Positions 1 to 64,000 of a stretch of DNA of 64,000 nucleotides are shown here, one piece after another; position 1 is the first letter of the stretch, and each line of letters begins with the position of its first letter. The stretch is from positions 615 through 64,614 of the forward strand of contig JAFYDR010000158.1 in assembly GCA_017544725.1 (NCBI GenBank), written 5' to 3'. Position numbers and translations under genes: made by a program. This DNA is from Kiritimatiellia bacterium. GTDB taxonomy: Bacteria > Verrucomicrobiota > Kiritimatiellia > RFP12 > UBA1067. The notes below the pieces were generated by a model. The model worked only from the letters and a program-made list of their open reading frames with translations. It made no database searches and had not been told where the DNA came from.

Positions 1-698
1 ATACCGTCGATGAGCGTGTGGACGGCTCCCTGCGTCGGGTTCGAGCGACGGAACTGCGCGTGGAAGTAGGCGGCGTCGGCGGGAATGTCCGTGAGCGCGT
101 AGTCGATCTGGTAGTAGAGGCGCATCTCCTGCCCGCCTACGTTCTCCATCGTGACACGCGCTCGACGACGGAACGGCATCAACCAGTAGCAGTTGAACGC
201 ACTGCCGGGATTCACGCAGACGGCCAGCGACGACACCTGCGCGTATTTGTTGTAGGCACTCGCGAAGAAGTCGCCCACGGGACATTCGACCGACGGCTCC
301 TTCTCGTCATCCCAATACATGCGGATGATGGAGTGTCGCCAAAGTTTGGTGGGCGTCATCCAGATGTGCTGTATCGCGCCCTGTCCCTTGATGTCCGCAA
401 GCGTCAACGTCTCGCCGGGCGCAATCTTGACGAACGGGTTGACCTTCCAGCCTTTGCCGAGTTCGCGTGCGCAACCTGACGCGTTGGCGACGTTGCGCTT
501 GTCCTTGTCCGCAACGGGATCGGCGAGCGCACCGGCGTTGCGTGCACCGGTGAAGTTCTCGGGACTAATCGAGCGCGTCCGCGCATCCGAGAGACGACAG
601 AGCGACGTAATATCCGCCGTGAGGCCGTTGAACGATTGCGTCATGCATCCACTTGCCAGCACCGCGCCGGCGATGAGAACGATCATACTCTTTTTCAT
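1..698 (-). CDS. DUF2961 (GH172-like) lipoprotein, 5' part only; gene runs off the left edge
   Basis: Absent from the ORF track because there is no in-window stop. Manual minus-strand translation from ATG 698-696 (AGGAGA 7 nt upstream) gives MKKSMIVLIAGAVLASGCMTQSF (lipobox L-A-S-G-C). It continues ...GQGAIQHIWMTPTKLWRHSIIRMYWDDEKEPSVECPVGDFF... and the first and last ~20 codons were translated explicitly and are stop-free, the rest read by eye, through position 3. Motifs match DUF2961 as I remember it. Confidence 0.7.
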   Translation of the reverse strand, partial: MKKSMIVLIAGAVLASGCMTQSFNGLTADITSLCRLSDARTRSISPENFTGARNAGALADPVADKDKRNVANASGCARELGKGWKVNPFVKIAPGETLTLADIKGQGAIQHIWMTPTKLWRHSIIRMYWDDEKEPSVECPVGDFFASAYNKYAQVSSLAVCVNPGSAFNCYWLMPFRRRARVTMENVGGQEMRLYYQIDYALTDIPADAAYFHAQFRRSNPTQGAVHTLIDG

Positions 699-719
699 TT
701 GAATTCTCCTTTTTGTCTC

Positions 720-2135
720 CTAGCCTGCATTGTCAGCAAATAGGATGTTTTCTAGAAAATCCGCAAGCGGCAACTCGCCGCCGGAAATGACGTAGTTGCG
801 GTACGCGGCAAGTGCGGCGATACCCCATGCGCCGCCTTCGCCCGCCTCAGACGGACAAGTGACGGGCGCACCGAGCGCGTCCGCAAGCACCTTTTGCGCG
901 ACACCCGGCGTCTTGAAGAGACCCCCGTGCGCCGTGAACTGCGTCACGCGCACACCTTGCGCCACCAGGATCTCCATTCCTTTGGCAAGCGTAGCGAATA
1001 CCGCTTCAAGTTGGGCGCGAATAATGTTCGCTCGGGTGAGATGCGCGTCAGGCGTGTGCGCAAGATAGGGATTCGGCGCATCCACGCCGACCAGAGGTTC
1101 GGCAGCTATCCAATTCGTCGCACGTACACCGCCGCACTCCGGATCGCTCTTCTCCAACGCCTCCGTCAGAAGTGACGCGTAGTCTCCGCCAAAGAGCGCG
1201 ATCCACTTGTCCAGCTCACCGCATCCGTTGTTACAGTGAACCATCGCCACATCGTCACCAGAAGGCGTGGAGACGAAATCGACGTGCGGGTTTGTCTTCG
1301 CAATCGGCTTGTCCAGCACGACCATCGCGAACACGCTCGTACCAACAGAGACGTTTCCTGTGCCTGGTCTCACGGCGTTCGTTGCCACCATGCCCGTTCC
1401 CGCATCGCCCTCCGGCGGACAGACCGGAACGCCCGCCTGAAGCGTACCCGACGGATCCAAGAGTCGCGCACCCGCCTCCGTGAGGCATCCCGCATCTTCG
1501 CCCGCCTTGAGAACAGCAGGGAACAGAGCCGTGACGTCAAGCTCGGTCTTCTCCCTGAATACTCCGGCAAGGCGCGTGTCGTAGGTTCCCGTGAATGCGT
1601 CCACAGGGAACATACCTGAGGCATCATCAATACCCAGCACCTTGCGACCGGTCAGCAGGAAGTGGATATAGCCAGCGAGGGTGGTCTGGAACGCGATGCG
1701 TCGCACGTGTTCCTCACCGTCGAGGATGGACTGGTAGAGCTGCGCGACAGACCAGCGATTGGGGATATGGATGCCGAAGAGTTGCGAGAGCGCCGCACCC
1801 GCAGGGGCGGCATTCGTGGAACGCCATGTACGGAAGGGAGCGAGCAGATTCCCTTCCGCATCGAACGCGATGTAGCCGTGCATCATCGCGGAAACACCGA
1901 TGGCGGCGAAACTCGCCGGACGTACCCCGCGCTTTGCCGCATAGTCGTCTGCACAGGCGGCGTAGGCGGCAGTGAGACCAGCACGGGCGTCCGCAAGATC
2001 ATACGTCCACACGTCATCCGCAAGCGGCTTGTTCTCCCATGAGAACGCGCCGGAGGCGATCGTCGCGCCGTCTTCGCCGATGATGACGGCTTTGATGCGC
2101 GTAGAACCCAATTCAATACCGAGGCATTCTTTCAT
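720..2135 (-). CDS. FGGY-family carbohydrate kinase (xylulokinase/ribulokinase-like)
   Basis: 471-aa ORF with N-terminal actin-fold ATPase motif LGIELGSTRIKAV; size and layout are typical of FGGY sugar kinases. The track start at 2153 is a TTG; the ATG at 2135 has AAGGAG 9 nt upstream. It lies between sugar-porter and DUF2961 genes. Confidence 0.8.
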   Translation of the reverse strand: MKECLGIELGSTRIKAVIIGEDGATIASGAFSWENKPLADDVWTYDLADARAGLTAAYAACADDYAAKRGVRPASFAAIGVSAMMHGYIAFDAEGNLLAPFRTWRSTNAAPAGAALSQLFGIHIPNRWSVAQLYQSILDGEEHVRRIAFQTTLAGYIHFLLTGRKVLGIDDASGMFPVDAFTGTYDTRLAGVFREKTELDVTALFPAVLKAGEDAGCLTEAGARLLDPSGTLQAGVPVCPPEGDAGTGMVATNAVRPGTGNVSVGTSVFAMVVLDKPIAKTNPHVDFVSTPSGDDVAMVHCNNGCGELDKWIALFGGDYASLLTEALEKSDPECGGVRATNWIAAEPLVGVDAPNPYLAHTPDAHLTRANIIRAQLEAVFATLAKGMEILVAQGVRVTQFTAHGGLFKTPGVAQKVLADALGAPVTCPSEAGEGGAWGIAALAAYRNYVISGGELPLADFLENILFADNAG

Positions 2136-2149
2136 TGTTACATACTCCT

Positions 2150-3574
2150 TCAATCGATCCCCAAACGCTTTTCGATGTCTTCGATCGTGCCGCCTTTTGT
2201 TTCAGGCATCCAGAAGAGACCCCAGGCAAGTTGCGCCAACATCATGGCGGCGAAGAAGACGAACGCCCAGAAGCCCGCCTTGTCGGCGACGATCGGGAAC
2301 GTCCACGACACGATCATGCACCAGAACCAGTGCGTGAAGCTGCCCAGCGCCTGCCCCTTCGCGCGGACCGAGTTGGGGAACACCTCGCTGATGTAAACCC
2401 AGATGACCGCGCCGGACGAGATCGCGAACGCGGCGGTGAAACCGAGGATGCCGACGACCGCGAGCGCCGGATGGCACGCGCCCGACTTCGCGAGATACAG
2501 TTCCCAGCCGGTGAGCGCGAGCATCGCCGTCATCACCGCCGAACCCCACACGATGAGAACGCGCCGCCCGAAACGGTCGATAATCGCGAACGCCGCGAGG
2601 CAGAATACGACGTGCATCAGCCCCACGCCCATCGTGCCCATCAGCGAGACCATCTGGCTGCCCTCGCCGAAGACAAGCCCGAAGATGCGCGGCGCGTAGT
2701 AGTTGATCGCGTTCACGCCGGAGACCTGGCTGAAAAACGCGACGAGAAACGCGAGGAGGATCGGTTTGCGGAACTTCCACTGGAAGAGGCGCTCGACCTT
2801 GCCGGAGATCGTCCCGGCGAGCGATTCCTGGATCTCGCGGAGCGTCCGCTCCACCTCCGGGAAGCCGATTTTCTCGAGGACGCCCCGCGCCTCTTCGCTG
2901 CGGCCGACGCGGACGAGCCAGCGAGGGGACTCCGGGATGAAGCAGAGGAGGACGACGAACACGATGATCGGCAGGATCTCCGCGCCGAGCATGACGCGCC
3001 ACTCGACCATCTCGACCGTCATGGAGCCGGTCGCGAAGGTCTCCGCGAGCTTCGTGCAGAAAGAGCGGAACGCCCCGCCCTCGGCGAGCATCCACCGCGC
3101 CACGAGGAAGTTCGAGATGTACGACACGAAGATGCCCGACTCGATGTTCAGCTGGTTCATCGCGACAAGCCGCCCGCGCACTGAGGACGGCGACATCTCG
3201 ACGATGTAGAGCGGCACGACGACGGAGACGCCGCCGATGGCGAGCCCGCCGATAAAGCGCATCCACCCGAGCATGTGCGGTCCCGCCGCGCCCTGTACCG
3301 TGAACGCGCACCCCACGGCGGAGACGCCGAAGAGCGCCGCCATCAGTTTCAGCGTCGGCCGGCGCCCGAACCTGTCCGCGGGAACCATCGCGCAGAACAC
3401 GCCGATGAGCGTACCGATGAGCGCCCCCGCCACGACCAGTCCGTGCCAGAAGCCGGATAGTCGGAATTCGTTCTGGATGGCCTGCTCGCACCCGGAGATG
3501 ACTCCGGAGTCGAACCCGAAAAGGAAGCCGCCCAACGCGGCCGCCGCTGCACAGTAGAGAAGGTATTTTTTCAT
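2150..3574 (-). CDS. MFS sugar porter (sugar:H+ symporter family)
   Basis: 474 aa, multi-TM. Sugar-porter signatures GFLFGFDSGVISG, FGRRPTL, PESPRWL and PETKG. ATGA start/stop overlap with the upstream regulator gene (3571-3574). Confidence 0.9.
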   Translation of the reverse strand: MKKYLLYCAAAAALGGFLFGFDSGVISGCEQAIQNEFRLSGFWHGLVVAGALIGTLIGVFCAMVPADRFGRRPTLKLMAALFGVSAVGCAFTVQGAAGPHMLGWMRFIGGLAIGGVSVVVPLYIVEMSPSSVRGRLVAMNQLNIESGIFVSYISNFLVARWMLAEGGAFRSFCTKLAETFATGSMTVEMVEWRVMLGAEILPIIVFVVLLCFIPESPRWLVRVGRSEEARGVLEKIGFPEVERTLREIQESLAGTISGKVERLFQWKFRKPILLAFLVAFFSQVSGVNAINYYAPRIFGLVFGEGSQMVSLMGTMGVGLMHVVFCLAAFAIIDRFGRRVLIVWGSAVMTAMLALTGWELYLAKSGACHPALAVVGILGFTAAFAISSGAVIWVYISEVFPNSVRAKGQALGSFTHWFWCMIVSWTFPIVADKAGFWAFVFFAAMMLAQLAWGLFWMPETKGGTIEDIEKRLGID

Positions 3575-4674
3575 ACTTGTCCTTTCGTTGATTTACGGAC
3601 CACCAACGTGGCCTCAAGGTTGATCTCGCGAGGAGGGAGCGCAGGATCGTAGATACGCTCCAACAGGGTACGTACCGCCACGGCGGCAATGGCCTCGCAG
3701 GGTTGCCGTATTGTCGTGAGCGGCGGCGAAAGCAGCTGTGCGCAGGAAACATCATCGAACCCGGCAAGCATCGTGTCTTGCGGCACCCGCTTTCCGATGT
3801 CGGTCAGCGTCTGAAGCAGACGCGCCGCCGTGCGGTCGTTGCCGCAGATGAAAGCATCCGGGGCCACACCCTTCCGAAAAAGACGGCGCACGGCATCGAC
3901 ATCGTCCGGAAAAGCGATGCAGACATTCGTGTCGCGCCACGGGATGCCCGCACCTCGCACCGCCATCGCAACGCCCTCGCAGCGCTGGAAGATCGTCGGT
4001 GCGGAGTGAGGCGGCATGAAGAAGCAGATGTGACGGGCACCTTGGGCGATGACGTGCGCCGCCAATGTGCGCCCTGCGCGGATGTTGTTGATACCCACCA
4101 GATCATACTGACTGCGCCCTTTGGCGGAAACGACATCGCGATCGAGCAACACGACCGGAATGTGATTTCCGTTGAGGATAGAAAGTATCTCGAGACTCAA
4201 CTCGGTGCTGTCCGGCAACAGTTCGATCGGTTCAAAGAAAACACCCGCCACGTGTCGGCTCGCGTAGTCCGCCGCAAGAGCCTGCGCCTGACGGACACGT
4301 TCGAGAGGATTGGACGAAGAGACATCGCCGAACAAGGTGGTATAGCCTGCTTCACGGCTGACACGCGCGATCTCCGCGCAGATAGGCGTGAAGATTTCCA
4401 CGTTGCGATGTCCGGGAACGATCAGCCCCAAACATCCCGTCGAGTTGCGGGCCATCGGACTTAGGTACGTGCCAGAACCCCGACGCCGCTCCACGAGGCC
4501 GTACTTCTGCAACTCCAGCATCACGCGGATCATCGTCGAGCGCGATGCATTGAATCGGCGCACCAACTGGTTCTCGCTGGGCAGTCGCAAGACATGGTCG
4601 TATTTTCCGGCGAGGATCTCACTCCTCAACATTCGGAAGATGTCCCTGTACTTGATGTTCGTATCGTCTGCCAT
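3571..4674 (-). CDS. Transcriptional regulator, GntR-type wHTH fused to a LacI/PBP1-type sugar-binding domain (AraR-like architecture)
   Basis: N-terminus IFRMLRSEILAGKY...LPSENQLVRRFNASRSTMIRVMLELQKYGLVERRRGSGTYL is a GntR wHTH. The remainder (LGLIVPG..., VVLLDRD, GFDD) looks like a periplasmic-binding-protein-type effector domain. It is first in the sugar operon. Confidence 0.85.
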   Translation of the reverse strand: MADDTNIKYRDIFRMLRSEILAGKYDHVLRLPSENQLVRRFNASRSTMIRVMLELQKYGLVERRRGSGTYLSPMARNSTGCLGLIVPGHRNVEIFTPICAEIARVSREAGYTTLFGDVSSSNPLERVRQAQALAADYASRHVAGVFFEPIELLPDSTELSLEILSILNGNHIPVVLLDRDVVSAKGRSQYDLVGINNIRAGRTLAAHVIAQGARHICFFMPPHSAPTIFQRCEGVAMAVRGAGIPWRDTNVCIAFPDDVDAVRRLFRKGVAPDAFICGNDRTAARLLQTLTDIGKRVPQDTMLAGFDDVSCAQLLSPPLTTIRQPCEAIAAVAVRTLLERIYDPALPPREINLEATLVVRKSTKGQV

Positions 4675-4693
4675 GCGAATCCCCGTACCCGAA

Positions 4694-6844
4694 TCACTTG
4701 CGCGGAGCGATGTCGAAGTGAAAGCAGTCGGCGTTGATGTGCCCGAAATGCCCGGTGCGGTTATCGACGATCACGATCGTCGCCTTCTTCCCCTTGAACT
4801 CGCCGACATCCCAATGCGTCCATTCCAGCCTCTCGGCGTTCTTGCCGGTCGCCGTGCGAACCGTCTTCCCGTCGATGACGAGGTTCACGCAAGTCTCGTC
4901 CTTGTAGTTGCCGCCTCCCACGAGGAAATTGATGAATGGCTTCTCGATCGTGAACGCGGGCGAGGTGAGCGTCCCCTTCGTCTCGTCTTTTCCGTAGTAG
5001 CTGTTGACGAGGTAGCGGCCGCTGTAGCCGTTCACGGGATTCTGGAAAGGCAGGATGCCGCGCGCGGGCCCGGGACCGAACGCCTCCCCTTCCGCCTTCC
5101 ACGCTTCGTACGTGCCGTTCTCGAAGTCCGCGAAGAGGACGGCGGTCTTCGGCAGGGCGACCTGCACAGGCGGCATATCGACCCGCACGGGGCGCCGGAC
5201 GGCGGCGGGATCCGCGCCGCGGTTCGCCTTCCCGCCCGGACGCATGTACCAGCAGGCGAGCGGCGCGAAATCGAGCTTGATGTCCTCCAGCCAGTGCCAC
5301 ATCTCCATGTGGAAGCGGATCGACTTCGTGAATGGGATCGCGTCGAGCGCGCGGTTGCGCACGTTCACCGCGTTGCGGCGCGCGAAGTCCTCGCGCAGCG
5401 GGCGCCCCTGCCCGATGCCGATCGGCTGCGCGATGAACGGATGGTCGAAGGGTTGCGGGCGGCACCAGGCGTACCCGTAGTAGTCCTCCGTGCCGGTCCC
5501 GATGTAGGAGGGCGTATTCTCCCCGTCGATGAAGACCTTTTCGTCGCCCTCGCCCCACCAGCGGGTGGCGGGCTGCCACAAGGCGAGCGTCGTACCCACG
5601 AACAGTCCCTCGCCCTCCAGCTCCGCGTAGTCGTAGTCGTACTGCGTCTTTTCCGCGCCCCTGCGCGACGGGGCGTCGGCGTACTCGTGCCAGCACGCGC
5701 CGAAGTGCATGCTGCGCGCGGGGTCCCACCTGTAGCCGCCAATCTCGAGCGCAGTCAGGCTGAGAGCCACGGGCTTCGCGGCGTAGTTGCGCACCGTCAC
5801 CGTGCACGTCTTCTCGAAGGGCATCGTCCAGCGGCTCTCCATGCGGCCCGCCCCCGTGCAGGAGGTGAACCAGCTCGAATACGGCTCGTAGGTGTAGCCG
5901 CACCCGAAGAACTCGCCCGCCGGAACCCACACCGTGCGCTCGCCGTCGAACGAGATCTCCAGCACGGTCGAGCGCAGGGCATTGGGGTCCTTGCCGCTCG
6001 CCACCGCCATCGCCAGGCGGCGGATCGCGCCGCCGCCCTCGCGCGTGACCGTCCGGACCACGGACTGCCCGGGGGGGATCTCGCCGTCGAAGGTCAGGAT
6101 CTCGCCCGGCGCCTTGTCCGCGCCGTTCAGGCGGCGGTCCAGCTTCCGGTTGGCGGCGTCAACCGCCGCCTTCTCGCGCCGCAACACCTCCAGCGAGAAG
6201 GACTCCACCTCCGTCCCCGCCGCGTACGCCCGCGTCTCCACGTTGTAGTAGAACGCCTCCCGCGCGGGCGGCTTGCCGCCCCCGCGCGGCTGCTTGGAAT
6301 AGAGCGTGGCGCTTTCATACGTCACCTTGCAGCTCTCCGCGTAGGGGATGGGGAGGTAGAGGTCGTGCCCGCGGTTCAGGTAGGGCGACTCTCGCGAGAC
6401 GGAGTCGGAGAGCGGCGCCCCGCACAGCGCGCCGCCGCTCAGGATTTTGAGGACCTCGCCCTCCACGGCGAGCTTCCCGTCGATGTAGATGCGCAGGATC
6501 CCCTTCCCGTCCGTCCGGGCGACCGTCACCCAGAAGCGCGTGATCACGCCGGGTCCTTTCGCGTCGAGCATCACCTGCTCGCGCCGTTCCCCCACCGTTT
6601 CCTCGCGGAGGAATTTGGAGGAGTCGCTGTTCGCGAACCATCCCTCCGTCCCCGGCTCCGTCGTCTTGCGGTCGTAGCTCGACCAAAGGCGCGCCGTATA
6701 GCGGGGCGAGGGAAGGTAGGTGTTGGCGTCGGGGTCGGTCATCTCCTCCAGCAGGGATTTCAGCGTCACCTTGCCGGACGCCGGCGCGGCGAGCGCCAGG
6801 AACGCCGCCGCCAGCGCGAGGGTTGAAACGAAAGTCGTCTTCAT
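4694..6844 (-). CDS. Secreted DUF2961 (GH172-like) protein with C-terminal lectin-like beta-sandwich
   Basis: Signal peptide MKTTFVSTLALAAAFLALAAPASG. DUF2961-type motifs SSYDRKT, GPGVITRFWVT, ILRIYIDG, GTGTEDYYGYAW. The C-terminal ~150 aa (FENGTYEAWKAEGEAFGPGP...VNSYYGKDETKGTLTSPAF...FLVGGG...GHINADCFHF) resembles the accessory beta-sandwich seen on fructan/GH32-type hydrolases. Confidence 0.75.
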   Translation of the reverse strand: MKTTFVSTLALAAAFLALAAPASGKVTLKSLLEEMTDPDANTYLPSPRYTARLWSSYDRKTTEPGTEGWFANSDSSKFLREETVGERREQVMLDAKGPGVITRFWVTVARTDGKGILRIYIDGKLAVEGEVLKILSGGALCGAPLSDSVSRESPYLNRGHDLYLPIPYAESCKVTYESATLYSKQPRGGGKPPAREAFYYNVETRAYAAGTEVESFSLEVLRREKAAVDAANRKLDRRLNGADKAPGEILTFDGEIPPGQSVVRTVTREGGGAIRRLAMAVASGKDPNALRSTVLEISFDGERTVWVPAGEFFGCGYTYEPYSSWFTSCTGAGRMESRWTMPFEKTCTVTVRNYAAKPVALSLTALEIGGYRWDPARSMHFGACWHEYADAPSRRGAEKTQYDYDYAELEGEGLFVGTTLALWQPATRWWGEGDEKVFIDGENTPSYIGTGTEDYYGYAWCRPQPFDHPFIAQPIGIGQGRPLREDFARRNAVNVRNRALDAIPFTKSIRFHMEMWHWLEDIKLDFAPLACWYMRPGGKANRGADPAAVRRPVRVDMPPVQVALPKTAVLFADFENGTYEAWKAEGEAFGPGPARGILPFQNPVNGYSGRYLVNSYYGKDETKGTLTSPAFTIEKPFINFLVGGGNYKDETCVNLVIDGKTVRTATGKNAERLEWTHWDVGEFKGKKATIVIVDNRTGHFGHINADCFHFDIAPRK

Positions 6845-6877
6845 GTCTTTTCTTCCTTTGTTGGGTTTGCAGATTCG

Positions 6878-9800
6878 TTACTTGATCATGATGACCATGC
6901 CGGGGGGGAACGCCTTCGCGCGGAAGTCCGCCCCATCGATCCAGAATGTCGAGAGCGCCCCGTTCGGAAGCGGGCTGACGTTCCATCCCGCCAGACGCTC
7001 CGCCGTCCCGGCGGCGTACCCGCCGGCCGCCGTGAAGGGCGTCCACACAGTCGGAAGCGCGGAGATCGCGCTTTCGGGCCGGAGCGTTCCGGTCCCCTCC
7101 ACGGAGATCCGCCCAGTCACCGCCATCGTGCGCCCTCTCTCGGCCCGCACGACCGCGCCGTCCTGGAGCGTCAGGTCGCCCGTGAACGCGCCGCCCGCGC
7201 CGAGCGTGCCGCCGAACGACAGTTCGCTGCCGAGCGGGGCCAGCGTGCCGTTCGCCGCCACGTTCACCGTCACGTTCGTGTCCGCGCCCGCGCCGGTTCC
7301 GAACCCGTACCGGACGTACGAGAGGACCTCGTTCGTGGAGAGCGCCCGGTTCCAGATCGTCACCTCGTCCATCCACCCCTTGAAGAAGGGGTTGTTGAAG
7401 GCACCGGAGATGTAGAACCTCTTCCTGCGGATGTCCGGTCTCGTTTCCAGCGTGCGGGGCGAGTTGTTCGGGTTCTTCAGCGCGGGCGCCGTCTCCTCTC
7501 CGTCGATCCAGTAGCGCATGACCGTGCCGTCCCAGGTCTGCACCACGCTGTGCCAGCCCGTGCGGAACTTCTTCGTCCGGGTGGCGTCCTCGGGCAGCAG
7601 ATATTCGTAAGTCCCGACGTTCGGGTAGTTCCACAGGCGGGATTGCCAATCATAAAAGGCGTACCCGTTCATGGTCATCGGCACGTTTCTCGGGTCATCG
7701 CCGTAGTAGATCAGCCCCATGTTGGTGTAGTCGGGGGCCGATCCGGTGTTGGATGGATACTTGTCCGCGCGGCGGAAGAAGAATCCGAGCGTGAACGGCG
7801 CGTCGCCTAGCGGGATCATCTCCGGCTGCGTCAGCCCGTCGTCGTTGTAGCCCGCGAGCACGAGGTTGTTCGTGCCGTCGAAATACGCGGCGCCGCCGCC
7901 GTGCGCCCATTCGCCCTCGCCGGTGGCGCACTCCACCTTCGTGCCGCCCGTCGGGAACTTGGTGTTCTTCGTACCTTCCGTCAGCGTATAGCCGTAGGGA
8001 CCGGCATCCTGGTAGAGCGTCTCCGGCGTATCGAAATGGTAGCAGAGGACGATCCCGTTCGTGAGGCCGGCGGTGAACGCGGCGTCCGCCAGTGCCACCG
8101 TTCCCTCCGCCACCTCCAGCGTCGCGGGCTGCGGCTCGACCGGCCCGTCCGTATTCACGCCGTTCTCCATGTACTCGGCGATCTCTTCGGGCGAGAGCGC
8201 GCGATTCCACATCGCCACCTCGTCCAGCCATCCGGAAAGGTACATGTTGTTGTATCCGGTGCCGATCCAGAATCGCGTCGGGGAGAGGTTCGGCATCGTC
8301 CCTTTCGTGCGCGTGGAGTTTGCTGTTCGATGCGTCAACGGAGCCTCCACCCCGTCGATGTAGATGCGGTAGAGGCTGCCGTCCCAGACCTGCACCGCGC
8401 AGTGCCACCCGCCGGCGAAAGTCGAGGTGCCGTCCGTCGGCGACGCCAGCTCTTCGTTCATGTTGCCCCAGAAGTAGCTGAAAAGATGCGCGGAACGGTC
8501 CCACACGACCAGTCCCAGGCCGTTCCCGTTGCTCGCGTTTCCGAGGAAGCTCAGGCCGCGATTGTCATTCTGTTTCCCGTCGCGGATCTTGAACCACTGC
8601 GCAAGGGTGAACGGATCGCCGTTGCGCGGCGCCCTCTCCGGATAGCCGCCGGGATAGGAGAGGAACACGTGTTCGGAGAAGGACGCCGAACCGGTACCGT
8701 ACCGTCCCTCGTTCGCGTCGAAGACGACCGGCCCATTGGAGGCGTCCGCCTTGAACGCCCCGTTCGTCCAGCAGTTCTCCAGCGTGTAGCCGTACGGGCC
8801 GGAGTCCTGTAGCAGCGTCTCCGCCGAATCGAAGTGGTAGCAGCAGACCAGCCCGTCGGCGAGCGAGGCGCGTCCTGCCGCCAGTCCGCCCTCCAGCGAC
8901 GCACCGCCCGCGCCCGTCTTGACCGTCACGCCGCCCGCGAGCGTCGCGCCCACGCTGCCCGCCGCGAGGTGGTTCGTCGTCCCGGCGAGCGTGCCGTTCC
9001 GCACGGTCCCGCCCGCGAGCGTCAGTTCCGTGCAGCGGTAGGAGTTGCCGCCCAAGTCGAGCGTCGCGCCCGCGCGCACCACCACCTGGCTAGCGATGGT
9101 CGTCTGCGGCCCGGTCAGCTTCAGCGTCCCCGCCGCCACGTCGAGCGTGCCGGAGATCTCGAATGCGCGTTGGAGAACGAGCAGTTCGGTGCCTTCCTTC
9201 ACGAAGTCGAACGGGCCCGCCATGCTCACGTTGGATCCCGCGTTATCCTTGGTCTGCGCGATCCGCAGACTCCCCTTGGCGTTCTCGTTCGAATTGCGGA
9301 TCAGCTGCCCCGCGTCATACGTCTGCTGGTCGTTGTTCAGGAAACTCTGCGACGTGCCGCTCAGGTCGAAAAAGCCGCGTCTGGCCGTCCGCCCGTTCCG
9401 TCCGGTGAGGTAGGCGGCGGTAAACACCTCGTCCGTGCCGCATACGATGGTCCCGCCCTGCGTCGGCATCGGACAGGTGATGTTCTGGTTGGGAACCATG
9501 AACTTCACCCCCGTGTTGTTGCCGTCCGGCCAAAGCGTGTGGAGATTCCGGAAACGCCCCGTGACGAAGATGCGGGGTGCGTAGTGGTCGCTTACGTCCT
9601 GCAAGACGAAGTAGAGGCCGCCGATGCAGGTGATATCCCCGCCGAGCGTCAGCGAGCTGGTGGCGTTCGCCACGCGCAGGAAGCTGTTCCAGACGTACAT
9701 CGGCCCGTTCAGCGCGACGGTCCCGTACGAGACGATGCGAGGCCCGTTGTTGAGCGGTGTCTCGGTCCCCAGCCGGATCTCGTTCGCCGCCGTCACCGTG

Positions 9801-10852
9801 CCGTAGAAATCGAAGCGGGCGTTGTTCGCGTTGTTCGCGGCGAACGTCTCGTTGGTGTTGAAGAGGGCCGCGCTGCCGATCGCCTCGCTGTTCATAATCT
9901 TCACGATGCCCTGCAGCAGGTCGAGCGTGCCGTGCCAGCCGGAGTTGTCTCCCTCCAGCGTGATGGTCTGCCCGACGGGAAGGTTCACCGTCAGCTTGTC
10001 CGATCCGGAGAGGACAGGGATGGTGTCGGTCGCGCTGGTGACCGTGTAGTCCGATCCGGGGAAGGTCGTCGCGTCGGCGGGCACGCCGTCCGCGATGTAC
10101 GCGGCGATCTCGCCGGCGGTCAGGGCGCGGTTCCACAGCGCGGCCTCGTCAATCCATCCCATCCACTTGCCGCTGTTGTGGCTCGCCCCCAGCAGGAAGG
10201 CGGTCGGCAGGATGTCCGGCGCGGTTGCGGCGGTGCGCGTCACGGTGGCGGCCTTGGGGGTCAGCTCAGCGGAAACGCCGTCGATGAAAATGCGGAAGGT
10301 TGTTCCGTCCCAGACGTGCACGATGCTGTGCCAGGACCCGGCGAACGTGTCCGTCCCGTCCGTCGGATACACGTAACTTTCGTTCATGGTCCCCCACAAA
10401 TAGGAGAGACATTTCGCCCGGTCGTCCTCCATGCGGAAACCCACGGCGTGGCCATCGGTCGCATTCCCGAAGACGAACAGCTGGCGCGCCCCGGTCCCGG
10501 CGGTCTTGAACCAGCAGGCGAACGAAAACGGCTCGGATCCACGCGGACCGCCCGGCAGATACCCGCCGTTGCAGGGGCGGAGATACGAGGTGCCGGAACC
10601 GCCGAAGTAGGCGGAACCGCCGGCCGCGTAGGGGCTCTCGTCCGCGTCGAAGGTCACGCCGCCCATGTTCTGCAGGGCGGAGCGGTACGGCCCCGTGTCG
10701 TCCGTCAGCGTCTCGGCGGAATCGAAATGCCAGCACGCCACCAGGCCGTTCGTCAGAGTCGATTGCCCCAAGGCACTGCCGAGTCCTCCCCAAAACACAA
10801 ACAAAACGACTTGCAAATAACAAGCGAGACCACACTGTTTTCCTGTTTTCAT
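6878..10852 (-). CDS. Large secreted protein with three LamG/concanavalin-like modules and beta-helix-like repeats
   Basis: Three internal modules open with L[VI].C[WY]HFD[ST][AP]ETL..D.GPY and close with WNRAL[ST]..E[IV]. The middle region has autotransporter-like G-T-L/GG-T-V repeats. ATG at 10852 (GGAGG 8 nt upstream) gives signal-like MKTGKQCGLACYLQVVLFVFWGGLGSALG; the track start at 10897 is probably too long. Confidence 0.8.
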   Translation of the reverse strand: MKTGKQCGLACYLQVVLFVFWGGLGSALGQSTLTNGLVACWHFDSAETLTDDTGPYRSALQNMGGVTFDADESPYAAGGSAYFGGSGTSYLRPCNGGYLPGGPRGSEPFSFACWFKTAGTGARQLFVFGNATDGHAVGFRMEDDRAKCLSYLWGTMNESYVYPTDGTDTFAGSWHSIVHVWDGTTFRIFIDGVSAELTPKAATVTRTAATAPDILPTAFLLGASHNSGKWMGWIDEAALWNRALTAGEIAAYIADGVPADATTFPGSDYTVTSATDTIPVLSGSDKLTVNLPVGQTITLEGDNSGWHGTLDLLQGIVKIMNSEAIGSAALFNTNETFAANNANNARFDFYGTVTAANEIRLGTETPLNNGPRIVSYGTVALNGPMYVWNSFLRVANATSSLTLGGDITCIGGLYFVLQDVSDHYAPRIFVTGRFRNLHTLWPDGNNTGVKFMVPNQNITCPMPTQGGTIVCGTDEVFTAAYLTGRNGRTARRGFFDLSGTSQSFLNNDQQTYDAGQLIRNSNENAKGSLRIAQTKDNAGSNVSMAGPFDFVKEGTELLVLQRAFEISGTLDVAAGTLKLTGPQTTIASQVVVRAGATLDLGGNSYRCTELTLAGGTVRNGTLAGTTNHLAAGSVGATLAGGVTVKTGAGGASLEGGLAAGRASLADGLVCCYHFDSAETLLQDSGPYGYTLENCWTNGAFKADASNGPVVFDANEGRYGTGSASFSEHVFLSYPGGYPERAPRNGDPFTLAQWFKIRDGKQNDNRGLSFLGNASNGNGLGLVVWDRSAHLFSYFWGNMNEELASPTDGTSTFAGGWHCAVQVWDGSLYRIYIDGVEAPLTHRTANSTRTKGTMPNLSPTRFWIGTGYNNMYLSGWLDEVAMWNRALSPEEIAEYMENGVNTDGPVEPQPATLEVAEGTVALADAAFTAGLTNGIVLCYHFDTPETLYQDAGPYGYTLTEGTKNTKFPTGGTKVECATGEGEWAHGGGAAYFDGTNNLVLAGYNDDGLTQPEMIPLGDAPFTLGFFFRRADKYPSNTGSAPDYTNMGLIYYGDDPRNVPMTMNGYAFYDWQSRLWNYPNVGTYEYLLPEDATRTKKFRTGWHSVVQTWDGTVMRYWIDGEETAPALKNPNNSPRTLETRPDIRRKRFYISGAFNNPFFKGWMDEVTIWNRALSTNEVLSYVRYGFGTGAGADTNVTVNVAANGTLAPLGSELSFGGTLGAGGAFTGDLTLQDGAVVRAERGRTMAVTGRISVEGTGTLRPESAISALPTVWTPFTAAGGYAAGTAERLAGWNVSPLPNGALSTFWIDGADFRAKAFPPGMVIMIK

Positions 10853-10985
10853 CCGCAAAACCTCCGTTCTTTTTTCTCCGATGTTATGAAAACCCAAGAG
10901 TAAGTACGGCTATTATACACAAAAAAACAACCATCGTGTAACCATACGCGAAGAAAGTTGTACCTACAACTTGCCGATAACTTCG

Positions 10986-11069
10986 CAGGGCGGCGAAGCC
11001 GCCCTGCTGAGAAGTAAGCAACCAGAGGTTGCGGTGACGAATGGGAGGGACGCGCTCCGTCGCGTCCGC
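10986..11069. repeat. Intergenic repeat cluster: GC hairpin + gctgagaag word + 27-nt motif
   Basis: CAGGGCGGC-gaa-GCCGCCCTG hairpin (10986-11006) followed by ctgagaagtaagc. The motif gggagggacgcgctccgtcgcgtccgc (11043-11069, itself a 7-bp-stem hairpin) recurs 25/27 identical at 33756-33782. Confidence 0.6.
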
Positions 11070-11270
11070 TTGTGTAACGGCGACACCCGCGTCGTCGAAA
11101 CCGAAAGTTATCCCCATGAACGTTCCCGCAACGAGTCGCGGGCGGGGGGCTTGCCGATAAGGAACCGGCAAATAGGAATAGAAACAACTAGACAGTCGCT
11201 TCCGTATGGCAGTTGCATAGTCAGACATTTCGATTCTCTTTTTTAATTTCCCCCAACAGTTCAAAACACT

Positions 11271-12872
11271 TCATTGCCTCTCCATCTGCGCAAGCGCAAT
11301 GCGTCCTTTTTCGGTAAGCCTGTACTTCTGGAGTTTGGAATGCTTGATGTCTGGCCGTGTCTGCTCAATGAAACCGGCTCTCAACGTAGGACGGATATAA
11401 CCTTCGCGGAGATAGTTACGGTCACGGATATGCATAGCCTTAAGCAGTTCAGAAGTTCCAAGTGCCGTGTTTTTGAGTACCAGCATAAGCCGTTTCTGCT
11501 TCTCATCAACTGGTGGGGTAACTGGTGGGGTAACTGGTGGGGTAACTGGTGGGGTAACTGGCGGGGTATCATGGTAGGTTGCAACGGCTTTAACCCTGTC
11601 TTTCGGCACTCCATAGGGCGAGTCGTCAACTGCGGCAACAAGTTGCTCGTCCGTGAATCCGTAGAGCAGATTCGGTAACGTTACGCGGAAGTAGTTGCTC
11701 TCAGACTCCAAAATCGGCATCCTCTTACCGAGGTTGACCGCCAATTTCTCGTAGTCTTCGTAGAGTTTCTTGAAGCCACTGCCCTTGCGCTCCATTAGAT
11801 CGAGCCGCTCGAACATATCCGCGAGGCACTTGTTGCGGCGGCGCGACGGAATTTGGCGGATATTCGCATATTCCTGCACCTTACGGTCGCCCGGCATCCC
11901 GCCCGGCGAAGTGATCTCGATGCGGTCATCAAATATGTCAACGTGGACTTCGCTGCCAGTTTCAAGGTAGTCACGGTGAACAAATCCGTTGATGAGCATT
12001 TCCTGAATCGAGCGTTCGGGATACTCGCGGAAGTTCACGCGGTCTGTCGGGCGCTTGTGCCATGCGCGGCGCGAGTGGCTACGAACGAAATCCTCGGCAT
12101 ACTTCAGCAGTTGGAGAAGCCCTCCGCTGTATTCCTGATCGTCAGCTGCGTCCATCACGCCCGCAGTCATGCTGAGTCCGTTCCAACGGGTACAGAAGAC
12201 GCGGGAGTGCCGAATCGGAGACTCATCGACCAGCAACGCCCCTGTGTTGGTCAGAACGCCCGTTTCGGTAACGAGTCCGAAAGACAAAATGTCTTCCTTA
12301 GTCATCTTCATCCCGTTCGCTTTTTCATAGAGGTTCTTGAGCGCGATGAACGTGAAGTCGAACGCACGGTGTCCACCAAAACAGGAAATGCAATCCCATT
12401 GCTGACCAGATTTCTCCATAAGGAACTGTGTCAGGGAGGGATCAGTCAGTAGCATCTTCACTGCGCCAGTGCGGTAGTGAAACCGCCCTTGGTAGCTAAC
12501 GGGGAATGAACTTGCCGGAACCTTGATTCGTATCACAGCCTTGCCCTGTTTCTTGAGGAGAGATACATCGGCTACGATGCCCATCGTATTGCGGATGGAA
12601 TTTGGTATGTTCTCCATCAATTTATTGGGGTCTTTCACCCCGACGGGCTTCTTGGTACCGTCCTCGATGCCGATGTACAGCGTTCCACCTTTGGCGTTCG
12701 CATAGCCACATATCCATTCGAGATACTTGTCGTGCCACGACTCCTTGTACTCGACATTCTGAGATTCTTCCCGTTTCATTCTCATCCTCGCTTTTCCCTC
12801 TTCCAATATTTCTACATCACAAGCTCCACGCCCGTCTTGACCGCCTCCAGCATCTTGAGCGCTATCGCTCAT
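11271..12872 (-). CDS. AlbA_2 (Schlafen-like 'divergent AAA') + HATPase_c_4 + C-terminal wHTH putative DNA-binding protein
   Basis: NVEYKESWHDKYLEWICGYANAKGGTLYIGIEDG (AlbA_2-type). INGFVHRDYLETGSEVHVDIFDDRIEITSPGGMP (RecG-C/HATPase_c_4-type). (TPPV)x5 linker, then a wHTH-like tail LGTSELLKAMHIRDRNYLREGYIRPTLRAGFIEQ. Confidence 0.75.
   Translation of the reverse strand: MSDSAQDAGGGQDGRGACDVEILEEGKARMRMKREESQNVEYKESWHDKYLEWICGYANAKGGTLYIGIEDGTKKPVGVKDPNKLMENIPNSIRNTMGIVADVSLLKKQGKAVIRIKVPASSFPVSYQGRFHYRTGAVKMLLTDPSLTQFLMEKSGQQWDCISCFGGHRAFDFTFIALKNLYEKANGMKMTKEDILSFGLVTETGVLTNTGALLVDESPIRHSRVFCTRWNGLSMTAGVMDAADDQEYSGGLLQLLKYAEDFVRSHSRRAWHKRPTDRVNFREYPERSIQEMLINGFVHRDYLETGSEVHVDIFDDRIEITSPGGMPGDRKVQEYANIRQIPSRRRNKCLADMFERLDLMERKGSGFKKLYEDYEKLAVNLGKRMPILESESNYFRVTLPNLLYGFTDEQLVAAVDDSPYGVPKDRVKAVATYHDTPPVTPPVTPPVTPPVTPPVDEKQKRLMLVLKNTALGTSELLKAMHIRDRNYLREGYIRPTLRAGFIEQTRPDIKHSKLQKYRLTEKGRIALAQMERQ
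11509..11568. repeat. 12-bp tandem repeat x5 inside the CDS (encodes TPPV x5)
   Basis: actggtggggta x4 plus actggcggggta, head to tail and in frame. Confidence 0.95.
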
Positions 12873-12961
12873 ACGACCTCGAACAATCCCGCCGTTATCA
12901 ACATCATCCAGTTCATCTTATGCCTCGTGAACACCGCCTTGTTTCATGTTTCACGAAGGTC

Positions 12962-13213
12962 TCAATCATTGACATAATATACCCCTGTCTTGCGGCTGCC
13001 TCGATGTTCAATTAATCCATCCTTTTGCAGAGACGACAATGCCTCTGTAACGCAGGTTCTACCTTTGCCTACGATCTCCATCAATCGAGACCTTGAAACG
13101 CCGGGGATTGTTTTTATCGCCTCAAACAAATCATTTTTATAGGCCGACCGACCTTTATTGTAGCATTCGCAACACCATTTGAAGGCGACTGGACACCCTC
13201 GTCTGCCGCGCAT
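12962..13213 (-). CDS. Small winged-helix (MarR/ArsR-like) protein, 83 aa
   Basis: C-terminal part of track ORF 12962..13450. The upstream part overlaps the MBL gene and is Gly/Arg junk. The internal ATG at 13213 lies 12 nt after the MBL stop. Sequence ...IPGVSRSRLMEIVGKGRTCVTEALSSLQKDGLIEHRGSRKTGVYYV looks like HTH plus wing. Confidence 0.5.
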   Translation of the reverse strand: MRGRRGCPVAFKWCCECYNKGRSAYKNDLFEAIKTIPGVSRSRLMEIVGKGRTCVTEALSSLQKDGLIEHRGSRKTGVYYVND

Positions 13214-13224
13214 TCCCCCGCCGA

Positions 13225-14151
13225 TTACAGGACGCGATCGCCCCAGAACATGGCGGACACGTTCTCGCAACCGGCGTTTCGCGCCGCCACCAAGCGGGGA
13301 CGGATCATCGGCGTGGTGAGACGTCCTGTCTTGTGACCGAGTTCCCAAAGGTGGCCAAAGACCACGCGCTTCGGCTTCACCTGCTTCACCGCCTTCTCCG
13401 TGTTGATTCCGCATCCGGGGAAGAAGAGCCAAAGGTCCGCCTGTCCCCAAGTTGTACCGAGCTTGGGTTCCGTTCCCCTGCCGCTGTCGCCCGTATGGTA
13501 GAGAATCCAGTTGCCGACGCGAATCTCGAAAGCCGTCGTGAAATCGATGAGATAGTCGTTGTGGTCGATGAGCGACGTTCGAATCTCCACGTCCTTGATC
13601 TTGAAGGTCTTCTTGGCACGGGTGAAACCGCCGTCCTTCCTCCAGTTGCGCACGCCATAGTTGTCGAGGAAATTCGAAATGACGGTCTTGCCGGCGGAAT
13701 CCATGGCATTGTAGAGCGACGCCCGCCAGTGGTCCCCGTGGTTGTGCGTAATCAGCGCAAAGTCTAGCAGAGGGGCGAACTCGACCCCGCGACGGTGAAC
13801 GAGGTCGATGGAGAAAAGCGCCTCGCGCGTTTTGACGATGTATCCCATGTTATAGACGCTCCAGACGGCGGGCACGTCGGTGATTGTCGTTTCGCCGACT
13901 TCGCGGAAAACCTTTTCAAAGCCCTTCTCCAGTTTCTCGAGTGCGGCGAGACCGCGCGTGTTGCCGTCCCGCATATATTGCCCGTACACCTCGCTGGAGA
14001 CAAGATCCGTATCCCGCTGCCAGACGTCCAACTCGTCTTCTTTTTTCTCCTCGCCAATCGACGGAAGTGCCGCACAGGCCACGCTTGGCGCGGCGGCCAA
14101 ACAACCCAATAAGAAATCCCTACGCCCCGTTCCACTCTGTTCCACTTGCAT
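13225..14151 (-). CDS. MBL-fold metallo-hydrolase with Tat-type signal
   Basis: HxHxDH motif ITHNHGDHW. N-terminus MQVEQSGTGRRDFLLGCLAAAPSVACAA carries a twin arginine. The ATG at 14151 has AAGGAGGAG 5 nt upstream; the track start 14178 is GTG. Confidence 0.8.
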   Translation of the reverse strand: MQVEQSGTGRRDFLLGCLAAAPSVACAALPSIGEEKKEDELDVWQRDTDLVSSEVYGQYMRDGNTRGLAALEKLEKGFEKVFREVGETTITDVPAVWSVYNMGYIVKTREALFSIDLVHRRGVEFAPLLDFALITHNHGDHWRASLYNAMDSAGKTVISNFLDNYGVRNWRKDGGFTRAKKTFKIKDVEIRTSLIDHNDYLIDFTTAFEIRVGNWILYHTGDSGRGTEPKLGTTWGQADLWLFFPGCGINTEKAVKQVKPKRVVFGHLWELGHKTGRLTTPMIRPRLVAARNAGCENVSAMFWGDRVL

Positions 14152-14205
14152 CTGTTCTCCTCCTTTTGTTTGTCCCACGACATGCCGCCTACGCGCAATC
14201 GCAAC

Positions 14206-14901
14206 TCAGCCCTTGGGCTTGCGACCGCCCTCGCGCTCCGCCTTCCGGCTGGCGACTTGATAGACGATGATAATGGGAAAGACGACGACCGCCAAGACCG
14301 CCCAACCGAACCAAGGCTTCTGCATCCACGGCAGAATCGCCTCCCCGATGAAGTGTCCGAAAATCGTAAAGATGACGGCTTGTGAGAACGCGGCAAGGAA
14401 GAGCAAGAGGATCGCCTTGGGGAATGGATAGCGGGCGACGCCGGCGGAAATGTAGGTGACGCCTCGCGTCCCCGGGAGATAGCGGGCGAAGAGCATCGCC
14501 TTCACCGCGTGATGACGGAAGGTCTGCTTGATCCACACCAGACGGGCACGGTTTAGCCATCGGCGACGAATCAGCACCGCCGTTCCGAGACGACCGATCA
14601 GGTAGAGGCCGAGATCGCCAGCCATGCCGCCCAGCGTCATGCCGAGAATCGCAAACCACCACTCGATGACATCCGCGCCTACGAGAGGCCCGATGACACA
14701 ACGGGCGGGGTCTTCCAGAAAGCAGGAGCTGGCGATAATCAGCAGCAACTGCAGAAAGCGGTTCCCCTTGAGAAAAGTCAGGTTTTCCCCTAAAGCCTGT
14801 AAACTCAAATCCAGCATGAAAACAATGTCCGATAGACTCCTAATGAATCGTTGCTTTCCAGTATCGCATGAATTGCCCGCGAAAACAAGGGCGATTTTCA
14901 T
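14206..14901 (-). CDS. DedA/VTT-domain membrane protein
   Basis: 231 aa, multi-TM, with a characteristic LFARYLPGTRGVTYISAGVARYPF segment. Confidence 0.7.
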   Translation of the reverse strand: MKIALVFAGNSCDTGKQRFIRSLSDIVFMLDLSLQALGENLTFLKGNRFLQLLLIIASSCFLEDPARCVIGPLVGADVIEWWFAILGMTLGGMAGDLGLYLIGRLGTAVLIRRRWLNRARLVWIKQTFRHHAVKAMLFARYLPGTRGVTYISAGVARYPFPKAILLLFLAAFSQAVIFTIFGHFIGEAILPWMQKPWFGWAVLAVVVFPIIIVYQVASRKAEREGGRKPKG

Positions 14902-15097
14902 GTTAGCTTCTAGGTGTTAGCTTTCAGGTGTTAGCTGTCCGCTTCGTTGTACGAAGTAGTGACAGGCGGCAAAGCCGCCAGCTGACAAGTGGGGACAATG
15001 GGGACGGTGGAGACAATGGAGACGAAGAAGAAGCGGAGAGGCGAGGTGGTGGTGGGTCGCCAGTCTCGCCAGTCCTGCCAGTCTCGCCGGTCCCGCC
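14902..15097. repeat. Composite intergenic word-repeat element (type 2)
   Basis: 14-nt unit gttagc(t)ttc(t)aggt x3 (14902-14943). GGCGGC-aaa-GCCGCC hairpin (14965-14979) followed by agctgacaag. ggggacaatgg/ggagacaatgg words, then cagtctcgccagtcc x2-3 (15061-15097). Words recur at 59969-59981, 60037-60049 and 16588-16602. Confidence 0.8.
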
Positions 15098-15141
15098 TAA
15101 ACGCCTTGCGCACTTGTACAGCGCAAATACATAACGCGCAC

Positions 15142-15170
15142 TTGAAACTCGGGCGCGGGTAGGTTATACT
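15142..15170 (+). promoter_or_regulatory. Putative sigma-70 promoter TTGAAA-17-TATACT
   Basis: -35 at 15142-15147 and -10 at 15165-15170, 40 nt upstream of the ATG at 15210. Confidence 0.45.
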
Positions 15171-15209
15171 GGTTTCGTCATTCCGCAACAGCGGAGTCGA
15201 AAGGTGACT

Positions 15210-16445
15210 ATGCCCGAAGAACAAAGACAGGTGTATCTCTTCCTTCTGTGGGAGGAAGCGCGTGATCACGCGGATGAAATCTTGGCAGATCTCAAACAGC
15301 ATTTCTCGCTGTTGAAGCAGTTCGAGGTCGCCTGGCCCCAACGTGCCTTCGAGCAACATCTGGAGGCGTTCTACGGTCATACGTCCAGCATCTGGCGTGC
15401 AAAAATGCGGCGTGACGGATCGGGCAGTTTTCTCGTGTATCTCGTCGAGGACCATCATGCCGTCTTCGAAAACCGACGCAGTCTGGGCGGAACGGAGCAA
15501 CTGGTCGATGTCAACATCTACGATGCGAAAAAACGTTACCGTAAACTGCTCCACAGCAAAGACCGCGTCCATTCCTCGGTCACGTTGGACGAAACGCGAC
15601 ACAATTTCTGTCTCCTCACGGGACGCACGCTTGCGGACTACCTCGCCACGGAGAAATTGGACGGAGAACTGGTGTATCTCACAAGTGCCTCGCCCCGCTA
15701 TCGTGGCTGGGACTCCCTGCGTCAACTCTTCACGATTCTGAACGAGTGTATGCCGTATGTCATTCTTCGCAACGCGGACTCGCTCGACCGCCTTGCGGAG
15801 GAGTCGCATCCCGACATCGACATGTTGGTTCCCGACATCGACCAGTTCGCTGCCATCACGGGCGCGGAACGGATGTCGCCGAAACCCTACAAGTACGCCC
15901 ACCTTTTGCGCGTCGGCGGGAAGGCGTACAAGTTCGATCTGCGTACGCCCGGCGACGGTTACTACGATCCAGCTTTCGCGTCCGACATCCTTTCCCGATC
16001 CCGTCTTGAGAACGGTGTCCGCGTTCCGTGCGACGAGGATTTCTTCTACTCCCTTCTCTACCATGCGCTCATCCAAAAGGACGCTATCTCGCCCGATTAC
16101 GAGGCGACCTTCCGTCGCATGATTGAGTCGGGCAAGATCACCCACGCCTCCACCGATTGGAAGACCGCGCTCTCGGAATGGCTCAAGCAAAAAGGTTACA
16201 GCTACTGCGAACCGCTTGATCCGAAGGTGAAGTTCAACCGCGAGAATGTACTGCCGTCGCCCCCCACGAAAAAACTGAAACGGACGCACGAGCATCTGTT
16301 CTCATTCGCGCTTTCGTTCAGCAAGTTGCGCATTCATCTCTTCCCCGGCGTTGGAATGCCGAACATCTTCCGCTTCCAGTTGCGCCTCGGCGGCATCTTC
16401 AAAATCGACATCTGCCTCGGCACCGTCAAAGAAATCGAGACATAG
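15210..16445 (+). CDS. Hypothetical protein with nucleotidyltransferase-fold-like core (NTP_transf_5-like)
   Basis: 411 aa. YVILRNADSLDRLAEESHPDIDMLVPD resembles the h-G/D-x-DIDhLV motif of uncharacterised NTases. Amino-acid composition is protein-like, unlike the Arg-rich antisense ORF 14931..16295. Track start 15204 is GTG; ATG at 15210 follows AAGG. Confidence 0.5.
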   Translation: MPEEQRQVYLFLLWEEARDHADEILADLKQHFSLLKQFEVAWPQRAFEQHLEAFYGHTSSIWRAKMRRDGSGSFLVYLVEDHHAVFENRRSLGGTEQLVDVNIYDAKKRYRKLLHSKDRVHSSVTLDETRHNFCLLTGRTLADYLATEKLDGELVYLTSASPRYRGWDSLRQLFTILNECMPYVILRNADSLDRLAEESHPDIDMLVPDIDQFAAITGAERMSPKPYKYAHLLRVGGKAYKFDLRTPGDGYYDPAFASDILSRSRLENGVRVPCDEDFFYSLLYHALIQKDAISPDYEATFRRMIESGKITHASTDWKTALSEWLKQKGYSYCEPLDPKVKFNRENVLPSPPTKKLKRTHEHLFSFALSFSKLRIHLFPGVGMPNIFRFQLRLGGIFKIDICLGTVKEIET

Positions 16446-16453
16446 CCACTTCA

Positions 16454-16680
16454 TTGGCGGCTAGCCGCCAATGAAAAGCTGAGAGGCGGGGAAGCTGAGA
16501 AGCAAGCCGCCGAAGGCGGCAATGAAGAATGAAAAGAAGGCAGTAGGCAATAGGGAGTAGGCAGTAGCGACGGCGGGTGCTTCGCGTCAGTCTCGCCAGT
16601 CCAACGCGGACTGTCGCATGACGCTTGTCGCGTGTCATCGGTAGCTGTCGATTGCAATCGAATGCAATCGGACGGGGATA
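16454..16680. repeat. Composite intergenic word-repeat element (type 1)
   Basis: Order of parts: palindrome TTGGCGGC-ta-GCCGCCAA (16454-16471, 9 nt after the stop); gctgaga words; GCCGCC-gaa-GGCGGC; aatgaagaatgaaaagaagg; gcagtaggcaatagggagtaggcagtag; cagtctcgccagtcc; gtcgc words; caatcgaatgcaatcgg; acgggga. The same part order occurs at 56477-56640 and 63868-64000. Confidence 0.8.
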
Positions 16681-16947
16681 CACTGGTCGCGACCGTTTAG
16701 CCCTAAAAGGGCGTTACCTATACAGACGGGGGTGAGCGAAGCGTAACCCCCGACGGTACAACCGCTATCCGCCAAGCCCTGAAGGGGCGACAGAACAACG
16801 CAGAGCCGAGATCTATTCGAGGGGGTACAATTACCTCTGATGACACCAAACACATCGTGTTGTTTTTGCGGCGACGGTAAATGAACGGGCAAGTCACGCC
16901 GATTGCCATCAATAATCGGCAATCACATCCCGAATCAAAAGTTCTGC

Positions 16948-16977
16948 TTGCATGGTAAGATCGTACTGTTGTATAAT
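16948..16977 (+). promoter_or_regulatory. Putative sigma-70 promoter TTGCAT-18-TATAAT
   Basis: -35 at 16948-16953 and a perfect -10 at 16972-16977, 100 nt upstream of the sigma-factor ATG at 17077. Confidence 0.4.
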
Positions 16978-17076
16978 GGTAACCGTATTATGGGGGATGT
17001 CACCACCGTGTACAGTATGGTTCATCTTTGTTTCCTTCGTAGATAAATACGGGGCGGAAACGATAGGAGGAAAGAA

Positions 17077-17820
17077 ATGAGGTTTCTAAATCAACAGCCT
17101 TTCAAAGTCAGCGGGAAGGGAATTTCTTTTTCTTTTGATGACGCGTTCGTAGATCGGCTCTTGCGGAAAGATCCGCAAATTACCAATGACTTCTTCGCAT
17201 TCATCTACCAGCTCTTGGATGCCCTCCAACCCAAGTTTAAGAGTGCCAATTCCGGATGGCGGGATGAAAATTTCGAATACCTCTGCAATCGGTTCATCGA
17301 CAGATTGACTCGGATCTTGAATAATCCATTGGAATCTGATATCAAAAATTTCAATGCTATGTGCGGGAAGCAACTCGCGTACAGTATCAGGGACGAGTAT
17401 CGTTTCATGACGGCTAAGGAACGAGACATCAGAAGGGAAAAGGCTGGGAATGCTTCGTCTTCTTTGGACGAAGACAGCACATGCGAGATCTTCGATATGA
17501 TTTCGACGGAGATATTGACCGCTCCTAGGCGTGCCGACGGTGAACCACCCTTGCGTCCAGATGCTTCTGTGTACGAAACCTATTCCGAACACCAAAAGTT
17601 TTTAGATTCCATCGAACGGGAAGACAAAATCGAAGAGGTTAAGAAAATCCTTGCGGCCATTCAAGATGATCAAGATCGGAAAATCATTCAACTTTGGATG
17701 CGCCGCATACCGGGGAAAGAGATTTCCGACATCATGAAGATGAAGGAAGGAACCGTGGCCAGTATCATCAACCGAACGATCCAAAAATTGAAGAAAACTT
17801 TTTGCAAAAAGGTAGGATGA
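17077..17820 (+). CDS. Divergent sigma-70 family (ECF-like) RNA polymerase sigma factor
   Basis: The C-terminus DRKIIQLWMRRIPGKEISDIMKMKEGTVASIINRTIQKLKK is a clear region-4 HTH. The N-terminal helical part is region-2-like but divergent. AGGAGG RBS; lower GC than the flank. Confidence 0.7.
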   Translation: MRFLNQQPFKVSGKGISFSFDDAFVDRLLRKDPQITNDFFAFIYQLLDALQPKFKSANSGWRDENFEYLCNRFIDRLTRILNNPLESDIKNFNAMCGKQLAYSIRDEYRFMTAKERDIRREKAGNASSSLDEDSTCEIFDMISTEILTAPRRADGEPPLRPDASVYETYSEHQKFLDSIEREDKIEEVKKILAAIQDDQDRKIIQLWMRRIPGKEISDIMKMKEGTVASIINRTIQKLKKTFCKKVG

Positions 17821-17851
17821 TTTTTCGTCAATGTGTGTGGAGGTGATTGTC

Positions 17852-18451
17852 ATGAAATCAAACCAAGCAAATTTCAACGAGTTTTTACAGAGTGTGACGT
17901 CGGATCTTCCTCCGATGCGTCCGCTCCCCGAAATCCGGGAACTGTACCGTTCCCAGATTGCCACTGCCTGCAACCGCTATCTGACAGGATACGAAACGCA
18001 TCCAGCGGTGGTATCTGAGACGAGTCCAGACCTGGTCGTATCCCTGAAACAGTTTTTGCAGGACGGCATAGACCTGATCCGTACCTTTGCGAAAGCCGTA
18101 GTCCAACCCCCTCAGCCCGCACTGTGTGGCGGCATGATGACACGCGGGTTTGGCGGCACATCCGACAAAACCCGGTCCGTGCAGAAACAACCTTTCTCGA
18201 TTCGTGTCAAACTGTCCAAGGGAAAAAACGGAATCGACGTATCCATCAGCCCGATTGTAGCTCAAAGTGAACTGGAACTTTTCCCCTTCCTTCTGACGGT
18301 AATCGACCTTGACAACGGAAAAACCCTACTGGACAAAAAAGAATTTTCGCGCGGCGCAGCTATTTTACGCGGCGTAGAGATGGGGAATTATCGGATACTC
18401 GTAAGTCATGACGAGAAAACAGAATCCCTTGACTTGAAAGTCGAAGAATAA
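17852..18451 (+). CDS. Hypothetical protein (position suggests an anti-sigma/partner); C-terminal beta-sandwich-like
   Basis: ATG at 17852 preceded by GGAGGTGA. 199 aa with no TM. The C-terminal FSIRVKLSKGKNGIDVSISP...GNYRILVSHDEKTESLDLKVEE looks like an Ig/carboxypeptidase-regulatory-type domain. Confidence 0.5.
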   Translation: MKSNQANFNEFLQSVTSDLPPMRPLPEIRELYRSQIATACNRYLTGYETHPAVVSETSPDLVVSLKQFLQDGIDLIRTFAKAVVQPPQPALCGGMMTRGFGGTSDKTRSVQKQPFSIRVKLSKGKNGIDVSISPIVAQSELELFPFLLTVIDLDNGKTLLDKKEFSRGAAILRGVEMGNYRILVSHDEKTESLDLKVEE

Positions 18452-18462
18452 AGGAATAAAAA

Positions 18463-18978
18463 ATGGACGAAAAATACATTCACAACCTTTCCGAAACGGA
18501 ATTTATTACGCCGGAACTGAAAACATGGTTTCAGGAAAACTGGATTGAGACACTGGAAGAAGCGGTGTCGGCACTGGCAGCGATGCCCGTCGAATTTTTG
18601 GGGAAAGAAGAGTTCCTGAAGCAAGCCAAAGAGACGCTAGGGGAGGAAAAGTTTCAAGAGCTCTCGACCGCGCTTCCACCGCATGCAAAAGGTCTGTGGA
18701 TGCCAACGGAACACGTACCCAAAAATCCGTCTGGCGAAAAGGAACCGGAGGCTACACAGGACGAAACAGAAAACGACACGGGGAACAACAGAGCGAATGC
18801 CGAAATGCCTTCCGCAAATCCAGCGGTGACACCGTCCGTAGAAACACAACCGTGTGAAACGAATAACCACAACGCGCCCACAGAGGACAAGGCGCAAGAT
18901 TCCACAACCAAAACTATTCATGAGGTATGCAAAACTTCCGCAGCCGATGGAGAAAACCATGATCAATCTCAGCAATAA
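18463..18978 (+). CDS. Hypothetical acidic protein sharing an N-terminal helical module with the next gene
   Basis: 171 aa. LSETEFITPELKTWFQENWIETLEEAVSALAA parallels LTDEQIQTLKSLWIETVEELFGCALAL of the C1 peptidase. The C-terminal half is low-complexity. Confidence 0.5.
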   Translation: MDEKYIHNLSETEFITPELKTWFQENWIETLEEAVSALAAMPVEFLGKEEFLKQAKETLGEEKFQELSTALPPHAKGLWMPTEHVPKNPSGEKEPEATQDETENDTGNNRANAEMPSANPAVTPSVETQPCETNNHNAPTEDKAQDSTTKTIHEVCKTSAADGENHDQSQQ

Positions 18979-21526
18979 TCGAACTCCGTTAACCGCCATC
19001 TCGTCACTCACCGATGAGCAAATCCAGACCCTAAAATCCCTGTGGATCGAAACGGTAGAAGAACTGTTTGGATGTGCGTTGGCTCTACAGGACAATAAAA
19101 CATCCGTCCCCGCCTTCAACTTGATTCCGAATCTGGAAAAAATTCAGAATGCGCTCCCGACGGACGCCCTTCAATCCATTCAGGCGACCAAGGTCGGAAC
19201 CTACGAGAGGGGGCTTGCATACCCACCGGCGATCCGCCAGACCCTCCTTCAGGCGTACTGCCGAAAATTCAGTCAGAATCGCCAGTCCCCAAATCTCGTT
19301 TCCCTGACCGCTTCCGATCAGCCTCTCGATCTGCCCAGCGAAGTGAATCTCGTGGATCAATTCCCCCCCGTGCGAAATCAGTTTAAGCGAGGCACCTGTA
19401 CGGCTTTCGCCGGTTCAGCCCTCTGCGAGTTTCTCGAACGAGAAAACGAGATTCGGTTTTCTCCCCAGTTCCTTTACTGGTGCTGCAAAAATCGCGACGG
19501 TTACCCGAACGAAGGTGGCACCTCTCTGTCCACCGTCCAGGAGGCTTTACTGGAGGATGGAATTTGCCCAGAAGAAGACTGGCCGTATTACCCGAATCCT
19601 ATCTTTGACACGAACGGCTTGAGTTTGGAAGGACAAGGTCCCGCCCCGAAACAGGCGATCGAACATGCAAAAAAATATCGCTATACCTGCCGCAGTCTTA
19701 CACGGGGTTCTGTTACGCAGTACAAACGGATTTTGGCATCCGGTTACCCGATCGTGATCGGTGTCCTGACATACGCCAGCTGGGAAAGAAGCCGGATGAC
19801 GCATCTTTTCGGGAAACTCACCATGCCGTTCGTCTGGCTGGACGAAGAGGAGAATGTACACGCAGAAGAGCCGTCCGGCGCTCACGCCATGTGCCTCGTC
19901 GGATACCTTGACAACAAATCCGTTCCGGGCGGTGGATATTTCATCGCACGGAACAGCTGGGGCAAGGAGTGGGCTTCCCTCTCTAAAGTCGCCGCAGGGC
20001 ATGCCTTGATTCCTTATGCCTATATCTCCGCGTTCTGCCTTGAGGCGTTTTCGATTCTAGACACTTCGGTTATTCCGCCTTCTGACGAGGACGAGGAAGA
20101 CGATGAGAGCGAATACCCGAATGTCGGGCGAGAGTCCATCCACACGAAACCTCTTCCTGCGGATATGCCCGTCTATCTCCGCCCGTATGCCAGGTACCTC
20201 GACAAAGAATCCCGAGACTCGGAAGGTCGTCTCTTGCCCGCCGGCACGTGTGTACTTTCCCGTCCGGAAGCGGGAAGTCCGATCTTTCCCTACACACCGA
20301 CCTGTTCCCTCAAGAAAGAGTATCGCGAACTCCTGCACAGAATCCGTTTCGGGGCAGTTCCAACCAAGTTACGCGATTCCATCCTGGCGCATCGACGTAA
20401 CTTTTGTTCCAAGCTCGACAACAACCTGACTGCGGCGGAAGGACACGCATTCCCTGAAACGTGTTTCTCCCTTGTGCTTCTCCAAACCCCGTGGCGGGTT
20501 AAAGTGAAGAAGTCGCAAGTTGTCGCGGACTTCTCTGCCGAGTTGCTGGAAGTACTGCTGTCGGATGTCGATTCAGGTCAAAAGCTGGGCGACCCTCCTG
20601 CCGACTGGAAGAAAACGTGGCTGGAAACCATATCCGCCAAAATCAGGAAATGCTTGGCGTTCACGCCAGTTCCGCCCTTCTTCACGCCCTCCGTGTACGT
20701 GGTGGAGGTCTTTGCGACACCGTTCACTATCGACCAGCGAACAGGTGCCTACACGGCGGTTGCCCCGTCCGAACACTTTGTTGAGCTGGTCCAATCCTGT
20801 GCGCGTGAAATTCTGAAGAAACAGCCTTCCGGCCAATTCGTTTTTTACTCGATCGCTTCCAGTCTCCCCTGGGACGGGGTTTCCGCCTCGCAACACAGAA
20901 GCGGATCGGAAAGCGTCGTGGTGAGCACTCCGAACGATACCGGGGAATGGAATGTTCAGATGCCGACCTATCTGACCGGAAGAACGACATTCCGCAATTT
21001 CCAAGATCGTTTGTTGCCGATCACGCATGAAGAACTGGTGTCCGCAGTCAAGTTCTATGTCGATGAGAACATCAAAAACGGCGGCGTAGTGAAAGTGGAT
21101 GAAGTGGTCGAAGATCTGCATACACGCTCCAGCAGCCCGTATCGGGATTTCCCTCGCTTTCGGAAAACGGCCATTCTCCGCGCCTTCATCCGGATCGCGG
21201 CGAATGACCCTGCCAAATACGCAGTATGCAGAGACCGTAAATCCAAGAACGACATTTATATTCTCCCAAAAGATTCCGTGAATCAGAATGACAAGCTCTA
21301 TCGTCCCGCAACGGGTTTCTATCGTTTCATGCAGCGTCACCTGATCGGATTGCTGTTCTGCGTTCCCGGTGTGTTGCTGTGGTTCTGCAAGGATTGGTTG
21401 ATGGATTACTTCGGAATCAAGCGGTACGGATCTATCGCGACACTTGCCTTGTCTGTCGTCTTTGTCTATCTTGGCATTCTGTTACAGAATTTCATCAACC
21501 GAATTCGAACCATCGAACTGGAGTAA
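18959..21526 (+). CDS. Papain-like (C1 family) cysteine peptidase, C-terminally membrane-anchored, no signal peptide
   Basis: PPVRNQFKRGTCTAFAGSALCEF (Gln oxyanion plus catalytic Cys region), GAHAMCLVGYLDN (His), FIARNSWGKEWA (Asn/Trp). About 450 aa of unknown sequence follow, then two TM helices (LIGLLFCVPGVLLWF; IATLALSVVFVYLGILL). ATG at 18959 follows GGAGAA; the track start is 18854. Confidence 0.75.
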   Translation: MINLSNNRTPLTAISSLTDEQIQTLKSLWIETVEELFGCALALQDNKTSVPAFNLIPNLEKIQNALPTDALQSIQATKVGTYERGLAYPPAIRQTLLQAYCRKFSQNRQSPNLVSLTASDQPLDLPSEVNLVDQFPPVRNQFKRGTCTAFAGSALCEFLERENEIRFSPQFLYWCCKNRDGYPNEGGTSLSTVQEALLEDGICPEEDWPYYPNPIFDTNGLSLEGQGPAPKQAIEHAKKYRYTCRSLTRGSVTQYKRILASGYPIVIGVLTYASWERSRMTHLFGKLTMPFVWLDEEENVHAEEPSGAHAMCLVGYLDNKSVPGGGYFIARNSWGKEWASLSKVAAGHALIPYAYISAFCLEAFSILDTSVIPPSDEDEEDDESEYPNVGRESIHTKPLPADMPVYLRPYARYLDKESRDSEGRLLPAGTCVLSRPEAGSPIFPYTPTCSLKKEYRELLHRIRFGAVPTKLRDSILAHRRNFCSKLDNNLTAAEGHAFPETCFSLVLLQTPWRVKVKKSQVVADFSAELLEVLLSDVDSGQKLGDPPADWKKTWLETISAKIRKCLAFTPVPPFFTPSVYVVEVFATPFTIDQRTGAYTAVAPSEHFVELVQSCAREILKKQPSGQFVFYSIASSLPWDGVSASQHRSGSESVVVSTPNDTGEWNVQMPTYLTGRTTFRNFQDRLLPITHEELVSAVKFYVDENIKNGGVVKVDEVVEDLHTRSSSPYRDFPRFRKTAILRAFIRIAANDPAKYAVCRDRKSKNDIYILPKDSVNQNDKLYRPATGFYRFMQRHLIGLLFCVPGVLLWFCKDWLMDYFGIKRYGSIATLALSVVFVYLGILLQNFINRIRTIELE

Positions 21527-21530
21527 AATT

Positions 21531-23159
21531 ATGAATAAAGAAGCAATTTCATCTGCCATCACTATCATTCGCAAACTACCGCCCATCCCGGGGGGAATCT
21601 TCCACTCGGCCAAATGTCCTAAAATCGACGACCATCAAGAGGATGCCCTCGGTCTCTTTGCTTCGGGCATTCGCAAGTTACTAACCGAGGACGATCGGAA
21701 TCAGGCAGTCCGACAGAACATTCAGGTCTTGGCTGTCACCAAACGGGAACTTCCTCCGTTTCGGATGGAAGTCGCAAAAGTTTGCGAGGAGGACGGTCAT
21801 GTGTGGAATTACCTGCTCTTCGGTTCGGTTTCCATTCTCGACGGAGCGAAGTTGATCCAAACTTTTCTGGAGACGAACAAGCAGTCTCTTCTTAGCAATG
21901 GAATTGACACCCATCGCCTTTTCTCGTATATCGAATCGATCCTAGGACCGAGCATCCGTGATGAGATTGCGCAGACTCGTCAGGACTTCAAATACCATAT
22001 CGCCGATATCGAAAAAAAGGACGTCTGCCCCGTCCTGTTCTGGAACCGGATGTTGAACGAGAAACTGGCGGGAACAGGACTCCATCTGGAGATTTCGGAA
22101 ACCACATTCTGTAGTCCCGACGCCGAACTGGAACAGCAACAGCTGAAAGCGAAGGAAGCCGAACGGAAACTATTGGAACAGGAACGCCGCGAATTTCAAC
22201 ATGAACTTGAAAAAGTATCCCAACAGTCTGAACTGGAAGAGGCGAAACGGCGGCACCAAGAGGCAAAAGAAAAATTCGAGTTGGAACAGGCCGAACGGAA
22301 CGAGCTCCTGAAGAAGAAAGAGATCGACTTGAAGATCTATGAACTCAAAGAAATGGAGAAGGCGAAACTCGAAATGGAAAAGGCCCGTAACGATGCGGAT
22401 ATCCAGAAAACGGGACGTCTTGAGGAGATTACGAAACGCTTCGAGGCCGCATGCAAACAGATCGATACGCTCGTGTCTTCTTTGGAAAAGCTGGGTGTCT
22501 CCAAAGACGAAGTGGCGCAGCGTCCCGATCCCTCCGTGTCGCTATATCCCGACACATTCTACCACCAAACGAAAGACCTCTTCGGAGATACGCTGGATTG
22601 GATTCGGGAACAGGGAACCGGGGCGCTCTCCATGTCTTGGGATGTCATCCGCAGTGGAAACGCATACGGAACACGCGATCTGATACCCGCCTCCAGAAGA
22701 GATGGCAATCCGAACAAAAAAGGAATCCTGCGGATCGGAGACCGGACTACGCTTCGCCTCATCTCCGAAAAAGCTGGGTATCTGACTCTCTTCAACTTCG
22801 GGACAAGCGGTATCATCTCCAAAATCTTCCCCTCTCCGGAATTCGGAACGACGGACAACCGAATCGTCGCACATCACGAATACACCCTCCCCGGAGAATT
22901 GATGCCGGCGCGGAAGGGAGACAGCGGATGGTGGACTGTGGGAGGCCCCGTCTCTGACCAGAACAAATTACCGGAACGGGTCATCGCCATTCTAACGGAA
23001 ACCCCGGTTACCCTCTCCGAATCCAGTTTTACAGGAGAGACAAAAACCACGCTCTGCCGCGGCGGTTTTGCGGCCGTGGAAGAAACCATCTCCACGCTCG
23101 CCGACCTGCCGCCCGGAAGCTGGTGCTTCGGTATGTTGGAAGCCTGGATTCAAAATTAA
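21531..23159 (+). CDS. Coiled-coil protein with C-terminal DUF4384-like beta domain
   Basis: ATG at 21531, 4 nt after the upstream stop, with GGAG upstream. About 130 aa of E/K/Q-rich coiled coil (ELEQQQLKAKEAERKLLEQERREF...). The C-terminus ILRIGDRTTLRLISEKAGYLTLFNFGTSGIISKIFPSPEF...HEYTLPGE...RVIAILTETP matches DUF4384 as I remember it. Confidence 0.65.
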   Translation: MNKEAISSAITIIRKLPPIPGGIFHSAKCPKIDDHQEDALGLFASGIRKLLTEDDRNQAVRQNIQVLAVTKRELPPFRMEVAKVCEEDGHVWNYLLFGSVSILDGAKLIQTFLETNKQSLLSNGIDTHRLFSYIESILGPSIRDEIAQTRQDFKYHIADIEKKDVCPVLFWNRMLNEKLAGTGLHLEISETTFCSPDAELEQQQLKAKEAERKLLEQERREFQHELEKVSQQSELEEAKRRHQEAKEKFELEQAERNELLKKKEIDLKIYELKEMEKAKLEMEKARNDADIQKTGRLEEITKRFEAACKQIDTLVSSLEKLGVSKDEVAQRPDPSVSLYPDTFYHQTKDLFGDTLDWIREQGTGALSMSWDVIRSGNAYGTRDLIPASRRDGNPNKKGILRIGDRTTLRLISEKAGYLTLFNFGTSGIISKIFPSPEFGTTDNRIVAHHEYTLPGELMPARKGDSGWWTVGGPVSDQNKLPERVIAILTETPVTLSESSFTGETKTTLCRGGFAAVEETISTLADLPPGSWCFGMLEAWIQN

Positions 23160-23186
23160 CGAAGAAACCACGGAAAGGAAAAAGAA

Positions 23187-23447
23187 ATGAAACTCATCAG
23201 CAAACTCATCACCATTGCGCTCCTCGCCCTTGCCGGAACATGGGCATCTGGATTCGTTCGCGGATTCTTGCAGTTTAACGGGAAAAGCCGTGGCGTCCTA
23301 GACACGGTTTCCATCTCCACCGACTACGAGACGCGCGAGAAGAATTTCTTCTCGGATCTGCATTGGCACGGATACCTCACATACGTCCAATACTGCACGA
23401 ACAAAAGTATTCCGTTGCAGGCAATGGAACAACTATTCAAACACTAA
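23187..23447 (+). CDS. Small membrane/exported protein, 86 aa
   Basis: N-terminal TM/signal MKLISKLITIALLALAGTWASG, purine-rich RBS, last gene of the plus-strand operon. Confidence 0.45.
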   Translation: MKLISKLITIALLALAGTWASGFVRGFLQFNGKSRGVLDTVSISTDYETREKNFFSDLHWHGYLTYVQYCTNKSIPLQAMEQLFKH

Positions 23448-23660
23448 ACCTTGATCCCTCTGTTGGACAATTTTTAGAAACCATGGGAAACACGGAATAG
23501 ACCGAATAGGGCGCTTCGCGCCCGCTGCGTAGCGACGGCACCCTCGCCGTCGGTATTCCCTCACGCGGAGAATACCGATGGCGCTACACGCGACCACGAA
23601 AAGCCTGCTGTTACCGACAGCTCGAAATTCCGAGTTCTGAGTTCCGAGCATGACATTCGG

Positions 23661-23720
23661 GGAAGCGGCACTCCTACCGCTTCGTTCTGCCATTCCGTGA
23701 AGCGACAGGAGTGTCGCTTC
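23661..23720. terminator. Two tandem GC hairpins between convergent operons (no U-tract)
   Basis: GAAGCGG-8 nt-CCGCTTC (23662-23683) and GAAGCGACA-ggag-TGTCGCTTC (23699-23720). Further hairpins lie at 23509-23523 and about 23560-23587. Confidence 0.3.
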
Positions 23721-23878
23721 CCCGAGCAATCACCAACCACACAAGACGGGTACGCCGTCCGCTTCTCCTTGGGCATCCCTTCCCGCGCCCCGCACGCCGG
23801 AGGCTTTCGCTCCGCGAACCCGCACTCCGTGCGGGACGCCTCTCCGTCGTGCGTTCCCGTCGCTACCGCTCCTCCTCC

Positions 23879-25849
23879 CTATTCGTGCGGTCCTGCGGAG
23901 CAAAGGAGGCGGAGCCCGATGGAGTTGAAGCGGCCGTCAGGGTCGTACCCGTAGCGGTACGCGGAGCGACAACCCCACGCGACGCTGCGCCAGCTGCCGC
24001 CGCGCAACACAAGGTACGACCCCGAGGACGGTCCGGTAGGATCGGTCACGCTTCCGGACGGATAGTCCCCGAACCAGTCCGAACACCACTCCCACACGTT
24101 CCCGTGCATGTCGCACAGACCCCAGGCGTTCGGCTTCTTCTGTCCCACGGGATGCGTCTTGTCCCCGCTATTCCCGTCGTACCATCCCATCTCGTCGAGA
24201 TTCCCCGAACCTCCGTAGGCTCCGGTCGTCCCCGCGCGGCAGGCGTACTCCCACTCCGCCTCCGTCGGCAGCCGTGCCCCGCAGTCCAGCGCCGAGTTCA
24301 CCTTCTTGATGAACTCCTGACAGTCATTCCACGAGACTTGCTCCACAGGAAGGTTCGCGCCTTTAAAGTTGGAAGGATTGTTCCCCATCACGCTCTCCCA
24401 CTGTTCCTGGGTCACGGGCGCCTCGCCCATCCAGAATCCGCGCGTCAGCGTCACCCGGTGCTGCGTCTCGTTGTCGTATCGTCCATCCTCTGATGTGGGG
24501 CTTCCCATCGTGAACGTCCCCGCAGGACACCAGCGGAAGCGCATCTCCGCGCCGCCGGGCAGGGTGAGCGTCTTTCCCTCCGCCATGTACCGCGCTTCAC
24601 GCGCCTTGCGCTCGGCGGCCTCGCGCACCCGGCGCACTTCCGCCAGCTTCTTCTCCAGCTCCGCTGCCTGACGCGCCTCCTCCGCGTCCCGGCGTTTCTT
24701 CTCCTCCGCCAGCTCGCGGGCTTTCCGTTCCGCCTCCGCCTTCTCTTTCGCCCTGCGTATTGCTTCCTGGACCTCGCGTTCCGCTTCACGCGCCGCCGCG
24801 AGTTCCGCCTCGATGGCCGCCTTCAGCTCCGCCTCCCGCCGGGACCACTCGTCCGTGTCCTCGCGCCCGTCAGTCCGTGCCTCCGTGCCGGACGACACCG
24901 ACACCGTGACCTTGGGAGGCTTTGCCGCAGAAGCGGTTTCTGGTTTCGCGCAGGACTTGCAGACGCCGGGTGTCCCGGAGGAGTGCGACAGGCAGAGGTT
25001 GTCCGCGCCGCACACCCGGCACCGAAACGTTTCCGTCACCAGGTTCTTCCTGCCGCACAGCGGGCACGCCACAACCTCCAGCGTCGGGCGAGGCGTCGGC
25101 TCCGCTCGTCCCGCCACCAGCACCACCCGCCCCCAGTTGGCGGAAAGCCGGATTTCCGGCGTCTGATTCAGCTGGAGGTCGTTCTCCACGGCGATCTCCC
25201 CCATCCGGTCATAGACAGACTTCAGGAACGACTGGTCGAACACCAGTTCTATTCCTGACCTCTTGCTGCCCCCGATCACCTCGTCCATCGCCAGCGAGAA
25301 GACCCCGCGACGCTTCGAGGGCAGCTCCAGCGCGCACTGCCCCTGCCCGCACGAGCGCATCACAGCCAGCCCACCGGTCCGCACGTTCTTCACGTAGCTG
25401 TCCGCCGACGGGAGGAGGTCGCGGGGTTGCCCCGCCCCGCGCGTCGTGAACGGGTTCGACCGGCACGCATCGACAATGAAGATGCGGCTCAGCCCCGCGC
25501 GTTCCGTCTCGGACTGGAGCAACCCGAACGGGATCCCCGCGAAGTTGTACTGGATATTCGCATACCGGTCGTCGCGGCAGAACAGCAGGTGGTCGTTCCC
25601 GCCTGGCGACGCGAACCCGTGCCCCGCGAAGTAGAAAAGAAACTCGTCGCCCTCACCCAGCCCGGCCGTGATCCGCCTGAACTCCCTCATCACCTGGTCG
25701 CGCGTCGGGTTCGGCAGCAGTACCGGGTCAAACCCGATCGCCCGGAACTGCGCGAGCATGAGCGCCGCGTCATTCGCCGCGCACTGCAAATCGTGGATAC
25801 CCTCGTCGTCATACTGGTCAACGCCTACAAACACCGCCTTCCGCTTCAT
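23879..25849 (-). CDS. Caspase (C14)-zinc ribbon-charged coiled coil-FGE-sulfatase (FGS) domain protein, paralog 1
   Basis: Caspase dyad contexts FYFAGHGF and FIVDACRS. CPLCGRKN...CRVCG...CKSC zinc ribbon. About 90 aa of E/R/K/A helix. FGS motifs RVTLTRGFWMGEAPVTQEQW, RLPTEAEWEYACRAGT, GLCDMHGNVWEWCSDW, LRGGSW. Confidence 0.85.
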   Translation of the reverse strand: MKRKAVFVGVDQYDDEGIHDLQCAANDAALMLAQFRAIGFDPVLLPNPTRDQVMREFRRITAGLGEGDEFLFYFAGHGFASPGGNDHLLFCRDDRYANIQYNFAGIPFGLLQSETERAGLSRIFIVDACRSNPFTTRGAGQPRDLLPSADSYVKNVRTGGLAVMRSCGQGQCALELPSKRRGVFSLAMDEVIGGSKRSGIELVFDQSFLKSVYDRMGEIAVENDLQLNQTPEIRLSANWGRVVLVAGRAEPTPRPTLEVVACPLCGRKNLVTETFRCRVCGADNLCLSHSSGTPGVCKSCAKPETASAAKPPKVTVSVSSGTEARTDGREDTDEWSRREAELKAAIEAELAAAREAEREVQEAIRRAKEKAEAERKARELAEEKKRRDAEEARQAAELEKKLAEVRRVREAAERKAREARYMAEGKTLTLPGGAEMRFRWCPAGTFTMGSPTSEDGRYDNETQHRVTLTRGFWMGEAPVTQEQWESVMGNNPSNFKGANLPVEQVSWNDCQEFIKKVNSALDCGARLPTEAEWEYACRAGTTGAYGGSGNLDEMGWYDGNSGDKTHPVGQKKPNAWGLCDMHGNVWEWCSDWFGDYPSGSVTDPTGPSSGSYLVLRGGSWRSVAWGCRSAYRYGYDPDGRFNSIGLRLLCSAGPHE

Positions 25850-25878
25850 ACCGATCTCCTCATTTTCTTTGACGGAAA

Positions 25879-25907
25879 AGCATACTAAACTTTTGCGTTT
25901 TCAGCAA
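25879..25907 (-). promoter_or_regulatory. Putative promoter TTGCTG-17-TATGCT in the conserved leader of paralog 1
   Basis: Minus-strand -35 at 25902-25907 and -10 at 25879-25884. It lies within a ~70-nt block conserved upstream of three caspase-FGS genes. Confidence 0.35.
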
Positions 25908-26010
25908 AGAAAAACGGAGGGGCGCTCCGCGTACTCTGCGACCTCAGCGGCTCTGCGTGAGAACCCAAACGCGGAATCTGGGCTTAACACGCTTAACCGG
26001 CCAACTTGCC

Positions 26011-27216
26011 TCACTCTGGAATCCAACCTTTGCCTTTACAAGAGCGGCAAGTTACATCCCCTAATAAACAACGGGGACAGGTTTCGGAAACGCGACCTGT
26101 GCCATCACATACCTGACACTTGGTTTTCCGCTGAACCATTCGAAATCCATTGCCGCTGCACGTATCACACTTGACAGGAATACACCCGTTCACATCATGA
26201 TACATACTGCTTTGACATAACACATAACCGCTGCCGCCACACTGATTGCACGGCACGAACATCAAGAACCCATTCTGTTTCCCGTGCGTACCGTTGAACA
26301 TCCAGACGCATTCCGTGCAAGGGCATCTGACATACCAGTTTCCATCCAATGCCCCACGCATACACTGATTGGGACACCGGATTAGCCGGTTCCCCAAGGT
26401 GCAATCCGAACATGTCTCCGTCTCCGTTGTCTGGATGTATCCATGATCACACGCATCACACCGTACCGACTTCTTCCCGGATCCATGACATTCAGGACAG
26501 GTTACACGCCCCTCCCCCTTACAATCGCCGCATTTGCGAAGCCAATGTCCTTCCTCCTTGGCTGCTTTGCGGTCGCCATCCAACATGCCAGGTGTCCATA
26601 CGAGTTCCGAAAGGCCATCCGCGTCTTTGTCTTTTCGAGAATATCCGGGCATCGGCTGCCAATAATCAGTCGGATGCTTGGCGGTGCTGATGGAAACCCA
26701 GTGCGGATATTTCACGCTTTCTATTCCCGCACGCCACTCCGTGTTCGAGCCACCCGTCCAGACATATCCTTCTTCTTTCGGTTTCCACTGGCCTTCTTTC
26801 TTCGTTGAAACCAATCTCCTGTTCTGTGGATGCGTCATACCCGCTTTCCACTTGACACGTTCCGTCCCGCGTATCCACTCATACCCGACAGATGTACTGC
26901 GCCATGTGCCCTCCTCCGTAGCCGAGACCAATTTCCCGTTCCGGGGATGCGTCACGCCGACCTTCCATTCGGTGCGCTCCGTTCCGCGCACCCATTCATA
27001 CCCGGCAAGCGTACTGCGCCATGCGCCCTCCTCCGTATCCGCGACCAGATACTTGTTCTGTGGATGCGTCATACCAACCTTCCATTCGACCAGATCGGTA
27101 CCATCCCCCGCCCACACATATCCGGGCGGAAGTTGCGGACGTGTTTCCTGTCCGGCAAGCGCAGTCAAACACCACAACAATAAACAGATTCGCACAACCC
27201 CCAGTCTTCTCTTCAT
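26011..27216 (-). CDS. Secreted protein: 39-aa tandem repeats + array of DnaJ-type CxxCxGxG zinc fingers
   Basis: Signal MKRRLGVVRICLLLWCLTALAG (ATG 27216 after GGGAGGG; the track start is TTG 27222). Repeats have the form GY.W..G....EWK.G.THP.N..LV....EG.W. The C-terminal half has CGDCKGEGRVTCPECHGSGK, CNQCGGSGYVLC, CDTCSGNG, CQVCDGTGR, CRSCKGKG. Confidence 0.7.
   Translation of the reverse strand: MKRRLGVVRICLLLWCLTALAGQETRPQLPPGYVWAGDGTDLVEWKVGMTHPQNKYLVADTEEGAWRSTLAGYEWVRGTERTEWKVGVTHPRNGKLVSATEEGTWRSTSVGYEWIRGTERVKWKAGMTHPQNRRLVSTKKEGQWKPKEEGYVWTGGSNTEWRAGIESVKYPHWVSISTAKHPTDYWQPMPGYSRKDKDADGLSELVWTPGMLDGDRKAAKEEGHWLRKCGDCKGEGRVTCPECHGSGKKSVRCDACDHGYIQTTETETCSDCTLGNRLIRCPNQCMRGALDGNWYVRCPCTECVWMFNGTHGKQNGFLMFVPCNQCGGSGYVLCQSSMYHDVNGCIPVKCDTCSGNGFRMVQRKTKCQVCDGTGRVSETCPRCLLGDVTCRSCKGKGWIPE
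26770..27123. repeat. 117-bp (39-codon) tandem repeat x3 (plus degenerate 4th) inside the CDS
   Basis: Protein residues 34-72, 73-112 and 113-151 align column by column. Confidence 0.8.
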
Positions 27217-27370
27217 CACCAACCCTCCCTGTCTATCAACTTCTCCGCATTCCCGCTTCTAACTTTTCGCCCGACGGTGCCTACCACCGCCTTCATATCC
27301 ATTCTCGTGTACAACGCGGACCACAGATCAACTGGTTATCACCGTTACAACACATCCACGGTTGTCCCGC

Positions 27371-27982
27371 TCACCATCCGACGCGGAAAACCGGGATGAA
27401 TTCGACCTTGGCATCCGACTCGATGTTGATCAGTCCCAGCTGGACTCCACACAAGGATTTCGCACGGTTCATCACACCAATCTGAAGCCCTGTCATCTTC
27501 GTTGCCATGTTCACCAGTCCGATTTGCGCCCCGTTGTATTCACCCATCGATACGTTCGTGAGACCGGCAATCTGAAGGCCGTTGAAGTACTCCCCGTCCG
27601 ACGCATTTGCAAAACCGGAAATCTGAATCCCGTTTCCTCTTTTGGAAATCTCATTCCCACCTCCCGCGATTTGCCACACGCCCGCAGTCGCATCTTCCGC
27701 GATATTCACAAGCCCTCCAATCTGGAATCCGCCCACGCTCGCATCGGAATTACAGAGCGCGGACGTGGCGATTCCGTAAAGCTCTTGGTGTCCACCTGCA
27801 AAACATCCCAATCGGTATCCGTAAATCGAGAAGGTACGCCCCGGCAACTGAAGATCTATATCCTTGGCCGCATCTTTCGCGGGTTTCGCACTTCCCGACC
27901 AGGAAAAGGCGAAAACCGATGTCCGCGCATGGACGGAACCAACCAATAAGAAAAACAGCAGCAAACAACCTATCCTTCGCAT
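27371..27982 (-). CDS. Secreted protein made of G-[LVI]-Q-[IL]-[AG]-G-x-x-N short repeats
   Basis: Signal MRRIGCLLLFFLLVGSVHA. Recurrent GFQIGGLVNIA, VWQIAGGGNE, GIQISGFANA, GLQIAGLTNV, GAQIGLVNMA, GLQIGVMNRA, GVQLGLINI. Confidence 0.6.
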   Translation of the reverse strand: MRRIGCLLLFFLLVGSVHARTSVFAFSWSGSAKPAKDAAKDIDLQLPGRTFSIYGYRLGCFAGGHQELYGIATSALCNSDASVGGFQIGGLVNIAEDATAGVWQIAGGGNEISKRGNGIQISGFANASDGEYFNGLQIAGLTNVSMGEYNGAQIGLVNMATKMTGLQIGVMNRAKSLCGVQLGLINIESDAKVEFIPVFRVGW

Positions 27983-27988
27983 AACCGA

Positions 27989-28777
27989 TTACTCCTTTCC
28001 CTTCAGCAGTGTGCACCGATATGCTTCATTTTCAGCAAATCCCCATTCCTGCTTGAACGGATGATCCTCCGGCAGGGAAAAGACAACCGAGACGAACGGC
28101 ATCCCCTCGATCTGCCTTCGCGTGAGCCGGATGGGTTCTCCCCGTCTGGACTTCACCTCAAGCTCCGGGCACGAGAGAACCGCATCTTCCAAAAACACAC
28201 TGGTCTCATTCAGTCGTCTGCTGTCTGTTTCCTCCCGACTCTCCCATTTCTTGTATTTGCAGAACCCCAAGATCGGAGAAAGGGCAAACGCGGATTTCCC
28301 GAACACCGAGTCCTTCTGATCCCGTGTGACATACGTGAACGGCTCCACCAACAATCCGTACACCGTCGGAAGGCCAGCATACACCACATTGTACCAGCAC
28401 GCGCCCAACGCATTTCCCACCGCCCTGGATTGTTCCCCCTGACACCCCATGACGCCGGGGAAAAAACCGATTGCCCACCAGTGACCATCCCGGCTCGTGA
28501 TGTCGGTTGAGGTATGGACCTCCTTCTCGAATGCGCCGGACAACCGAATCCGAATCTCCACGTCCCCGTTTTCCAGGCGCGTTGCAACGGGTACGATCTC
28601 GCCGTCACGCGCCGACACCCGAAGCCACTTCACCGAGGTTTCGCGTGGCGTCCCGTTGACACTTCTGCCCGAGTCCGTCTGCACGGCAACGCAACCCGCC
28701 CCCAGCAGGGCACACCCTGCAAGCCCCAGCAAAAAGCCCGCACCGGCTCTACCCCAGTTTCTCCGTTTCATTGACAT
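27989..28777 (-). CDS. Lipoprotein, unknown function
   Basis: MSMKRRNWGRAGAGFLLGLAGC carries the lipobox L-A-G-C. 262 aa with no recognisable domain. Confidence 0.55.
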   Translation of the reverse strand: MSMKRRNWGRAGAGFLLGLAGCALLGAGCVAVQTDSGRSVNGTPRETSVKWLRVSARDGEIVPVATRLENGDVEIRIRLSGAFEKEVHTSTDITSRDGHWWAIGFFPGVMGCQGEQSRAVGNALGACWYNVVYAGLPTVYGLLVEPFTYVTRDQKDSVFGKSAFALSPILGFCKYKKWESREETDSRRLNETSVFLEDAVLSCPELEVKSRRGEPIRLTRRQIEGMPFVSVVFSLPEDHPFKQEWGFAENEAYRCTLLKGKE

Positions 28778-28785
28778 AACCGTCT

Positions 28786-31473
28786 TTACTCCCTCTCGAT
28801 GATCCGTTCCTGCTTATTGATTCCCCGAACCAAGCCATGCAGACTGTAGTAAGACCGCACGGTTTTTCCGTTCTCCCTGCGAATGGCAAGGATTTTGTTC
28901 TTGTCACTACCCACATCCTTCTCTGGTATCACCAGATAAACGGAAGCGCATTTCGTCTCCGGGTCAATCTCCACGCATCTGTCGTTCCCCGTCGAGGATA
29001 ACGGCAGTCCGATATTCTCGTACATCTTCGCCCCGGACCGGATTCCATAGGCGACGATCTCGACAATGTAGGGAAGCTGACTCCGCACACTTTCCATGCC
29101 GGATTGGATCTCGCGAATCCGTTGGGCGTTCGCCGACGATGCGCCTTTTGCGGACGGCAGCGTTTTCGCCGTCTGCGAAAGGTTTTGCAGACATTCCTGC
29201 ACCGCGCGGACTTTCCTGTCCGCCCGCAATGTCTGTCCGGTTGCCTCGGCCTTTTTCTGCGCCTGCTTGAGCAGATTCTCGCAGACGTCCAGCCGCTCCT
29301 TCCACTCCTGCTCGATGCGTTTTCTCTCCTGCTCGGCACGGGCCTCTTCTTCCCTGCGCTTCGCGTCGAGCCGATCCTTGAGATTTTTCCGGAGCGAGGC
29401 AAGCACACGCGACTCCTCAGGCGTCGCAACCAGTTTCTCGGCTTGATTCGCCGCCCCGTCAAAGGCCGCCGCGTCCAGCGATTCGAGCGCCGTCTCCGCC
29501 ACCTCCATCAACTGCCGCAACCGAGCCTTCCTGGCAACCTCCGCGATCGCCTGTTTCAAGCGTTTGTCGGCCTCTCCGATCCGATGTTCACCGGAGGCGA
29601 TTTCCGCCTCCTGCATGGGAAACCGGTAATCAGGGGCGTTCAGCTGCCTGAAGTCCGGGTATTTCGCGTACTGGGAAAAATTCGTGTACACGGCAAACAC
29701 CGCGCGATAGTCCGCCAGCAGCTCTGACTGGATCGTTTTGATCGCGTTCGTAAACGCTACGCAATACCCATCCGCCTCTTTCATCGCCCGGCGCATCCTG
29801 TCCACCTGCAATCCGGAATCGCATAACCTCGCCCAAAGATCGTTTCGTATCGAGTTCTCTGGCGTGATGTGCAACATCGGGAAATTCCACAGTCCCTTAA
29901 CCCGCTTCCGCACTTCCTCCCAATCATTGGCGCGTTGCGTTTCCGGATACTGCAACAGCTGTTCGATCTCGCCGGCAAGACGCTGATTCTCCCGTTCACA
30001 GTACCGCGCCGCACCGCAATACGCGCCATACACCATGCCGGCTAGTAACAGAATCGCCGCTGCGCGTTTGAGAAAGGTGAAGAAACGTTGCCTCCGGTGT
30101 ACCTTTTCAGCCGCCAACTCGTCGCAAGCCGCCGAAACGCTCTGGCGCACCCACTCCATATAATCGATGCCCTCTCCGGTGTCCACGTTGAATCCGTAAA
30201 GCACCGGGGCGAATGTGGTTTCCGCCTCTTGAGCGACATTGTCGGCAAGCTGTATAAGCGTATTGTCATCGCGGATCCGGGATGTTGTCCCGGTTTTGAT
30301 GACTTTCAGTATCTGCCGCATCCAGACCTCATCCACCTTCAGCCGCCCCCTCCACTTATCATGGGCAGCCTTCACATCATCGTCCGCTATCGTCGCGTTA
30401 CGATAGAGGATCTGCGTACGAGACTGGTTCAAGTTCCCGGGGTTGCCGACATACGCGAGACACCCAACCCTGAACGAATCTGCCGCCGCAATAAATTCTC
30501 TCAGAACCTGAAGCCGTTCCGTTAACACCGAACGGATAGCGAGCTGACGCGCGAACTCGTTACGCAACCGGAGATACTCCAGATATCGATTTTTCAATTC
30601 GTATAGAGCATCTCCCTTCCCCGCCACGATCCCACCGACCGTGAGCAAGAAACCGAAAAGCCCGTCCGACTCGATTGACGGCGGCACCGCGTTCTCGGAA
30701 TTCAGCTCGTTTACCGCAGAGACGCAAATAATCGGGACCTTATGATTCTGAACCTGTTGCATGAGGCTTTGCGCACCGCGTTCGCAGAGATACAAGGTCG
30801 GGCCACCAGTATTCTCAATCGTTTCCCGGACCAGATGCGTCTGGGTGAGGACCAGCAGCGATTTTCGGGCAAGCTCCGCGTCTTTTCTCAACAGCCGCCA
30901 GAAGGTATCCACCGAGTCCTCGAAGTTCTTCCGGAGAGCCTTTCCGGTACTGCCATCCGGATATGCTGCGGCGTTGATAAACAGGCAGACGAGCGTCGCC
31001 TCCTTCACGGCTTGGCGGATTTCCTCGACGCGGAACTCCCCGGAACTGGACACCGATCCACTCGCTGAGAGCAACGCATCATCCGCCGCAGCACCCGCCC
31101 CTGAATAGGAAGCACTCTCGCCGCCAAAGTCCACCGCGAACGCCTTGCGAATCTGTTCGCCCGAACAGTCCATCGTCGCCAAGTCAAAGATCGGCCGCGC
31201 ACCCGTATAAACCGTCCAGTGGAGCTGGGTCATCTCGTCCTCTCGGGTGTTGGCGAGCCACTCCCTGTTGTTACAAAGCTCGCTGTACTTCCTGTTCACC
31301 AGCTTCCTGGTTTCGTCGCTCTGCGGTTCGAGACGGAAACCGAGCGGCGCAGCAGTACCGCCCTCCTCCAGCAGCATATACTTCATGCCCAAGACGGAAA
31401 GGAATACGGTCTTCCCGCTTCGCTGCACCCCCAGAATAAACACCTTCGGAACTTTCTGGTTTTCTGTCGTCAT
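28786..31473 (-). CDS. Membrane-anchored TRAFAC-like P-loop GTPase, paralog A (long coiled-coil C-terminal region)
   Basis: G1 GVQRSGKTVFLS, G3-like MDCSGEQ, G4-position LVLTQTHL, G5-like ICVSAVN, conserved ESDGLFGFLLTVGGIVAG. One mid-protein TM (AAAILLLAGMVYGAYCGAA), then a helical/coiled-coil tail. Confidence 0.7.
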   Translation of the reverse strand: MTTENQKVPKVFILGVQRSGKTVFLSVLGMKYMLLEEGGTAAPLGFRLEPQSDETRKLVNRKYSELCNNREWLANTREDEMTQLHWTVYTGARPIFDLATMDCSGEQIRKAFAVDFGGESASYSGAGAAADDALLSASGSVSSSGEFRVEEIRQAVKEATLVCLFINAAAYPDGSTGKALRKNFEDSVDTFWRLLRKDAELARKSLLVLTQTHLVRETIENTGGPTLYLCERGAQSLMQQVQNHKVPIICVSAVNELNSENAVPPSIESDGLFGFLLTVGGIVAGKGDALYELKNRYLEYLRLRNEFARQLAIRSVLTERLQVLREFIAAADSFRVGCLAYVGNPGNLNQSRTQILYRNATIADDDVKAAHDKWRGRLKVDEVWMRQILKVIKTGTTSRIRDDNTLIQLADNVAQEAETTFAPVLYGFNVDTGEGIDYMEWVRQSVSAACDELAAEKVHRRQRFFTFLKRAAAILLLAGMVYGAYCGAARYCERENQRLAGEIEQLLQYPETQRANDWEEVRKRVKGLWNFPMLHITPENSIRNDLWARLCDSGLQVDRMRRAMKEADGYCVAFTNAIKTIQSELLADYRAVFAVYTNFSQYAKYPDFRQLNAPDYRFPMQEAEIASGEHRIGEADKRLKQAIAEVARKARLRQLMEVAETALESLDAAAFDGAANQAEKLVATPEESRVLASLRKNLKDRLDAKRREEEARAEQERKRIEQEWKERLDVCENLLKQAQKKAEATGQTLRADRKVRAVQECLQNLSQTAKTLPSAKGASSANAQRIREIQSGMESVRSQLPYIVEIVAYGIRSGAKMYENIGLPLSSTGNDRCVEIDPETKCASVYLVIPEKDVGSDKNKILAIRRENGKTVRSYYSLHGLVRGINKQERIIERE

Positions 31474-31540
31474 ATTCCTCTCTCTTCCTTCGAACCAAAA
31501 ATCAAACTACTCCCTGAAAACCATTCCTACCTGACCCCAT

Positions 31541-33667
31541 TCACGAATCGGGAACGAGAACAACGCGGAAGCCTAGGTTGTGGTCACGGTGGCCCGGTCC
31601 ACCCCAGCTTCGGGATGCGGAACGGCAGAGGTCTGCGTCATGCTTCCAGCTCCCGCCACGAATCACGCGGTACGTTCCTTGGGATGGCCCGACCGGATCG
31701 GTCACGCTTCGGCTCGGATAGTCCCCGTACCAATCCGCGCACCACTCGCACACATTCCCGTGCATGTCGTACAGACCCCAGGCGTTGGATGCCTTCGTTC
31801 CCACCGGATGAGGTTCGTTTCCGCTGTTTCCGCCATACCACCCCATCCCATCCAGACTCCCCGTACCGCTGTAGGGAGTGTTCGTCCCCGCCCGGCAGGC
31901 ATATTCCCATTCCGCCTCCGTCGGCAGACGCATTCCGCAACCAGTCACCGCGTTCACCTTTTCGACGAACGCCTGACAGCTGAGCCAGGAAACATTCTGT
32001 TGGGGCAGCTGTTTCTCACCATCCGCAAATCCCTTGCTTTTCAAGTAGTCCAGCACCTTACCGAAAGTAGTCAGCTTTTCCGCTTCTTCCTCGGAAATCG
32101 TGGCTCCGAACTCCTCTTCAAACCCCATGACCAACTCAACAGCATCCAATGAATCCGCGCCCAGATCGGAAACAAACGAAGCGTTTCTGGTTACCTGACC
32201 GGCATCAACCCCCAGTTGCTCGATGACAACATCCCGGGCCTTCCGTTCCATCGTTCCGGCAGACGGATTTGTTTCCATCACACTGTCCCACTGTTCCCGC
32301 GTCACGGGAAACCGCCCCATCCAGAAACCCTTGGTCAACGTCACGCGATGCCGAACCTCCCGGCCGTCGCGACCGCTTTCGGACATTGGACTGCCCATCT
32401 CGAACGTACCGGGCGGACACCACCGGAACTCCATCTTCACCTGACCCGGTAGCACGATCTGCTTCGTCTCCCCCGCCCGCAAAACGGGGGGGGGCGGCAC
32501 CGACGGAGCATCACCATAAACGGATAGAAACATCTTCACGAGCGGCTTGGCGTCAAGTCCTACGCATTCGGCGTACAGACGGACAAAACCTTTCCCATAG
32601 ATGCTCGCTTGAACACGCCGATAATCATCGTTCTCCAAATCTTGGATGATTTGGGCAAGCAGTCCCGTCGCGGAGGCAACTTGAGCGACAGAGAGTTTTT
32701 TCGCTTCCCGCGCATTCCGCAGAATTTCGCCCAAAGTCGAATCGCCCGTCGGTTGGGAGACGTTTGCCGTCCCTTTCGCGGCGCACTCGGCACAACAGTT
32801 TGACGATGCCTCATAATGCCGCTTGCAGAGGTAGTCCCGGCCGCAGATACGACACTGAAAGGTCTCCGATTCCTCATTCCGAAACCCGCAGGAAGGACAT
32901 TTCACAATCCGAGGCGACACCGTAGTACGCCCCGCGACAAGCACCACGTGTCCCCAGTTGGCGGACATTTTGATTTCCGGCGTCTGGTTCAACCGAAGAC
33001 GGTTCTCGCGGGCAATCTCGCCCATCTTGCCGTACACCAGCTGGGCGAACGACTGGTCGAACGCCAGCTCACCCCCGTTCCGCCGACATCCGTCTATCAC
33101 GCGGTCCAGCGCCAGCGAAAAGACACCTCGCCGCTCCGAAGGCAACTCCAGCGCACACTCTCCGGGAGCGCATGAACGCATCACCGCCAACCCGCCGGAT
33201 CGCACGTTCTTCACATAGCTGTCCGCCGACGGGAGAAGGTCGCGCGTTTGTTCCGTGCCCCGCGTCGTGAACGGATTTGACTGGCACGCATCCAAGATGA
33301 ACATACGGTTGAACCCTGTTCGCTCCGTCTTGGCCTGAAGCATCCCGAATGGGATTCCCGCATAATTGAACTGGATGTTCTCATAGAAATCATCCCGGCA
33401 AAACAGCAGATGTTCGCCGCCCGGCGCGATGAACCCATGTCCCGCAAAGTAAAAAAGAAATTCGTCGCCCGCGCCAAGTCCTTCCGTCATCCTGACAAAT
33501 TCTTTCATCACCTGGTCACGGTTCGGATTCGTCAGCAGGCCAGCCTCGTAACCGATTGCACGAAACTGCGAGAGTATGAGCGCCGCGTCATTCGCCGCGC
33601 ACTGCAAATCATGGATGCTCCCGTCATCGTATTGGTCAACCCCTACGAAAAGTGCTTTCCGTTTCAT
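31541..33667 (-). CDS. Caspase-zinc ribbon-RodZ-like HTH-FGS protein with an acyl-carrier-protein module inserted in the FGS domain, paralog 2
   Basis: Start MKRKALFVGVDQYDD (ATG 33667; the track start is 33685). FYFAGHGF / ILDACQS. CPSCG...CRICG...CAEC. HTH LGEILRNAREAKKLSVAQVASATGLLAQIIQDLENDDY...GKGFVRLYAECVGLD. ACP-like VIEQLGVDAGQVTRNASFVSDLGADSLDAVELVMGFEEEFG lies between FGS motifs VTREQWDSVMETNPS and VSWLSCQAF. Confidence 0.85.
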   Translation of the reverse strand: MKRKALFVGVDQYDDGSIHDLQCAANDAALILSQFRAIGYEAGLLTNPNRDQVMKEFVRMTEGLGAGDEFLFYFAGHGFIAPGGEHLLFCRDDFYENIQFNYAGIPFGMLQAKTERTGFNRMFILDACQSNPFTTRGTEQTRDLLPSADSYVKNVRSGGLAVMRSCAPGECALELPSERRGVFSLALDRVIDGCRRNGGELAFDQSFAQLVYGKMGEIARENRLRLNQTPEIKMSANWGHVVLVAGRTTVSPRIVKCPSCGFRNEESETFQCRICGRDYLCKRHYEASSNCCAECAAKGTANVSQPTGDSTLGEILRNAREAKKLSVAQVASATGLLAQIIQDLENDDYRRVQASIYGKGFVRLYAECVGLDAKPLVKMFLSVYGDAPSVPPPPVLRAGETKQIVLPGQVKMEFRWCPPGTFEMGSPMSESGRDGREVRHRVTLTKGFWMGRFPVTREQWDSVMETNPSAGTMERKARDVVIEQLGVDAGQVTRNASFVSDLGADSLDAVELVMGFEEEFGATISEEEAEKLTTFGKVLDYLKSKGFADGEKQLPQQNVSWLSCQAFVEKVNAVTGCGMRLPTEAEWEYACRAGTNTPYSGTGSLDGMGWYGGNSGNEPHPVGTKASNAWGLYDMHGNVCEWCADWYGDYPSRSVTDPVGPSQGTYRVIRGGSWKHDADLCRSASRSWGGPGHRDHNLGFRVVLVPDS

Positions 33668-33700
33668 CGTCCCCTGACTCCTCAATTCCTTTGACGGAAA

Positions 33701-33729
33701 AGCATACTAAACTTTTGCATTTTCCGCAA
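33701..33729 (-). promoter_or_regulatory. Putative promoter TTGCGG-17-TATGCT in the conserved leader of paralog 2
   Basis: Minus-strand -35 at 33724-33729 and -10 at 33701-33706; GAGGAG RBS before the ATG at 33667. Confidence 0.35.
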
Positions 33730-33849
33730 AGAAAAACGGATGGGGAGGCAATAGCGGGAGGGGCGCGCTCCGTCGCGACCGCGTGAACTTATCTCACGCA
33801 GTGATTCGCTGAGGCCGCAGAGAGATGAGCCGCCTTCACGCCAGCTCGT

Positions 33850-36324
33850 TCATAACACGGAAACGAGGGCAACGCGGAACCCCTGGTTGTCAGCGGGCGG
33901 GGCATCACCCGGTTTGCAGCTGCGGCGAGCCGAGCGGCAGTCGCTTGCTTCCCGAGACCAGCTTCCGCCGCGTCTCAAACGAATATCACCCGATGACGAG
34001 CCGGTTGGATTGGTCACGCTGGAGGAAGGGTATCCCCCGTATCGGTCTGCGCACCATTCCCACACGTTCCCGTGCATATCGTACAGTCCCCAGGCGTTCG
34101 GCTTCTTCTGCTTTACGGGGTGCGTCTTGTTTTCGCTGTTGTCGCGAAACCACCCCATTTCGTACAAATTCCCCGTGCCGCCGTAGGCACCGGTCGTCCC
34201 CGCGCGGCAGGCGTACTCCCATTCCGCCTCTGTTGGCAGACGCATCCCGCACCCCAACTCCTCGTTTACCTTCTGGATGAATCTCTGGCAGTCTCCCCAA
34301 GAAACCCTCTCCACGGGGCGAAGATCCCTAGCAAGAAAACTCAAAACCAAATCCTTGACGGGAAAACAGGACAATTCCATCCTCTGGAATCTTGCGGGAT
34401 TGCTCTTCATCACGCTTTCCCACTGACGTTGCGTCACAGGCGTATCCGCCATCCAGAAACCCCTCGTCAGCGTTACGCGATGCAACGTCTCATCCCAAGA
34501 CCGTCCCTCCTCGGAAGCCGGGCTTCCTATCTCGAATGTGCCGGGCGGACACCAGCGGAACCGCATCTCCGCGCCTCCCGGCAGTGTGATCACCTTCTCC
34601 GATCCAGGTTTTCTCTCCGAATCCTCACGGATCTCCCTCGCCTTTGTTTTGGAGTGCATATATTTTCTCACCTCGTCCGGCAACCTTTTGCAACAGAATA
34701 AAGAGAGACGAGTCCAAACCCTTCGAATGAGGAAAGCCAACTCCCCCAATTTTTCCTTTGCGGTTTCCGCATAATATGTTAGTTTCCCTTTACTCGCCGA
34801 CTCTTCCCTTTTCTTATTCAGGCGGGAAAGGAAAAACAGAAACAAAAAAATGAAAGGTACGGCTCCGACCACATACCAGAGCCTTGACCACGGCAGAAGC
34901 CATCCAAACCCTAGGTAAAGAGCCGATAGGGCACCCGAAATCGCGGCGCGCATTTTCTTACGGGCTTCATCGTATTGGATTCGTGACACAAGGCTTTCGG
35001 CGCTTGCCTTGACCCATTCGCGGTAGGAATTCAGCCGACTCCCTTCAGTGGAAATCCTTTCTTCAAACCCGTATAACACCGCATCCAATCCAGGAGAGAG
35101 CTCCCGTTCCTTGCGGATAGAATCGCCCAGCGTCCGAAGTTCTTCATCCGTGAAAACAGGCGTTCCGTGTGTCCCTTCCATTTTTTTACAGACTAGGGAA
35201 TAAAGCCTGTCGTACCAGTCCTCGTCAATTACCAAGCGATCACGCCATAATTCGGAAGCCTCACGAATCTCCGCATCCTTACGCGTCGCCTCCTCGTAGA
35301 AAGGCAGTTCCTTCACGGACTCTGCGAGATTCGCTGATTTGCGGACATACCGGAAGCACCTGTTGCGAAAAGTCTCGGCTGCCCGGGCAAAACTTCGTAA
35401 CGCATCCACCCGTTCTGGAAGTGGAGATCGATTGCGCAGGTGACGGGCCACCTCGTTGCGCGTATTCAAGTAGGCGAAATACGAGTTCTTGAGCTTCAGA
35501 AGAGCCGGGCGAGCATCATGGACAAGTCCCGCGACCGACAGCAGGAAACCAAAAAGACCATCCGACTCAATCGTTTCCGGCGGTTTTTTATTGTCATAAT
35601 TCAACTCATTCACCGCCGAGATGCAGATAATCGGAACTTGGTGTCTGTCCACCACCTGCAGGAGGTCAGGCGCACGTCTGCCTAGATAGAGGAACGCCCC
35701 GCCCGCGTTCTGGATCTCCTCTCGCAACAAGTGTGTCTGCGTGAGCACGACCAGAGACTTCTTCGCAATGTCGGGGTGATCGTTCAACAAACTCCAAAAG
35801 ATTTTCACCGTCTCCGCGAAATTCCGCCTCTTCTCCTCACGAACCGCCTCATCACAAGAGGTACCCACATTGATGAACAAGCATACGAGACCAGCTCGAA
35901 ATACCGCCGTGCGGATCTCACGCTGCCGACTCTCCGCCTGCGTCTCGGATGTCCCCAGCAGCACATCCGCAACCATCCCACCGTCATTCCCCGGCGCAAA
36001 CGCCTTTCGGATATCTTCCCCGGAACAGTCCATCGTCTCCAGCGAGAACACATGCCGCCGACCGGTATAGACATTCCAAGACAGCTTAGTCGGATCGCTC
36101 TCCTTTGTAGGCTCTGGCCACTCCCGAATCTCGAGTTTTTGGCATGCGTCGATTACCACATTTCGCGTCACGGTGTTGACCGGCTCCATACGAAACCCAA
36201 GAGCCTCCGCTCTGTCACTGCCGCCGGCAATCATATACTTCCGTCCCAGCACGGAAAGACAGACCGTCTTTCCGCTGGACTGGATTCCCAGAATAACTAC
36301 TTCAGGTGTTGCTCTATTTTCCAT
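33850..36324 (-). CDS. TRAFAC-like P-loop GTPase (paralog B) - 2 TM - FGS domain fusion
   Basis: N-terminus [50 protein letters not shown]. Hydrophobic [39 protein letters not shown]. C-terminal FGS: [59 protein letters not shown]. Confidence 0.8.
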   Translation of the reverse strand: [824 protein letters not shown]

Positions 36325-38869
36325 TCCCCTGTCTCGCTTCGATTTTCGCTCTCTTCAGACGGTTCATGGCCAGTCTGATTCCCAATGCGACCGCCTCACA
36401 ATCCTTGTCCGACTCGGAGAATTGGAAATCCGGACTGTTCAACTGTTCGAAGGTTGGAATTTTCGCATACCGGGAGAGTTGGCGGCACATTTCCAATAAT
36501 CCGTCACGATCCGCAATCAGAGCAGCTTGTACCTTGTCGGGAGCTTCCGCAAACGCCGCGCAATAGTCATTCGCCCGTTTCAACACCTCGCGTATCTTGT
36601 CCAAACGCTCACGGGAGCTGTAGTCTCCGACTCGTTCCAAAAAATCTTCCCGAATGTATGGGGTTGGCGTGATTCCGAGCCACGGATAATTCCTGACCAT
36701 TTGGGCTTTTTCTCGCAAAGCATCCCAGTCGCAGTCGTACACCCGCTCCAAATCCCGCAACATTATTTCGATCTCTTCATCCCTGAACTTGGGGTCTCCC
36801 GACTTCGCGTCAGCCGCATCCGCTGCGGCTTTTGCCTTTTTCGCGCCGTAAATCCCCGACATCCGATTGGTTTCCGGGTTCTTCAAATAACGGGCGATCT
36901 CTTCGGCGATCTGCCGATTCTCATTTTCGCAGTACCATTTCGCGCCGTAATAACCGCCGCATCCGATGACGGCTAGTACCAGCAACGTCACGAGGCGACG
37001 GCGGAATGTGCGGAACCTCTGCTGCCGCCGTGCGCGGTTAGCAGCTGTCAATTCATCCTTGACCTGCCCAATCTCACGCATCGAGATTTCATCCGGATGT
37101 TTTTTGGAGAAGGGATCCCGCACTGCCATCCGTTCCAATTCACGCAGCGCCTTCTTCGCTTCTGAAAATTGCCCCTGCTCCATCTGGCTCCGGACAGACT
37201 TCAACTTGGAGAGGATTACCTCCCTGACTTGCAGCGCTTTCTCGTTGCAATTCATCAGTCCAGAACACTCGTCCAGAATTTTCCGGCGTTCATTTTCAAA
37301 TCCTGAAAGCCGCCACTTCTTCCAATCCAAACCATCGCCGTAATCCTGCCACACGATGCAAAATCGGTCGATGATCTTCTCCAGTTCCTTGCATTGTTCC
37401 GCGAGTTCGTTTGCGGATTGCTCGAACCCGTCCTTCCCGACCGCGCCGCGCAATTGGTTGATTCCCGTCCGGATCGTCTTGACCATGTTCTCCAGCGCAG
37501 CCCAGTCCCCGGATCGCGCGATCGGCATCACCTCTACGCTCTGCCGTACCCATTCTTCATAGTCAATGCCACTGCCGATATTCGTATCGTACCCGTACAG
37601 GAGCGGATCGAACGTGACATTCGCCTCGCGCTTGACGGCATCAATCAGCACAGGGCCATCGGTATCGCGAAACTGGACCGAAGTCCGCCTTCCAACAAGT
37701 TTGAGCATCCGCCGCATCCAGATCTCGTCCACCCGCAACCGATCCCGCCACTTGTTCCCGGCAGACTCGACATCACCGTCCTGTTCCGTCGCGATGCGAT
37801 AAAGGTTCTCGATCCGATGCTGGTTCATATTCGCCGGATCACAGACATACTCAAAGCAACCGTTACGGAACGCCTCCGCCGCAACGACAAACTCCTTCAG
37901 GACAGGGAAACGGCTCGGCAGTATCGCACGGATGGCGAGTTGGCGCGCAAACTCGTTGCGGTGCCAAAGGTACTCCAGATACCTGTTTTTCAACGCGAAG
38001 AGCTTATCTTTCTTCCCCGCCACAATCCCGCCGACCGTGAGCAAGAAACCGAAAAGCCCGTCCGACTCGATCGGGTCCGGAACCATGTTCTCGGAACTCG
38101 TCTCGTTCACAGCCGAGACGCAGATGATGGGAATCTTGTACCGCTCGACTTCCTGCTGGAGATGTTGCGCACCACGTTCGCAGAGATACAGCGATGGACC
38201 CCCCACACTCTCAATCGTTTCGCGGACCAAATGCGTCTGGGTCAGAACCAGCAGCGACTTGCCGGCCAGCTCGGTATCCTTTTTCAGCAGTCGCCAGAAG
38301 GTGTTGACCGTATCTTCAAAATTCTTCTGGAGCGCCGCGCCCGCCCCGCCGGACGGATACTCCGCCGCATTCACAAAGAGGCAGACAAGCGAAGCCTCCT
38401 TTACCGCCGCGCGGATCTCCTCCACCCGGAACTCGCCGGATCCAGACCCCGTTCCGTTCGCGGACAACAGCGCGTCCGTCACCATATCCGAATCGGACGG
38501 TTCGGAAGGTGTTCCGAATCCCTCGGCATCTACCGCGAATGCCTTGCGAATCTGCTCGCCGGAGCAGTCCATCGTCGCCAGGTCGAAGATCGGACGGTCC
38601 CCCGTGTAAACCGTCCAGTGCAACCGGGTCATGTCATCCTCGCTGGTACTGGCAACCCATCTTCCGTTCTTCAGCTCCGCGTACTTTTTCCGTACCAGCT
38701 CCACGGTTTTATCACTCTGCGGAACCAGTCTGAAACCAAGCGGCGCGGCCTCGTTGCCTTGCGCCAGAAGCATGAACTTCGTACCCAAAACAGAAAGAAA
38801 AACTGTCTTCCCGCTTCGCTGCACCCCTAGGATAAACACCTTCGGTACTTTTCGGATTTCCTGTTCCAT
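36314..38869 (-). CDS. Membrane-anchored TRAFAC-like P-loop GTPase, paralog C
   Basis: The N-terminal ~330 aa are near-collinear with paralog A ([53 protein letters not shown]). TM [18 protein letters not shown]. ATG at 38869 gives [15 protein letters not shown], matching A; the track start is GTG 38887. 11-nt overlap with gene B. Confidence 0.7.
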   Translation of the reverse strand: [851 protein letters not shown]

Positions 38870-38926
38870 ACTTTTCTCATGCCCCACGCTGCCACACCAG
38901 ACACACCATGCAAATCCCGCACCGCT

Positions 38927-40675
38927 TCAACAACACCTGATCGCGATGATAACAACCAGTATGATCACGATAACAACAAAAATCCCACAGGACGTGTCAG
39001 AAGAAGGTTTGGGCTGCGGCATCGACTGATGATGAAGTTCCTTCAGCTTTTCCAAGCCTTCCTGGCATCGCTTGTATCGCTGTTTCAGATCTGTCATCGC
39101 GACCGAGACCAGATCCCTGTTTTCAGTCGCTCCACAAAGCCTACCGAGTTTCTCAAGACCTCCATCGATTTTGGATGCGATTTTCTGGAAATCATCCACG
39201 GCCTCCGGGAACGAAAATCCGCCTACGACTGACTCCGCCGCGGCAAGGCTTTCCTCCAGTTCCCCGACCTGATTCCGAAGCTTCCCCACCTTGTTCGCCA
39301 GCATCACGGAAATCATCGCCATGCCAGCCCGCACCCAGGCAACGCGATCCTCATACGGAGACCGCCGCAGGTCAATGCTCTCGTTAAACCCGAAGACCGC
39401 GTCCTCTCCGCTTTCCGGAAAGGACTTCATGACACTTGCGATCAAGTCTGTAACGTCCCGGTCGCGAATCTTGCTCTCCACCTCATCCTCTTCCTCGTCG
39501 GGACGAACCAGATTCACGCGCCCGTACGCGCAGAGTTTTTCATTCCACACCTCATCGATCCGCAGACGATCCTTCCACAGGTTCTCCGCCTCGCGGATGT
39601 CACCCTCCACGCGCGTGGTCGCGCGGTATTTACTGCCGGGAAACTTTTCTTTCAGATTCTCCGTATCCTTGAGGTAATCCAAACATCCCTTGCGGAAATC
39701 GGAAGCCGCTTGTGAAAACTTGCGCAAATGGAAAAGACGTTCTGGCAGAGGACTGCATAGCCAAAGGTGCCGTGCGACCTGATCGCGGGAACGGAGATAG
39801 TCATAATACAGGCCTTTCAGTTTCCCCAGCGGGTCTTTCTTCCCCGCCACGATCCCGCCGACCGTGAGCAGGAAACCGAAGAGTCCGTCCGACTCGATCT
39901 TCTCCGGTACCGCATTCTCGGAACTCGTCTCGTTCACCGCCGAGACGCAGATGATCGGAACCTTGCGACGCTCGATCTGCTGCTGGAGATGCGGCATCGA
40001 TTTTTCCAAGTAAAGGAAGGGACCTCCGGCGTTCCGGATCTCCTCACGAGCCAAATGAGTCTGCGTCAGCACAAGCAGACACTTCGAGGCGATTTCGGGG
40101 TGGCTGTTCAACAGATCCCAGTAGCAATCCGCCGCATCCTTCAAGCCTTGGTATTTCTCCGGATCCCGATCCGCCCCCTCCCGCAGCGCGGACACATTGA
40201 TGAAAAGGCAGACGAGCTTTGCCCGATCCACCTTCTCCCGCAACTCGTCCACGCGGCTGTTCCTTTGTGATACTTCACCGGCATCGGTTTTGAGAAGCGC
40301 GTCCGAATTGCCCCCGTCCCCCTGCGATTTCGATTCCCGGTTCAGGAAAGCATCCTTGATATCCTCCCCCGACCAGTCCGAGGTCGAGAGGTCGAATATT
40401 TTGCGCTTCCCCGTACAGACCTCCCAGCGCAATTCGGTGACCGCCCCCCTGACAGTCGCGCGCGGCCATCCGCCCCGCAACAGATGCTCGTACTCGCGAT
40501 TCATCAGCCCGAGCGTTTCTTTGTCCTTGGCGATCATCCGGAATCCCAAGGGCGCGACATTGCCACCGTCGGCGGACAAGGCGTATTTGCTACCCAGCAC
40601 CGACAGAAAAACCGTCTTCCCGCTCGACGGCATCCCCAGAATCACAACTTCCGGCATCCCATCATTTTCCGTCAT
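38927..40675 (-). CDS. Tail-anchored TRAFAC-like P-loop GTPase, paralog D
   Basis: [19 protein letters not shown] (D-x-x-G kept), [35 protein letters not shown]. C-terminal TM [20 protein letters not shown]. Confidence 0.7.
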   Translation of the reverse strand: [582 protein letters not shown]

Positions 40676-42812
40676 TTCTCCCCCCCCCCTTCCCGCTATT
40701 GTTCGTTTGTTGGGAAGATTCCTTCTCCGTTTCCGATGGGTCTTTCCCTGCTTGGTTATTTGGATTGGAATTACGTCGTATAGAATCTAATGCCGCTTCC
40801 GGTTCAAGGGGTAAACCGGGAACCGCCGTATCACCCTGCGCCTGCCTCCTTGCGACTTCTTCGTTGCCCCGAATCCCAGAATTTGATTTCGTGTTAGACT
40901 GCACACTGGACACAGGCGGATTCACGGACGGTTGAACACCAGTATCGTTTTTTGATTCCCGAATAGGAGGATTCGTTCGCGATGAACCAAAGCGATGGTT
41001 TGATGGCTTTTCAACCTCTACCCCAGGTTTCCCCCTATCGGTATCTTCCCGATTTTTCCCCTCCTTACCTCCGCAGGACCTCATGAAAAAGCATACCAAA
41101 CCCAAAGTCAAAATGATCCAAAACCATTTGTTTTTGAACCAGCTTTTTTTACCGCCTTCATCACCATTACCATCATTTTTCTCACTAGGTTTCGGAGAGT
41201 CGGGTACTGATACTATCATTTCCTGATTAAACAAATCGTCCTCTTGACTACTATATGATGAATCAGAGGATGATTCTATCCTTATCTGTCTTTGTGACAG
41301 CTGCTTTATATAGTCATCGATAGCTTTCTGAACTCGCTTATCAAACTCTTGTTTCCAAAGTTCCTTCCATTTTTTACCTCTGTTTTCAATAGTTTCTGCC
41401 TTTACCTCGTCAGAAATCCGCTTTACCTTGTCTCTAAGTTCTTCGATTTCTTTGTCTTTTTTCGTCACTTTCTCTTGGAATTTTTCAAGTTCCCTATCTT
41501 TACTACATATTTTCGCTTCAAGAGTACGTATCGTTCCTGCCTTGATTTGACTGTCGCCCTGCCAATGCGCAATCGTTCTGTCCTTTTCCCCGATTTCAAC
41601 AGTCAGGTTTTGAATCTCCCGCTTATCTTTTTCCCGGAGTTTATCCAGTTGCCGATCCATCCAAGAACGGAACACTCCTCCGAAGAGATCCGCTCGCGAG
41701 AATCGCTCCTCCTGCAAGAAACCTGCCACCTGATCGGCACCGTCGCAAACAGCCATTCCCCGCTCGATTAGTTTGATCAATTGAATCGTCTGCAACCGTG
41801 CTTCCCGATAGTCCTTATGATCGAGAATGGGCATCGTTTCAAAATTCTGATCGATGTATGTTGACCGGATTGCCTTCAGTTTCTGCCGCATGGCATCTAC
41901 GGCTACACGCCAGGAAGAATCTCCTCTTTCGTCAAGGGTCAACGCTTGCACTTCCCGAATCGCTTTTTCCAACCCAGCTTTTATTGCTTTGAGCTGCTTC
42001 AGCAATTCCTCTCGATCGCTCATCTGGTTTTCCAGATCCTCGATGTATTTGACCAGCCCCGTGTACTCCTTCAGTTTTTTTGCGCGCGTGTCTCGCAGGG
42101 TGTTGAGTGCCTCTTGCAACGCTCTCGCCGTCGGATCCTCCTTTGAAAGAATCCCGTTGTTTTCCTTCTTTTTCCTCCGGTAGGTTTCCGCGCATTTGGC
42201 AACGGTTGCCACCTCGCCAAACACCTGATAATCGATCAGCACCGTATGCGCGGTATCCTTCTCCCCCTTGATGACGGCGCGCAGCAGTCCAAGCTGGGTT
42301 TTCTCGCTCTGGAAATAGAAGGAAAGGCGCGTCAGTGCATCCGGCTCCTGCAACCGCTGCTGCGGGGGCACGGCATCCCACCAAGTCGCCAGTTCCTCCG
42401 GTTCCGCACCTTCCAGCCTGTAGTCCGAGCAGTCGATTTCTTCCGGGCGCTTGATTTCCCCCTCCAGAGGCTCACGCATATACTGGTCGCGAATCAGCTT
42501 CGCAAAATCCACCTTATACTCGAAATCTTTCGGAATGAACGCGAACGCCACATAGAGGCTGTCGCGCCCAAAGATGTCGCCGTGGGGACGAACCAAATAG
42601 GTGTAAAGTCCCACCCCCATCTTGCCGCCGATCTGACAGGCAATCGCACCGCCGAACGGGGGCTTGTCCCCGGATGTCTTCGGCATCGTGTCGGTCGCCT
42701 CCAGATAGCGGCGCAGGTCTGCCGCGATTCCTGCCTCGCATCCCTGCCAATCATATCCGTTCCACGCCGTGTAGAAGTAAACATTGATCCTGTTTTTGCT
42801 ATCGGTACTCAT
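40662..42812 (-). CDS. Unknown 716-aa protein: novel N-terminal globular domain - long coiled coil - TM - disordered tail
   Basis: 14-nt overlap with GTPase D start and ATGA overlap with the caspase stop. The N-domain includes GGAIACQIGGKMGVGLYTYLVRPHGDIFGRDSLYVAFAFIP. TM WFWIILTLGLVCFF. The tail is S/N/P/G-rich. Visibly AT-richer than its neighbours. Confidence 0.6.
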   Translation of the reverse strand: MSTDSKNRINVYFYTAWNGYDWQGCEAGIAADLRRYLEATDTMPKTSGDKPPFGGAIACQIGGKMGVGLYTYLVRPHGDIFGRDSLYVAFAFIPKDFEYKVDFAKLIRDQYMREPLEGEIKRPEEIDCSDYRLEGAEPEELATWWDAVPPQQRLQEPDALTRLSFYFQSEKTQLGLLRAVIKGEKDTAHTVLIDYQVFGEVATVAKCAETYRRKKKENNGILSKEDPTARALQEALNTLRDTRAKKLKEYTGLVKYIEDLENQMSDREELLKQLKAIKAGLEKAIREVQALTLDERGDSSWRVAVDAMRQKLKAIRSTYIDQNFETMPILDHKDYREARLQTIQLIKLIERGMAVCDGADQVAGFLQEERFSRADLFGGVFRSWMDRQLDKLREKDKREIQNLTVEIGEKDRTIAHWQGDSQIKAGTIRTLEAKICSKDRELEKFQEKVTKKDKEIEELRDKVKRISDEVKAETIENRGKKWKELWKQEFDKRVQKAIDDYIKQLSQRQIRIESSSDSSYSSQEDDLFNQEMIVSVPDSPKPSEKNDGNGDEGGKKSWFKNKWFWIILTLGLVCFFMRSCGGKEGKNREDTDRGKPGVEVEKPSNHRFGSSRTNPPIRESKNDTGVQPSVNPPVSSVQSNTKSNSGIRGNEEVARRQAQGDTAVPGLPLEPEAALDSIRRNSNPNNQAGKDPSETEKESSQQTNNSGKGGGRNDGK

Positions 42813-44416
42813 TTCAACGACCTCTTCTTCGTACTCTTTCTCTCATTCTCGGCTTGGATGTCCGCTACGATTTGTTTATACACGATATGCTCAATCTCAG
42901 AACACTTACCGCCGTTGACATGATTCTGCCAACCGCTTCTAGCCCAGTCTGGGAAAACATGCTCCCCGCCCCGGTCACCGATGAGTTTACCGACCAATGC
43001 GCAACATTCCTCCAAGATTTCCTGATCGGAAATCTTTCCCCAGTACGCGACATTATCCCACGGTAGGATCCCATTGCCATGTTCGTTGATGCAACAAAGC
43101 ACCCACGCCAGCATCCGCAACTCCTCCGTTCGCCTCATACGCCCAAACTGCGTTGTGGGAGATGGCTGGGGGTTGTTCTCCAGCTCTTGGATCTTTTTCT
43201 CTAGTTCCTCTTTCTCCTTCTTCAGCCTCTCGATCTCGTTCTGAAGTTTCTTCTTGCTCTTGTTTTCCTCTTCCGGATCCTCTGTCTGATTCTCCAGTTC
43301 CATCAATGTCTCCGCGATCCGGATAAACTCGTCCTTCGCGGTTTGATCCGAAGCCAAATCCGTCAACGCATACCTCCTGAGAAGAGTCACCACGATGGTC
43401 TCCTGCGAACTCAGTTGCTCATTGCAGTTGCGCTTTTTCAAGATGCCCTTGCTCAAATTTTTCAACCAGTTGAACACTTCCGACTCTTCCACGGAAAACT
43501 GTTTGATCCACTCTTGGATCTTCTTCTGATCTCCATCCGCCTTGATCCGACCACGCAGCGCCGTCGGCGAAAACGAAAGCGGATAAGTCCCGTCAATCGA
43601 TCCGTCCAAATGCGCCTGCCCCCTAATCGAAAGATAGTTGTTCAACGCGGCCACGGTGACAATCGCATCGGAATTGGCAATATCGCTTTCAATTTTATGG
43701 TTCGGCTCCCCGCCGCGAAGCCCATTGAGGAGATGTATCGTGTACTCGCCATGCATCTGCCCGTCCGCTCCTTCCCTTTCGCGCGCCTTGTCATCAACGG
43801 ATGTCGCCTGAAAACAGATGTATCCGTCCCCCGCTTTCCGCAAGGCATTTTCGAGTCCCACACGTTCACTCTCATCCGCCCACCCGCGCATCCCGTTTTT
43901 CCCCAACGCTCCAGCGTGGCAGCAATCGATGAACATGACGACCTTCTTGCACGGCAGCATATCGCCGATCAACGTTGAATGGATTTCATGTGCGCTCACG
44001 GCCTTGTTCGTATGCAATTTGCCCTTTTCATTGATCGTCGCATCCTTGGGAAGGATATACCCCACCTTGGAATGATTGTTCACCGCAGTACACAGATAAC
44101 CGTGTCCGGCATAATAAAACCAAAACTCGTTTTCCTCTTGTTCGTTCATCTGATCGCTCAACCGGGCAAACGCCTCGTAGATTTCGTCTCTCGTGGGATC
44201 TTCCAACAAGAGAACCCTTTCCGGTTCAAACATACCGCACTTCGGATCCGTCATCAGATCATACATCGCATGGGCATCGTTGATACACCCCTGCAGTTTG
44301 GGGATTTTACCAGTGTAACCATTGACCCCGATTAAAATGCCAAAACGCCGCACGTCGCCGCACAGCTTTTCCCGCGATCCGGGTAGTACATCGCGAGTTC
44401 CCGTTTTCGATGTCAT
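42809..44416 (-). CDS. Stand-alone caspase-like (C14) peptidase with unknown C-terminal region
   Basis: FGILIGVNGY...CINDAHAM, FWFYYAGHGY (His), VMFIDCCHAG (Cys). Coiled-coil KKLQNEIERLKKEKEELEKKIQELE, then a Cys/Trp-rich ~100-aa tail. ATG at 44416 (AAAGGAAG upstream) is preferred; the in-frame start at 44527 would overlap the upstream gene by 37 nt. Confidence 0.8.
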   Translation of the reverse strand: MTSKTGTRDVLPGSREKLCGDVRRFGILIGVNGYTGKIPKLQGCINDAHAMYDLMTDPKCGMFEPERVLLLEDPTRDEIYEAFARLSDQMNEQEENEFWFYYAGHGYLCTAVNNHSKVGYILPKDATINEKGKLHTNKAVSAHEIHSTLIGDMLPCKKVVMFIDCCHAGALGKNGMRGWADESERVGLENALRKAGDGYICFQATSVDDKAREREGADGQMHGEYTIHLLNGLRGGEPNHKIESDIANSDAIVTVAALNNYLSIRGQAHLDGSIDGTYPLSFSPTALRGRIKADGDQKKIQEWIKQFSVEESEVFNWLKNLSKGILKKRNCNEQLSSQETIVVTLLRRYALTDLASDQTAKDEFIRIAETLMELENQTEDPEEENKSKKKLQNEIERLKKEKEELEKKIQELENNPQPSPTTQFGRMRRTEELRMLAWVLCCINEHGNGILPWDNVAYWGKISDQEILEECCALVGKLIGDRGGEHVFPDWARSGWQNHVNGGKCSEIEHIVYKQIVADIQAENERKSTKKRSLK

Positions 44417-44490
44417 GCTCTGCTTCCTTTCTTTTTCGACAACACAGTTCGCCCGCCCCGAAGGAATCGGGACGGGCAGATTCGCATTCC

Positions 44491-45768
44491 TCACTTGGCT
44501 GTCGGTCGGTAGTTCGGATCCTCGCACCAGCGGATGAAGTTGGTCATTGTCTCCTCCGTGATGGAGGGCGGCACGCGCTTCAACGCAGCGGTGAAATCGC
44601 TATGCTTGAGCGGCCGTAGCTTCACCTCCGTTCCCGCCACTTCCTTCAGGTCTTTCCACTGGGAGAGTTGCGGGTTCATCTCCATCTCCATCGAACGTTT
44701 CGCGACAGAGGTCAAGCTACGCAGGTCACGTCCGGAATAGCCAGCGGTCTGTTTGTCTTCAGCCAGCCAGTCCAGATCGGACTCCTTCTCCAGTTGGTAC
44801 CCCTGTTCGATCAGGAGTTTTCTCAAGATCTCCCGTCGTCCCTTCGCAGCCGGCGCGGCAACCAATACGCGGTTTTCCCCGAACCGGCTGAGTAAAGCAG
44901 GATCCAGCGACCAAGGCGTGTTCGTGGCGGCTACCGTCAGCACGAAACTGGCGTGCGGATCACTGTTCTTCTTCGCCATGCCGTCCATCTCGGAGAGCAT
45001 CACCCCCAGAATCGCCCGGCCAGATGCATCCACTCCCTGACCCCGTGAGGTGCAGAGCGAGTCAATCTCATCCATGAAGACCAGTGCGGGTGAATTCTCA
45101 CGCGCCGTCTCATACAGAAGTGAAATCGCCTTTTCCGTATTCCCCTGATAATGTCCTTTCAGTCCCGCCAAACCAACGTTGTAGAACCGTCCGGTCATCC
45201 CGTCCAAGCAAATCGAGTTCGCCAACGCTGCCGCCAGCATCGTCTTTCCCGTACCGGGAGGACCGACCATCAGGATGTCGCCCGAAGCCTCGCGCTTGAT
45301 CCCTTCGGGGTATTTCACCACCGCTGAGGCCAACGCCTTCTTGAGGTCAGAGATCAGCGCATCTTGACCGCCGATATCGTCCCACGTTACCGAGGAGGTC
45401 TGGGCGAAGCCGTCCACCTGCGCGATCAGCATCTTGCCGATATCGTCATTGGAAAGCTGCGCCCGAATCTTTCCGATCGTCCCGTTCGCGTTCCCCGGCG
45501 TGGATGGATTCGAGGGAGTCTCCCCCGCCCCCCCGGAATGAGGGGCGACAGGAGAAATCCCGCTTTTGCACCGCTTCGCCAGTTCCCGGTTGCGCAGACT
45601 CTCGTCCATCCGAATCCGACGGTCTTCGGGCGAGAATGATTGGCTCGCAGCCGCGAGCCAGATTTCCGAGAGTTCGTTGTAGGCGGCGGCGGCACCGGGA
45701 AGGTCGCCGGCGGCGGAAAGCCGCTCGGCGCGTTCCCTAGTGTTTTTTACATCCTGTATCCAGCTCAT
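44491..45768 (-). CDS. Vps4-like AAA+ ATPase with MIT-like N-terminal helical domain (degenerate pore loop)
   Basis: N-terminus RERAERLSAAGDLPGAAAAYNELSEIWLAAA. Walker A GPPGTGKT, Walker B LVFMDEIDSL, HYQGNTEK in the pore-loop position, ATNTPWSLDPALLSRF, TAGYSGRDL. Confidence 0.75.
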   Translation of the reverse strand: MSWIQDVKNTRERAERLSAAGDLPGAAAAYNELSEIWLAAASQSFSPEDRRIRMDESLRNRELAKRCKSGISPVAPHSGGAGETPSNPSTPGNANGTIGKIRAQLSNDDIGKMLIAQVDGFAQTSSVTWDDIGGQDALISDLKKALASAVVKYPEGIKREASGDILMVGPPGTGKTMLAAALANSICLDGMTGRFYNVGLAGLKGHYQGNTEKAISLLYETARENSPALVFMDEIDSLCTSRGQGVDASGRAILGVMLSEMDGMAKKNSDPHASFVLTVAATNTPWSLDPALLSRFGENRVLVAAPAAKGRREILRKLLIEQGYQLEKESDLDWLAEDKQTAGYSGRDLRSLTSVAKRSMEMEMNPQLSQWKDLKEVAGTEVKLRPLKHSDFTAALKRVPPSITEETMTNFIRWCEDPNYRPTAK

Positions 45769-45791
45769 AACAAAACTTCAGAATCTGGGAA

Positions 45792-46397
45792 TCAGGCCAG
45801 AACCGCCTTCGCCTCGATCTGTTTCCGGATTTCCGCCTTCTTAACGGGATCCGGCTCCGCGTCGAACTTGGCGTACAACTGATCCAGTTCATTCGCAAGG
45901 GAAGCGTGTGATTCCGGCTCTTCACAAGCGAGTGCGGCCCCCATCGCGTCCCCGAGCTTCTTGACGACAGCCAACATCTCCTGGATCTCGTCCTGCATGG
46001 AGTCGATCGACTTCTGCCAATCCACGGTGGATGTCTTTTCATCAACCAGCCCGTTCTCCTTCATCTGCTCCACGATCTGCATCGTGGTCTCCAGCAGCGT
46101 GTAGTACCCGAGCTGAGTGAGGAAATTCGAGGCGAATCCTGCCTCCATCTTCGCGCGTTGCATATCCGCATCGGCCTTGCGAAAGAGGCTTGCGCGTTCA
46201 GCCGGCTTCGTCTCCGCAGCAAACGACAGTTCCCGTTTCTTCAGCGACTCCGCCTCGGCAGTGATCGCCGCCTTTTTATGCTTCTCGACCATCCGCCGAA
46301 TATCGGGGATCTTCTTGTGTACATCCGACAACTTCAACTGCGCCGGCCTGATACCCGCCAAAACCGCCACTTTTTCTATCAAACTCTCATCGCTCAT
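45792..46397 (-). CDS. All-helical ESCRT-III/Snf7-like protein (201 aa)
   Basis: No TM and predicted long helices. Basic N-half and acidic C-half (SIDSMQDEIQEMLAVVKKLGDAMG...ANELDQLYAKFDAEPD). GGGAGGA RBS; sandwiched between Vps4-like genes. Confidence 0.45.
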   Translation of the reverse strand: MSDESLIEKVAVLAGIRPAQLKLSDVHKKIPDIRRMVEKHKKAAITAEAESLKKRELSFAAETKPAERASLFRKADADMQRAKMEAGFASNFLTQLGYYTLLETTMQIVEQMKENGLVDEKTSTVDWQKSIDSMQDEIQEMLAVVKKLGDAMGAALACEEPESHASLANELDQLYAKFDAEPDPVKKAEIRKQIEAKAVLA

Positions 46398-46414
46398 GGT
46401 ATTCCTCCCTTTTG

Positions 46415-47074
46415 TTATGCGATTGACGCGATCCCCATCTGCTTATCGACTTCCGCCTTCTTCTGCTCGATCCGGCGCTTCACCTCTTCCACCGCCGTCG
46501 TGTCGTTCAACGCCAGTTTGGTGTTGTACTCGTCGTACAGGGCGTTGAGGTCATTCATCAGCTTCTCGATTTCCTGATCCCCGTTTTCCGTGGCAATCGC
46601 CGTCGGCACGGAATTCAGCGATTCGATCATATCGTTCAGGACAGTTCTCTTGTCCTCCAGCACATCCGTCATCGTATAAATCTGGCGGATCATCCCTTCC
46701 ACCGTCATCCCCTTCGGCAGCTGCTGGACTTCCATCATGTCATTGTAGAAGTCCTTCAGCATTTTCAGCTGTTCGACAAGCCCGCCCATCTTGGTAAGCA
46801 TCCCGCTCGCCGAGGTAAGGGTTTTGATCCGCTTGGCGATGATCGCTCCCTCCTGGAGCGACAGTTTCCGGGCGATCGGAGAACGCCCTGCGTTCGCCTC
46901 GATCGAAACCGCGTTGTAATAATCCCCCTCCGCCTTCTTGATTTCGCGATCCCACTGATCGCGCATCCGGTTCGTCGCACGGATTTTCTGCTCCATCGCA
47001 GCGATATCCAGCTTATCCAGCGACTGATCCTTCAACCCAATTACCCAACCAAACGCATCCCGCATAATGCTCAT
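46415..47074 (-). CDS. All-helical ESCRT-III/Snf7-like protein (219 aa)
   Basis: ATG at 47074 after GGAGAA (the track start 47140 is unlikely). The pattern ...GAIIAKRIKTLTSASGMLTKMGGLVEQLKMLKDFYNDMMEV...MTVEGMIRQIYTMTDVLEDKRTVLNDMIESLN...DQEIEKLMNDLNALYDEY follows the Snf7 helix order as I remember it. Confidence 0.5.
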   Translation of the reverse strand: MSIMRDAFGWVIGLKDQSLDKLDIAAMEQKIRATNRMRDQWDREIKKAEGDYYNAVSIEANAGRSPIARKLSLQEGAIIAKRIKTLTSASGMLTKMGGLVEQLKMLKDFYNDMMEVQQLPKGMTVEGMIRQIYTMTDVLEDKRTVLNDMIESLNSVPTAIATENGDQEIEKLMNDLNALYDEYNTKLALNDTTAVEEVKRRIEQKKAEVDKQMGIASIA

Positions 47075-47187
47075 GTTTTTCTCCTTTTCGTGTGGCGGCA
47101 TCACGCCGCCGGTTTTACATCGTCTGTTGGCGAGAACCATTCCCGCCCCACAATCCTTGACGAAAAACCCACAAAACTTTTTGCAAA

Positions 47188-48423
47188 TTATTCGTCAAAA
47201 TCTTCATCGCGTCCGCCCGACGCCGCTTTCCCATCCAGCGAGAACTCCAGATTCCGCTTGACGATCTCCGGATCCTTGATGGATACCGGTATGATTTTCC
47301 TCAACGCCTCCAGAAAATCGACACGGGTCACCGGCTCCACGCGCTTCCATTCCGGATCGTCTGGAGAACGCCCCTCGCGCCGCTGAATCCACCGGCGGGA
47401 GGCGTTGGCGCGCGCTTCGTGGCAGATGCCGCCGCCATCCCCGTGGTTCAGCTCGGCCCCGCTGAATCCCGCTGTCTTTTCGACCAGTTCGTCGATGTTG
47501 ACATCGTCAGCCAGCGGTACGTCCTGCAACGCGGACTCGATGATGCAACGCCGCGTTTCCGCATCGGGCAACCCGACATGCGCCGCCGCGCCGATACGCC
47601 CGCTACGCAGTACCGCACTGTCGATCAGCCACGGCCGGTTCGTCGCCAGCAACAGAAAGATCTGCGAATTGCGATTGGTATCAAACCCGTCCAGCTCCGC
47701 CAGAAACGCCTCCACGATGTTGACCTTCTGGTTCCCGCGTTTCCGCAGGAGGGACTCGCATTCGTCCAGGAAGACGACGCATTGCTTGTGTTGGTACGCC
47801 TCCTCGAAGAGGCGCGACACGTTTTTCTCGCTCTCCCCGACGTACTTGTCCTTCAGATCGCTCATCTTTTTGTAGATGAAGGGCAACCCTAATTCACCCG
47901 CGATCGCCCGCGCAAACATCGTCTTCCCGGTACCTGGAGGACCATACAATAGCAGACCTTTCCCGCCCTTGATCTTCAAAGTCCGATAGATATCAGGGTG
48001 TTTCACTGGATTGACCAGAGATTCCATCACTACCTGCTTGGCATCCTCCAGCCCCTTCACGTCCGCAAGCCGTAACGTCTGCTGCGTCTTTCCGGCGGCA
48101 GCATCCCCCGAATCTGCCGGAGTGGACGGGCCATCGTCGGCATGAATCGCCTGTTTCGAGTCATCCCCGGAGGACTTCTTGTCCCAGACGGGCGCATGCT
48201 TGACCCGCCCAGCTGCCGTACGCTCAATCTCCTGCCATTTGGCACGCAACGACTCCCAGCGCGGAAACGAGCTCGTCTCTACCAGTCCGGACACTAAAAT
48301 CGCCCCGTAGATTTTGACCAGACTCTCCGCCTCACGCTGGAGAGTCTTCCAGTCCCCCGAAAGCGCAGCTTTCTCGGCGATGGCCTTATGTTCGGCCTCC
48401 TGCCTCAAAAACACGTCAATCAT
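47188..48423 (-). CDS. Vps4-like AAA+ ATPase with MIT-like N-terminal helical domain (canonical pore loop)
   Basis: N-terminus EHKAIAEKAALSGDWKTLQREAESLVKIYGAIL. GLLLYGPPGTGKT, DKYVGESEKNVSRLFEEA, VVFLDECESL, ATNRPWLIDSAVLRSGRI, TAGFSGAEL. Confidence 0.8.
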   Translation of the reverse strand: MIDVFLRQEAEHKAIAEKAALSGDWKTLQREAESLVKIYGAILVSGLVETSSFPRWESLRAKWQEIERTAAGRVKHAPVWDKKSSGDDSKQAIHADDGPSTPADSGDAAAGKTQQTLRLADVKGLEDAKQVVMESLVNPVKHPDIYRTLKIKGGKGLLLYGPPGTGKTMFARAIAGELGLPFIYKKMSDLKDKYVGESEKNVSRLFEEAYQHKQCVVFLDECESLLRKRGNQKVNIVEAFLAELDGFDTNRNSQIFLLLATNRPWLIDSAVLRSGRIGAAAHVGLPDAETRRCIIESALQDVPLADDVNIDELVEKTAGFSGAELNHGDGGGICHEARANASRRWIQRREGRSPDDPEWKRVEPVTRVDFLEALRKIIPVSIKDPEIVKRNLEFSLDGKAASGGRDEDFDE

Positions 48424-49034
48424 AGTACCTTCTTCACTCCGTTCAAGACCTGCGTGATGACCTCTTCCGTCAGCGAATCTTTCGAATCCGCCATCTGATC
48501 AATCATTTTGTCGAGGGAATCACCCTGCAAACCGGCACTTTCGAGGTCGGAAGAGGCTATGTCATTCCAAGACGACTCAAAGTTGTCCAGCATGTGATCC
48601 ATCATTTCCTCGGCATTTTTCGCATTCATCATGCCCTTCTCGAACTCTGCCTGGGCCATTGTTGCGTCATCAAAGGAGAACGTGGTACTCATCATCTTCC
48701 CGATGTCCTGCATGGCACCGCAGAAATCGCGGTAGGCTTCCATTTGGTCAGACATCGTAGAGGCCAGCCGCAGAAAGTTCAGGGCACGCTGCGCCCGCTT
48801 GCGGAAAACAAACGTTCGCGCCAACGCCTTTTTCACCTGATTGTAGTTCGCCCCATCACCCGTCCGCTTGGCGTTCGTCGCCTGCTGCAGGTACTGCTTG
48901 ATGAAATTGTCTTGTTTCTTGACCTCCTGATCGAAACGACGCAGTGCACCGTTGATGCGGATCTTCCGCTCCATCGCCACCTTCGCCGGATCCGGAAACA
49001 GGAACGGGAAACATTTGGAGAAAAAACCAGCCAT
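48420..49034 (-). CDS. ESCRT-III (CHMP/Vps2-like layout) protein, 204 aa
   Basis: MAGFFSKCFPFLF N-terminal hydrophobic stub. Basic helical hairpin (RRFDQEVKKQDNFIKQYLQQATNAKRTGD...KKALARTFVFRKRAQRALNFLR). ...MQDIGKMMSTT...AQAEFEKGMMNAKNAEEMMDHMLDNF..., then an acidic tail DSLDKMIDQMADSKDSLTEEVITQVL. ATGA overlap with the AAA gene. Confidence 0.6.
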   Translation of the reverse strand: MAGFFSKCFPFLFPDPAKVAMERKIRINGALRRFDQEVKKQDNFIKQYLQQATNAKRTGDGANYNQVKKALARTFVFRKRAQRALNFLRLASTMSDQMEAYRDFCGAMQDIGKMMSTTFSFDDATMAQAEFEKGMMNAKNAEEMMDHMLDNFESSWNDIASSDLESAGLQGDSLDKMIDQMADSKDSLTEEVITQVLNGVKKVL

Positions 49035-49085
49035 AACAAAAAAACCTTTCTTGATTGTTTAGTCTATCATTTTTCCGGTACGCCG

Positions 49086-49982
49086 TCAACCTCGCGACGA
49101 ACAATACGAAGCGAGATAGTTGCTTACCGCCAACAAGTACCAAATGATGAGTACACCCCAGAGGCACAGCATCATCGCCTCAATGACATTCGTCGGAGTA
49201 CCCCAGATCGCCCACTCGAACGCGAACAGAATGAGGATGTAAATCAAGACCATCCACGCATTCAGGCGGGAAGACTGCTTGCGAATCACCGTAATCGTGA
49301 TGGGCAACATCAAAAACGGGAACAGTAAAACGCCCAGAATCGCACACAGCAAGCGCATCGCGAACGGATACGACTTGGTGACATACCCTACCTGATTCAA
49401 CAGCTGAGATGTTTTCTCATGCGTGTAGTTCGCGATGACCGTCTTGGGAGGGAGATTTTGCCGACTATAGAACGTACAGGTCAAACGTCCCTGCGCCGTT
49501 GTCTCGTTCTCCGTGTAATCCGTCCCGTCAAAATGAACCACCAGCAAGGTATCCGCATCCATCTTCTGGCGAATCGAGTCGATTTTGTCAATCGTCAATG
49601 GAGACATCGTCTGTCCCACGCCAATCGTTTTGCCGATACGCTTCAACACGTGATCCGGGAGAATATCGAACCGCCGACTCCTGTCCGGACCGAACTCCGC
49701 CACCTTCCGTCGGATCGCATCCTGAAAATAGTCCCAACTGTCACTATCCGAAACCATAAGTACACGCCCGACCCCGTCCCGACTCCACGGAAACTGCTCC
49801 ACCGCCTGCTGCACCAAGTTCTCCGCAACATTCCTTTGAATCGGGGAAAGCTGGTATTTCGCAGGTTCCAGCCGATGCAGGAAATAAAAGCATGTGCAGC
49901 TCAGAAAAACGATCGAAAGCAGTTTCCTGCCGCCACGAGAACAAAACACATAAATTGGAATCGCCCAAAGGAACTTCGTCAT
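49086..49982 (-). CDS. Polytopic membrane protein, unknown (first gene of the ESCRT-like block)
   Basis: 298 aa. An N-terminal TM, a ~170-aa soluble domain, then 3-4 C-terminal TM helices (LLCAILGVLLFPFLMLPITITVI; WMVLIYILILFAFEWAIW; MMLCLWGVLIIWYLLAV). Confidence 0.55.
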   Translation of the reverse strand: MTKFLWAIPIYVFCSRGGRKLLSIVFLSCTCFYFLHRLEPAKYQLSPIQRNVAENLVQQAVEQFPWSRDGVGRVLMVSDSDSWDYFQDAIRRKVAEFGPDRSRRFDILPDHVLKRIGKTIGVGQTMSPLTIDKIDSIRQKMDADTLLVVHFDGTDYTENETTAQGRLTCTFYSRQNLPPKTVIANYTHEKTSQLLNQVGYVTKSYPFAMRLLCAILGVLLFPFLMLPITITVIRKQSSRLNAWMVLIYILILFAFEWAIWGTPTNVIEAMMLCLWGVLIIWYLLAVSNYLASYCSSRG

Positions 49983-50153
49983 CTTCTTACCCCTTTCCTA
50001 CAACGCTATACGGGAAAACCATCATCCCTTTTGCAAAAAATCATTCGATATTATTTTTTCTGCCGACATCTGTTGCCCCGCTCGAGTTTTTCTAAAATTT
50101 CTGGCTTCCAGTACTTCTATCCATTCTAGAGGGGCTGGAAAACTGACTCCTTC

Positions 50154-51866
50154 TCAACTACCACACGGTTCCGCAGAACAGCAGAGACGGAAACCGATAC
50201 CGCAACTCCTGTGCAACGGTCCATCTTTGCTTCGGCTCGCGGAACGACAAGACGGAAAAGGGCTACGCCAGCACCCACCACGTTGCACACGATAAGAGCC
50301 TGTGGCTGGGCCAATCGGATCGGTCGCATCCCCCGACAGATACTTGCCGTACCAATCTGCGCACCACTCCCACACATTTCCGTGCATATCGCATAGTCCC
50401 CAGGCATTCGGCTTCTTTTGCCCAACAAGGTACGTCTTTCTAAAAAGGCTTCCAATAGGTCCCATACTTCCCCACCAGCCCATCTGACCCAATTTTCCCG
50501 TTCCACCGTATGGACCAGTCGTTCCCGCCCGGCAGGCGTACTCCCACTCAGCCTCCGTCGGCAGACGCACAGCGCAATGTAACTCCGTGTTCACCTTTTT
50601 GAGAAACTCCTGGCAATCCTTCCACGAAATCTGCTCGACGGGTAATGCGTCATTACCGGTAAACTTCGACGGATTGTTCCCCATCACACTCTTCCACTGC
50701 CCCTGCGTGACAGGATACTTACCCAACCAGAACCCCTTCGTCAATATCACACGGTGATAGGTCTCGTCACCGCTACGTCCCACCTCTCCGTTCTCACTGC
50801 CCATCCAGAACGTTCCGGGGGGACAGTAAACCAGCTCCAACTTGGCACCACCGGGAAGCATAAGCGTCTTTACAGTGCCAGCTGTCGGATAGGATGCGGG
50901 AGACGAGGACGTTGCCCCTCCCGACAACGGTATATCTGACTGCGATACGCGCATTTTCTCGGCGCAGTCAGAACAACAATTGGCGGATTGATCGTAGTGG
51001 TTCTTGCAGAGGTAGTCTCGACCACAGATGCGGCAACGGAAGGTTGCGTCTTCTTCGTTACGCGAACCGCACAACGGACAAGTCACGGTCGCGAGAGACA
51101 CGTCGTTGGAGACCATCTGATCATCCCCTTCGATCAGAACGATACGTGGCCAATCAACCGTTTTTTCGCTTTCGGGCTTTTGTCCTGTGTAACAACTATT
51201 CGCCCGCGCCGCCTCCCCCATCCGCTCGTAAACTTGTTTGAGGAACGAGTTTCCAAAGACAAGTTCCTGTTTCTTGTCTCGGCAGTGCGTCATCACGCGG
51301 TCAATCGCGTAGGTAAAGATTCCGTGCCCCAGTGACTCCAGTTCCAGGGCACTCTGTCCCGAACCGCAGGAACGCCAAACCGCATACGTGCCACCTCCGC
51401 GATTCCCCATCATCGCGGACATCGGAACAAGGTCGCGAGGTTTCGCCTTTCCGCGCTGTCCGGAAAAGAAATTCGAGCGACAAGCGTCCAGAATGAAGAT
51501 GCTGTTCTGTCCATTCCGCAACGTTATATCGCGCAACATAGAGAAGGGAATCCCTGCCCGATTGTACTGGAGATTCGCATACTTGTCATCCTTGCAAAAC
51601 AACAATTCGTCGCCCCCGCCCGGACTCATGAACCCATGTCCTGCGAAATAAAAGACAAAGAGATCCCCTGTTCCCAGTCCGGCGGTCATCGCCTCAACCC
51701 ACTTTTCCACATCCCCTCGCGCTGGGTCCGGCAACAGTTTTGTCTCAAAGCCGCAAAACTTGAACTGCGCCTGTATCTCTGACGCATCGCCTACCGCATA
51801 ACGCAGATTCTCGATCTGTGCGTCCTGATACTCATTTACCCCCACAAATAATGCCTTACGCTTCAT
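50154..51866 (-). CDS. Caspase-zinc ribbon-FGS protein, paralog 4 (shortest linker)
   Basis: MKRKALFVGVNEYQD, FYFAGHGF, FILDACRS, CPLCG...CRICG...CSDC. FGS motifs RVILTKGFWLGKYPVTQGQW, RLPTEAEWEYACRAGT, GLCDMHGNVWEWCADWY, QRGGCW. Confidence 0.85.
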   Translation of the reverse strand: MKRKALFVGVNEYQDAQIENLRYAVGDASEIQAQFKFCGFETKLLPDPARGDVEKWVEAMTAGLGTGDLFVFYFAGHGFMSPGGGDELLFCKDDKYANLQYNRAGIPFSMLRDITLRNGQNSIFILDACRSNFFSGQRGKAKPRDLVPMSAMMGNRGGGTYAVWRSCGSGQSALELESLGHGIFTYAIDRVMTHCRDKKQELVFGNSFLKQVYERMGEAARANSCYTGQKPESEKTVDWPRIVLIEGDDQMVSNDVSLATVTCPLCGSRNEEDATFRCRICGRDYLCKNHYDQSANCCSDCAEKMRVSQSDIPLSGGATSSSPASYPTAGTVKTLMLPGGAKLELVYCPPGTFWMGSENGEVGRSGDETYHRVILTKGFWLGKYPVTQGQWKSVMGNNPSKFTGNDALPVEQISWKDCQEFLKKVNTELHCAVRLPTEAEWEYACRAGTTGPYGGTGKLGQMGWWGSMGPIGSLFRKTYLVGQKKPNAWGLCDMHGNVWEWCADWYGKYLSGDATDPIGPATGSYRVQRGGCWRSPFPSCRSASRSKDGPLHRSCGIGFRLCCSAEPCGS

Positions 51867-51916
51867 TTCGTTTCCTCATTCAGCCGTCTGCCAATTCGTC
51901 GTATTCCCTCAGCCGA

Positions 51917-54553
51917 TCACCTTGAACTCTCAGCCCCATCCATACGCACGTCTGCTGAACAGCAGAGGCGGAAACCGCAACCGTCGCGACGAGTGTCGGA
52001 TTCCATGTCGTTACGGAACACGATCCTACATGCATAAGCCTGAATATACCAGGTGCCACCACGTTGCACGCGGTTCGAACCAGAATTCGTATCTTCGTTA
52101 CACGGATCACTTTTCGGCGAATGCGAATAGTAGTTCTTGTCATATATATCACGACACCACTCAAACACATTCCCGCTCATCCCGACAATGCCTAGCTCGT
52201 TGCCGACATCCTTTTCGCGCACCGAATGAGGACGGCATTTGTTCGAGTCCAGTTTTTTGTTGTCCCAAGACTGTTCAAGAAGCCGTTGAACGCCAGAATT
52301 TTCATAATACCAGCCCACCTTATCCATCTCATTACCCCCACTGTATATGTATCCTTTCGATTTGTTTCCGCCTCTCGCCGCAAACTCCCACTGCGCCTCG
52401 GTAGGCATCACCCACGTTCGTCCACTCCGTTCATTCCGATTTAGGACTTTCACAAGCATGTCGCAATCGTTCCAGCTGATACTTTCCATCGGAAAGTCAG
52501 ATGTGTCCATATCGTTTACGACATCACGTTGATAACCTTGCTTGGAAAAAGCGGCTACAAGATTCTCGTTGCTAAACGCGACATTGTTTGCGACGACAAG
52601 CTCTGACCATTGACGTTGCGTGACAGGATATTTTCCAATCCAATACCCCTTTGTAATGCATACCGAATGTATCGGCTCTGCATCTAGTGAATACTTTCCC
52701 CCCATCTGAAATATTCCCGGCGTAACATAAACCATCTCCATCTTCACCCCGCCAGGCAGGATAAAGTTTTTCATGGTACCTGCCGCTATTTTTTCATCCT
52801 GCATTTTGTTCTCGGTTTTCTTGTCACGAATCCGAACAACCTGTCCAACTCTGATCTTCTCAAAATTCACGCCTGGATTCCACGTACGCAAGTCCTTTAT
52901 CCTTATCCTATGACGATAAGCTATAGAAGCCCATGTATCCCCATTTTGGACAATATACGTATCGTTTGTACCAAGAGACTGGTTGCCGCTTGATTGGGAA
53001 TCGCCTTTCTTGGAGTCATCCTTTTGTTTCGATGTGGTTTCACTTGTTCCAGACTCTTGTTTTGTAACAACAGCTTCTTCTTTTTGTTTCAACGTCGCCT
53101 CATCCGCAAGCCGCTGTTGTTCCTTTCGAGTTTCTGTTAGACACGTTTCGAAGAGTTTGGCAGCCGCTATGTACGCGGTTGACGCCTCCCTGAATAGCAG
53201 ATTCGTCATACAAGTATCGCCATTTGCAAGCAACTTTACCGCCTTGTTCCAAGAAACCTGCGCATATTGTTCCCCCTGTACCGCCTTCGCTCGTTCCCGA
53301 GCCTCGATTACGGCGTTGCGATTCGTTACCGCATTCTTCTGGTCGGATTCGGATACAAATAGCTTTTTCACGGGCAATGGTTTTGTCGTAGATTTTTGAT
53401 CCTCGCCTGCATAGACTGGCACAACCGAACCGATCTTTTCCGCTTTTTTGTCCACGTGTTGACTGGCAGGGACAATGACTTTCCGCTGATTCCGATACCA
53501 TGTAACACCTCCGATGACAACAGCCGCAATCAGCGAAATGGCGAGGAGCAAGAACGCTCCTTTCCGAAGAGCGTTCCGTTTCGTTTCTGTTTTCTTAAGC
53601 TGATCCTTATTCGAGCCGTTTTCTTCAGGGTCGTCCTGATCGGCTTTCTCGCAAGACTTGCAAACGCCCGGATTCCCGGACGAGTGCGCCAGGCAAAGGT
53701 TATCCTTGCTGCACACCTTGCACCGGAACGTCTCCGTCACCCGATTCTTCCTGCCGCACAACGGGCACTCCACGATCGTCTCCTGTTGAGAATGAGGCGG
53801 TTCCGGCACTCGCCCTTCGACCAAGACCACGCGTCCCCAGTTCGCCGACATTTTGATTTCCGGCGTTTGGTTGAGCTGAAGATTGTTCTTCTCGGCGATC
53901 GTCATCATCCTGCCATAGACCGATTGCGCGAATGACTGGTCAAAAACCAGCTCCTCCCCCGATTCCCTGCTGTTGTCAATCACCTCATCCATCGCCAGCG
54001 AGAAGACGCCTCGCCGTACCGACGGCAGCTCCAATGCGCACTGCCCCTGTCCGCACGAGCGCATCACCGCCAGCCCGCCGGACCGGACGTTTTTCACGTA
54101 ACTGTCCACCGAAGGAAGCAGGTCCCGCAGTTCTCCCACGCCCCTTGTCGCGAACGGATTCGAACGGCAGGCATCGACGATAAACATACGGCTCAGTCCC
54201 GCCCGTTCCGTCTTGGACTGAAGCAACCCGAACGGAATCCCCGCATAATTGAACTGGATGTTCACGTACTGGTCATCCCGACAGAACAACAGATGGTCGT
54301 TCCCGCCGGGCGCGGAGAACCCATGCCCCGCGAAGTAGAAAAGAAACTCGTCGCCCGCCCCAAGCCCCTCCGTCATCCTCGTGAACTCTTGGATCACCTG
54401 ATCGCGGCGCGGATTTGCCAGTAGAACTGTCTCGTAGCCGATCGTACGAAACTGCGCGAGCATCAGCGCCGCGTCATTCGCCGCGCACTGCAAATCATGA
54501 ATACTCTCGTCATCGTACTGATCGACACCTACGAATAGTGCTTTCCGCTTCAT
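51917..54553 (-). CDS. Caspase-zinc ribbon-TM-helical-LysM-divergent FGS protein, paralog 5
   Basis: Start MKRKALFVGVDQYDD at 54553 (the track start is 54595). FYFAGHGF, FIVDACRS, CPLCG...CKVC...CKSC. TM GAFLLLAISLIAAVVIGGV. LysM YIVQNGDTWASIAYRHRIRIKDLRTWNPGV...VGQVVRI. FGS ITKGYWIGKYPVTQRQW, MPTEAQWEFAARGG, GMSGNVFEWCRDIY, QRGGTW. Confidence 0.85.
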   Translation of the reverse strand: MKRKALFVGVDQYDDESIHDLQCAANDAALMLAQFRTIGYETVLLANPRRDQVIQEFTRMTEGLGAGDEFLFYFAGHGFSAPGGNDHLLFCRDDQYVNIQFNYAGIPFGLLQSKTERAGLSRMFIVDACRSNPFATRGVGELRDLLPSVDSYVKNVRSGGLAVMRSCGQGQCALELPSVRRGVFSLAMDEVIDNSRESGEELVFDQSFAQSVYGRMMTIAEKNNLQLNQTPEIKMSANWGRVVLVEGRVPEPPHSQQETIVECPLCGRKNRVTETFRCKVCSKDNLCLAHSSGNPGVCKSCEKADQDDPEENGSNKDQLKKTETKRNALRKGAFLLLAISLIAAVVIGGVTWYRNQRKVIVPASQHVDKKAEKIGSVVPVYAGEDQKSTTKPLPVKKLFVSESDQKNAVTNRNAVIEARERAKAVQGEQYAQVSWNKAVKLLANGDTCMTNLLFREASTAYIAAAKLFETCLTETRKEQQRLADEATLKQKEEAVVTKQESGTSETTSKQKDDSKKGDSQSSGNQSLGTNDTYIVQNGDTWASIAYRHRIRIKDLRTWNPGVNFEKIRVGQVVRIRDKKTENKMQDEKIAAGTMKNFILPGGVKMEMVYVTPGIFQMGGKYSLDAEPIHSVCITKGYWIGKYPVTQRQWSELVVANNVAFSNENLVAAFSKQGYQRDVVNDMDTSDFPMESISWNDCDMLVKVLNRNERSGRTWVMPTEAQWEFAARGGNKSKGYIYSGGNEMDKVGWYYENSGVQRLLEQSWDNKKLDSNKCRPHSVREKDVGNELGIVGMSGNVFEWCRDIYDKNYYSHSPKSDPCNEDTNSGSNRVQRGGTWYIQAYACRIVFRNDMESDTRRDGCGFRLCCSADVRMDGAESSR

Positions 54554-54585
54554 CGTCCCTGGCTCCTTAACTCCTCTGACGGAAA

Positions 54586-54614
54586 AGAATACCAAACTCT
54601 TGCATTTCCCGCAA
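54586..54614 (-). promoter_or_regulatory. Putative promoter TTGCGG-17-TATTCT in the conserved leader of paralog 5
   Basis: Minus-strand -35 at 54609-54614 and -10 at 54586-54591; AAGGAG RBS before the ATG at 54553. Confidence 0.35.
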
Positions 54615-54654
54615 AGAAAATCGAGCTTTGCCCAGCTCCAAGCAGGAGCAGGGG

Positions 54655-54790
54655 TGGCGAATGAAAAGGTTAAAAGGTTAAATCGCCACTACGCGGCTTG
54701 AAATTGACAGTACGATCCATTGAAAGGGCGTAGCCCGATTTAATGCAGTCGAAAACTGCGATTTAACCATTTCATTGCCGACTTCGCCGC
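54655..54790. repeat. Intergenic repeat block including a 35-nt copy of the 63868-63902 element
   Basis: 54672-54706 aaaaggttaaatcgccactacgcggcttgaaattg versus 63868-63902 aaaaggttaaatcgccgctttgcggcttgaaattg (32/35). Also contains the aaaaggtta duplication and atttaa-type inverted words. Confidence 0.75.
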
Positions 54791-54881
54791 CTGTCATTGC
54801 CCTCTAGCCATTTCAAATAGAATGGTATATACTAACGCTCGTCCATGACGATAGGGGACAGGGGGAAAGGAATGCGTGTGA

Positions 54882-56477
54882 ATGAGTAATCAAAAAGAGA
54901 AGAAAGGACTCCAATTAGGACGCTTGATCATCGGATGTGTGATTCTTGCGTTGACCGCTTTCTTCGCGTGGCTCCTCGCCCGCAATTTCCTTCTGCCCGC
55001 ACTCAGCGACTACGAACCTGTTCCGTGCCGAATTATCCACTCGAAGGTTGTACAAAAACGGCTGGATCGTTTCGCCCTGTCCGTCTCCTTCTCCTACAAA
55101 TACAAGGATCGCAAATATACCTCCCGTTCGCTTTGCAAACCGGACGAGAACGAATTCGTTTTCACCCGTCTCGCTGAAAGGCGTCCGCTTCTTGAAAAGT
55201 ACGCACCGGGCAAAATGCAGATTTGCCGCGTGAATCCGAAGTCACCTTCGGATGCCGTTCTTCGCGTGGAGCCGGTCTTCAAAAATGATGACGGAGGCAT
55301 GGATGTTGTGAAACGAGGTCTTCCCGTTATAGGCCTAGCGCTCCTCTTTGGCATCGGTGTCTTCTTGATTGCATCCGCGTTCCCGTCCGTCCACGGTCTC
55401 GTGTCGTCCCGTTTCAGCAAATTCTCTCCGGCTCTGATGGTCATCCTATTTTCGCTCCCGTTCACCTTATTCGGGACCATCGGTGCTTATTCCAGGCTAC
55501 AAGGCCGTGGCGAGACGAACAACTATGTACCGGTCTCTGCAAAAGTGCTCTACTCCGGTCTTTGTTCGCACCAGTCCAGAGGACGGCGACGTTCGACCAC
55601 CTATTCCGTCCGCGTCGGGTATGAATATGTCGTGAACGGACATACGTACGAGAGCGACAGGTACTCCCCAGTCGAAATCAGTACGAGCGGTTATGAGAGC
55701 CATCGTCGTAAGGCGGAAAGCTACAAAGTCGGGAACATGATAACGGCATACGTTTCGCCGACCGATCCCCGCAAGAGCGTACTCGTCCGTTCTGTGGCTC
55801 TTGACGAGTGGTTCCCCATCGTGGCGATGGGGTTATTCGGCATCGCTGGGATCGGCATCATGATGAGCGGAATCGGGATGCTTTTCTCCGCGTTGCGGCA
55901 AAAGGAGGCGATACCATCTACCTTCGAAAGTTACCCGCTGACGTGTACGCATGGCGAATTGGCCGGACTGGGTTGTTTCGCCATCTTCTGGAATTTCCTC
56001 ACCGGGGGATTGCTATTCGGATTCTATGTTGGCGGTATCTTTCAAAATTTCAGCCCCGTCTTCTACTCCCTCGCGATTTTCCCAATCATTGGAATCGTGC
56101 TTGTCGCCGTGTTTTTCCGAGGACTTGTGCACGAATTAACGTCACCCAAGTTCACGATGACGCTTTCGTGCGCGATGTGGACACCCGGTGCCGGTGCGCA
56201 GATCGACTGGAAACTAGAGCGGGCGGACGAAGTGGAGTCGTTGGAAATCATTTTGGAAGGCGCGAGATGGACGGGCGGTAAGCATCGGCGCAAGATTGTT
56301 GTCTCCACTTCCTCTTGCTATCAGCAGGAAGGTCAGCTTATTCCAAAAATCTGGCGGTTCGGGTTCTCGGTTCCCGAAAGTCTCAACGACGTGAAATGGG
56401 CATTCATCGTCATGATGAAAGTGAAGAACAAACGACGCCCATACAGGCTCTACTTCGCCTTGCCTATAACTTCATAG
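54882..56477 (+). CDS. Membrane protein with two DUF3592-like modules
   Basis: Two copies of the pattern TM - beta segment (PVPCRIIHSKV...SVSFSYKYKDRKYTS...YAPGKMQICRVNPKSPSDAVL; YVPVSAKVLYSG...VRVGYEYVVNGHTYESDRYS...YKVGNMITAYVSPTDPRKSVLV) - TMs. 531 aa. Confidence 0.6.
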   Translation: MSNQKEKKGLQLGRLIIGCVILALTAFFAWLLARNFLLPALSDYEPVPCRIIHSKVVQKRLDRFALSVSFSYKYKDRKYTSRSLCKPDENEFVFTRLAERRPLLEKYAPGKMQICRVNPKSPSDAVLRVEPVFKNDDGGMDVVKRGLPVIGLALLFGIGVFLIASAFPSVHGLVSSRFSKFSPALMVILFSLPFTLFGTIGAYSRLQGRGETNNYVPVSAKVLYSGLCSHQSRGRRRSTTYSVRVGYEYVVNGHTYESDRYSPVEISTSGYESHRRKAESYKVGNMITAYVSPTDPRKSVLVRSVALDEWFPIVAMGLFGIAGIGIMMSGIGMLFSALRQKEAIPSTFESYPLTCTHGELAGLGCFAIFWNFLTGGLLFGFYVGGIFQNFSPVFYSLAIFPIIGIVLVAVFFRGLVHELTSPKFTMTLSCAMWTPGAGAQIDWKLERADEVESLEIILEGARWTGGKHRRKIVVSTSSCYQQEGQLIPKIWRFGFSVPESLNDVKWAFIVMMKVKNKRRPYRLYFALPITS

Positions 56478-56640
56478 GGCGGCAAAGCCGCCCAGCTGAA
56501 AAGCGGGGAAGCTGAGAGGCTGAGAAGTAGGCGGCAATGAAAAATGAAGAGATAAAAATGAAGAATGAAGGCGGCATGTCGCGTGTCGTTTGTCGTATAT
56601 CATCGATTGCGATCGACTACAATCGAACGGGAGGGACGGG
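56477..56640. repeat. Composite intergenic word-repeat element (type 1)
   Basis: GGGCGGC-aaa-GCCGCCC hairpin starting on the stop codon (56477-56493). Then agctgaaaag, gctgagaggctgagaag, caatgaaaaatgaagagataaaaatgaagaatgaagg, gtcgcgtgtcgtttgtcg, atcgattgcgatcgactacaatcgaacgggagggacggg. Confidence 0.8.
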
Positions 56641-56673
56641 CGAATTTCACAAAAATTTTGGAAAAACAGTGAG

Positions 56674-56702
56674 TTGACCTAGAAGATAGGAAAAGATAAA
56701 CT
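56674..56702 (+). promoter_or_regulatory. Putative sigma-70 promoter TTGACC-17-TAAACT
   Basis: -35 at 56674-56679 and -10 at 56697-56702, 30 nt upstream of the ATG at 56733. Confidence 0.4.
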
Positions 56703-56732
56703 AATGGGACATTCACACGCAATGAGGGCTTT

Positions 56733-57950
56733 ATGAAAAAACTGTTATTCGTTCTTATCATTCTCGGCGGCGCTGGCGCTGGCGGTTGGTATTGGTACAA
56801 GCAACAGCCGAGTGCGGTCAAGGTCAACCGCTTCCGTACTGAGACGATCGCGAAAGGCGACGTGGTGCAGGACGTAACCGCGACAGGGACGATCGCGCCG
56901 ATCAAGGAGGTTGAGGTTGGCACGCAGGTGAACGGACCGATCCTCCACCTGTACGTGGATTACAACTCCGTCGTGACGAACGGACAGGTGATCGCGGAGA
57001 TCGATCCCGCCGTGTACAAGGCTGCGTCCATCAAGGCGAAGGCACAGTTGAAGTCCAACGAGGCGAGTGTCGAGAACATTCAGGTGAAACTCGATCTGGC
57101 GGAGAAAACGCTGAAGCGGAATCGGGAACTGCGTAAAAAGGAGATGGTGGCCGAGTCCGTGCTGGACGATTCCGCCGCCGAGGTCGATTCCTTGAAGGCG
57201 CAGCTGAAGGTGGCGCAGGCGACGGTGGAACAGAGCCGGGCGAATGCGGATGAGGCGGACACGAATCTGGGTTACTGCACGATCCGCGCACCCGTGAACG
57301 GCGTCGTCATCTCGCGCGATGTCGATGAGGGACAGACGGTTGTCTCCTCCATGTCCGCGCAGAAGCTCTTCACCATTGCGGAGGACCTCAAGAAGATTCA
57401 GGTGGAGGCGAGCGTACCGGAGGCGGACGTTGGCGGCATCCGCGTAAACCAGCTGGTGACGTTCACGGTCGATGCCTACCGCCAGACCTTCACGGGGCGC
57501 GTGAAACAGATTCGCCTGGCTTCTACGACCACGAGCAACGTCGTCACCTACCCCGTCATCATCGAGGCGGAGAATCCGGAGGAGAAGCTCTTCCCCGGTA
57601 TGACGGCAAATATCTCCATCAAAGTGGCGGAGGCGAAGGATGCCACGCTGATTCCCGCTGGCGCGCTGCGCTTCACACCTCTGGGATTCGTCTCGGAAAT
57701 CAAAGGTCGCAAAATTTGGATCTTGGGTGAGGACGGAATTCCGCAGGACATCAAGGTACGCGTGGGCATCACCGACAGCACGAAGTACGAACTGAAGGAA
57801 TGCGACATCGATCTCGTCGGTAAAGAGGCGATCGTCGGGATGCAGGCGGCAACTGCGGCGGCATCCAAGGAGACGAAGAATCCGTTCATGCCGAATATGC
57901 CGAGGCGAAATCGGAGAAGCGGTGGCGGCGGACCGGGCGGACCGCGCTAA
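56733..57950 (+). CDS. Efflux periplasmic adaptor (HlyD/MacA-like membrane fusion protein)
   Basis: N-terminal TM, then GDVVQDVTATGTIAPIKEVEVGTQVNG.I..LYVDYNSVV..GQVIAEID, a coiled-coil hairpin, and YCTIRAPVNGVVISRDVDEGQTV. This is the typical MFP layout, and the gene precedes ABC genes. Confidence 0.85.
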   Translation: MKKLLFVLIILGGAGAGGWYWYKQQPSAVKVNRFRTETIAKGDVVQDVTATGTIAPIKEVEVGTQVNGPILHLYVDYNSVVTNGQVIAEIDPAVYKAASIKAKAQLKSNEASVENIQVKLDLAEKTLKRNRELRKKEMVAESVLDDSAAEVDSLKAQLKVAQATVEQSRANADEADTNLGYCTIRAPVNGVVISRDVDEGQTVVSSMSAQKLFTIAEDLKKIQVEASVPEADVGGIRVNQLVTFTVDAYRQTFTGRVKQIRLASTTTSNVVTYPVIIEAENPEEKLFPGMTANISIKVAEAKDATLIPAGALRFTPLGFVSEIKGRKIWILGEDGIPQDIKVRVGITDSTKYELKECDIDLVGKEAIVGMQAATAAASKETKNPFMPNMPRRNRRSGGGGPGGPR

Positions 57951-57971
57951 CGGCGGCAGGGAGAGTGAGCC

Positions 57972-58682
57972 ATGCTGATTGAAGTCAAGAACCTGGTGAA
58001 GTCGTACACGGTCGGCGACATGACGACCTATGCGCTGGACGGGGTTTCGCTCTCGATCGACAACGGTGAGTTTGTCGCGATCATGGGCGCATCGGGATCG
58101 GGCAAGAGTACGCTGCTGAACATTCTCGGTTGCCTAGACGTGCCGACCTCCGGCAACTATCTGCTGGACGGCGTGGAAGTGAGTGGGATGACGGCGACGC
58201 AACTCGCCCACATCCGCAACGAGAAGCTGGGGTTCGTATTCCAGAATTTCAACCTGTTGCCGCGCACCAGCGCATTGGAGAACGTTGAGCTGCCGACCTT
58301 CTACAGCCGCACCTTCCCCGCCTCCAAGCGGCGGGAACGCGCCACGGAACTGCTGGAGCGCGTCGGGCTGGGTACGCGTATCATGAACACGCCGGGCCAG
58401 CTCTCCGGCGGACAGCAGCAACGCGTTGCCATCGCCCGCGCGCTGATGTGTAATCCACCTGTTCTCTTCGCGGATGAACCGACGGGGAACTTGGATACAC
58501 GCTCCAGCGTGGAAATTATGAAGCTCTTCACGCAGTTGAATAACGAAGGGATCACCATCGTGATGGTGACGCACGAAGACGATATTGCGCATTACGCCAA
58601 ACGGAACATCGTCGTGCGCGACGGCAAGATCATCAAGGGCGCGAAGTTCGAGTCGGCGGACGATCCGGAAGCGCACACGTAA
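57972..58682 (+). CDS. ABC transporter ATP-binding protein (MacB/LolD-type)
   Basis: Walker [11 protein letters not shown]-loop, signature [15 protein letters not shown], Walker [14 protein letters not shown]-loop VTHE. Confidence 0.9.
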
Positions 58683-58696
58683 GGGAGAGGCGGCAG

Positions 58697-59923
58697 ATGA
58701 ATTTTTTCATGATTTTGAAAGTGGCGATGCGCGCCATTTGGCGGAATAAGACCCGCTCGCTCCTGACCGCGCTCGGTATCATTGTCGGTATTGCCGCCGT
58801 GATCGCCGTGGTCTCCATCGGGCAGGGTGCCTCCACCATGATGGTCAGCCAGATCAACAGCATGGGGAACAACATGATTATGATCTTCCCCGCCAGCCGT
58901 AACACCGGCGGTGTCCGTACTGGCTCCGGCGGCGCCCAGACGCTTACGGCGGAAGACGGCCAAGCGATTGCTGAGGACATCTCGTATTTCGTGCGTTGTG
59001 TCTCCCCGATCGTTCGCGCCAATGGTCAGGTTATCTATCAGGAGAACAACTGGGCGACGCAGGTACAGGGCGTCTCCGTCGATTTTCCCGAAGTCCGCAA
59101 CTGGAACGTGTCCAAGGGTGTCTTCTTCGACAAGGACGAACAGCGCCAAGGATCGCGCGTCTGCGTCATCGGGCAGACGGTCTCGGACAACCTCTTCGGC
59201 GAGAACGACCCGATCGGCAAGGTCATCCGCATCAAGAATATGCCCTTCAAAGTTCTCGGCGTGATGGAGAAGAAGGGAAGCAATAACTTCGGGCAAGATC
59301 AAGACGATCTGATCATTGCACCGTACACGACGGTGAAGCGCGTTCTGCAGAACTCGATTTTCAACAACGTCAACATGCTGAACGTGAGTCTCTACTCGCT
59401 GGACGACACCGAAGCAGCGAAAAAGGATATTAGCGCGCTCCTGCGTCAGCGCCACAAGCTGGGGCGGAACGCCGACGACGACTTCGACCTCCGCGACATG
59501 GCAGAGATCTCCAAGACGATCGGATCCGTCTCCAGCCTGATGACCATCCTGCTGACGACCGTCGCGGCGATCTCGCTGGTGGTTGGCGGTATCGGTATCA
59601 TGAACATCATGCTGGTGTCGGTAACAGAACGTACGCGCGAAATCGGACTGCGCATGGCAATCGGCGCGACACCGCTGGACATTCTGCTGCAGTTCATTAC
59701 GGAATCAATCCTGCTCTCCACGGTCGGCGGTTTGATCGGTGTGATCTTCGGGGTAGCGGGCGCAAAGATCGTGGGAGATGTGCAGCACTGGCCGATCCTC
59801 ATCACGCCCTCGTCCATCATTGTCTCGTTCCTATTCAGCGCGATGGTCGGTGTCTTCTTCGGGTTCTACCCGGCGTTCCGCGCCTCCCGCCTCCACCCCA
59901 TCGACTGCCTCCGCTACGAGTGA
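58697..59923 (+). CDS. ABC transporter permease (MacB_PCD + FtsX-type)
   Basis: N-terminal TM, a ~220-aa periplasmic domain, and a C-terminal FtsX 3-TM bundle with GGIGIMNIMLVSVTERTREIGLRMAIGA. Confidence 0.9.
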   Translation: MNFFMILKVAMRAIWRNKTRSLLTALGIIVGIAAVIAVVSIGQGASTMMVSQINSMGNNMIMIFPASRNTGGVRTGSGGAQTLTAEDGQAIAEDISYFVRCVSPIVRANGQVIYQENNWATQVQGVSVDFPEVRNWNVSKGVFFDKDEQRQGSRVCVIGQTVSDNLFGENDPIGKVIRIKNMPFKVLGVMEKKGSNNFGQDQDDLIIAPYTTVKRVLQNSIFNNVNMLNVSLYSLDDTEAAKKDISALLRQRHKLGRNADDDFDLRDMAEISKTIGSVSSLMTILLTTVAAISLVVGGIGIMNIMLVSVTERTREIGLRMAIGATPLDILLQFITESILLSTVGGLIGVIFGVAGAKIVGDVQHWPILITPSSIIVSFLFSAMVGVFFGFYPAFRASRLHPIDCLRYE

Positions 59924-59949
59924 CGCGAAGCGTACATGTGCGCTTCGCG
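59924..59949 (+). terminator. GC hairpin immediately after the operon stop (no clear U-tract)
   Basis: CGCGAAGCG-8 nt-CGCTTCGCG, starting 1 nt after the TGA at 59921-59923. Confidence 0.4.
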
Positions 59950-60075
59950 TAGCTTTCAGCTTCTCGCTGTTAGCTTTCAGGCAACCACGCGGGGGAGGGA
60001 CGCGTAGTTGATGGTCTCGACGAACGCGGTGAGCGGGTTAGCTCTCAGGCGCCCACACGGGAGGGATGTGCTTCT
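59950..60075. repeat. Composite intergenic word-repeat element (type 2)
   Basis: gttagctttcagg at 59969-59981 is identical to 14916-14928, with variants at 59949-59960 and 60037-60049. gggagggacgcg/cacgggaggga words are shared with 11043, 33756 and 56628. Confidence 0.75.
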
Positions 60076-60154
60076 GTGTGTCCGTTCGACTGTTATCGAC
60101 AACAGTTGGTTGAGATATGTCGCTTATGTATGCCGAAAGGAAAAACGCAAAAAG

Positions 60155-63100
60155 ATGAATCAGAACGGTAAATGGAAACGATGGATTTGGATCGTAATCG
60201 GACTCGCGTTATTTTTTAGTTCCTCCGATAAATTTTGGGAGATGCTGTCCCGGCTTCCGTGGATTGGAGAACTGTTGAGCAAACATCCGAAACTTACGGG
60301 ATGGATAAAATGGGTACAGTGGATTAGCGGCTCGATTGTGACCGCCTGGCAGACGGTGCGGTTTGTACAGCCGTCCAAGAAAGACATGCCGGGAAAGACG
60401 GAAACCGATCTTTTAGATCAGTACAACATCGAACGCATTCCTCTGGACGTGGGAAAGTCTCCGAAACTGGTTTATCTTTCACCGGATGAATACGCAGGTG
60501 AAAAATCGGCGAGACGCGCGGTAGCAGAACGACTCGCACGGTGGAAGAAAAAGATGAGCGATGTCGTTTTCCTGTACGGTTCGCGTCCATGCGGACGCCG
60601 CGAGACGGTTTGCCGCGCAATTCCAAAAGAACTATATCCGATCTACCAGATACGCTATGAAGGCGAACGCGTCGAAGATTTCGGCAAAGTTATGACAACG
60701 GTCAGGAATTTCGCGGAGAATATCGGTCGTTCCCACGTGACGTTTTTGATCCGTTGTAATCGAACCTTGATGGCGAAAGAGATGGAGGTATTGTACAAGG
60801 AGTGCGAGAAGTTGAAAGAACAGGTGGCGGATTTGACAAAGATCGCGCTTCGGTTGGTCTTCCTCTGCACATGCAACGAGACACTCGGTTCCGAGTATGC
60901 TCATTGGGCGTTTCAGTTTGAGACGTTAAACGCGCAAGAAAGCGAGCGATTCCTAAAAAAAGCCTCTGCGTTGCTGGTTGAGAAAAATGGTTGCGCGGAC
61001 GCCTACGAGTTGGCACAGAAGCGGTATAGCGGACGGCAATTTGACGCAGCGGAGAATTTCGCGCGCGGAAATCCGGCAGAGTTAATCCGTTTTCTGCAAG
61101 TAATCGCGTTTCAGGGTGAATCCCCGAATCCGCTGGATGCCGTGCAGAAGGAGTGGCAGAAGCGATGCCGTTATCTGAACCTGGAGGAGGAATCGCTGCA
61201 TCGAATCTTAGCGGTATTGCATCTGCTCATTGCCTTCTACCAAAAAGGTGTCAAGACCGTTCCCCTTGCCCAGATTCTGGAGGCTACGTTCGGGATCGGA
61301 CGTGGATCGTCCGAGGAAGCAGAAATAAAAAAGGCTCTCGGAGAAATCCTCAGGATGCGCGAAGTTTCGCTCAGTCCTTTTGAATTCCACGATGTTTCCC
61401 TTCCAGATTGTTTCTGCAACCACTTTCTCTTCAGGTGCGGTAAGTTCGGCTGGGAACCGCCGTTCCACGACGAGTGGCAGCTTGTCGTCGATAAACTGTT
61501 CACGCATGAGGAACTGCGAAAAACCGACTACGCCGAAACCTATTGCCGTGCGATGGTGGATGCGGCGATACGCTGCCAGCTGACGGAAGCACTTCCCGGA
61601 GAACGGAACCCATTGCAACTCTACCGTTTGATCGACAGCGTGATCCGCCCAGTCACATTCTCTGGAGATGAGCAGACGAAGAAGACGGCGAATGCGAGAC
61701 GCGAACAAATCTGTTCCGAGCTGTGGGAACTGTGCGCGAAAAAGGTGACCGCATTTCTAGCAGATCGGCTGGACATTCTGGAAACATGGGAGGTCTTCGA
61801 CATCGTTTCGCAGGATCTAGAAGGGTATGTGAAAGATGTCGGACAATGGATTTCCCGTTCTTTGGAGTATGTGTTGTTTCTGGCAGAGGTAGAAGCGGAT
61901 CCATTATGCTGGTGGTGGAATGAAACGGATGAGCATGGAACTGTCAAAAAAATCTCATTTTTACACAGTATGCGTTTCTTGGTAGATGATCTTTTACAGA
62001 AACCAGTACCGCAAAAGACGATCGACAACACATGGGTACTGTGCGGAATTCTGTTGGACTTGCTGAACAACACGGTACTCCGCCCCTTCACTTTTTCCGA
62101 CGAGGCGGAGTGGAGAGCATATCTAGAAAAGGTGCTGACGGAACTGGAACCGCGCCGTTCGAAGGCACTAACAGTCCTTGCGGAAAAGGCGGAGATGTTT
62201 TACTTCCGAACGGAGGATTTCGCCCTTTTCCAGAGCATTGATTTCCACGAGCAACTTGCCGAAGTTTTCTTCCTTTTCGGCTATGTGTTTGCACGAATCA
62301 ACGAGTGTGCTACTGACAAAGATCGGAAGATCGCGATAGACCTTGTGTTTGAGGCGCTACGAGATTGCACCGGACGAACAGCTGACGCATTGCCGTCTGC
62401 CGTGCAACGGGCGATTCAAAGCAGACGATTCACATCCGCTTGGCTGGAAGCGGTTCATTCACAACCCCTAGAGCCGACACCGCAAAAGGTTGAAACACTC
62501 TTCCCCGATTTACAGAAGACGATGGATGAGAAGTCTGCTGAATTTAAGTTGGACGCAGAGAAACAGCCCGCCTTCTTCGTAAACGTCGTGGCAACCGTAG
62601 TAGGGCTGCAAGCACGCTTCCGCGATAACAACCTCTACCGACCGTCATTTGAAATGTCTTGGAAACAAATCAACGAGGCAATTCTCGCATGGCGCTATTT
62701 GTTTACGGACCGCGATTGGTTCAAATTCATGAAATATGTTCAGTTCCAAACACAATTTCTGGCACCGGAAATCCGTGCGGAATACATCCGAATCTGGGAA
62801 GCCGCATTGAAAAAGATACGAGCTTCGGAATCCGGTATTATTCAGATTGCACCAGATGAACTGGCGATGTTCCTTTCTACCTGTACACCCATTATCTGCG
62901 ATCCTGAATGGTCTGTCCGTTTCCAACCAGCGATCACTGACCTCGCCATGACGAGCCAATTCCCGTACCATCTGAACGACGCTTGGAAAGGCGATTGGAT
63001 GCGGTGTGTACTAGTACCGGCCGTGTCTGCGAATCCGTATTCCATTTTCTTCGGCATATTCTCCATCTCGGGGGCGACGCCGCCGAGAGAAAATCACCCA

Positions 63101-63877
63101 TTCTGGGAACTTTCCTCTATCAAGCCGGAGAGTTGGGCTGGGCTGGTAACGAGCGTACAGTGGGCACTCCAAAATGCACAGATAAACCTTTCGGCAACAG
63201 TCGAAAGTTTGCAAAAGACGCAACTCGCCGGTTACCTCCGCGACTGGTCTGTAACGATCCAGTCCATTCTGGTTCCGTTTTTCGATGAGTTGGAAAAACG
63301 GGTTAATCGGGAACTAGAGGCGGTGGTGACAAACGAAGCCCTATCATTTCTGTTGATTCTAAAGGGCGAAGCCGAAAAGGCTGGAGCCGGTGGAGACGAA
63401 ACGGCCCGTATAGCACAGGAGTTTCATTCCCGTCTTGATCAACGATTCACCCAGTTGACTCTAACTCCGGATGACATTCATGAGATGATCGGAATCGATC
63501 CCAATGATCCGCAGTTTCTCGTAAAGTGTTTAGACCGTGTTGAGAAAGCTCCACAGGGTGGGACGATGCCAGCTCTCAAACTCGCCAAGCAACAGATGCC
63601 GATGATTCTCAAGGGACTGCAGGATTGCGATACGGGAACCCTTGAAGAGGAGGAACGTCGGGAATTATCCGAAATGTTGTCATCTTGGTACCATAAAATC
63701 CGAGCTCTCTACGAAGCATTGACGGATGACGCACGAGTACGTGGCGGGCAACAGTGGTACGATGAGCTGATGAAGTCACTCCAAGAATGCCAGGCTTTCG
63801 GCAACATCTACCCCGACTTGTATGCGGAAACTTGCGAGTATGTGAAACGCAAAGGCCGACAGCAATTAAAAGGTTAA
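60155..63877 (+). CDS. Large (1240-aa) membrane-anchored all-helical protein, unknown; possible degenerate P-loop near the N-terminus
   Basis: ATG at 60155 gives MNQNGKWKRWIWIVIGLALFF (TM). The 49-codon extension in the track lies on the repeat element. VVFLYGSRPCGRRETVCRAI resembles a decayed Walker A. The remainder is helical with no motif I recognise. About 50% GC. Confidence 0.55.
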   Translation: MNQNGKWKRWIWIVIGLALFFSSSDKFWEMLSRLPWIGELLSKHPKLTGWIKWVQWISGSIVTAWQTVRFVQPSKKDMPGKTETDLLDQYNIERIPLDVGKSPKLVYLSPDEYAGEKSARRAVAERLARWKKKMSDVVFLYGSRPCGRRETVCRAIPKELYPIYQIRYEGERVEDFGKVMTTVRNFAENIGRSHVTFLIRCNRTLMAKEMEVLYKECEKLKEQVADLTKIALRLVFLCTCNETLGSEYAHWAFQFETLNAQESERFLKKASALLVEKNGCADAYELAQKRYSGRQFDAAENFARGNPAELIRFLQVIAFQGESPNPLDAVQKEWQKRCRYLNLEEESLHRILAVLHLLIAFYQKGVKTVPLAQILEATFGIGRGSSEEAEIKKALGEILRMREVSLSPFEFHDVSLPDCFCNHFLFRCGKFGWEPPFHDEWQLVVDKLFTHEELRKTDYAETYCRAMVDAAIRCQLTEALPGERNPLQLYRLIDSVIRPVTFSGDEQTKKTANARREQICSELWELCAKKVTAFLADRLDILETWEVFDIVSQDLEGYVKDVGQWISRSLEYVLFLAEVEADPLCWWWNETDEHGTVKKISFLHSMRFLVDDLLQKPVPQKTIDNTWVLCGILLDLLNNTVLRPFTFSDEAEWRAYLEKVLTELEPRRSKALTVLAEKAEMFYFRTEDFALFQSIDFHEQLAEVFFLFGYVFARINECATDKDRKIAIDLVFEALRDCTGRTADALPSAVQRAIQSRRFTSAWLEAVHSQPLEPTPQKVETLFPDLQKTMDEKSAEFKLDAEKQPAFFVNVVATVVGLQARFRDNNLYRPSFEMSWKQINEAILAWRYLFTDRDWFKFMKYVQFQTQFLAPEIRAEYIRIWEAALKKIRASESGIIQIAPDELAMFLSTCTPIICDPEWSVRFQPAITDLAMTSQFPYHLNDAWKGDWMRCVLVPAVSANPYSIFFGIFSISGATPPRENHPFWELSSIKPESWAGLVTSVQWALQNAQINLSATVESLQKTQLAGYLRDWSVTIQSILVPFFDELEKRVNRELEAVVTNEALSFLLILKGEAEKAGAGGDETARIAQEFHSRLDQRFTQLTLTPDDIHEMIGIDPNDPQFLVKCLDRVEKAPQGGTMPALKLAKQQMPMILKGLQDCDTGTLEEEERRELSEMLSSWYHKIRALYEALTDDARVRGGQQWYDELMKSLQECQAFGNIYPDLYAETCEYVKRKGRQQLKG

Positions 63878-64000
63878 ATCGCCGCTTTGCGGCTTGAAAT
63901 TGTTGGCGATGCCGCCAGCAACAGTGACGAGAGCCGCAATGAAAAATGAAAAAGAGAAAAAATGAAGAATGAAGGTTGCGTGTCGCTCGTCGTTTGTCGC
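63868..64000. repeat. Composite intergenic word-repeat element (type 1), truncated by the window edge
   Basis: The 35-nt unit overlaps the stop codon. It is followed by caatgaaaaatgaaaaagagaaaaaatgaagaatgaagg and ttgcgtgtcgctcgtcgtttgtcgc, the same part order as 56477-56600. Confidence 0.75.

Follow-up and report, generated by a model that had tools for sequence, protein, structure and literature searches.

Gene B (gtpB) is one of four paralogs for membrane GTPases that a gut bacterium of the Kiritimatiellae encodes in a caspase-rich island. Its C-terminal FGS domain resembles the FGS domain of a nearby caspase, caspase 1, and, as judged from the alignments and trees described below, the source of this resemblance is a pool of FGS modules shared across the lineage. 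On balance, we lean towards a reading in which gene B is a membrane-anchored DO-GTPase-like switch with a non-catalytic FGS receptor that works within a conserved caspase/p716/AAA+ system, the ligand, the nucleotide specificity and the GTPase-caspase link being putative. The analysis was based on a 64-kb window, i.e., the whole stretch of DNA that was studied, and on the relatives of its genes in other genomes.

Architecture of gene B

The gene, its domains and its motifs are located as follows:

33850..36324, minus strand: gene B (gtpB), 824 aa, consisting of GTPase, helical stalk, probable membrane hairpin, linker and FGS (ORF and translation)
35515..36324, minus strand: N-terminal TRAFAC-type G domain, aa 1-270 (conserved motifs, AF2, Foldseek)
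36265-36288, minus strand: Walker A, within the G domain
36016-36030, minus strand: DxxGE, within the G domain
34948..35514, minus strand: all-helical stalk domain, aa 271-459 (alignment, AF2)
34816..34947, minus strand: hydrophobic segment(s), aa 460-503 (Kyte-Doolittle)
33853..34596, minus strand: FGS (FGE-sulfatase / C-type-lectin-fold) domain, aa 577-824 (Pfam PF03781)
34315..34386, minus strand: 24-aa loop insertion in the FGS, specific to gene B (alignment)
33853..33957, minus strand: C-terminal tail of the FGS beyond RGGSW, divergent; corresponds to the TvpA-type variable ligand-binding region

The initial annotation had described a GTPase whose last 250 or so residues form an FGS domain, and both assignments stood; every peptide that it had quoted is present in the translation of the ORF at 33850-36324 (minus strand). 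The GTPase identity of the N-terminus is based on its motifs, on its fold in the AF2 and Foldseek analyses and on a weak family match. The Walker A motif (G13-x4-G18-K19-T20), the switch-I threonine T73 and the DxxG motif (D99-C-S-G102) are those expected of a TRAFAC GTPase, and G13, G18, K19, T20, T73, D99, G102 and E103 were invariant in 31 homologs. The last of these, the glutamate that follows the DxxG in Walker B, is the conserved glutamate of the DO-GTPases. The top Foldseek matches of the AF2 model of the N-terminal part (pLDDT 88) were almost all TRAFAC GTPases at weak E-values of 2e-3 and above, and included GIMAP7, Fzo1, YcjX, RagA-like, Ral, Gtr1, Irga6 and septin structures. The [NT]KxD guanine-specificity motif is absent, and an invariant T195-Q-T-H198 follows strand 5 (190-195); because the canonical NKxD is absent, the use of GTP over ATP is only putative. 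The Pfam DO-GTPase1 model scored 15.4 bits on gene B, which is below its gathering score of 27, and 34.9 bits on the paralog gtpD, but over just 99 of the 271 profile positions. A word-index search with the N-terminus of gene B returned three proteins only, and the family was visible by profile search: an exhaustive search with the paralogs gave 438 matches at E <= 1e-3, and the four-paralog profile retrieved remote relatives that pass the Pfam cut-offs for DO-GTPase2/1. By these motif and profile comparisons, the N-terminus is a divergent TRAFAC GTPase that is related to the DO-GTPases, with its nucleotide specificity being presumptive.

The stalk domain is common to all four GTPase paralogs in the alignment, and its helices (273-459) were modelled by AF2 with a pLDDT >90. 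A strong TM helix (aa 479-503; 2.27 in the Kyte-Doolittle scan) is preceded by a weaker segment (aa 460-478), for which a hand calculation gave a value of ~1.4, under the scan cut-off of 1.6; the hydrophobic segments have Lys/Arg-rich flanks on both sides. Residues 460-503 probably form a helical hairpin of predicted topology, and since this topology is uncertain, the side on which the FGS resides, cytoplasm or periplasm, is uncertain as well. In several other GTPase-FGS fusions of the family, a single TM helix lies ahead of the FGS. The ortholog P0121 (804 aa) has the same architecture as gene B, and the same-species copy in L003 is 98.8% identical to it. No further strains emerged when JGI metagenome contigs were scanned for exact patterns (0 matches), and a promoter and terminator scan of the spacer between gene B and caspase 2 found none.

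The Pfam FGE-sulfatase model PF03781 matched aa 592-819 of gene B (E 1.8e-46, 159.4 bits), well above its curated threshold (23.3), and nearly the whole profile (positions 8-254 of 255) was covered by the match. K577 (KVITLPGG), at nt 34596, is the first residue of the domain, and the stop codon occupies 33850-33852, so the interval 33850-34596 that had originally been assigned to the FGS is exact. Its best PDB sequence match was TvpA (2y3c; E 1.5e-27, aa 116-243), whereas the matches to true FGEs were weaker (E 1e-17). A catalytic FGE has the two cysteines of the RGGS-x-C-x4-C segment (human C336 and C341); in the alignment with SUMF1 (2aft), gene B has an arginine in place of C336 and retains, of the two, only the equivalent of C341, and in P0121 the segment that bears the catalytic cysteines is deleted. 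By these comparisons, the FGS of gene B is a non-catalytic, lectin-like ligand-binding domain, nearest to the TvpA-type binding proteins.

Relatives of the FGS domain and origin of the fusion

The window encodes five FGS domains, that of gene B and those of four caspases:

23879-25849, minus strand: caspase 1 (caspase-FGS; Pfam)
23879..24574, minus strand: FGS domain of caspase 1, the closest local relative of the FGS of gene B
31541-33685 (gene, 31541-33667), minus strand: caspase 2 (caspase-HTH-FGS with an inserted acyl carrier protein, ACP; Pfam), downstream of gene B
50154-51866: caspase 4 (caspase-FGS; Pfam)
51917-54595: caspase 5 (caspase-LysM-FGS; Pfam)

Among them, the FGS of gene B is indeed nearest to that of caspase 1, as had been noted (65.5-66.2% identity at the aa level and 68.9% at the nt level, compared with 57.9%, 57.4% and 35.3% aa identity to caspases 2, 4 and 5). 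P0001, a standalone FGS protein encoded in a different Kiritimatiellae genome, is equally close to gene B: 67.6% identical vs 66.2% for caspase 1, with blastp bit scores of 308 vs 302 and a dS of 0.74, which is under the 1.10 of caspase 1. Caspase 1 ranked second after P0001 by blastp bit score among the best 120 of 7,804 database matches, and its own FGS is 82.7% identical to that of P0001. The comparisons support one narrow, lineage-specific FGS subfamily for gene B and the local caspases. TIR-FGS relatives of this subfamily also exist among the database matches.

The identity is unevenly distributed along the domain. Without its tail, the FGS of gene B is 72.8% identical to that of caspase 1; the tail itself, the presumed binding region, has 26.5% identity with caspase 1 and 67.9% with P0121, with which it shares the derived motif PADNQG.RV.LV. 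The proposal that the caspases and the GTPases read related signals is therefore not borne out by the presumed binding tail. Across the contigs of four gut-metagenome runs, the tail differed by 0-2 nt. No template repeat or reverse transcriptase of a DGR was found in the 64-kb window, the search for the latter covering the ORFs scanned within it, and the only repeats were at the level of paralogs; diversification of the tail by a DGR was rejected, as the window has no TR/RT and none of the four runs showed a hypervariable tail. The 24-aa loop is present in L003 and absent in caspase 1, caspase 4, P0001 and P0121. In caspase 2, the ACP is inserted in the loop where gene B has these residues; the loop as a remnant of this ACP was rejected on a non-significant local alignment (shuffle p = 0.06).

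Domain shuffling between the two protein families had been suggested to have occurred inside the locus. A modular graft as such is plausible: the three other GTPase paralogs are without an FGS, and the GC3 of gene B rises from 0.59 to 0.70 at codon 574, which is essentially the domain junction. The step in gene B is modest, with a log-likelihood gain of 4.6, like a step in gtpC away from any domain junction; in P0121, the change-point is likewise at codon 574 (0.55 to 0.72). The position of the step suggests an old graft. P0121, which is on another contig and is 74% identical to gene B in the N-terminal part, already has the fusion. Such fusions recur in other genomes: 12 of the best 150 GTPase family representatives have a C-terminal FGS, the 1322-aa protein of L008 is a further case, and in the FGS tree the domains of these fusions fall into at least five separate clusters. 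Because the fusion is old and recurrent in related systems, it represents a variant of a known modular design rather than a fresh recombination in the locus.

We consider it very improbable that the FGS of caspase 1 was recently copied onto gene B, or the reverse, by recombination or gene conversion in the locus. Such copying would agree with caspase 1 being the closest local FGS (66% aa identity, with an identical run of 32 nt), with the similarity between the two starting exactly at the domain boundary and with the GC3 step at the junction, caspase 1 being GC3-rich (0.84 for the gene, an outlier within the island). However, the dS of 1.10 and the 69% nt identity speak against it, and the peak of 83% nt identity in 90-nt windows is reached only over motifs that caspases 2 and 4 share to the same degree. 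P0001, which comes from another genome, is as near to gene B as caspase 1 is. In a neighbour-joining (NJ) tree with 200 bootstraps, gene B and caspase 1 were sisters in 0/200; caspase 1 grouped with P0001 and P0002 in 91% of the bootstraps, and gene B with P0121 in 43%, which is low support. Moreover, P0121, elsewhere, has both the fusion and the shared tail, and a repeat search of the window found no near-identical repeats. With no tract by sliding nt identity, identical runs, dS or repeat search, recent gene conversion was rejected. What remains of the shuffling proposal is a plausible graft, and neither its recency nor its placement inside the locus.

The operon and its conservation

Gene B follows a series of genes on the same strand, and a further paralog lies beyond caspase 2:

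44491-45768, minus strand: AAA+ ATPase, operon, upstream of gene B (Pfam AAA)
42809-44527, minus strand: caspase 3, operon, upstream (Pfam Peptidase_C14)
40662-42812, minus strand: p716, operon, upstream; the ends of these three genes overlap
38927-40675, minus strand: gtpD, upstream, paralogous GTPase without FGS
36314-38887, minus strand: gtpC, directly upstream, with an 11-nt overlap with gene B; without FGS
28786-31473, minus strand: gtpA (GTPase), downstream of caspase 2 (Pfam)

Three of the four GTPase paralogs in this neighbourhood are in tandem, with the genes overlapping or near-abutting, and gtpC and gtpD show 43-46% identity over the N-terminal 460 aa. In the relative L002, a gtpA-like gene directly follows the gene B ortholog and caspase 2 is absent, which implies that caspase 2 is an insertion in the lineage of the window. 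The order caspase, p716-like gene, GTPase-FGS recurs in L007 and L009, the same parts are found in L008 and L010, with the p716 and caspase homologs ahead of the GTPase-FGS genes in all four, and the synteny of caspase, p716 and GTPase(-FGS) is kept in loci at just 25-39% identity. Long-form GTPase-FGS fusions are always beside caspase and p716 genes, and the short GTPase-FGS protein P0259 is encoded by a solo gene with no caspase nearby. The view that the caspases and GTPases belong to one functional system is thus upheld, by evidence other than that first offered for it, namely the overlapping genes of the operon and the synteny in distant loci. As judged from gene order, the AAA+ ATPase, the caspase, p716 and two to four paralogous GTPases constitute an operon that is a conserved system of the Kiritimatiellae. 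In the window, it is surrounded by extra caspase-zinc-ribbon-FGS genes.

The p716 protein is membrane-anchored; a TagF-like assignment was rejected because a mean pLDDT of 64 and weak fold matches of its N-domain (E 1.2e-2) are too weak for a function. No model of PADLOC-DB 2.0 matched the GTPases or p716, and the only matches were the generic caspase and AAA+ (IetA/TRIP13-like) models. Pfam holds GAP1 models; the neighbouring ORFs had no Pfam match to the GAP1 (N/M/C domains), GASH or FNIII components at E <= 0.01-1. Signal peptides were found on p403, p262 and p203, and a Schlafen/AlbA_2 gene lies near the island. The GC of the island is below that of the flanks of the window, in which there are carbohydrate-use genes.

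Comparison with known systems and proposed mechanism

FGS domains have been described as C-terminal lectin-like sensors that are coupled to NTPases, caspases and TIR domains (PMC7159879, PMC8195603). In the NTPase-FGS systems of Kaur, Iyer, Burroughs and Aravind (eLife 2021, PMC8195603), a STAND NTPase or AP-GTPase has a C-terminal FGS and is combined with caspase, TIR or EAD modules. Gene B likewise joins an NTPase switch and a C-terminal FGS in one polypeptide, its FGS subfamily has caspase and TIR versions, and there are multiple paralogs per genome. In contrast to those systems, its NTPase is DO-GTPase-like, the protein is anchored in the membrane, the effector caspase is encoded separately from the switch, and neither a DGR in the window nor hypervariability in the four metagenome runs was found. 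With the DO-GTPase systems (PMC7159879; PF19975/PF19993), the island shares TRAFAC GTPases in which a conserved Glu follows the DxxG of Walker B, GTPase paralogs arranged in tandem, a frequent association with membranes and the presence of an FGS. Unlike in those systems, no GAP1, GASH or FNIII was detected, the Pfam DO-GTPase models matched the island GTPases weakly and partially, the FGS and the GTPase form a single polypeptide in gene B, and the conserved partners are the caspase, p716 and AAA+ ATPases. TvpA (Treponema denticola variable protein 1), which like other DGR variable proteins has the FGE-type C-type lectin fold, is the solved structure that the FGS of gene B matches best in sequence, and is a non-catalytic binder whose C-terminal region is variable; in contrast, no RT or template repeat accompanies gene B in the window, and its tail is nearly invariant across the gut-metagenome samples. 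FGE (SUMF1; 2aft, 6muj) has the same Pfam family and fold, but the catalytic Cys pair of gene B is incomplete, its FGS is fused to signalling or protease modules in its subfamily, and the similarity is weaker than to TvpA. The GIMAP/AIG, mitofusin, IRG and YcjX-type TRAFAC GTPases, several of which are immunity-related, membrane-associated and dimerising, provided the top Foldseek matches; here, however, the E-values are weak (>=2e-3), the identity is ~10%, and gene B has a large helical stalk and no NKxD. Gene B is a variant within the already known theme of NTPase-FGS and DO-GTPase conflict systems.

In the mechanism that we favour, the FGS module would have come from the lineage pool of caspase 1/P0001-like FGS domains and taken the place of the C-terminal region in a gtpA/C-like paralog, no later than the common ancestor that the organism of the window shares with that of L002. 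The FGS would recognise a particular macromolecule, probably one from an invader or the cell envelope, and this binding would alter the nucleotide state of the GTPase or its assembly with the paralogs. The changed GTPase may then license the caspase-type protease(s) encoded alongside it, in line with the proposal made for NTPase-FGS conflict systems. By this account, the caspase-FGS proteins would be one-polypeptide versions of the same logic and, because their binding tails differ, would have their own specificities. A tentative extension, for which we would claim rather little confidence, is that the operon of the AAA+ ATPase, caspase, p716 and multiple GTPases may constitute a membrane-associated system for immunity or programmed death, not described before, in gut Kiritimatiellae, with the FGS as an invader receptor that gates the caspase and the caspase-FGS genes as a diversified receptor repertoire, one of which would use its ACP as bait.

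The FGS might instead be the output, a binder that neutralises an invader component by sequestering it once the GTPase has deployed or clustered the FGS at the membrane, with the caspases being independent. We regard this as unlikely. It follows Kaur et al. (eLife 2020, PMC7159879), who described the FGS as an effector with the potential to block invaders by physical binding, along with planctomycete DO-GTPase (GAP1-N2-type) systems with FGS effectors, and it would suit the solo gene of P0259; however, the later paper of the same group (PMC8195603) recasts the FGS as invader-sensing and NTPase-coupled, and the long-form fusions always adjoin caspase and p716 genes, even if the sensor and effector roles are not separable by sequence analysis. 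It seems rather improbable that the island is a signalling and proteolysis module that senses the envelope or glycans rather than invaders, with FGS and LysM reading cell-wall or host-glycan fragments. The order of TM helix, LysM and FGS in caspase 5, which implies a periplasmic sensor, the signal peptides on p403, p262 and p203, the single TM helix of several family fusions and the host being a gut glycan degrader point in that direction, but the paralog expansion, the variable gene content (caspase 2 missing in L002) and the low GC fit a conflict island, the PADLOC models for IetA and TRIP13 recognise the AAA+ proteins, TIR-FGS relatives exist and a Schlafen/AlbA_2 gene is nearby. It is extremely improbable that the FGS is a working formylglycine-generating or related oxidase (SUMF1/EgtB/PvdO type), tethered to the membrane and serving the many sulfatases of glycan-degrading Kiritimatiellae. 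The Pfam family is FGE-sulfatase, relatives in the database bear the annotation 'formylglycine-generating enzyme family protein' and the window flanks contain carbohydrate-use genes; against this, one catalytic cysteine is replaced by arginine and the whole segment is deleted in P0121, the nearest solved relative is the non-enzymatic binder TvpA, fusions of this subfamily are with caspase, TIR and GTPase domains, and no sulfatase gene was found among the scanned island ORFs.

In the membrane-anchored switch that we propose for gene B, the lectin-like FGS is found on a fourth kind of chassis, a DO-GTPase-like membrane GTPase, after the caspase, TIR and STAND/AP-GTPase versions. Similar domains in neighbouring genes need not mean local, recent shuffling. 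The set of GTPase-FGS, caspase and p716, which is conserved across the Kiritimatiellae, is a compact candidate for the control of a caspase by an NTPase switch and a ligand receptor.

Relatives of the FGS domain of gene B

In this analysis, we asked whether the C-terminal FGS domain (FGE-sulfatase/C-type-lectin fold) of gene B is SPECIFICALLY related to those of the local caspases. The 824-aa translation of ORF 33850-36324 (-) includes all of the peptides that were quoted in the initial annotation, and its residues 592-819 match FGE-sulfatase (PF03781; Pfam, E 1.8e-46, 159 bits). Because K577 (KVITLPGG), encoded from nt 34596, is the first residue of the FGS homology block, the domain limits that were first assigned, 33850-34596, are exact. 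The window's minus-strand genes form a long run (~23.9-54.6 kb), and four further ORFs of the window carry an FGS domain, every one preceded by a Peptidase_C14 caspase domain (Pfam):

23879-25849 (-), caspase 1: caspase-FGS
31541-33685 (-), caspase 2: caspase-HTH-FGS
50154-51866 (-), caspase 4: caspase-FGS
51917-54595 (-), caspase 5: caspase, TM helix, LysM, FGS

As had been proposed, the gene B FGS is nearest to that of caspase 1 among the window's five domains (65.5% aa, 68.9% nt; MAFFT), with 57.9%, 57.4% and 35.3% aa identity to caspases 2, 4 and 5 in the same five-domain alignment. A search of 5.8 billion proteins with the gene B FGS as query gave 7,804 matches at E <= 1e-20, the best 120 of which were compared by local blastp together with the window's five FGS-bearing proteins. 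The top match in this set was P0001, a 249-aa standalone FGS from a Kiritimatiellae MAG (67.6%, 308 bits), followed by caspase 1 (66.2%, 302 bits), the database protein P0002 (62%) and TIR-FGS fusions (54-57%; Pfam domains). The caspase 1 FGS is among the very closest known relatives of the gene B FGS rather than a random one, but the local copy has no special standing: P0001 (82.7% identity) and P0002 (76%) are themselves close to it, and in a neighbour-joining tree of 49 FGS domains (200 bootstraps) these three formed one group in 91% of the replicates. The same tree recovered a grouping of gene B with caspase 1 in 0 of 200 bootstraps and, weakly (43%), one with P0121, the gene B ortholog. 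The P0001 gene is complete in its locus (L001, 898-4913, GCA_017450695.1) and lies ~1.5 kb downstream of a caspase 4 ortholog whose frame is lost mid-FGS, after aa 416 and 2 kb from P0001; no caspase remnant was found upstream of P0001 in this locus.

The caspase genes have features of their own. Caspase 1 (GC 0.66) has a GC3 of 0.84 vs 0.58-0.73 in the adjacent island genes, which suggests a separate, more recent acquisition. Caspase 5 differs from caspases 1, 2 and 4, which are without a TM helix: a strong one spans its aa 341-368, ahead of LysM and an FGS that has diverged (35-41% identity to the other window FGS domains). The sensor part of caspase 5 therefore probably lies in the periplasm, in association with peptidoglycan. 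In caspase 2 (here 31541-33667 (-)), a surface loop of the FGS holds a complete housekeeping-type acyl carrier protein (aa ~478-555, ~nt 32003-32236 (-); E 2e-22 to residues 2-74 of 77 of Aquifex ACP, 2ehs) with an intact DSLD phosphopantetheine site. This insert may serve to lure a factor that targets ACPs, as a bait or decoy; a PP-binding domain was listed in 0 of the 120 best database FGS matches. Directly upstream of caspases 1, 2 and 5 lies a 67-nt element (25856-25922, 33678-33744 and 54563-54629), which these genes presumably share as a promoter or 5' leader. The copies of caspases 1 and 2 have 93% identity (73% to caspase 5) and are thus better conserved than the coding regions (~75%); a sigma-70 scan of the elements found no promoter.

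GTPase part and age of the fusion

Three further genes of the island are GTPase paralogs, with 43-46% identity to gene B in the N-terminal 460 aa:

28786-31473 (-), gtpA
36314-38887 (-), gtpC
38927-40675 (-), gtpD

The Walker A motif (G13-x4-G18-K19-T20), T73 and D99-x-x-G102-E103 of gene B are unchanged in 31 homologs, and a Glu following DxxG is the hallmark of DO-GTPases according to Kaur et al. (PMC7159879). Only gtpD exceeded the Pfam DO-GTPase1 threshold (34.9 bits, partial; gene B 15.4 bits). A profile of the four paralogs detected 438 proteins at E <= 1e-3 among 1.84 billion representatives, and the remote ones among them score above the DO-GTPase2/1 cut-offs of Pfam. The AF2 model for aa 1-460, which is confident (pLDDT 88, pTM 0.87), matched nearly exclusively TRAFAC GTPases in Foldseek, albeit weakly, with E-values no better than 2e-3 (GIMAP7, Fzo1/mitofusin, YcjX, RagA-like, Ral, Gtr1, Irga6, septin). 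Since NKxD is absent from the G domain, where an invariant TQTH takes its place, guanine specificity is only assumed. The G domain is followed by a helical stalk (aa 271-459), a weaker hydrophobic segment (aa 460-478; ~1.4 by hand calculation, scan cut-off 1.6), a strong TM helix (aa 479-503; hydrophobicity scan) and a 73-aa linker to the FGS. Because Lys/Arg-rich sequence lies on both sides of the hydrophobic stretch, it may tentatively be read as a helical hairpin that leaves both domains in the cytoplasm.

A word-indexed protein database queried with the N-terminal half of gene B yielded three proteins. P0121 (804 aa; N-terminal part 74% identical) is likewise built as GTPase-hairpin-FGS, and its gene on contig L002 is flanked by gtpC-like and gtpA-like genes; L003 comes from the same species (98.8% identical, order gtpD-gtpC-gene B). 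A derived tail, KP.D..PADNQG.RV.LV, is common to gene B and P0121 and missing from caspase 1 and P0001. Past RGGSW, the gene B tail is 67.9% identical to P0121 and only 26.5% to caspase 1; outside the tail, identities are about equal (72.6% P0121, 72.8% caspase 1, 73.8% P0001). The similarity between gene B and caspase 1 ends exactly at the FGS domain boundary, as a recent local gene conversion between them might leave it. Such an event is very unlikely, and no conversion tract emerged: dS is a saturated 1.10 (0.74 to P0001, 0.78 to P0121), and identity in 90-nt windows reaches a maximum of 83%, at two universally conserved motifs alone, one of them NAWGL.... The single remaining trace of an old graft is a GC3 step, modest for gene B taken alone (0.59 to 0.70) and 0.55 to 0.72 in P0121, with the maximum-likelihood change-point at codon 574 in both; the relatives caspase 1 and P0001 are GC3-rich (0.84 and 0.79). 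Of the proposed shuffling inside the locus, the graft of a caspase 1/P0001-type module is upheld as likely, while a local donor is not, given the closeness of P0001, the fusion in P0121 and the dS. Most likely, an FGS of this type joined a gtpA/C-like GTPase in the ancestor that the window organism shares with that of L002, or shortly before it, and the donor is not identifiable as a caspase of this locus.

Recurrence and gene neighbourhood

GTPase-FGS fusions do recur elsewhere, as had been anticipated: a C-terminal FGS was found in 12 of the 150 best GTPase-family representatives (local HMM; Pfam confirms eight) and additionally in a 1322-aa protein of locus L008. Their architectures differ:

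P0259: 525 aa, short soluble GTPase-FGS, solo gene
P0205: single-TM GTPase-FGS
P0132: 1437 aa, long GTPase-FGS
P0159: 1570 aa, long GTPase-FGS

The FGS is C-terminal in every fusion found, as it is on other chassis (Kaur et al., PMC7159879). In a further FGS tree, the GTPase-fused domains are spread over at least five distinct clusters amid standalone, caspase-linked and TIR-linked FGS, which points to a combination that was assembled repeatedly or maintained for long.

In the window, the gene order is AAA+ gene (44491-45768), caspase 3, p716 (a membrane-anchored protein), gtpD, gtpC and gene B, with mostly overlapping ends and a gtpD-gtpC gap of 40 nt. Related loci are arranged as follows:

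L007: caspase 3-like, p716-like, P0132, GTPase
L009: caspase, p716-like, P0159, caspase
L008: caspase, AAA2-like, kinase, p716-like, GTPase; further on, GTPase-FGS and a p203-like gene
L010: AAA2-like, p716-like, GTPase, p203-like

As identities to the window are only 25-39% in L007-L010, the caspase-p716-GTPase linkage is conserved over a long evolutionary distance. It is this linkage, and not the shared FGS on which the claim had been based, that supports one functional system. All genome matches were Kiritimatiellae MAGs from ruminant guts, and gene B is present in many gut metagenomes. Caspase 2 is a later insertion that brought along its own conserved upstream element, because it is missing from L002 between the gene B and gtpA orthologs. 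No Pfam family was found for p716, whose modelled N-domain gave weak TagF-like matches; no PADLOC model matched p716 or the GTPases, and Pfam detected no GAP1, GASH or FNIII of canonical DO-GTPase systems in the neighbouring ORFs.

Other island genes were also recorded. Two AAA+ ATPases (44491-45768, with a Vps4_C-like C-terminus, and 47188-48423 (-)) are recognised by the PADLOC models for IetA and TRIP13 (lowest E 3e-34); in L008 and L010, the GTPase system is found together with AAA2-like genes. A 403-aa protein (26011-27222 (-)) with a signal peptide contains a 117-nt (39-aa) unit repeated three times in tandem (26791-27102) and, at its C-terminus, weakly matches the DnaJ-type CXXCXGXG zinc finger; its neighbours p262 (lipobox-like LAGC) and p203 are likewise secreted and have homologs in related loci (L008, L010, L012). 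The island edge (11271-12872 (-) and 17077-23159 (+)) encodes a Schlafen/AlbA_2-HATPase_c_4-Fic-C protein, a small sigma-70 region-4-like protein, an 890-aa papain-family (C1) peptidase and a DUF4384 protein. Across the island GC is 0.50-0.58, lower than the 0.61-0.67 of the carbohydrate-use flank (1-10 kb). A direct repeat of 42 nt, whose copies are 88% identical, precedes HlyD/MacB-type efflux genes (56554-56595) and recurs at the window end (63958-63999).

Function of the FGS module

The best solved-structure match of the gene B FGS is TvpA, a variable protein of a Treponema DGR (2y3c, E 1.5e-27), whereas true formylglycine-generating enzymes follow far behind (~1e-17). In the alignment, the second catalytic Cys of human SUMF1 is kept, the first is Arg, and P0121 has lost the whole catalytic-Cys segment. 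Real FGE chemistry is accordingly hardly credible, and these features argue for a predicted non-catalytic, lectin-fold binding module. Within the window, repeats were of paralog level only and no DGR repeats were found; no reverse transcriptase was present among the ORFs scanned, and the gene B C-terminal tail, 0-2 nt different between the window and contigs of four gut-metagenome runs, showed no hypervariability. The FGS core (33973-34245) draws hundreds of gut-metagenome contigs at >=85% identity, with a summed depth of up to ~1000 vs 3-7x for the rest of gene B in the same assemblies, a sign that closely related FGS paralogs are very numerous in those communities.

Following the logic of NTPase-FGS (PMC8195603) and DO-GTPase systems (PMC7159879), the gene B FGS would be a receptor for a specific macromolecule; ligand binding would shift the nucleotide state of the membrane-anchored GTPase paralogs or the way in which they hetero-oligomerise, perhaps together with p716, and the altered GTPase state would license the operon caspase. 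The caspase-zinc-ribbon-FGS proteins could be single-chain versions of the same logic. That caspases and GTPases read related signals is not borne out, as the FGS tails are only 26-47% identical, so that these proteins probably recognise different ligands. Alternatively, the FGS might be a neutralising output, which we regard as unlikely, or might serve in envelope or glycan sensing, for which the prospects are slim; we favour the receptor role.

C-terminal FGS lectin-like modules with caspase, TIR and NTPase switches have been published (PMC7159879, PMC8195603), as has FGS within planctomycete DO-GTPase systems (PMC7159879). What appears to be undescribed in the searchable literature is an FGS fused directly to a DO-GTPase-like protein, the conservation of this GTPase-FGS with a caspase, p716 and AAA+ ATPases, and the apparent restriction of the fusion to Kiritimatiellae.

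Follow-up and report, generated by a model that had tools for sequence, protein, structure and literature searches.

A predicted single-pass membrane orthocaspase with a LysM-FGS ectodomain and an exchangeable C-terminal cassette in a rumen Kiritimatiellae bacterium

Caspase-like proteases of bacteria are now known to trigger immune effectors. We know of no account of how such proteases are switched on from outside the cytoplasm and, to our knowledge, membrane-bound orthocaspases have so far been a matter of speculation only. Conflict systems of the caspase-FGS and DO-GTPase (GAP1-N2-type) classes have been predicted by Kaur, Burroughs, Iyer and Aravind (eLife 2020, PMC7159879; eLife 2021, PMC8195603), who suggested a membrane-proximal role for the GAP1-N2 systems. 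Transmembrane metacaspases and orthocaspases have also been predicted, with the architectures metacaspase-TM-CHASE2, OCA-TM-WD40 and metacaspase plus peptidoglycan-binding domain (Asplund-Samuelsson 2012, PMC3501461; PMC7475262), and the review PMC7475262 proposes that membrane-bound orthocaspases are 'initiators' that activate cytosolic ones. Among the partner domains of bacterial metacaspases FGE-sulfatase ranks fifth in frequency, and the same survey (PMC3501461) also records a partner that binds peptidoglycan. A transmembrane caspase acting as a one-component system has been considered before (PMC3501461, PMC7475262).

The gene described here occupies 51917..54553 on the (-) strand of the window, the 64,000-nucleotide stretch of DNA that was analysed; all features given below lie on that strand. 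The host is a rumen Kiritimatiellae bacterium, and its closest relatives are MAGs from rumen and omasum. As in the systems of Kaur et al., an N-terminal caspase is combined with a C-terminal, predicted non-catalytic FGS in an island of co-directional genes for candidate DO-GTPase-like proteins, further caspases and AAA+ ATPases. The reading frame is open over 51917..54595; the start at 54553 (MKRKALFVGV) is common to all paralogs and gives a protein of 878 aa, followed by the stop. These limits draw on the ORF, its translation, Pfam, an AF2 model (mean pLDDT 77.5) and the independent alleles P0246, P0247 and P0245. ENA and JGI samples yielded the head-TM-LysM fusion independently (96%, 99% and 93% identity); with four independent assemblies carrying it, the gene is not an assembly chimera. 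Pfam matches Peptidase_C14, LysM and FGE-sulfatase, and the order from N- to C-terminus is Peptidase_C14 caspase, double Zn ribbon, TM, stalk, hairpin, LysM and FGS. The original prediction, made on the letters of the DNA, had given the same order (caspase plus Zn ribbon, single TM, helical and low-complexity sequence, LysM, FGS), which Pfam and AF2 reproduce. It had set the TM at 53501-53560 and the LysM at 52829-52960, within a few bases of the 53495-53560 and 52829-52957 found here, with ~180 aa between them, where we count 179. It had also denied the protein a signal peptide, and no N-terminal one results from either the 54553 start or the longer TTG start.

The caspase domain (Peptidase_C14; residues 1-250, 53804..54553) is recognised by Pfam, AF2 and Foldseek and is predicted to be cytoplasmic. 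PF00656 matches residues 2-233 with 63.1 bits against a cut-off of 21.4. The His77/Cys129 dyad (codons 54323-54325 and 54167-54169) is intact, in the motifs FAGH77G and DAC129R, and is invariant in 11 homologs; in the AF2 model, where the head reaches pLDDT >90, the two residues sit at the ends of strands 69-76 and 121-128. Foldseek matched the head to MALT1 and GSU0716 (E ~1e-11), that is, to the caspase/hemoglobinase fold. The dN/dS of the caspase is 0.07-0.13 between alleles and 0.13 against the paralog p656, and by this measure the head is under purifying selection. From the invariant dyad, the MALT1/GSU0716 fold and these ratios, the domain is predicted to be catalytically competent. The double Zn ribbon that follows (CxxC...CxxC...CxxH...CxxC; residues 260-305, 53639..53776; AF2 and alignment) is likewise modelled at pLDDT >90 and keeps its Cys/His pattern in homologs. 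It shares 80% identity over 44 aa with p656, homology to which ends at about residue 302, and is the last module that the protein has in common with the cytosolic paralogs. The caspase-ZnR head, which three cytosolic paralogs of the same island carry as well, is 79% identical to theirs.

The junction between head and tail is a charged, disordered juxtamembrane segment (residues 306-331, 53561..53638; pLDDT <50 over residues 308-332), predicted to be cytoplasmic. It leads into a single TM helix (residues 332-353, GAFLLLAISLIAAVVIGGVTWY, 53495..53560) identified by KD19, dG and AF2. The protein has one hydrophobic segment, GAFLLLAISLIAAVVIGGV, with a KD19 of 2.59, within an uncharged stretch of 22 residues (332-353). 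On the Hessa scale it has a dG of -1.97 kcal/mol (19 residues), the sole negative value in the protein, the next-best segment scoring +6.99, and an AF2 helix at 325-355 spans it; the single TM that had been claimed is borne out by both scales. The helix ends in GG plus aromatic residues, as in kinase-TM-FGS relatives, and there are zero differences from allele L018 over residues 306-355. Six K/R residues lie within 15 residues on the N-side and three on the C-side, a bias above the mean of +1.4 for 38 homologous bitopic proteins, mostly kinases, whose kinase domain must be intracellular. The N-terminus of the 878-aa protein is polar.

Five independent computational lines argue strongly for a bitopic N-in/C-out topology, with the caspase in the cytoplasm and LysM and FGS outside, since there is a single insertable segment with a K/R count of 6 versus 3 and since all five other LysM proteins of the genome carry export signals (5/5 with lipoprotein or signal N-termini in a whole-genome LysM scan). 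The same orientation is indicated because the FGS nests in a clade found behind signal peptides or kinase/GTPase/caspase-TM segments, because TM, hairpin and FGS tail resemble those of receptor Ser/Thr kinases in relatives, and because a 93%-identical allele exchanges the FGS for an OmpA/Pal-type peptidoglycan-binding domain. Helix and charge bias, the exported LysM proteins and the FGS clade thus lend computational support to the earlier placement of the protease inside and LysM-FGS outside.

Beyond the helix lies a predicted periplasmic, disordered stalk (residues 354-401, 53351..53494; pLDDT <50 for 356-410), within which allele P0247 has a 5-aa indel. The helical hairpin after it (residues 402-499, 53057..53350; AF2 helices 412-443 and 447-499, pLDDT ~70-80) has no match in Pfam or PDB, and it shares 31% identity over 98 aa with P0017, a kinase-TM-hairpin-FGS protein (pairwise E 3e-15). 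A low-complexity spacer rich in S, T, K and Q in the translation (residues 500-532, 52958..53056; pLDDT <50) separates the hairpin from the LysM domain (residues 533-575, 52829..52957). The LysM was matched by PF01476 with E 3.4e-10 and 40.1 bits (cut-off 20.9), by 45 bits in the genome scan and by 30.8-43 bits in the alleles; NCBIfam matches over this region are to LysM-bearing surface or wall proteins such as MltD. AF2 gives short elements in the sequence expected of the beta-alpha-alpha-beta LysM fold (strand 533-534, helices 541-547 and 552-555 and strand 573-574), but at pLDDT <50 where the alignment has no depth. Between alleles its dN/dS is 1.5-2.4 (8N:1S and 10N:2S), the first half of the domain holding the changes, and LysM plus linker give 0.6-2.4 on small counts; this near-neutral pattern could reflect relaxed constraint, not an arms race. 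The genome's PBP transpeptidases and OmpA-like proteins show that the cell has a sacculus, and the LysM (plus OmpA where present) probably binds peptidoglycan and ties the ectodomain to the wall.

The C-terminal FGE-sulfatase-fold (FGS, C-type-lectin-like) domain spans residues 591-870 (51944..52783; Pfam, AF2, Foldseek and tree). Its Pfam match covers residues 606-863 with 140 bits, and it is modelled at pLDDT >90. Foldseek returned TvpA, FGE, PvdO and PorK, the best match being 2y3c (TvpA; E 1.2e-16, TM-score 0.72 normalised by target, phmmer E 2e-12); the FGE fold is recovered by phmmer at E 5e-14 to 6muj and 2q17 and by Foldseek at E ~1e-15. A true FGE/SUMF1 was rejected, for the fold is present but only one of both Cu(I)-binding cysteines is. 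The first of the two Cu-binding catalytic cysteines is replaced by Ile (RGGTWYIQAYAC versus RGGSYLCHDSYC in Streptomyces FGE) and the second is kept; the consensus RGGSWxxxARxCRS, drawn from aligned FGS domains that are mostly of the exported clade, also has no first catalytic Cys. As aligned, the domain has lost this FGE catalytic Cys, and we regard it as non-catalytic, not an enzyme.

Its identity to the four other FGS domains of the island is 29-34%, against 41-66% among those four, in keeping with the claim that it is the most divergent, and is 55-63% to FGS domains located behind signal peptides or kinase-TM segments. In an ML tree it falls in a clade of 51 domains (support 100/95), 39 of which follow a signal peptide or an odd number of TM segments; among the others, several have signal peptides below the hydrophobicity threshold or come from truncated proteins. 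The cytosolic caspase-FGS paralogs group apart, in a clade of their own. The exported clade also occurs in purely secreted lipoproteins (e.g. P0002, P0006-P0014), and the nearest FGS domains in one congeneric and one same-family genome are in kinase-TM-FGS proteins. The FGS lacks the marks of diversification by a DGR: no second DNA copy (template repeat) of the C-terminal region was found in the genome, its RT matches sit on other contigs, and the FGS is near-invariant between alleles (1 difference in 281 codons).

The allele P0245, 93% identical and from another metagenome, carries an OmpA/Pal-type peptidoglycan-binding domain in place of the FGS (42.5 bits against a cut-off of 27.2; matches to Pal, OmpA and MotY), with the TD..YN..L..RA motif kept. 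The exchangeable cassette is bounded by a spacer (residues 576-590, 52784..52828), and between codons ~590 and 600 the nucleotide identity to allele L019 falls from ~90% or more to the level of chance. The alignments show that the C-terminal cassette has been swapped between near-identical alleles, and the FGS is not a fixed part of the protein. Because P0245 has an OmpA/Pal-type domain instead, the constant theme of the ectodomain appears to be wall binding.

Sequence comparison also shows a chimeric ancestry, in which the local caspase-ZnR head was probably joined to a TM-hairpin-FGS tail from a lineage of receptor Ser/Thr kinases, with a LysM that has no traceable donor among the sequences compared. 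The same modules recur in other combinations: caspase-(ZnR)-TM-FGS in P0012, P0039 and P0176, kinase-TM-FGS-LysM in P0027 and P0070, and one TM-FGS tail on both a caspase head (P0012) and a DO-GTPase head (P0062). Receptor-kinase ectodomains and caspase, GTPase and kinase heads shuffled as modules in this way link bacterial Ser/Thr-kinase signalling to conflict systems. In a set of 5.8 billion proteins the TM-linker-LysM region was found in this allele cluster only, and 40 related genomes lack it. The fusion was seen in one species-level lineage only, and so narrow a spread offers no broad conservation that would argue for an essential role.

Downstream, after a gap of 50 nt in which no terminator-like site was found on the gene's strand, lies p570 (50154..51866), a cytosolic caspase-ZnR-FGS gene by Pfam with no hydrophobic segment in its product. 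It is the constant neighbour of the transmembrane caspase across the alleles, with an ortholog following in L018 and L019 (80% identity in L019), and p570 is a candidate partner or substrate of that protein. The other paralogs had been expected to lack a TM and to be cytosolic. This holds for the three other caspase-FGS paralogs, whose maximum KD19 is <=1.24 and whose cytosolic location is supported by the absence of an insertable segment, but not for the GTPase-FGS fusion (33850-36324), which has one strong and one marginal hydrophobic segment. The island is co-directional, comprises DO-GTPase-like proteins, further caspases, AAA+ ATPases and Snf7/Vps4-like proteins, and is rich in membrane-associated components. 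PF19975 (DO-GTPase1) matches 38927-40675 with 34.9 bits (cut-off 27); two other genes, at 26.8 and 20.2 bits, and the GTPase-FGS fusion, at 13.8, fall below the cut-off. Among the island genes scanned, no Pfam match suggested a GAP1 partner.

We put at about an even chance the reading that the protein is a bitopic inner-membrane orthocaspase with a wall-bound ectodomain, activated by clustering and acting as an envelope-facing initiator. The cytoplasm would hold the caspase (His77/Cys129) and double Zn ribbon, the same head as in the three cytosolic island paralogs; the one helix (332-353) would cross the membrane; and stalk, hairpin, LysM and exchangeable cassette would lie in the periplasm. 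LysM, and OmpA where present, would tie the ectodomain to peptidoglycan, and the cassette, here a non-enzymatic lectin-like FGS and in the 93%-identical allele an OmpA/Pal-type domain, may in its FGS form offer a second ligand site. A change in the partner bound by the ectodomain, for which wall damage, muropeptides or a periplasmic foreign or self glycan or protein are candidate triggers, would cluster molecules in the membrane and bring the caspase heads together, giving proximity activation as in MALT1 and initiator caspases. The active protease might then cut cytosolic island components, p570 being the first candidate and the Snf7/Vps4-like and DO-GTPase proteins the next, which would make the protein the envelope-facing initiator of the island's response. 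Clustering is the only mechanism that seems plausible to us, because the two long disordered stretches between TM and binding domains could hardly pass on a conformational signal. We infer both this mode of activation and the substrates, and the same applies to sensing as opposed to mere anchoring.

Mere anchoring is in fact the strongest rival, although we hold it to be clearly the less probable of the two. Here the ectodomain would fix the caspase to the wall and inner membrane, and control would be wholly cytoplasmic, with nothing signalled across the membrane; such a site could be, for example, where the Snf7/Vps4-like and membrane GTPase proteins of the island act. LysM and an OmpA-like domain, as combined in the sister allele, are generic peptidoglycan anchors, long disordered linkers flank TM and LysM, a signal-conversion module such as HAMP is lacking, many components of the island are membrane-associated, and LysM and linker are near-neutral between alleles. 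However, FGS tail, TM and hairpin are traced to receptor Ser/Thr kinases, whose output an ectodomain is expected to control, the cassette is swapped between near-identical alleles in a manner typical of recognition modules and not of simple anchors, and activation of the clustering type requires no rigid linker.

Returning to the clustering reading, it can be extended to an 'extrinsic death pathway', which we consider rather improbable. The clustered, wall-tethered initiator caspase would sense peptidoglycan damage or foreign material (e.g. phage entry) and activate the caspase-FGS neighbour and the Snf7/Vps4-like and membrane GTPase machinery, sealing the membrane or sacrificing the cell, and the cassette (FGS or OmpA-like, with the fast-evolving LysM) would be exchanged between strains like immune receptors.

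It is quite unlikely that the outer part is the working end, binding and blocking a periplasmic target or reinforcing the wall, with a caspase whose sole task is to process or release its own protein. Kaur et al. (2020, PMC7159879) do propose FGS domains as 'neutralising' binders of invader molecules, and the FGS clade is represented among the purely secreted lipoproteins listed above. Yet no part of the protein is more strongly constrained than the caspase head, which is shared with cytosolic paralogs that have no outer part, and displaying a periplasmic binder requires no cytoplasmic protease.

We think it very unlikely that the hydrophobic stretch is buried or peripheral, or that the protein is inserted N-out, so that LysM and FGS would be cytoplasmic like the FGS of the paralogs. 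In published conflict-system models the FGS does act as a sensor inside the cell (PMC8195603), the caspase-FGS paralogs next to the gene are cytosolic, and a K/R count of 6 versus 3 is not extreme. Against this, the segment has a clearly negative dG and is flanked by disordered charged stretches instead of being packed into a domain. Export of a 330-aa Zn-binding N-terminal region that has no signal peptide is very unlikely. LysM and OmpA-like domains bind the wall outside the cytoplasm, every other LysM protein of the genome is exported, and the FGS belongs to an exported clade. Kiritimatiellae are rich in sulfatases, and the Pfam name FGE-sulfatase, 47 such matches in the genome and a fold like that of solved FGEs might suggest a true formylglycine-generating enzyme that matures exported sulfatases, but this can practically be dismissed with the first catalytic Cys an Ile and missing from the FGS consensus too, with FGE requiring O2 and the closest relatives inhabiting the anaerobic rumen and omasum, and with the close allele P0245 doing without the domain altogether.

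The preferred reading, a clustering-activated membrane orthocaspase, departs from the models of Kaur et al., in which the FGS is an intracellular invader sensor that is often DGR-diversified (PMC8195603): here it lies behind a TM with a LysM, is not hypervariable, has no template repeat and is replaceable by an OmpA-like domain. The predicted transmembrane orthocaspases resemble the protein in having the caspase predicted inside and a ligand-binding domain outside, but they are cyanobacterial, have other ectodomains and none has a LysM; their FGE variant has two TM helices, which would put both domains on the same side (PMC3501461), and the present protein in addition shows tail ancestry from receptor kinases and an allele-level cassette swap. 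BlaR1/MecR1 (PMC9834060) provide a precedent for a one-component sensor-protease, with an outer sensor and a cytoplasm-facing protease in one polypeptide, although BlaR1, built from several TM helices, a zinc metalloprotease and a sensor that binds penicillin, is unrelated in sequence and fold.

Hanks-type receptor Ser/Thr kinases (P0017, P0027, P0070, and relatives in G003 and G010) share the exported FGS clade (55-63% identity), a TM ending in GG plus aromatic residues, the hairpin (P0017) and an outer LysM plus FGS (P0027, P0070); their output is a kinase and not a caspase, and P0027 has FGS then LysM where the order here is LysM then FGS. Further analogues are PknB/PrkC-PASTA and plant LysM receptor kinases such as CERK1. 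The protein is a compact test case, as its caspase head also exists in soluble paralogs next door, its ectodomain is made of recognisable wall-binding modules, and natural alleles differ in the outermost cassette only (lectin-like FGS or OmpA-like). It looks like a bacterial 'death-receptor-like' protease, and if sensing is true, death-receptor signalling and plant LysM receptor kinases would both have a prokaryotic counterpart in it. MALT1 and initiator caspases are activated by induced proximity. Among solved structures they match the head best, leaving aside the bacterial GSU0716, and theirs is the mechanism proposed here, but they are eukaryotic and soluble, are recruited via death-fold adaptors and share 14-18% identity with the head.

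The target gene lies within an open reading frame spanning 51917..54595 on the minus strand, and since the island's four caspase paralogs share the N-terminus MKRKA(L/V)FVGV, its start was assigned to the ATG at 54553, giving a product (P0001) of 878 aa. Neither of the two possible starts yields a signal peptide. Pfam identifies Peptidase_C14 at residues 2–233 (63 bits), LysM at residues 533–575 (52829-52957, minus strand; E 3.4e-10, 40 bits against a cut-off of 20.9) and an FGE-sulfatase (FGS) domain at residues 606–863 (140 bits). The protein has a single hydrophobic stretch, GAFLLLAISLIAAVVIGGV (KD19 = 2.59), within 22 uncharged residues (332–353; 53495-53560, minus strand). On the Hessa scale of 2005, the predicted dG for insertion of this segment is -1.97 kcal/mol, compared with +6.99 for the next-best 19-mer of the protein. 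An AF2 model based on a 72-sequence alignment (mean pLDDT 77.5) is confident for the caspase domain (residues 1–250), a Zn ribbon (260–305) and an FGE-fold domain (590–870). Between these it places an isolated helix (325–355, pLDDT about 64–74), disorder (356–410, pLDDT below 50), a helical hairpin (402–499, pLDDT about 70–80) and a region including the LysM domain (501–586) that is of low confidence because the alignment has no depth there. The domain order of the original prediction (caspase and Zn ribbon, then transmembrane domain (TM), LysM and FGS), the lack of a signal peptide and the membrane-spanning nature of the hydrophobic segment are therefore all borne out, and the TM and LysM coordinates it gave were correct to within a few bases.

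The MAG to which the window belongs, as contig C89, measures 3.8 Mb and is 75% complete; a sugar transporter encoded in the window's flank is 96% identical to one from a goat-rumen Kiritimatiellae MAG. PBP transpeptidases and OmpA-like proteins are encoded in the genome, indicating that a peptidoglycan wall is present. The target gene is the first in a co-directional minus-strand array (23879-54553) that also encodes three further caspase-Zn ribbon-FGS proteins (the cytosolic paralogs p656, p714 and p570), one GTPase-FGS fusion, three DO-GTPase-like proteins, one stand-alone caspase and two Vps4-like AAA ATPases; scans for promoters and terminators gave background levels. The island is flanked by a gene for a DUF3592 membrane protein (54882-56477, plus strand), homologs of which, 62–64% identical, are found in two congeneric genomes. 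None of the island genes is present in the stretches retrieved next to these homologs, and the island is therefore variable. FGE-sulfatase domains are matched 47 times in the genome, many of them arrayed in tandem within one contig (C124, C166, C289, C360). The GTPase-FGS fusion p824 (33850-36324, minus strand) was considered as a second protein with an outside FGS, a candidacy weakened by its marginal hydrophobic segment (460–478) beside a strong one (482–500), followed by a strongly basic C-side flank; its topology is ambiguous, and it may form a membrane hairpin that returns the FGS to the cytoplasm.

The N-terminal part of the target closely resembles its neighbours, with the caspase and Zn ribbon being 79% identical to p656 and 78% identical to p714. 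This similarity ends abruptly near residue 302, just past the final CxxC of the Zn ribbon, and in the DNA the match is limited to the first 910 nt or so. A dN/dS of 0.13 at a dS of 0.94 between target and p656 shows that the duplication of the head is old and that it is under purifying selection. The caspase and Zn ribbon constitute a fixed 'head' module. The double Zn ribbon itself (CxxC...CxxC...CxxH...CxxC; 53639-53776, minus strand) is conserved behind the caspase in all of the caspase-FGS paralogs and in many homologs.

A phmmer search of the PDB with the caspase head gave no match, PADLOC returned only its generic 'caspase' model and NCBIfam only sub-threshold matches. A profile built from full-length homologs was dominated by their Sel1 tails, its sole return being a weak match to the bacterial caspase-like protein GSU0716, and the catalytic dyad was therefore assessed from invariance, the AF2 model and Foldseek. 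His77 (FAGHG) and Cys129 (DACRS) are invariant across 11 homologs and are placed at the C-terminal ends of strands 69–76 and 121–128 of the AF2 model. In clan CD proteases the catalytic His and Cys are located at the ends of two core strands. Foldseek matched the head to the MALT1 paracaspase as well as to GSU0716.

As originally predicted, the FGS of the target is the most divergent of the island, being 29–34% identical to the other four, whereas those share 41–66% identity with one another. No close paralog was found in its own genome, and a search of 40 related genomes with the target returned matches to the FGS part only. Proteins from metagenomes and from related genomes carry FGS domains that are 55–63% identical to it. 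These domains lie behind a lipoprotein or signal sequence (P0002, P0006-P0014 and others) or behind an internal TM that follows a Ser/Thr kinase (many proteins), a DO-GTPase-like domain (P0062) or a caspase (P0012), and the nearest FGS domains in a congeneric genome (G003) and a genome of the same family (G010) belong to kinase-TM-FGS proteins. In a maximum-likelihood tree of 110 FGS domains the target is nested in a clade of 51 members (support 100/95), 39 of which follow either a signal peptide or hydrophobic segments in odd number; among the rest, several have signal peptides under the hydrophobicity threshold used or are truncated proteins. The cytosolic caspase-FGS paralogs form a separate clade (100/80) in which 19 of 21 lack a TM. 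One clade relative, the 1268-aa protein P0002 (ENA), is a secreted lipoprotein with four tandem FGS domains of two alternating subfamilies, 'exported' (59% identical to the target FGS) and ordinary (35–36%).

The hairpin (402–499) has no relative in Pfam or the PDB but shares 31% identity, across 98 aa, with the outer region of kinase P0017, and the TM is closed by GG and aromatic residues as in the kinase-TM-FGS relatives. Both features point to a receptor-kinase origin of the tail. Since the head matches local paralogs while the tail matches the receptor-kinase lineage, the target gene is a chimera, in which a local caspase-Zn ribbon head gives way, somewhere between residues about 302 and 332, to a TM-hairpin-FGS tail; no donor of the LysM domain could be traced. 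Head swapping on a constant receptor tail is also seen elsewhere: the caspase head of P0012 and the DO-GTPase-like head of P0062 are followed by TM-FGS tails that hardly differ and share their juxtamembrane sequence. The gene for P0012 (contig L009, 405-4049) sits in another cluster, together with three caspases.

A survey collected 29 proteins combining caspase and FGS domains, and a TM separates the two in four (P0001, P0012, P0039 and P0176). P0176 has the caspase-Zn ribbon-TM-FGS layout of the target without the LysM, and LysM is otherwise combined with FGS only in the receptor kinases P0027 and P0070. No relative emerged when the genome-contig collection was searched with the whole protein, or the metagenome-contig collection with the TM-linker-LysM part, and a word-index search with residues 303–592 returned only its own cluster plus one weak LysM match. 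By these searches the TM-linker-LysM region seems confined to its own cluster.

That cluster, at 90% identity, holds three further sequences from other assemblies: P0246 (878 aa, 96% identical; ENA), P0247 (873 aa, 99% identical; ENA) and P0245 (714 aa, 93% identical across residues 1–590; two JGI contigs). P0245 retains the caspase, Zn ribbon, TM, hairpin and LysM, after which an OmpA-family domain (PF00691, 42.5 bits against a cut-off of 27.2) replaces the FGS. This domain matches Pal, OmpA and MotY in the PDB and keeps the TD..YN..L..RA motif. The allele lies at 4599-6743 of contig L019 (JGI 3300029305), corresponding to 52784-54553 of the window, and its nucleotide identity to the target collapses at codons about 590–600. 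An assembly chimera can be dismissed, as the same fusion is present in independent assemblies. The outermost module of the ectodomain is an exchangeable cassette, and because LysM and OmpA-family modules both occur C-terminal to the TM, peptidoglycan association is likely to be its constant function. In both sequenced allele contexts the next gene is an ortholog of p570 (50154-51866, minus strand; 80% identity in L019). Directly upstream of the TM caspase, L019 carries a 129-aa gene (4191-4580) with a weak Peptidase_C14 match, and the rest of its upstream context (an ankyrin protein and others) is unlike the window.

Between alleles, dN/dS is 0.07–0.13 for the caspase, 0.6–0.8 for the linker and 1.5–2.4 for the LysM domain (52829-52957, compared with L018, which carries the P0246-type allele, and with L019; 8N:1S and 10N:2S). 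LysM differs from caspase by Fisher tests (p = 0.02 and p = 0.0008), with changes concentrated in the first half of the domain, round the GDT motif; the counts are too small to separate relaxed constraint from diversifying selection. Divergence between P0001 and P0246 is mosaic, the FGS and TM being almost identical (no changes in the TM region) and the linker (52958-53494, minus strand) carrying 33 changes in 175 codons, which suggests recombination between alleles within the gene.

Five independent computational lines argue strongly that the target is N-in/C-out, and it very probably has, as foreseen, its protease in the cytoplasm and LysM and FGS outside. The sole insertable segment is bordered by disordered, charged stretches rather than packed into a domain. 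The 15 residues that precede the TM include six K/R, against three after it, and the mean difference in 38 homologous bitopic proteins is +1.4; most of these are kinases, whose catalytic domain must be cytoplasmic. A 330-aa Zn-binding N-terminal region would not be expected to undergo export when it lacks a signal peptide. The genome's five other LysM proteins all have lipoprotein or signal N-termini. Finally, the tail is of receptor-kinase ancestry, and its FGS belongs to a clade found mostly behind signal peptides or an odd TM count. The occurrence of both a LysM and an OmpA-family module C-terminal to the TM would also be hard to reconcile with a cytoplasmic location.

Alignment to Streptomyces FGE (target RGGTWYIQAYAC, FGE RGGSYLCHDSYC) shows that the first of the two Cu-binding catalytic cysteines is Ile in the target, and the consensus of the 72-sequence alignment, drawn mostly from the same clade, has no Cys at this position. 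The FGS is therefore predicted not to be an enzyme. Structurally it is best matched by TvpA (a surface variable protein), FGEs, PvdO (periplasmic) and PorK (a ring lipoprotein of the periplasm). Targeting by a DGR was rejected, since the genome has no template-like repeat and reverse transcriptase matches lie on other contigs; unlike DGR targets, the FGS (51944-52783) shows one change in 281 codons between P0001 and P0246.

Wall binding by the ectodomain is likely, and the main rival to a sensing role is that the ectodomain is purely an anchor. We give an even chance to the fuller model, in which the target is an envelope-coupled initiator caspase whose sensing, activation mode and substrates we infer. 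LysM, with OmpA in the sister allele, would tie the ectodomain to the wall and the FGS would offer a second ligand site; an altered ligand or wall state might then cause target molecules to cluster, so that the cytoplasmic caspase heads activate by proximity. Rigid conformational signalling is ruled out because the linkers are disordered. The conserved neighbour p570 would be the likely first substrate. With its natural alleles and soluble paralogs as ready-made controls, the target merits testing at the bench.

Among the partner domains of bacterial metacaspases FGE-sulfatase ranks fifth in frequency, peptidoglycan-binding partners have been noted, and a metacaspase-TM-CHASE2 protein has been described whose protease is predicted to be intracellular (Asplund-Samuelsson et al., 2012, PMC3501461). 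For planctomycete DO-GTPase systems that have FGS effectors, a role close to the membrane has been put forward (Kaur et al., 2020, PMC7159879), and FGS has been treated as an intracellular sensor (Kaur et al., 2021, PMC8195603). Membrane-bound orthocaspases have been proposed as initiators for cytosolic ones, experiments being absent according to a 2020 review (PMC7475262). The target thus belongs to a kind that genome analyses had already predicted and is itself limited to one species-level lineage, and for a one-component transmembrane sensor-protease the experimental precedent is BlaR1 (PMC9834060).
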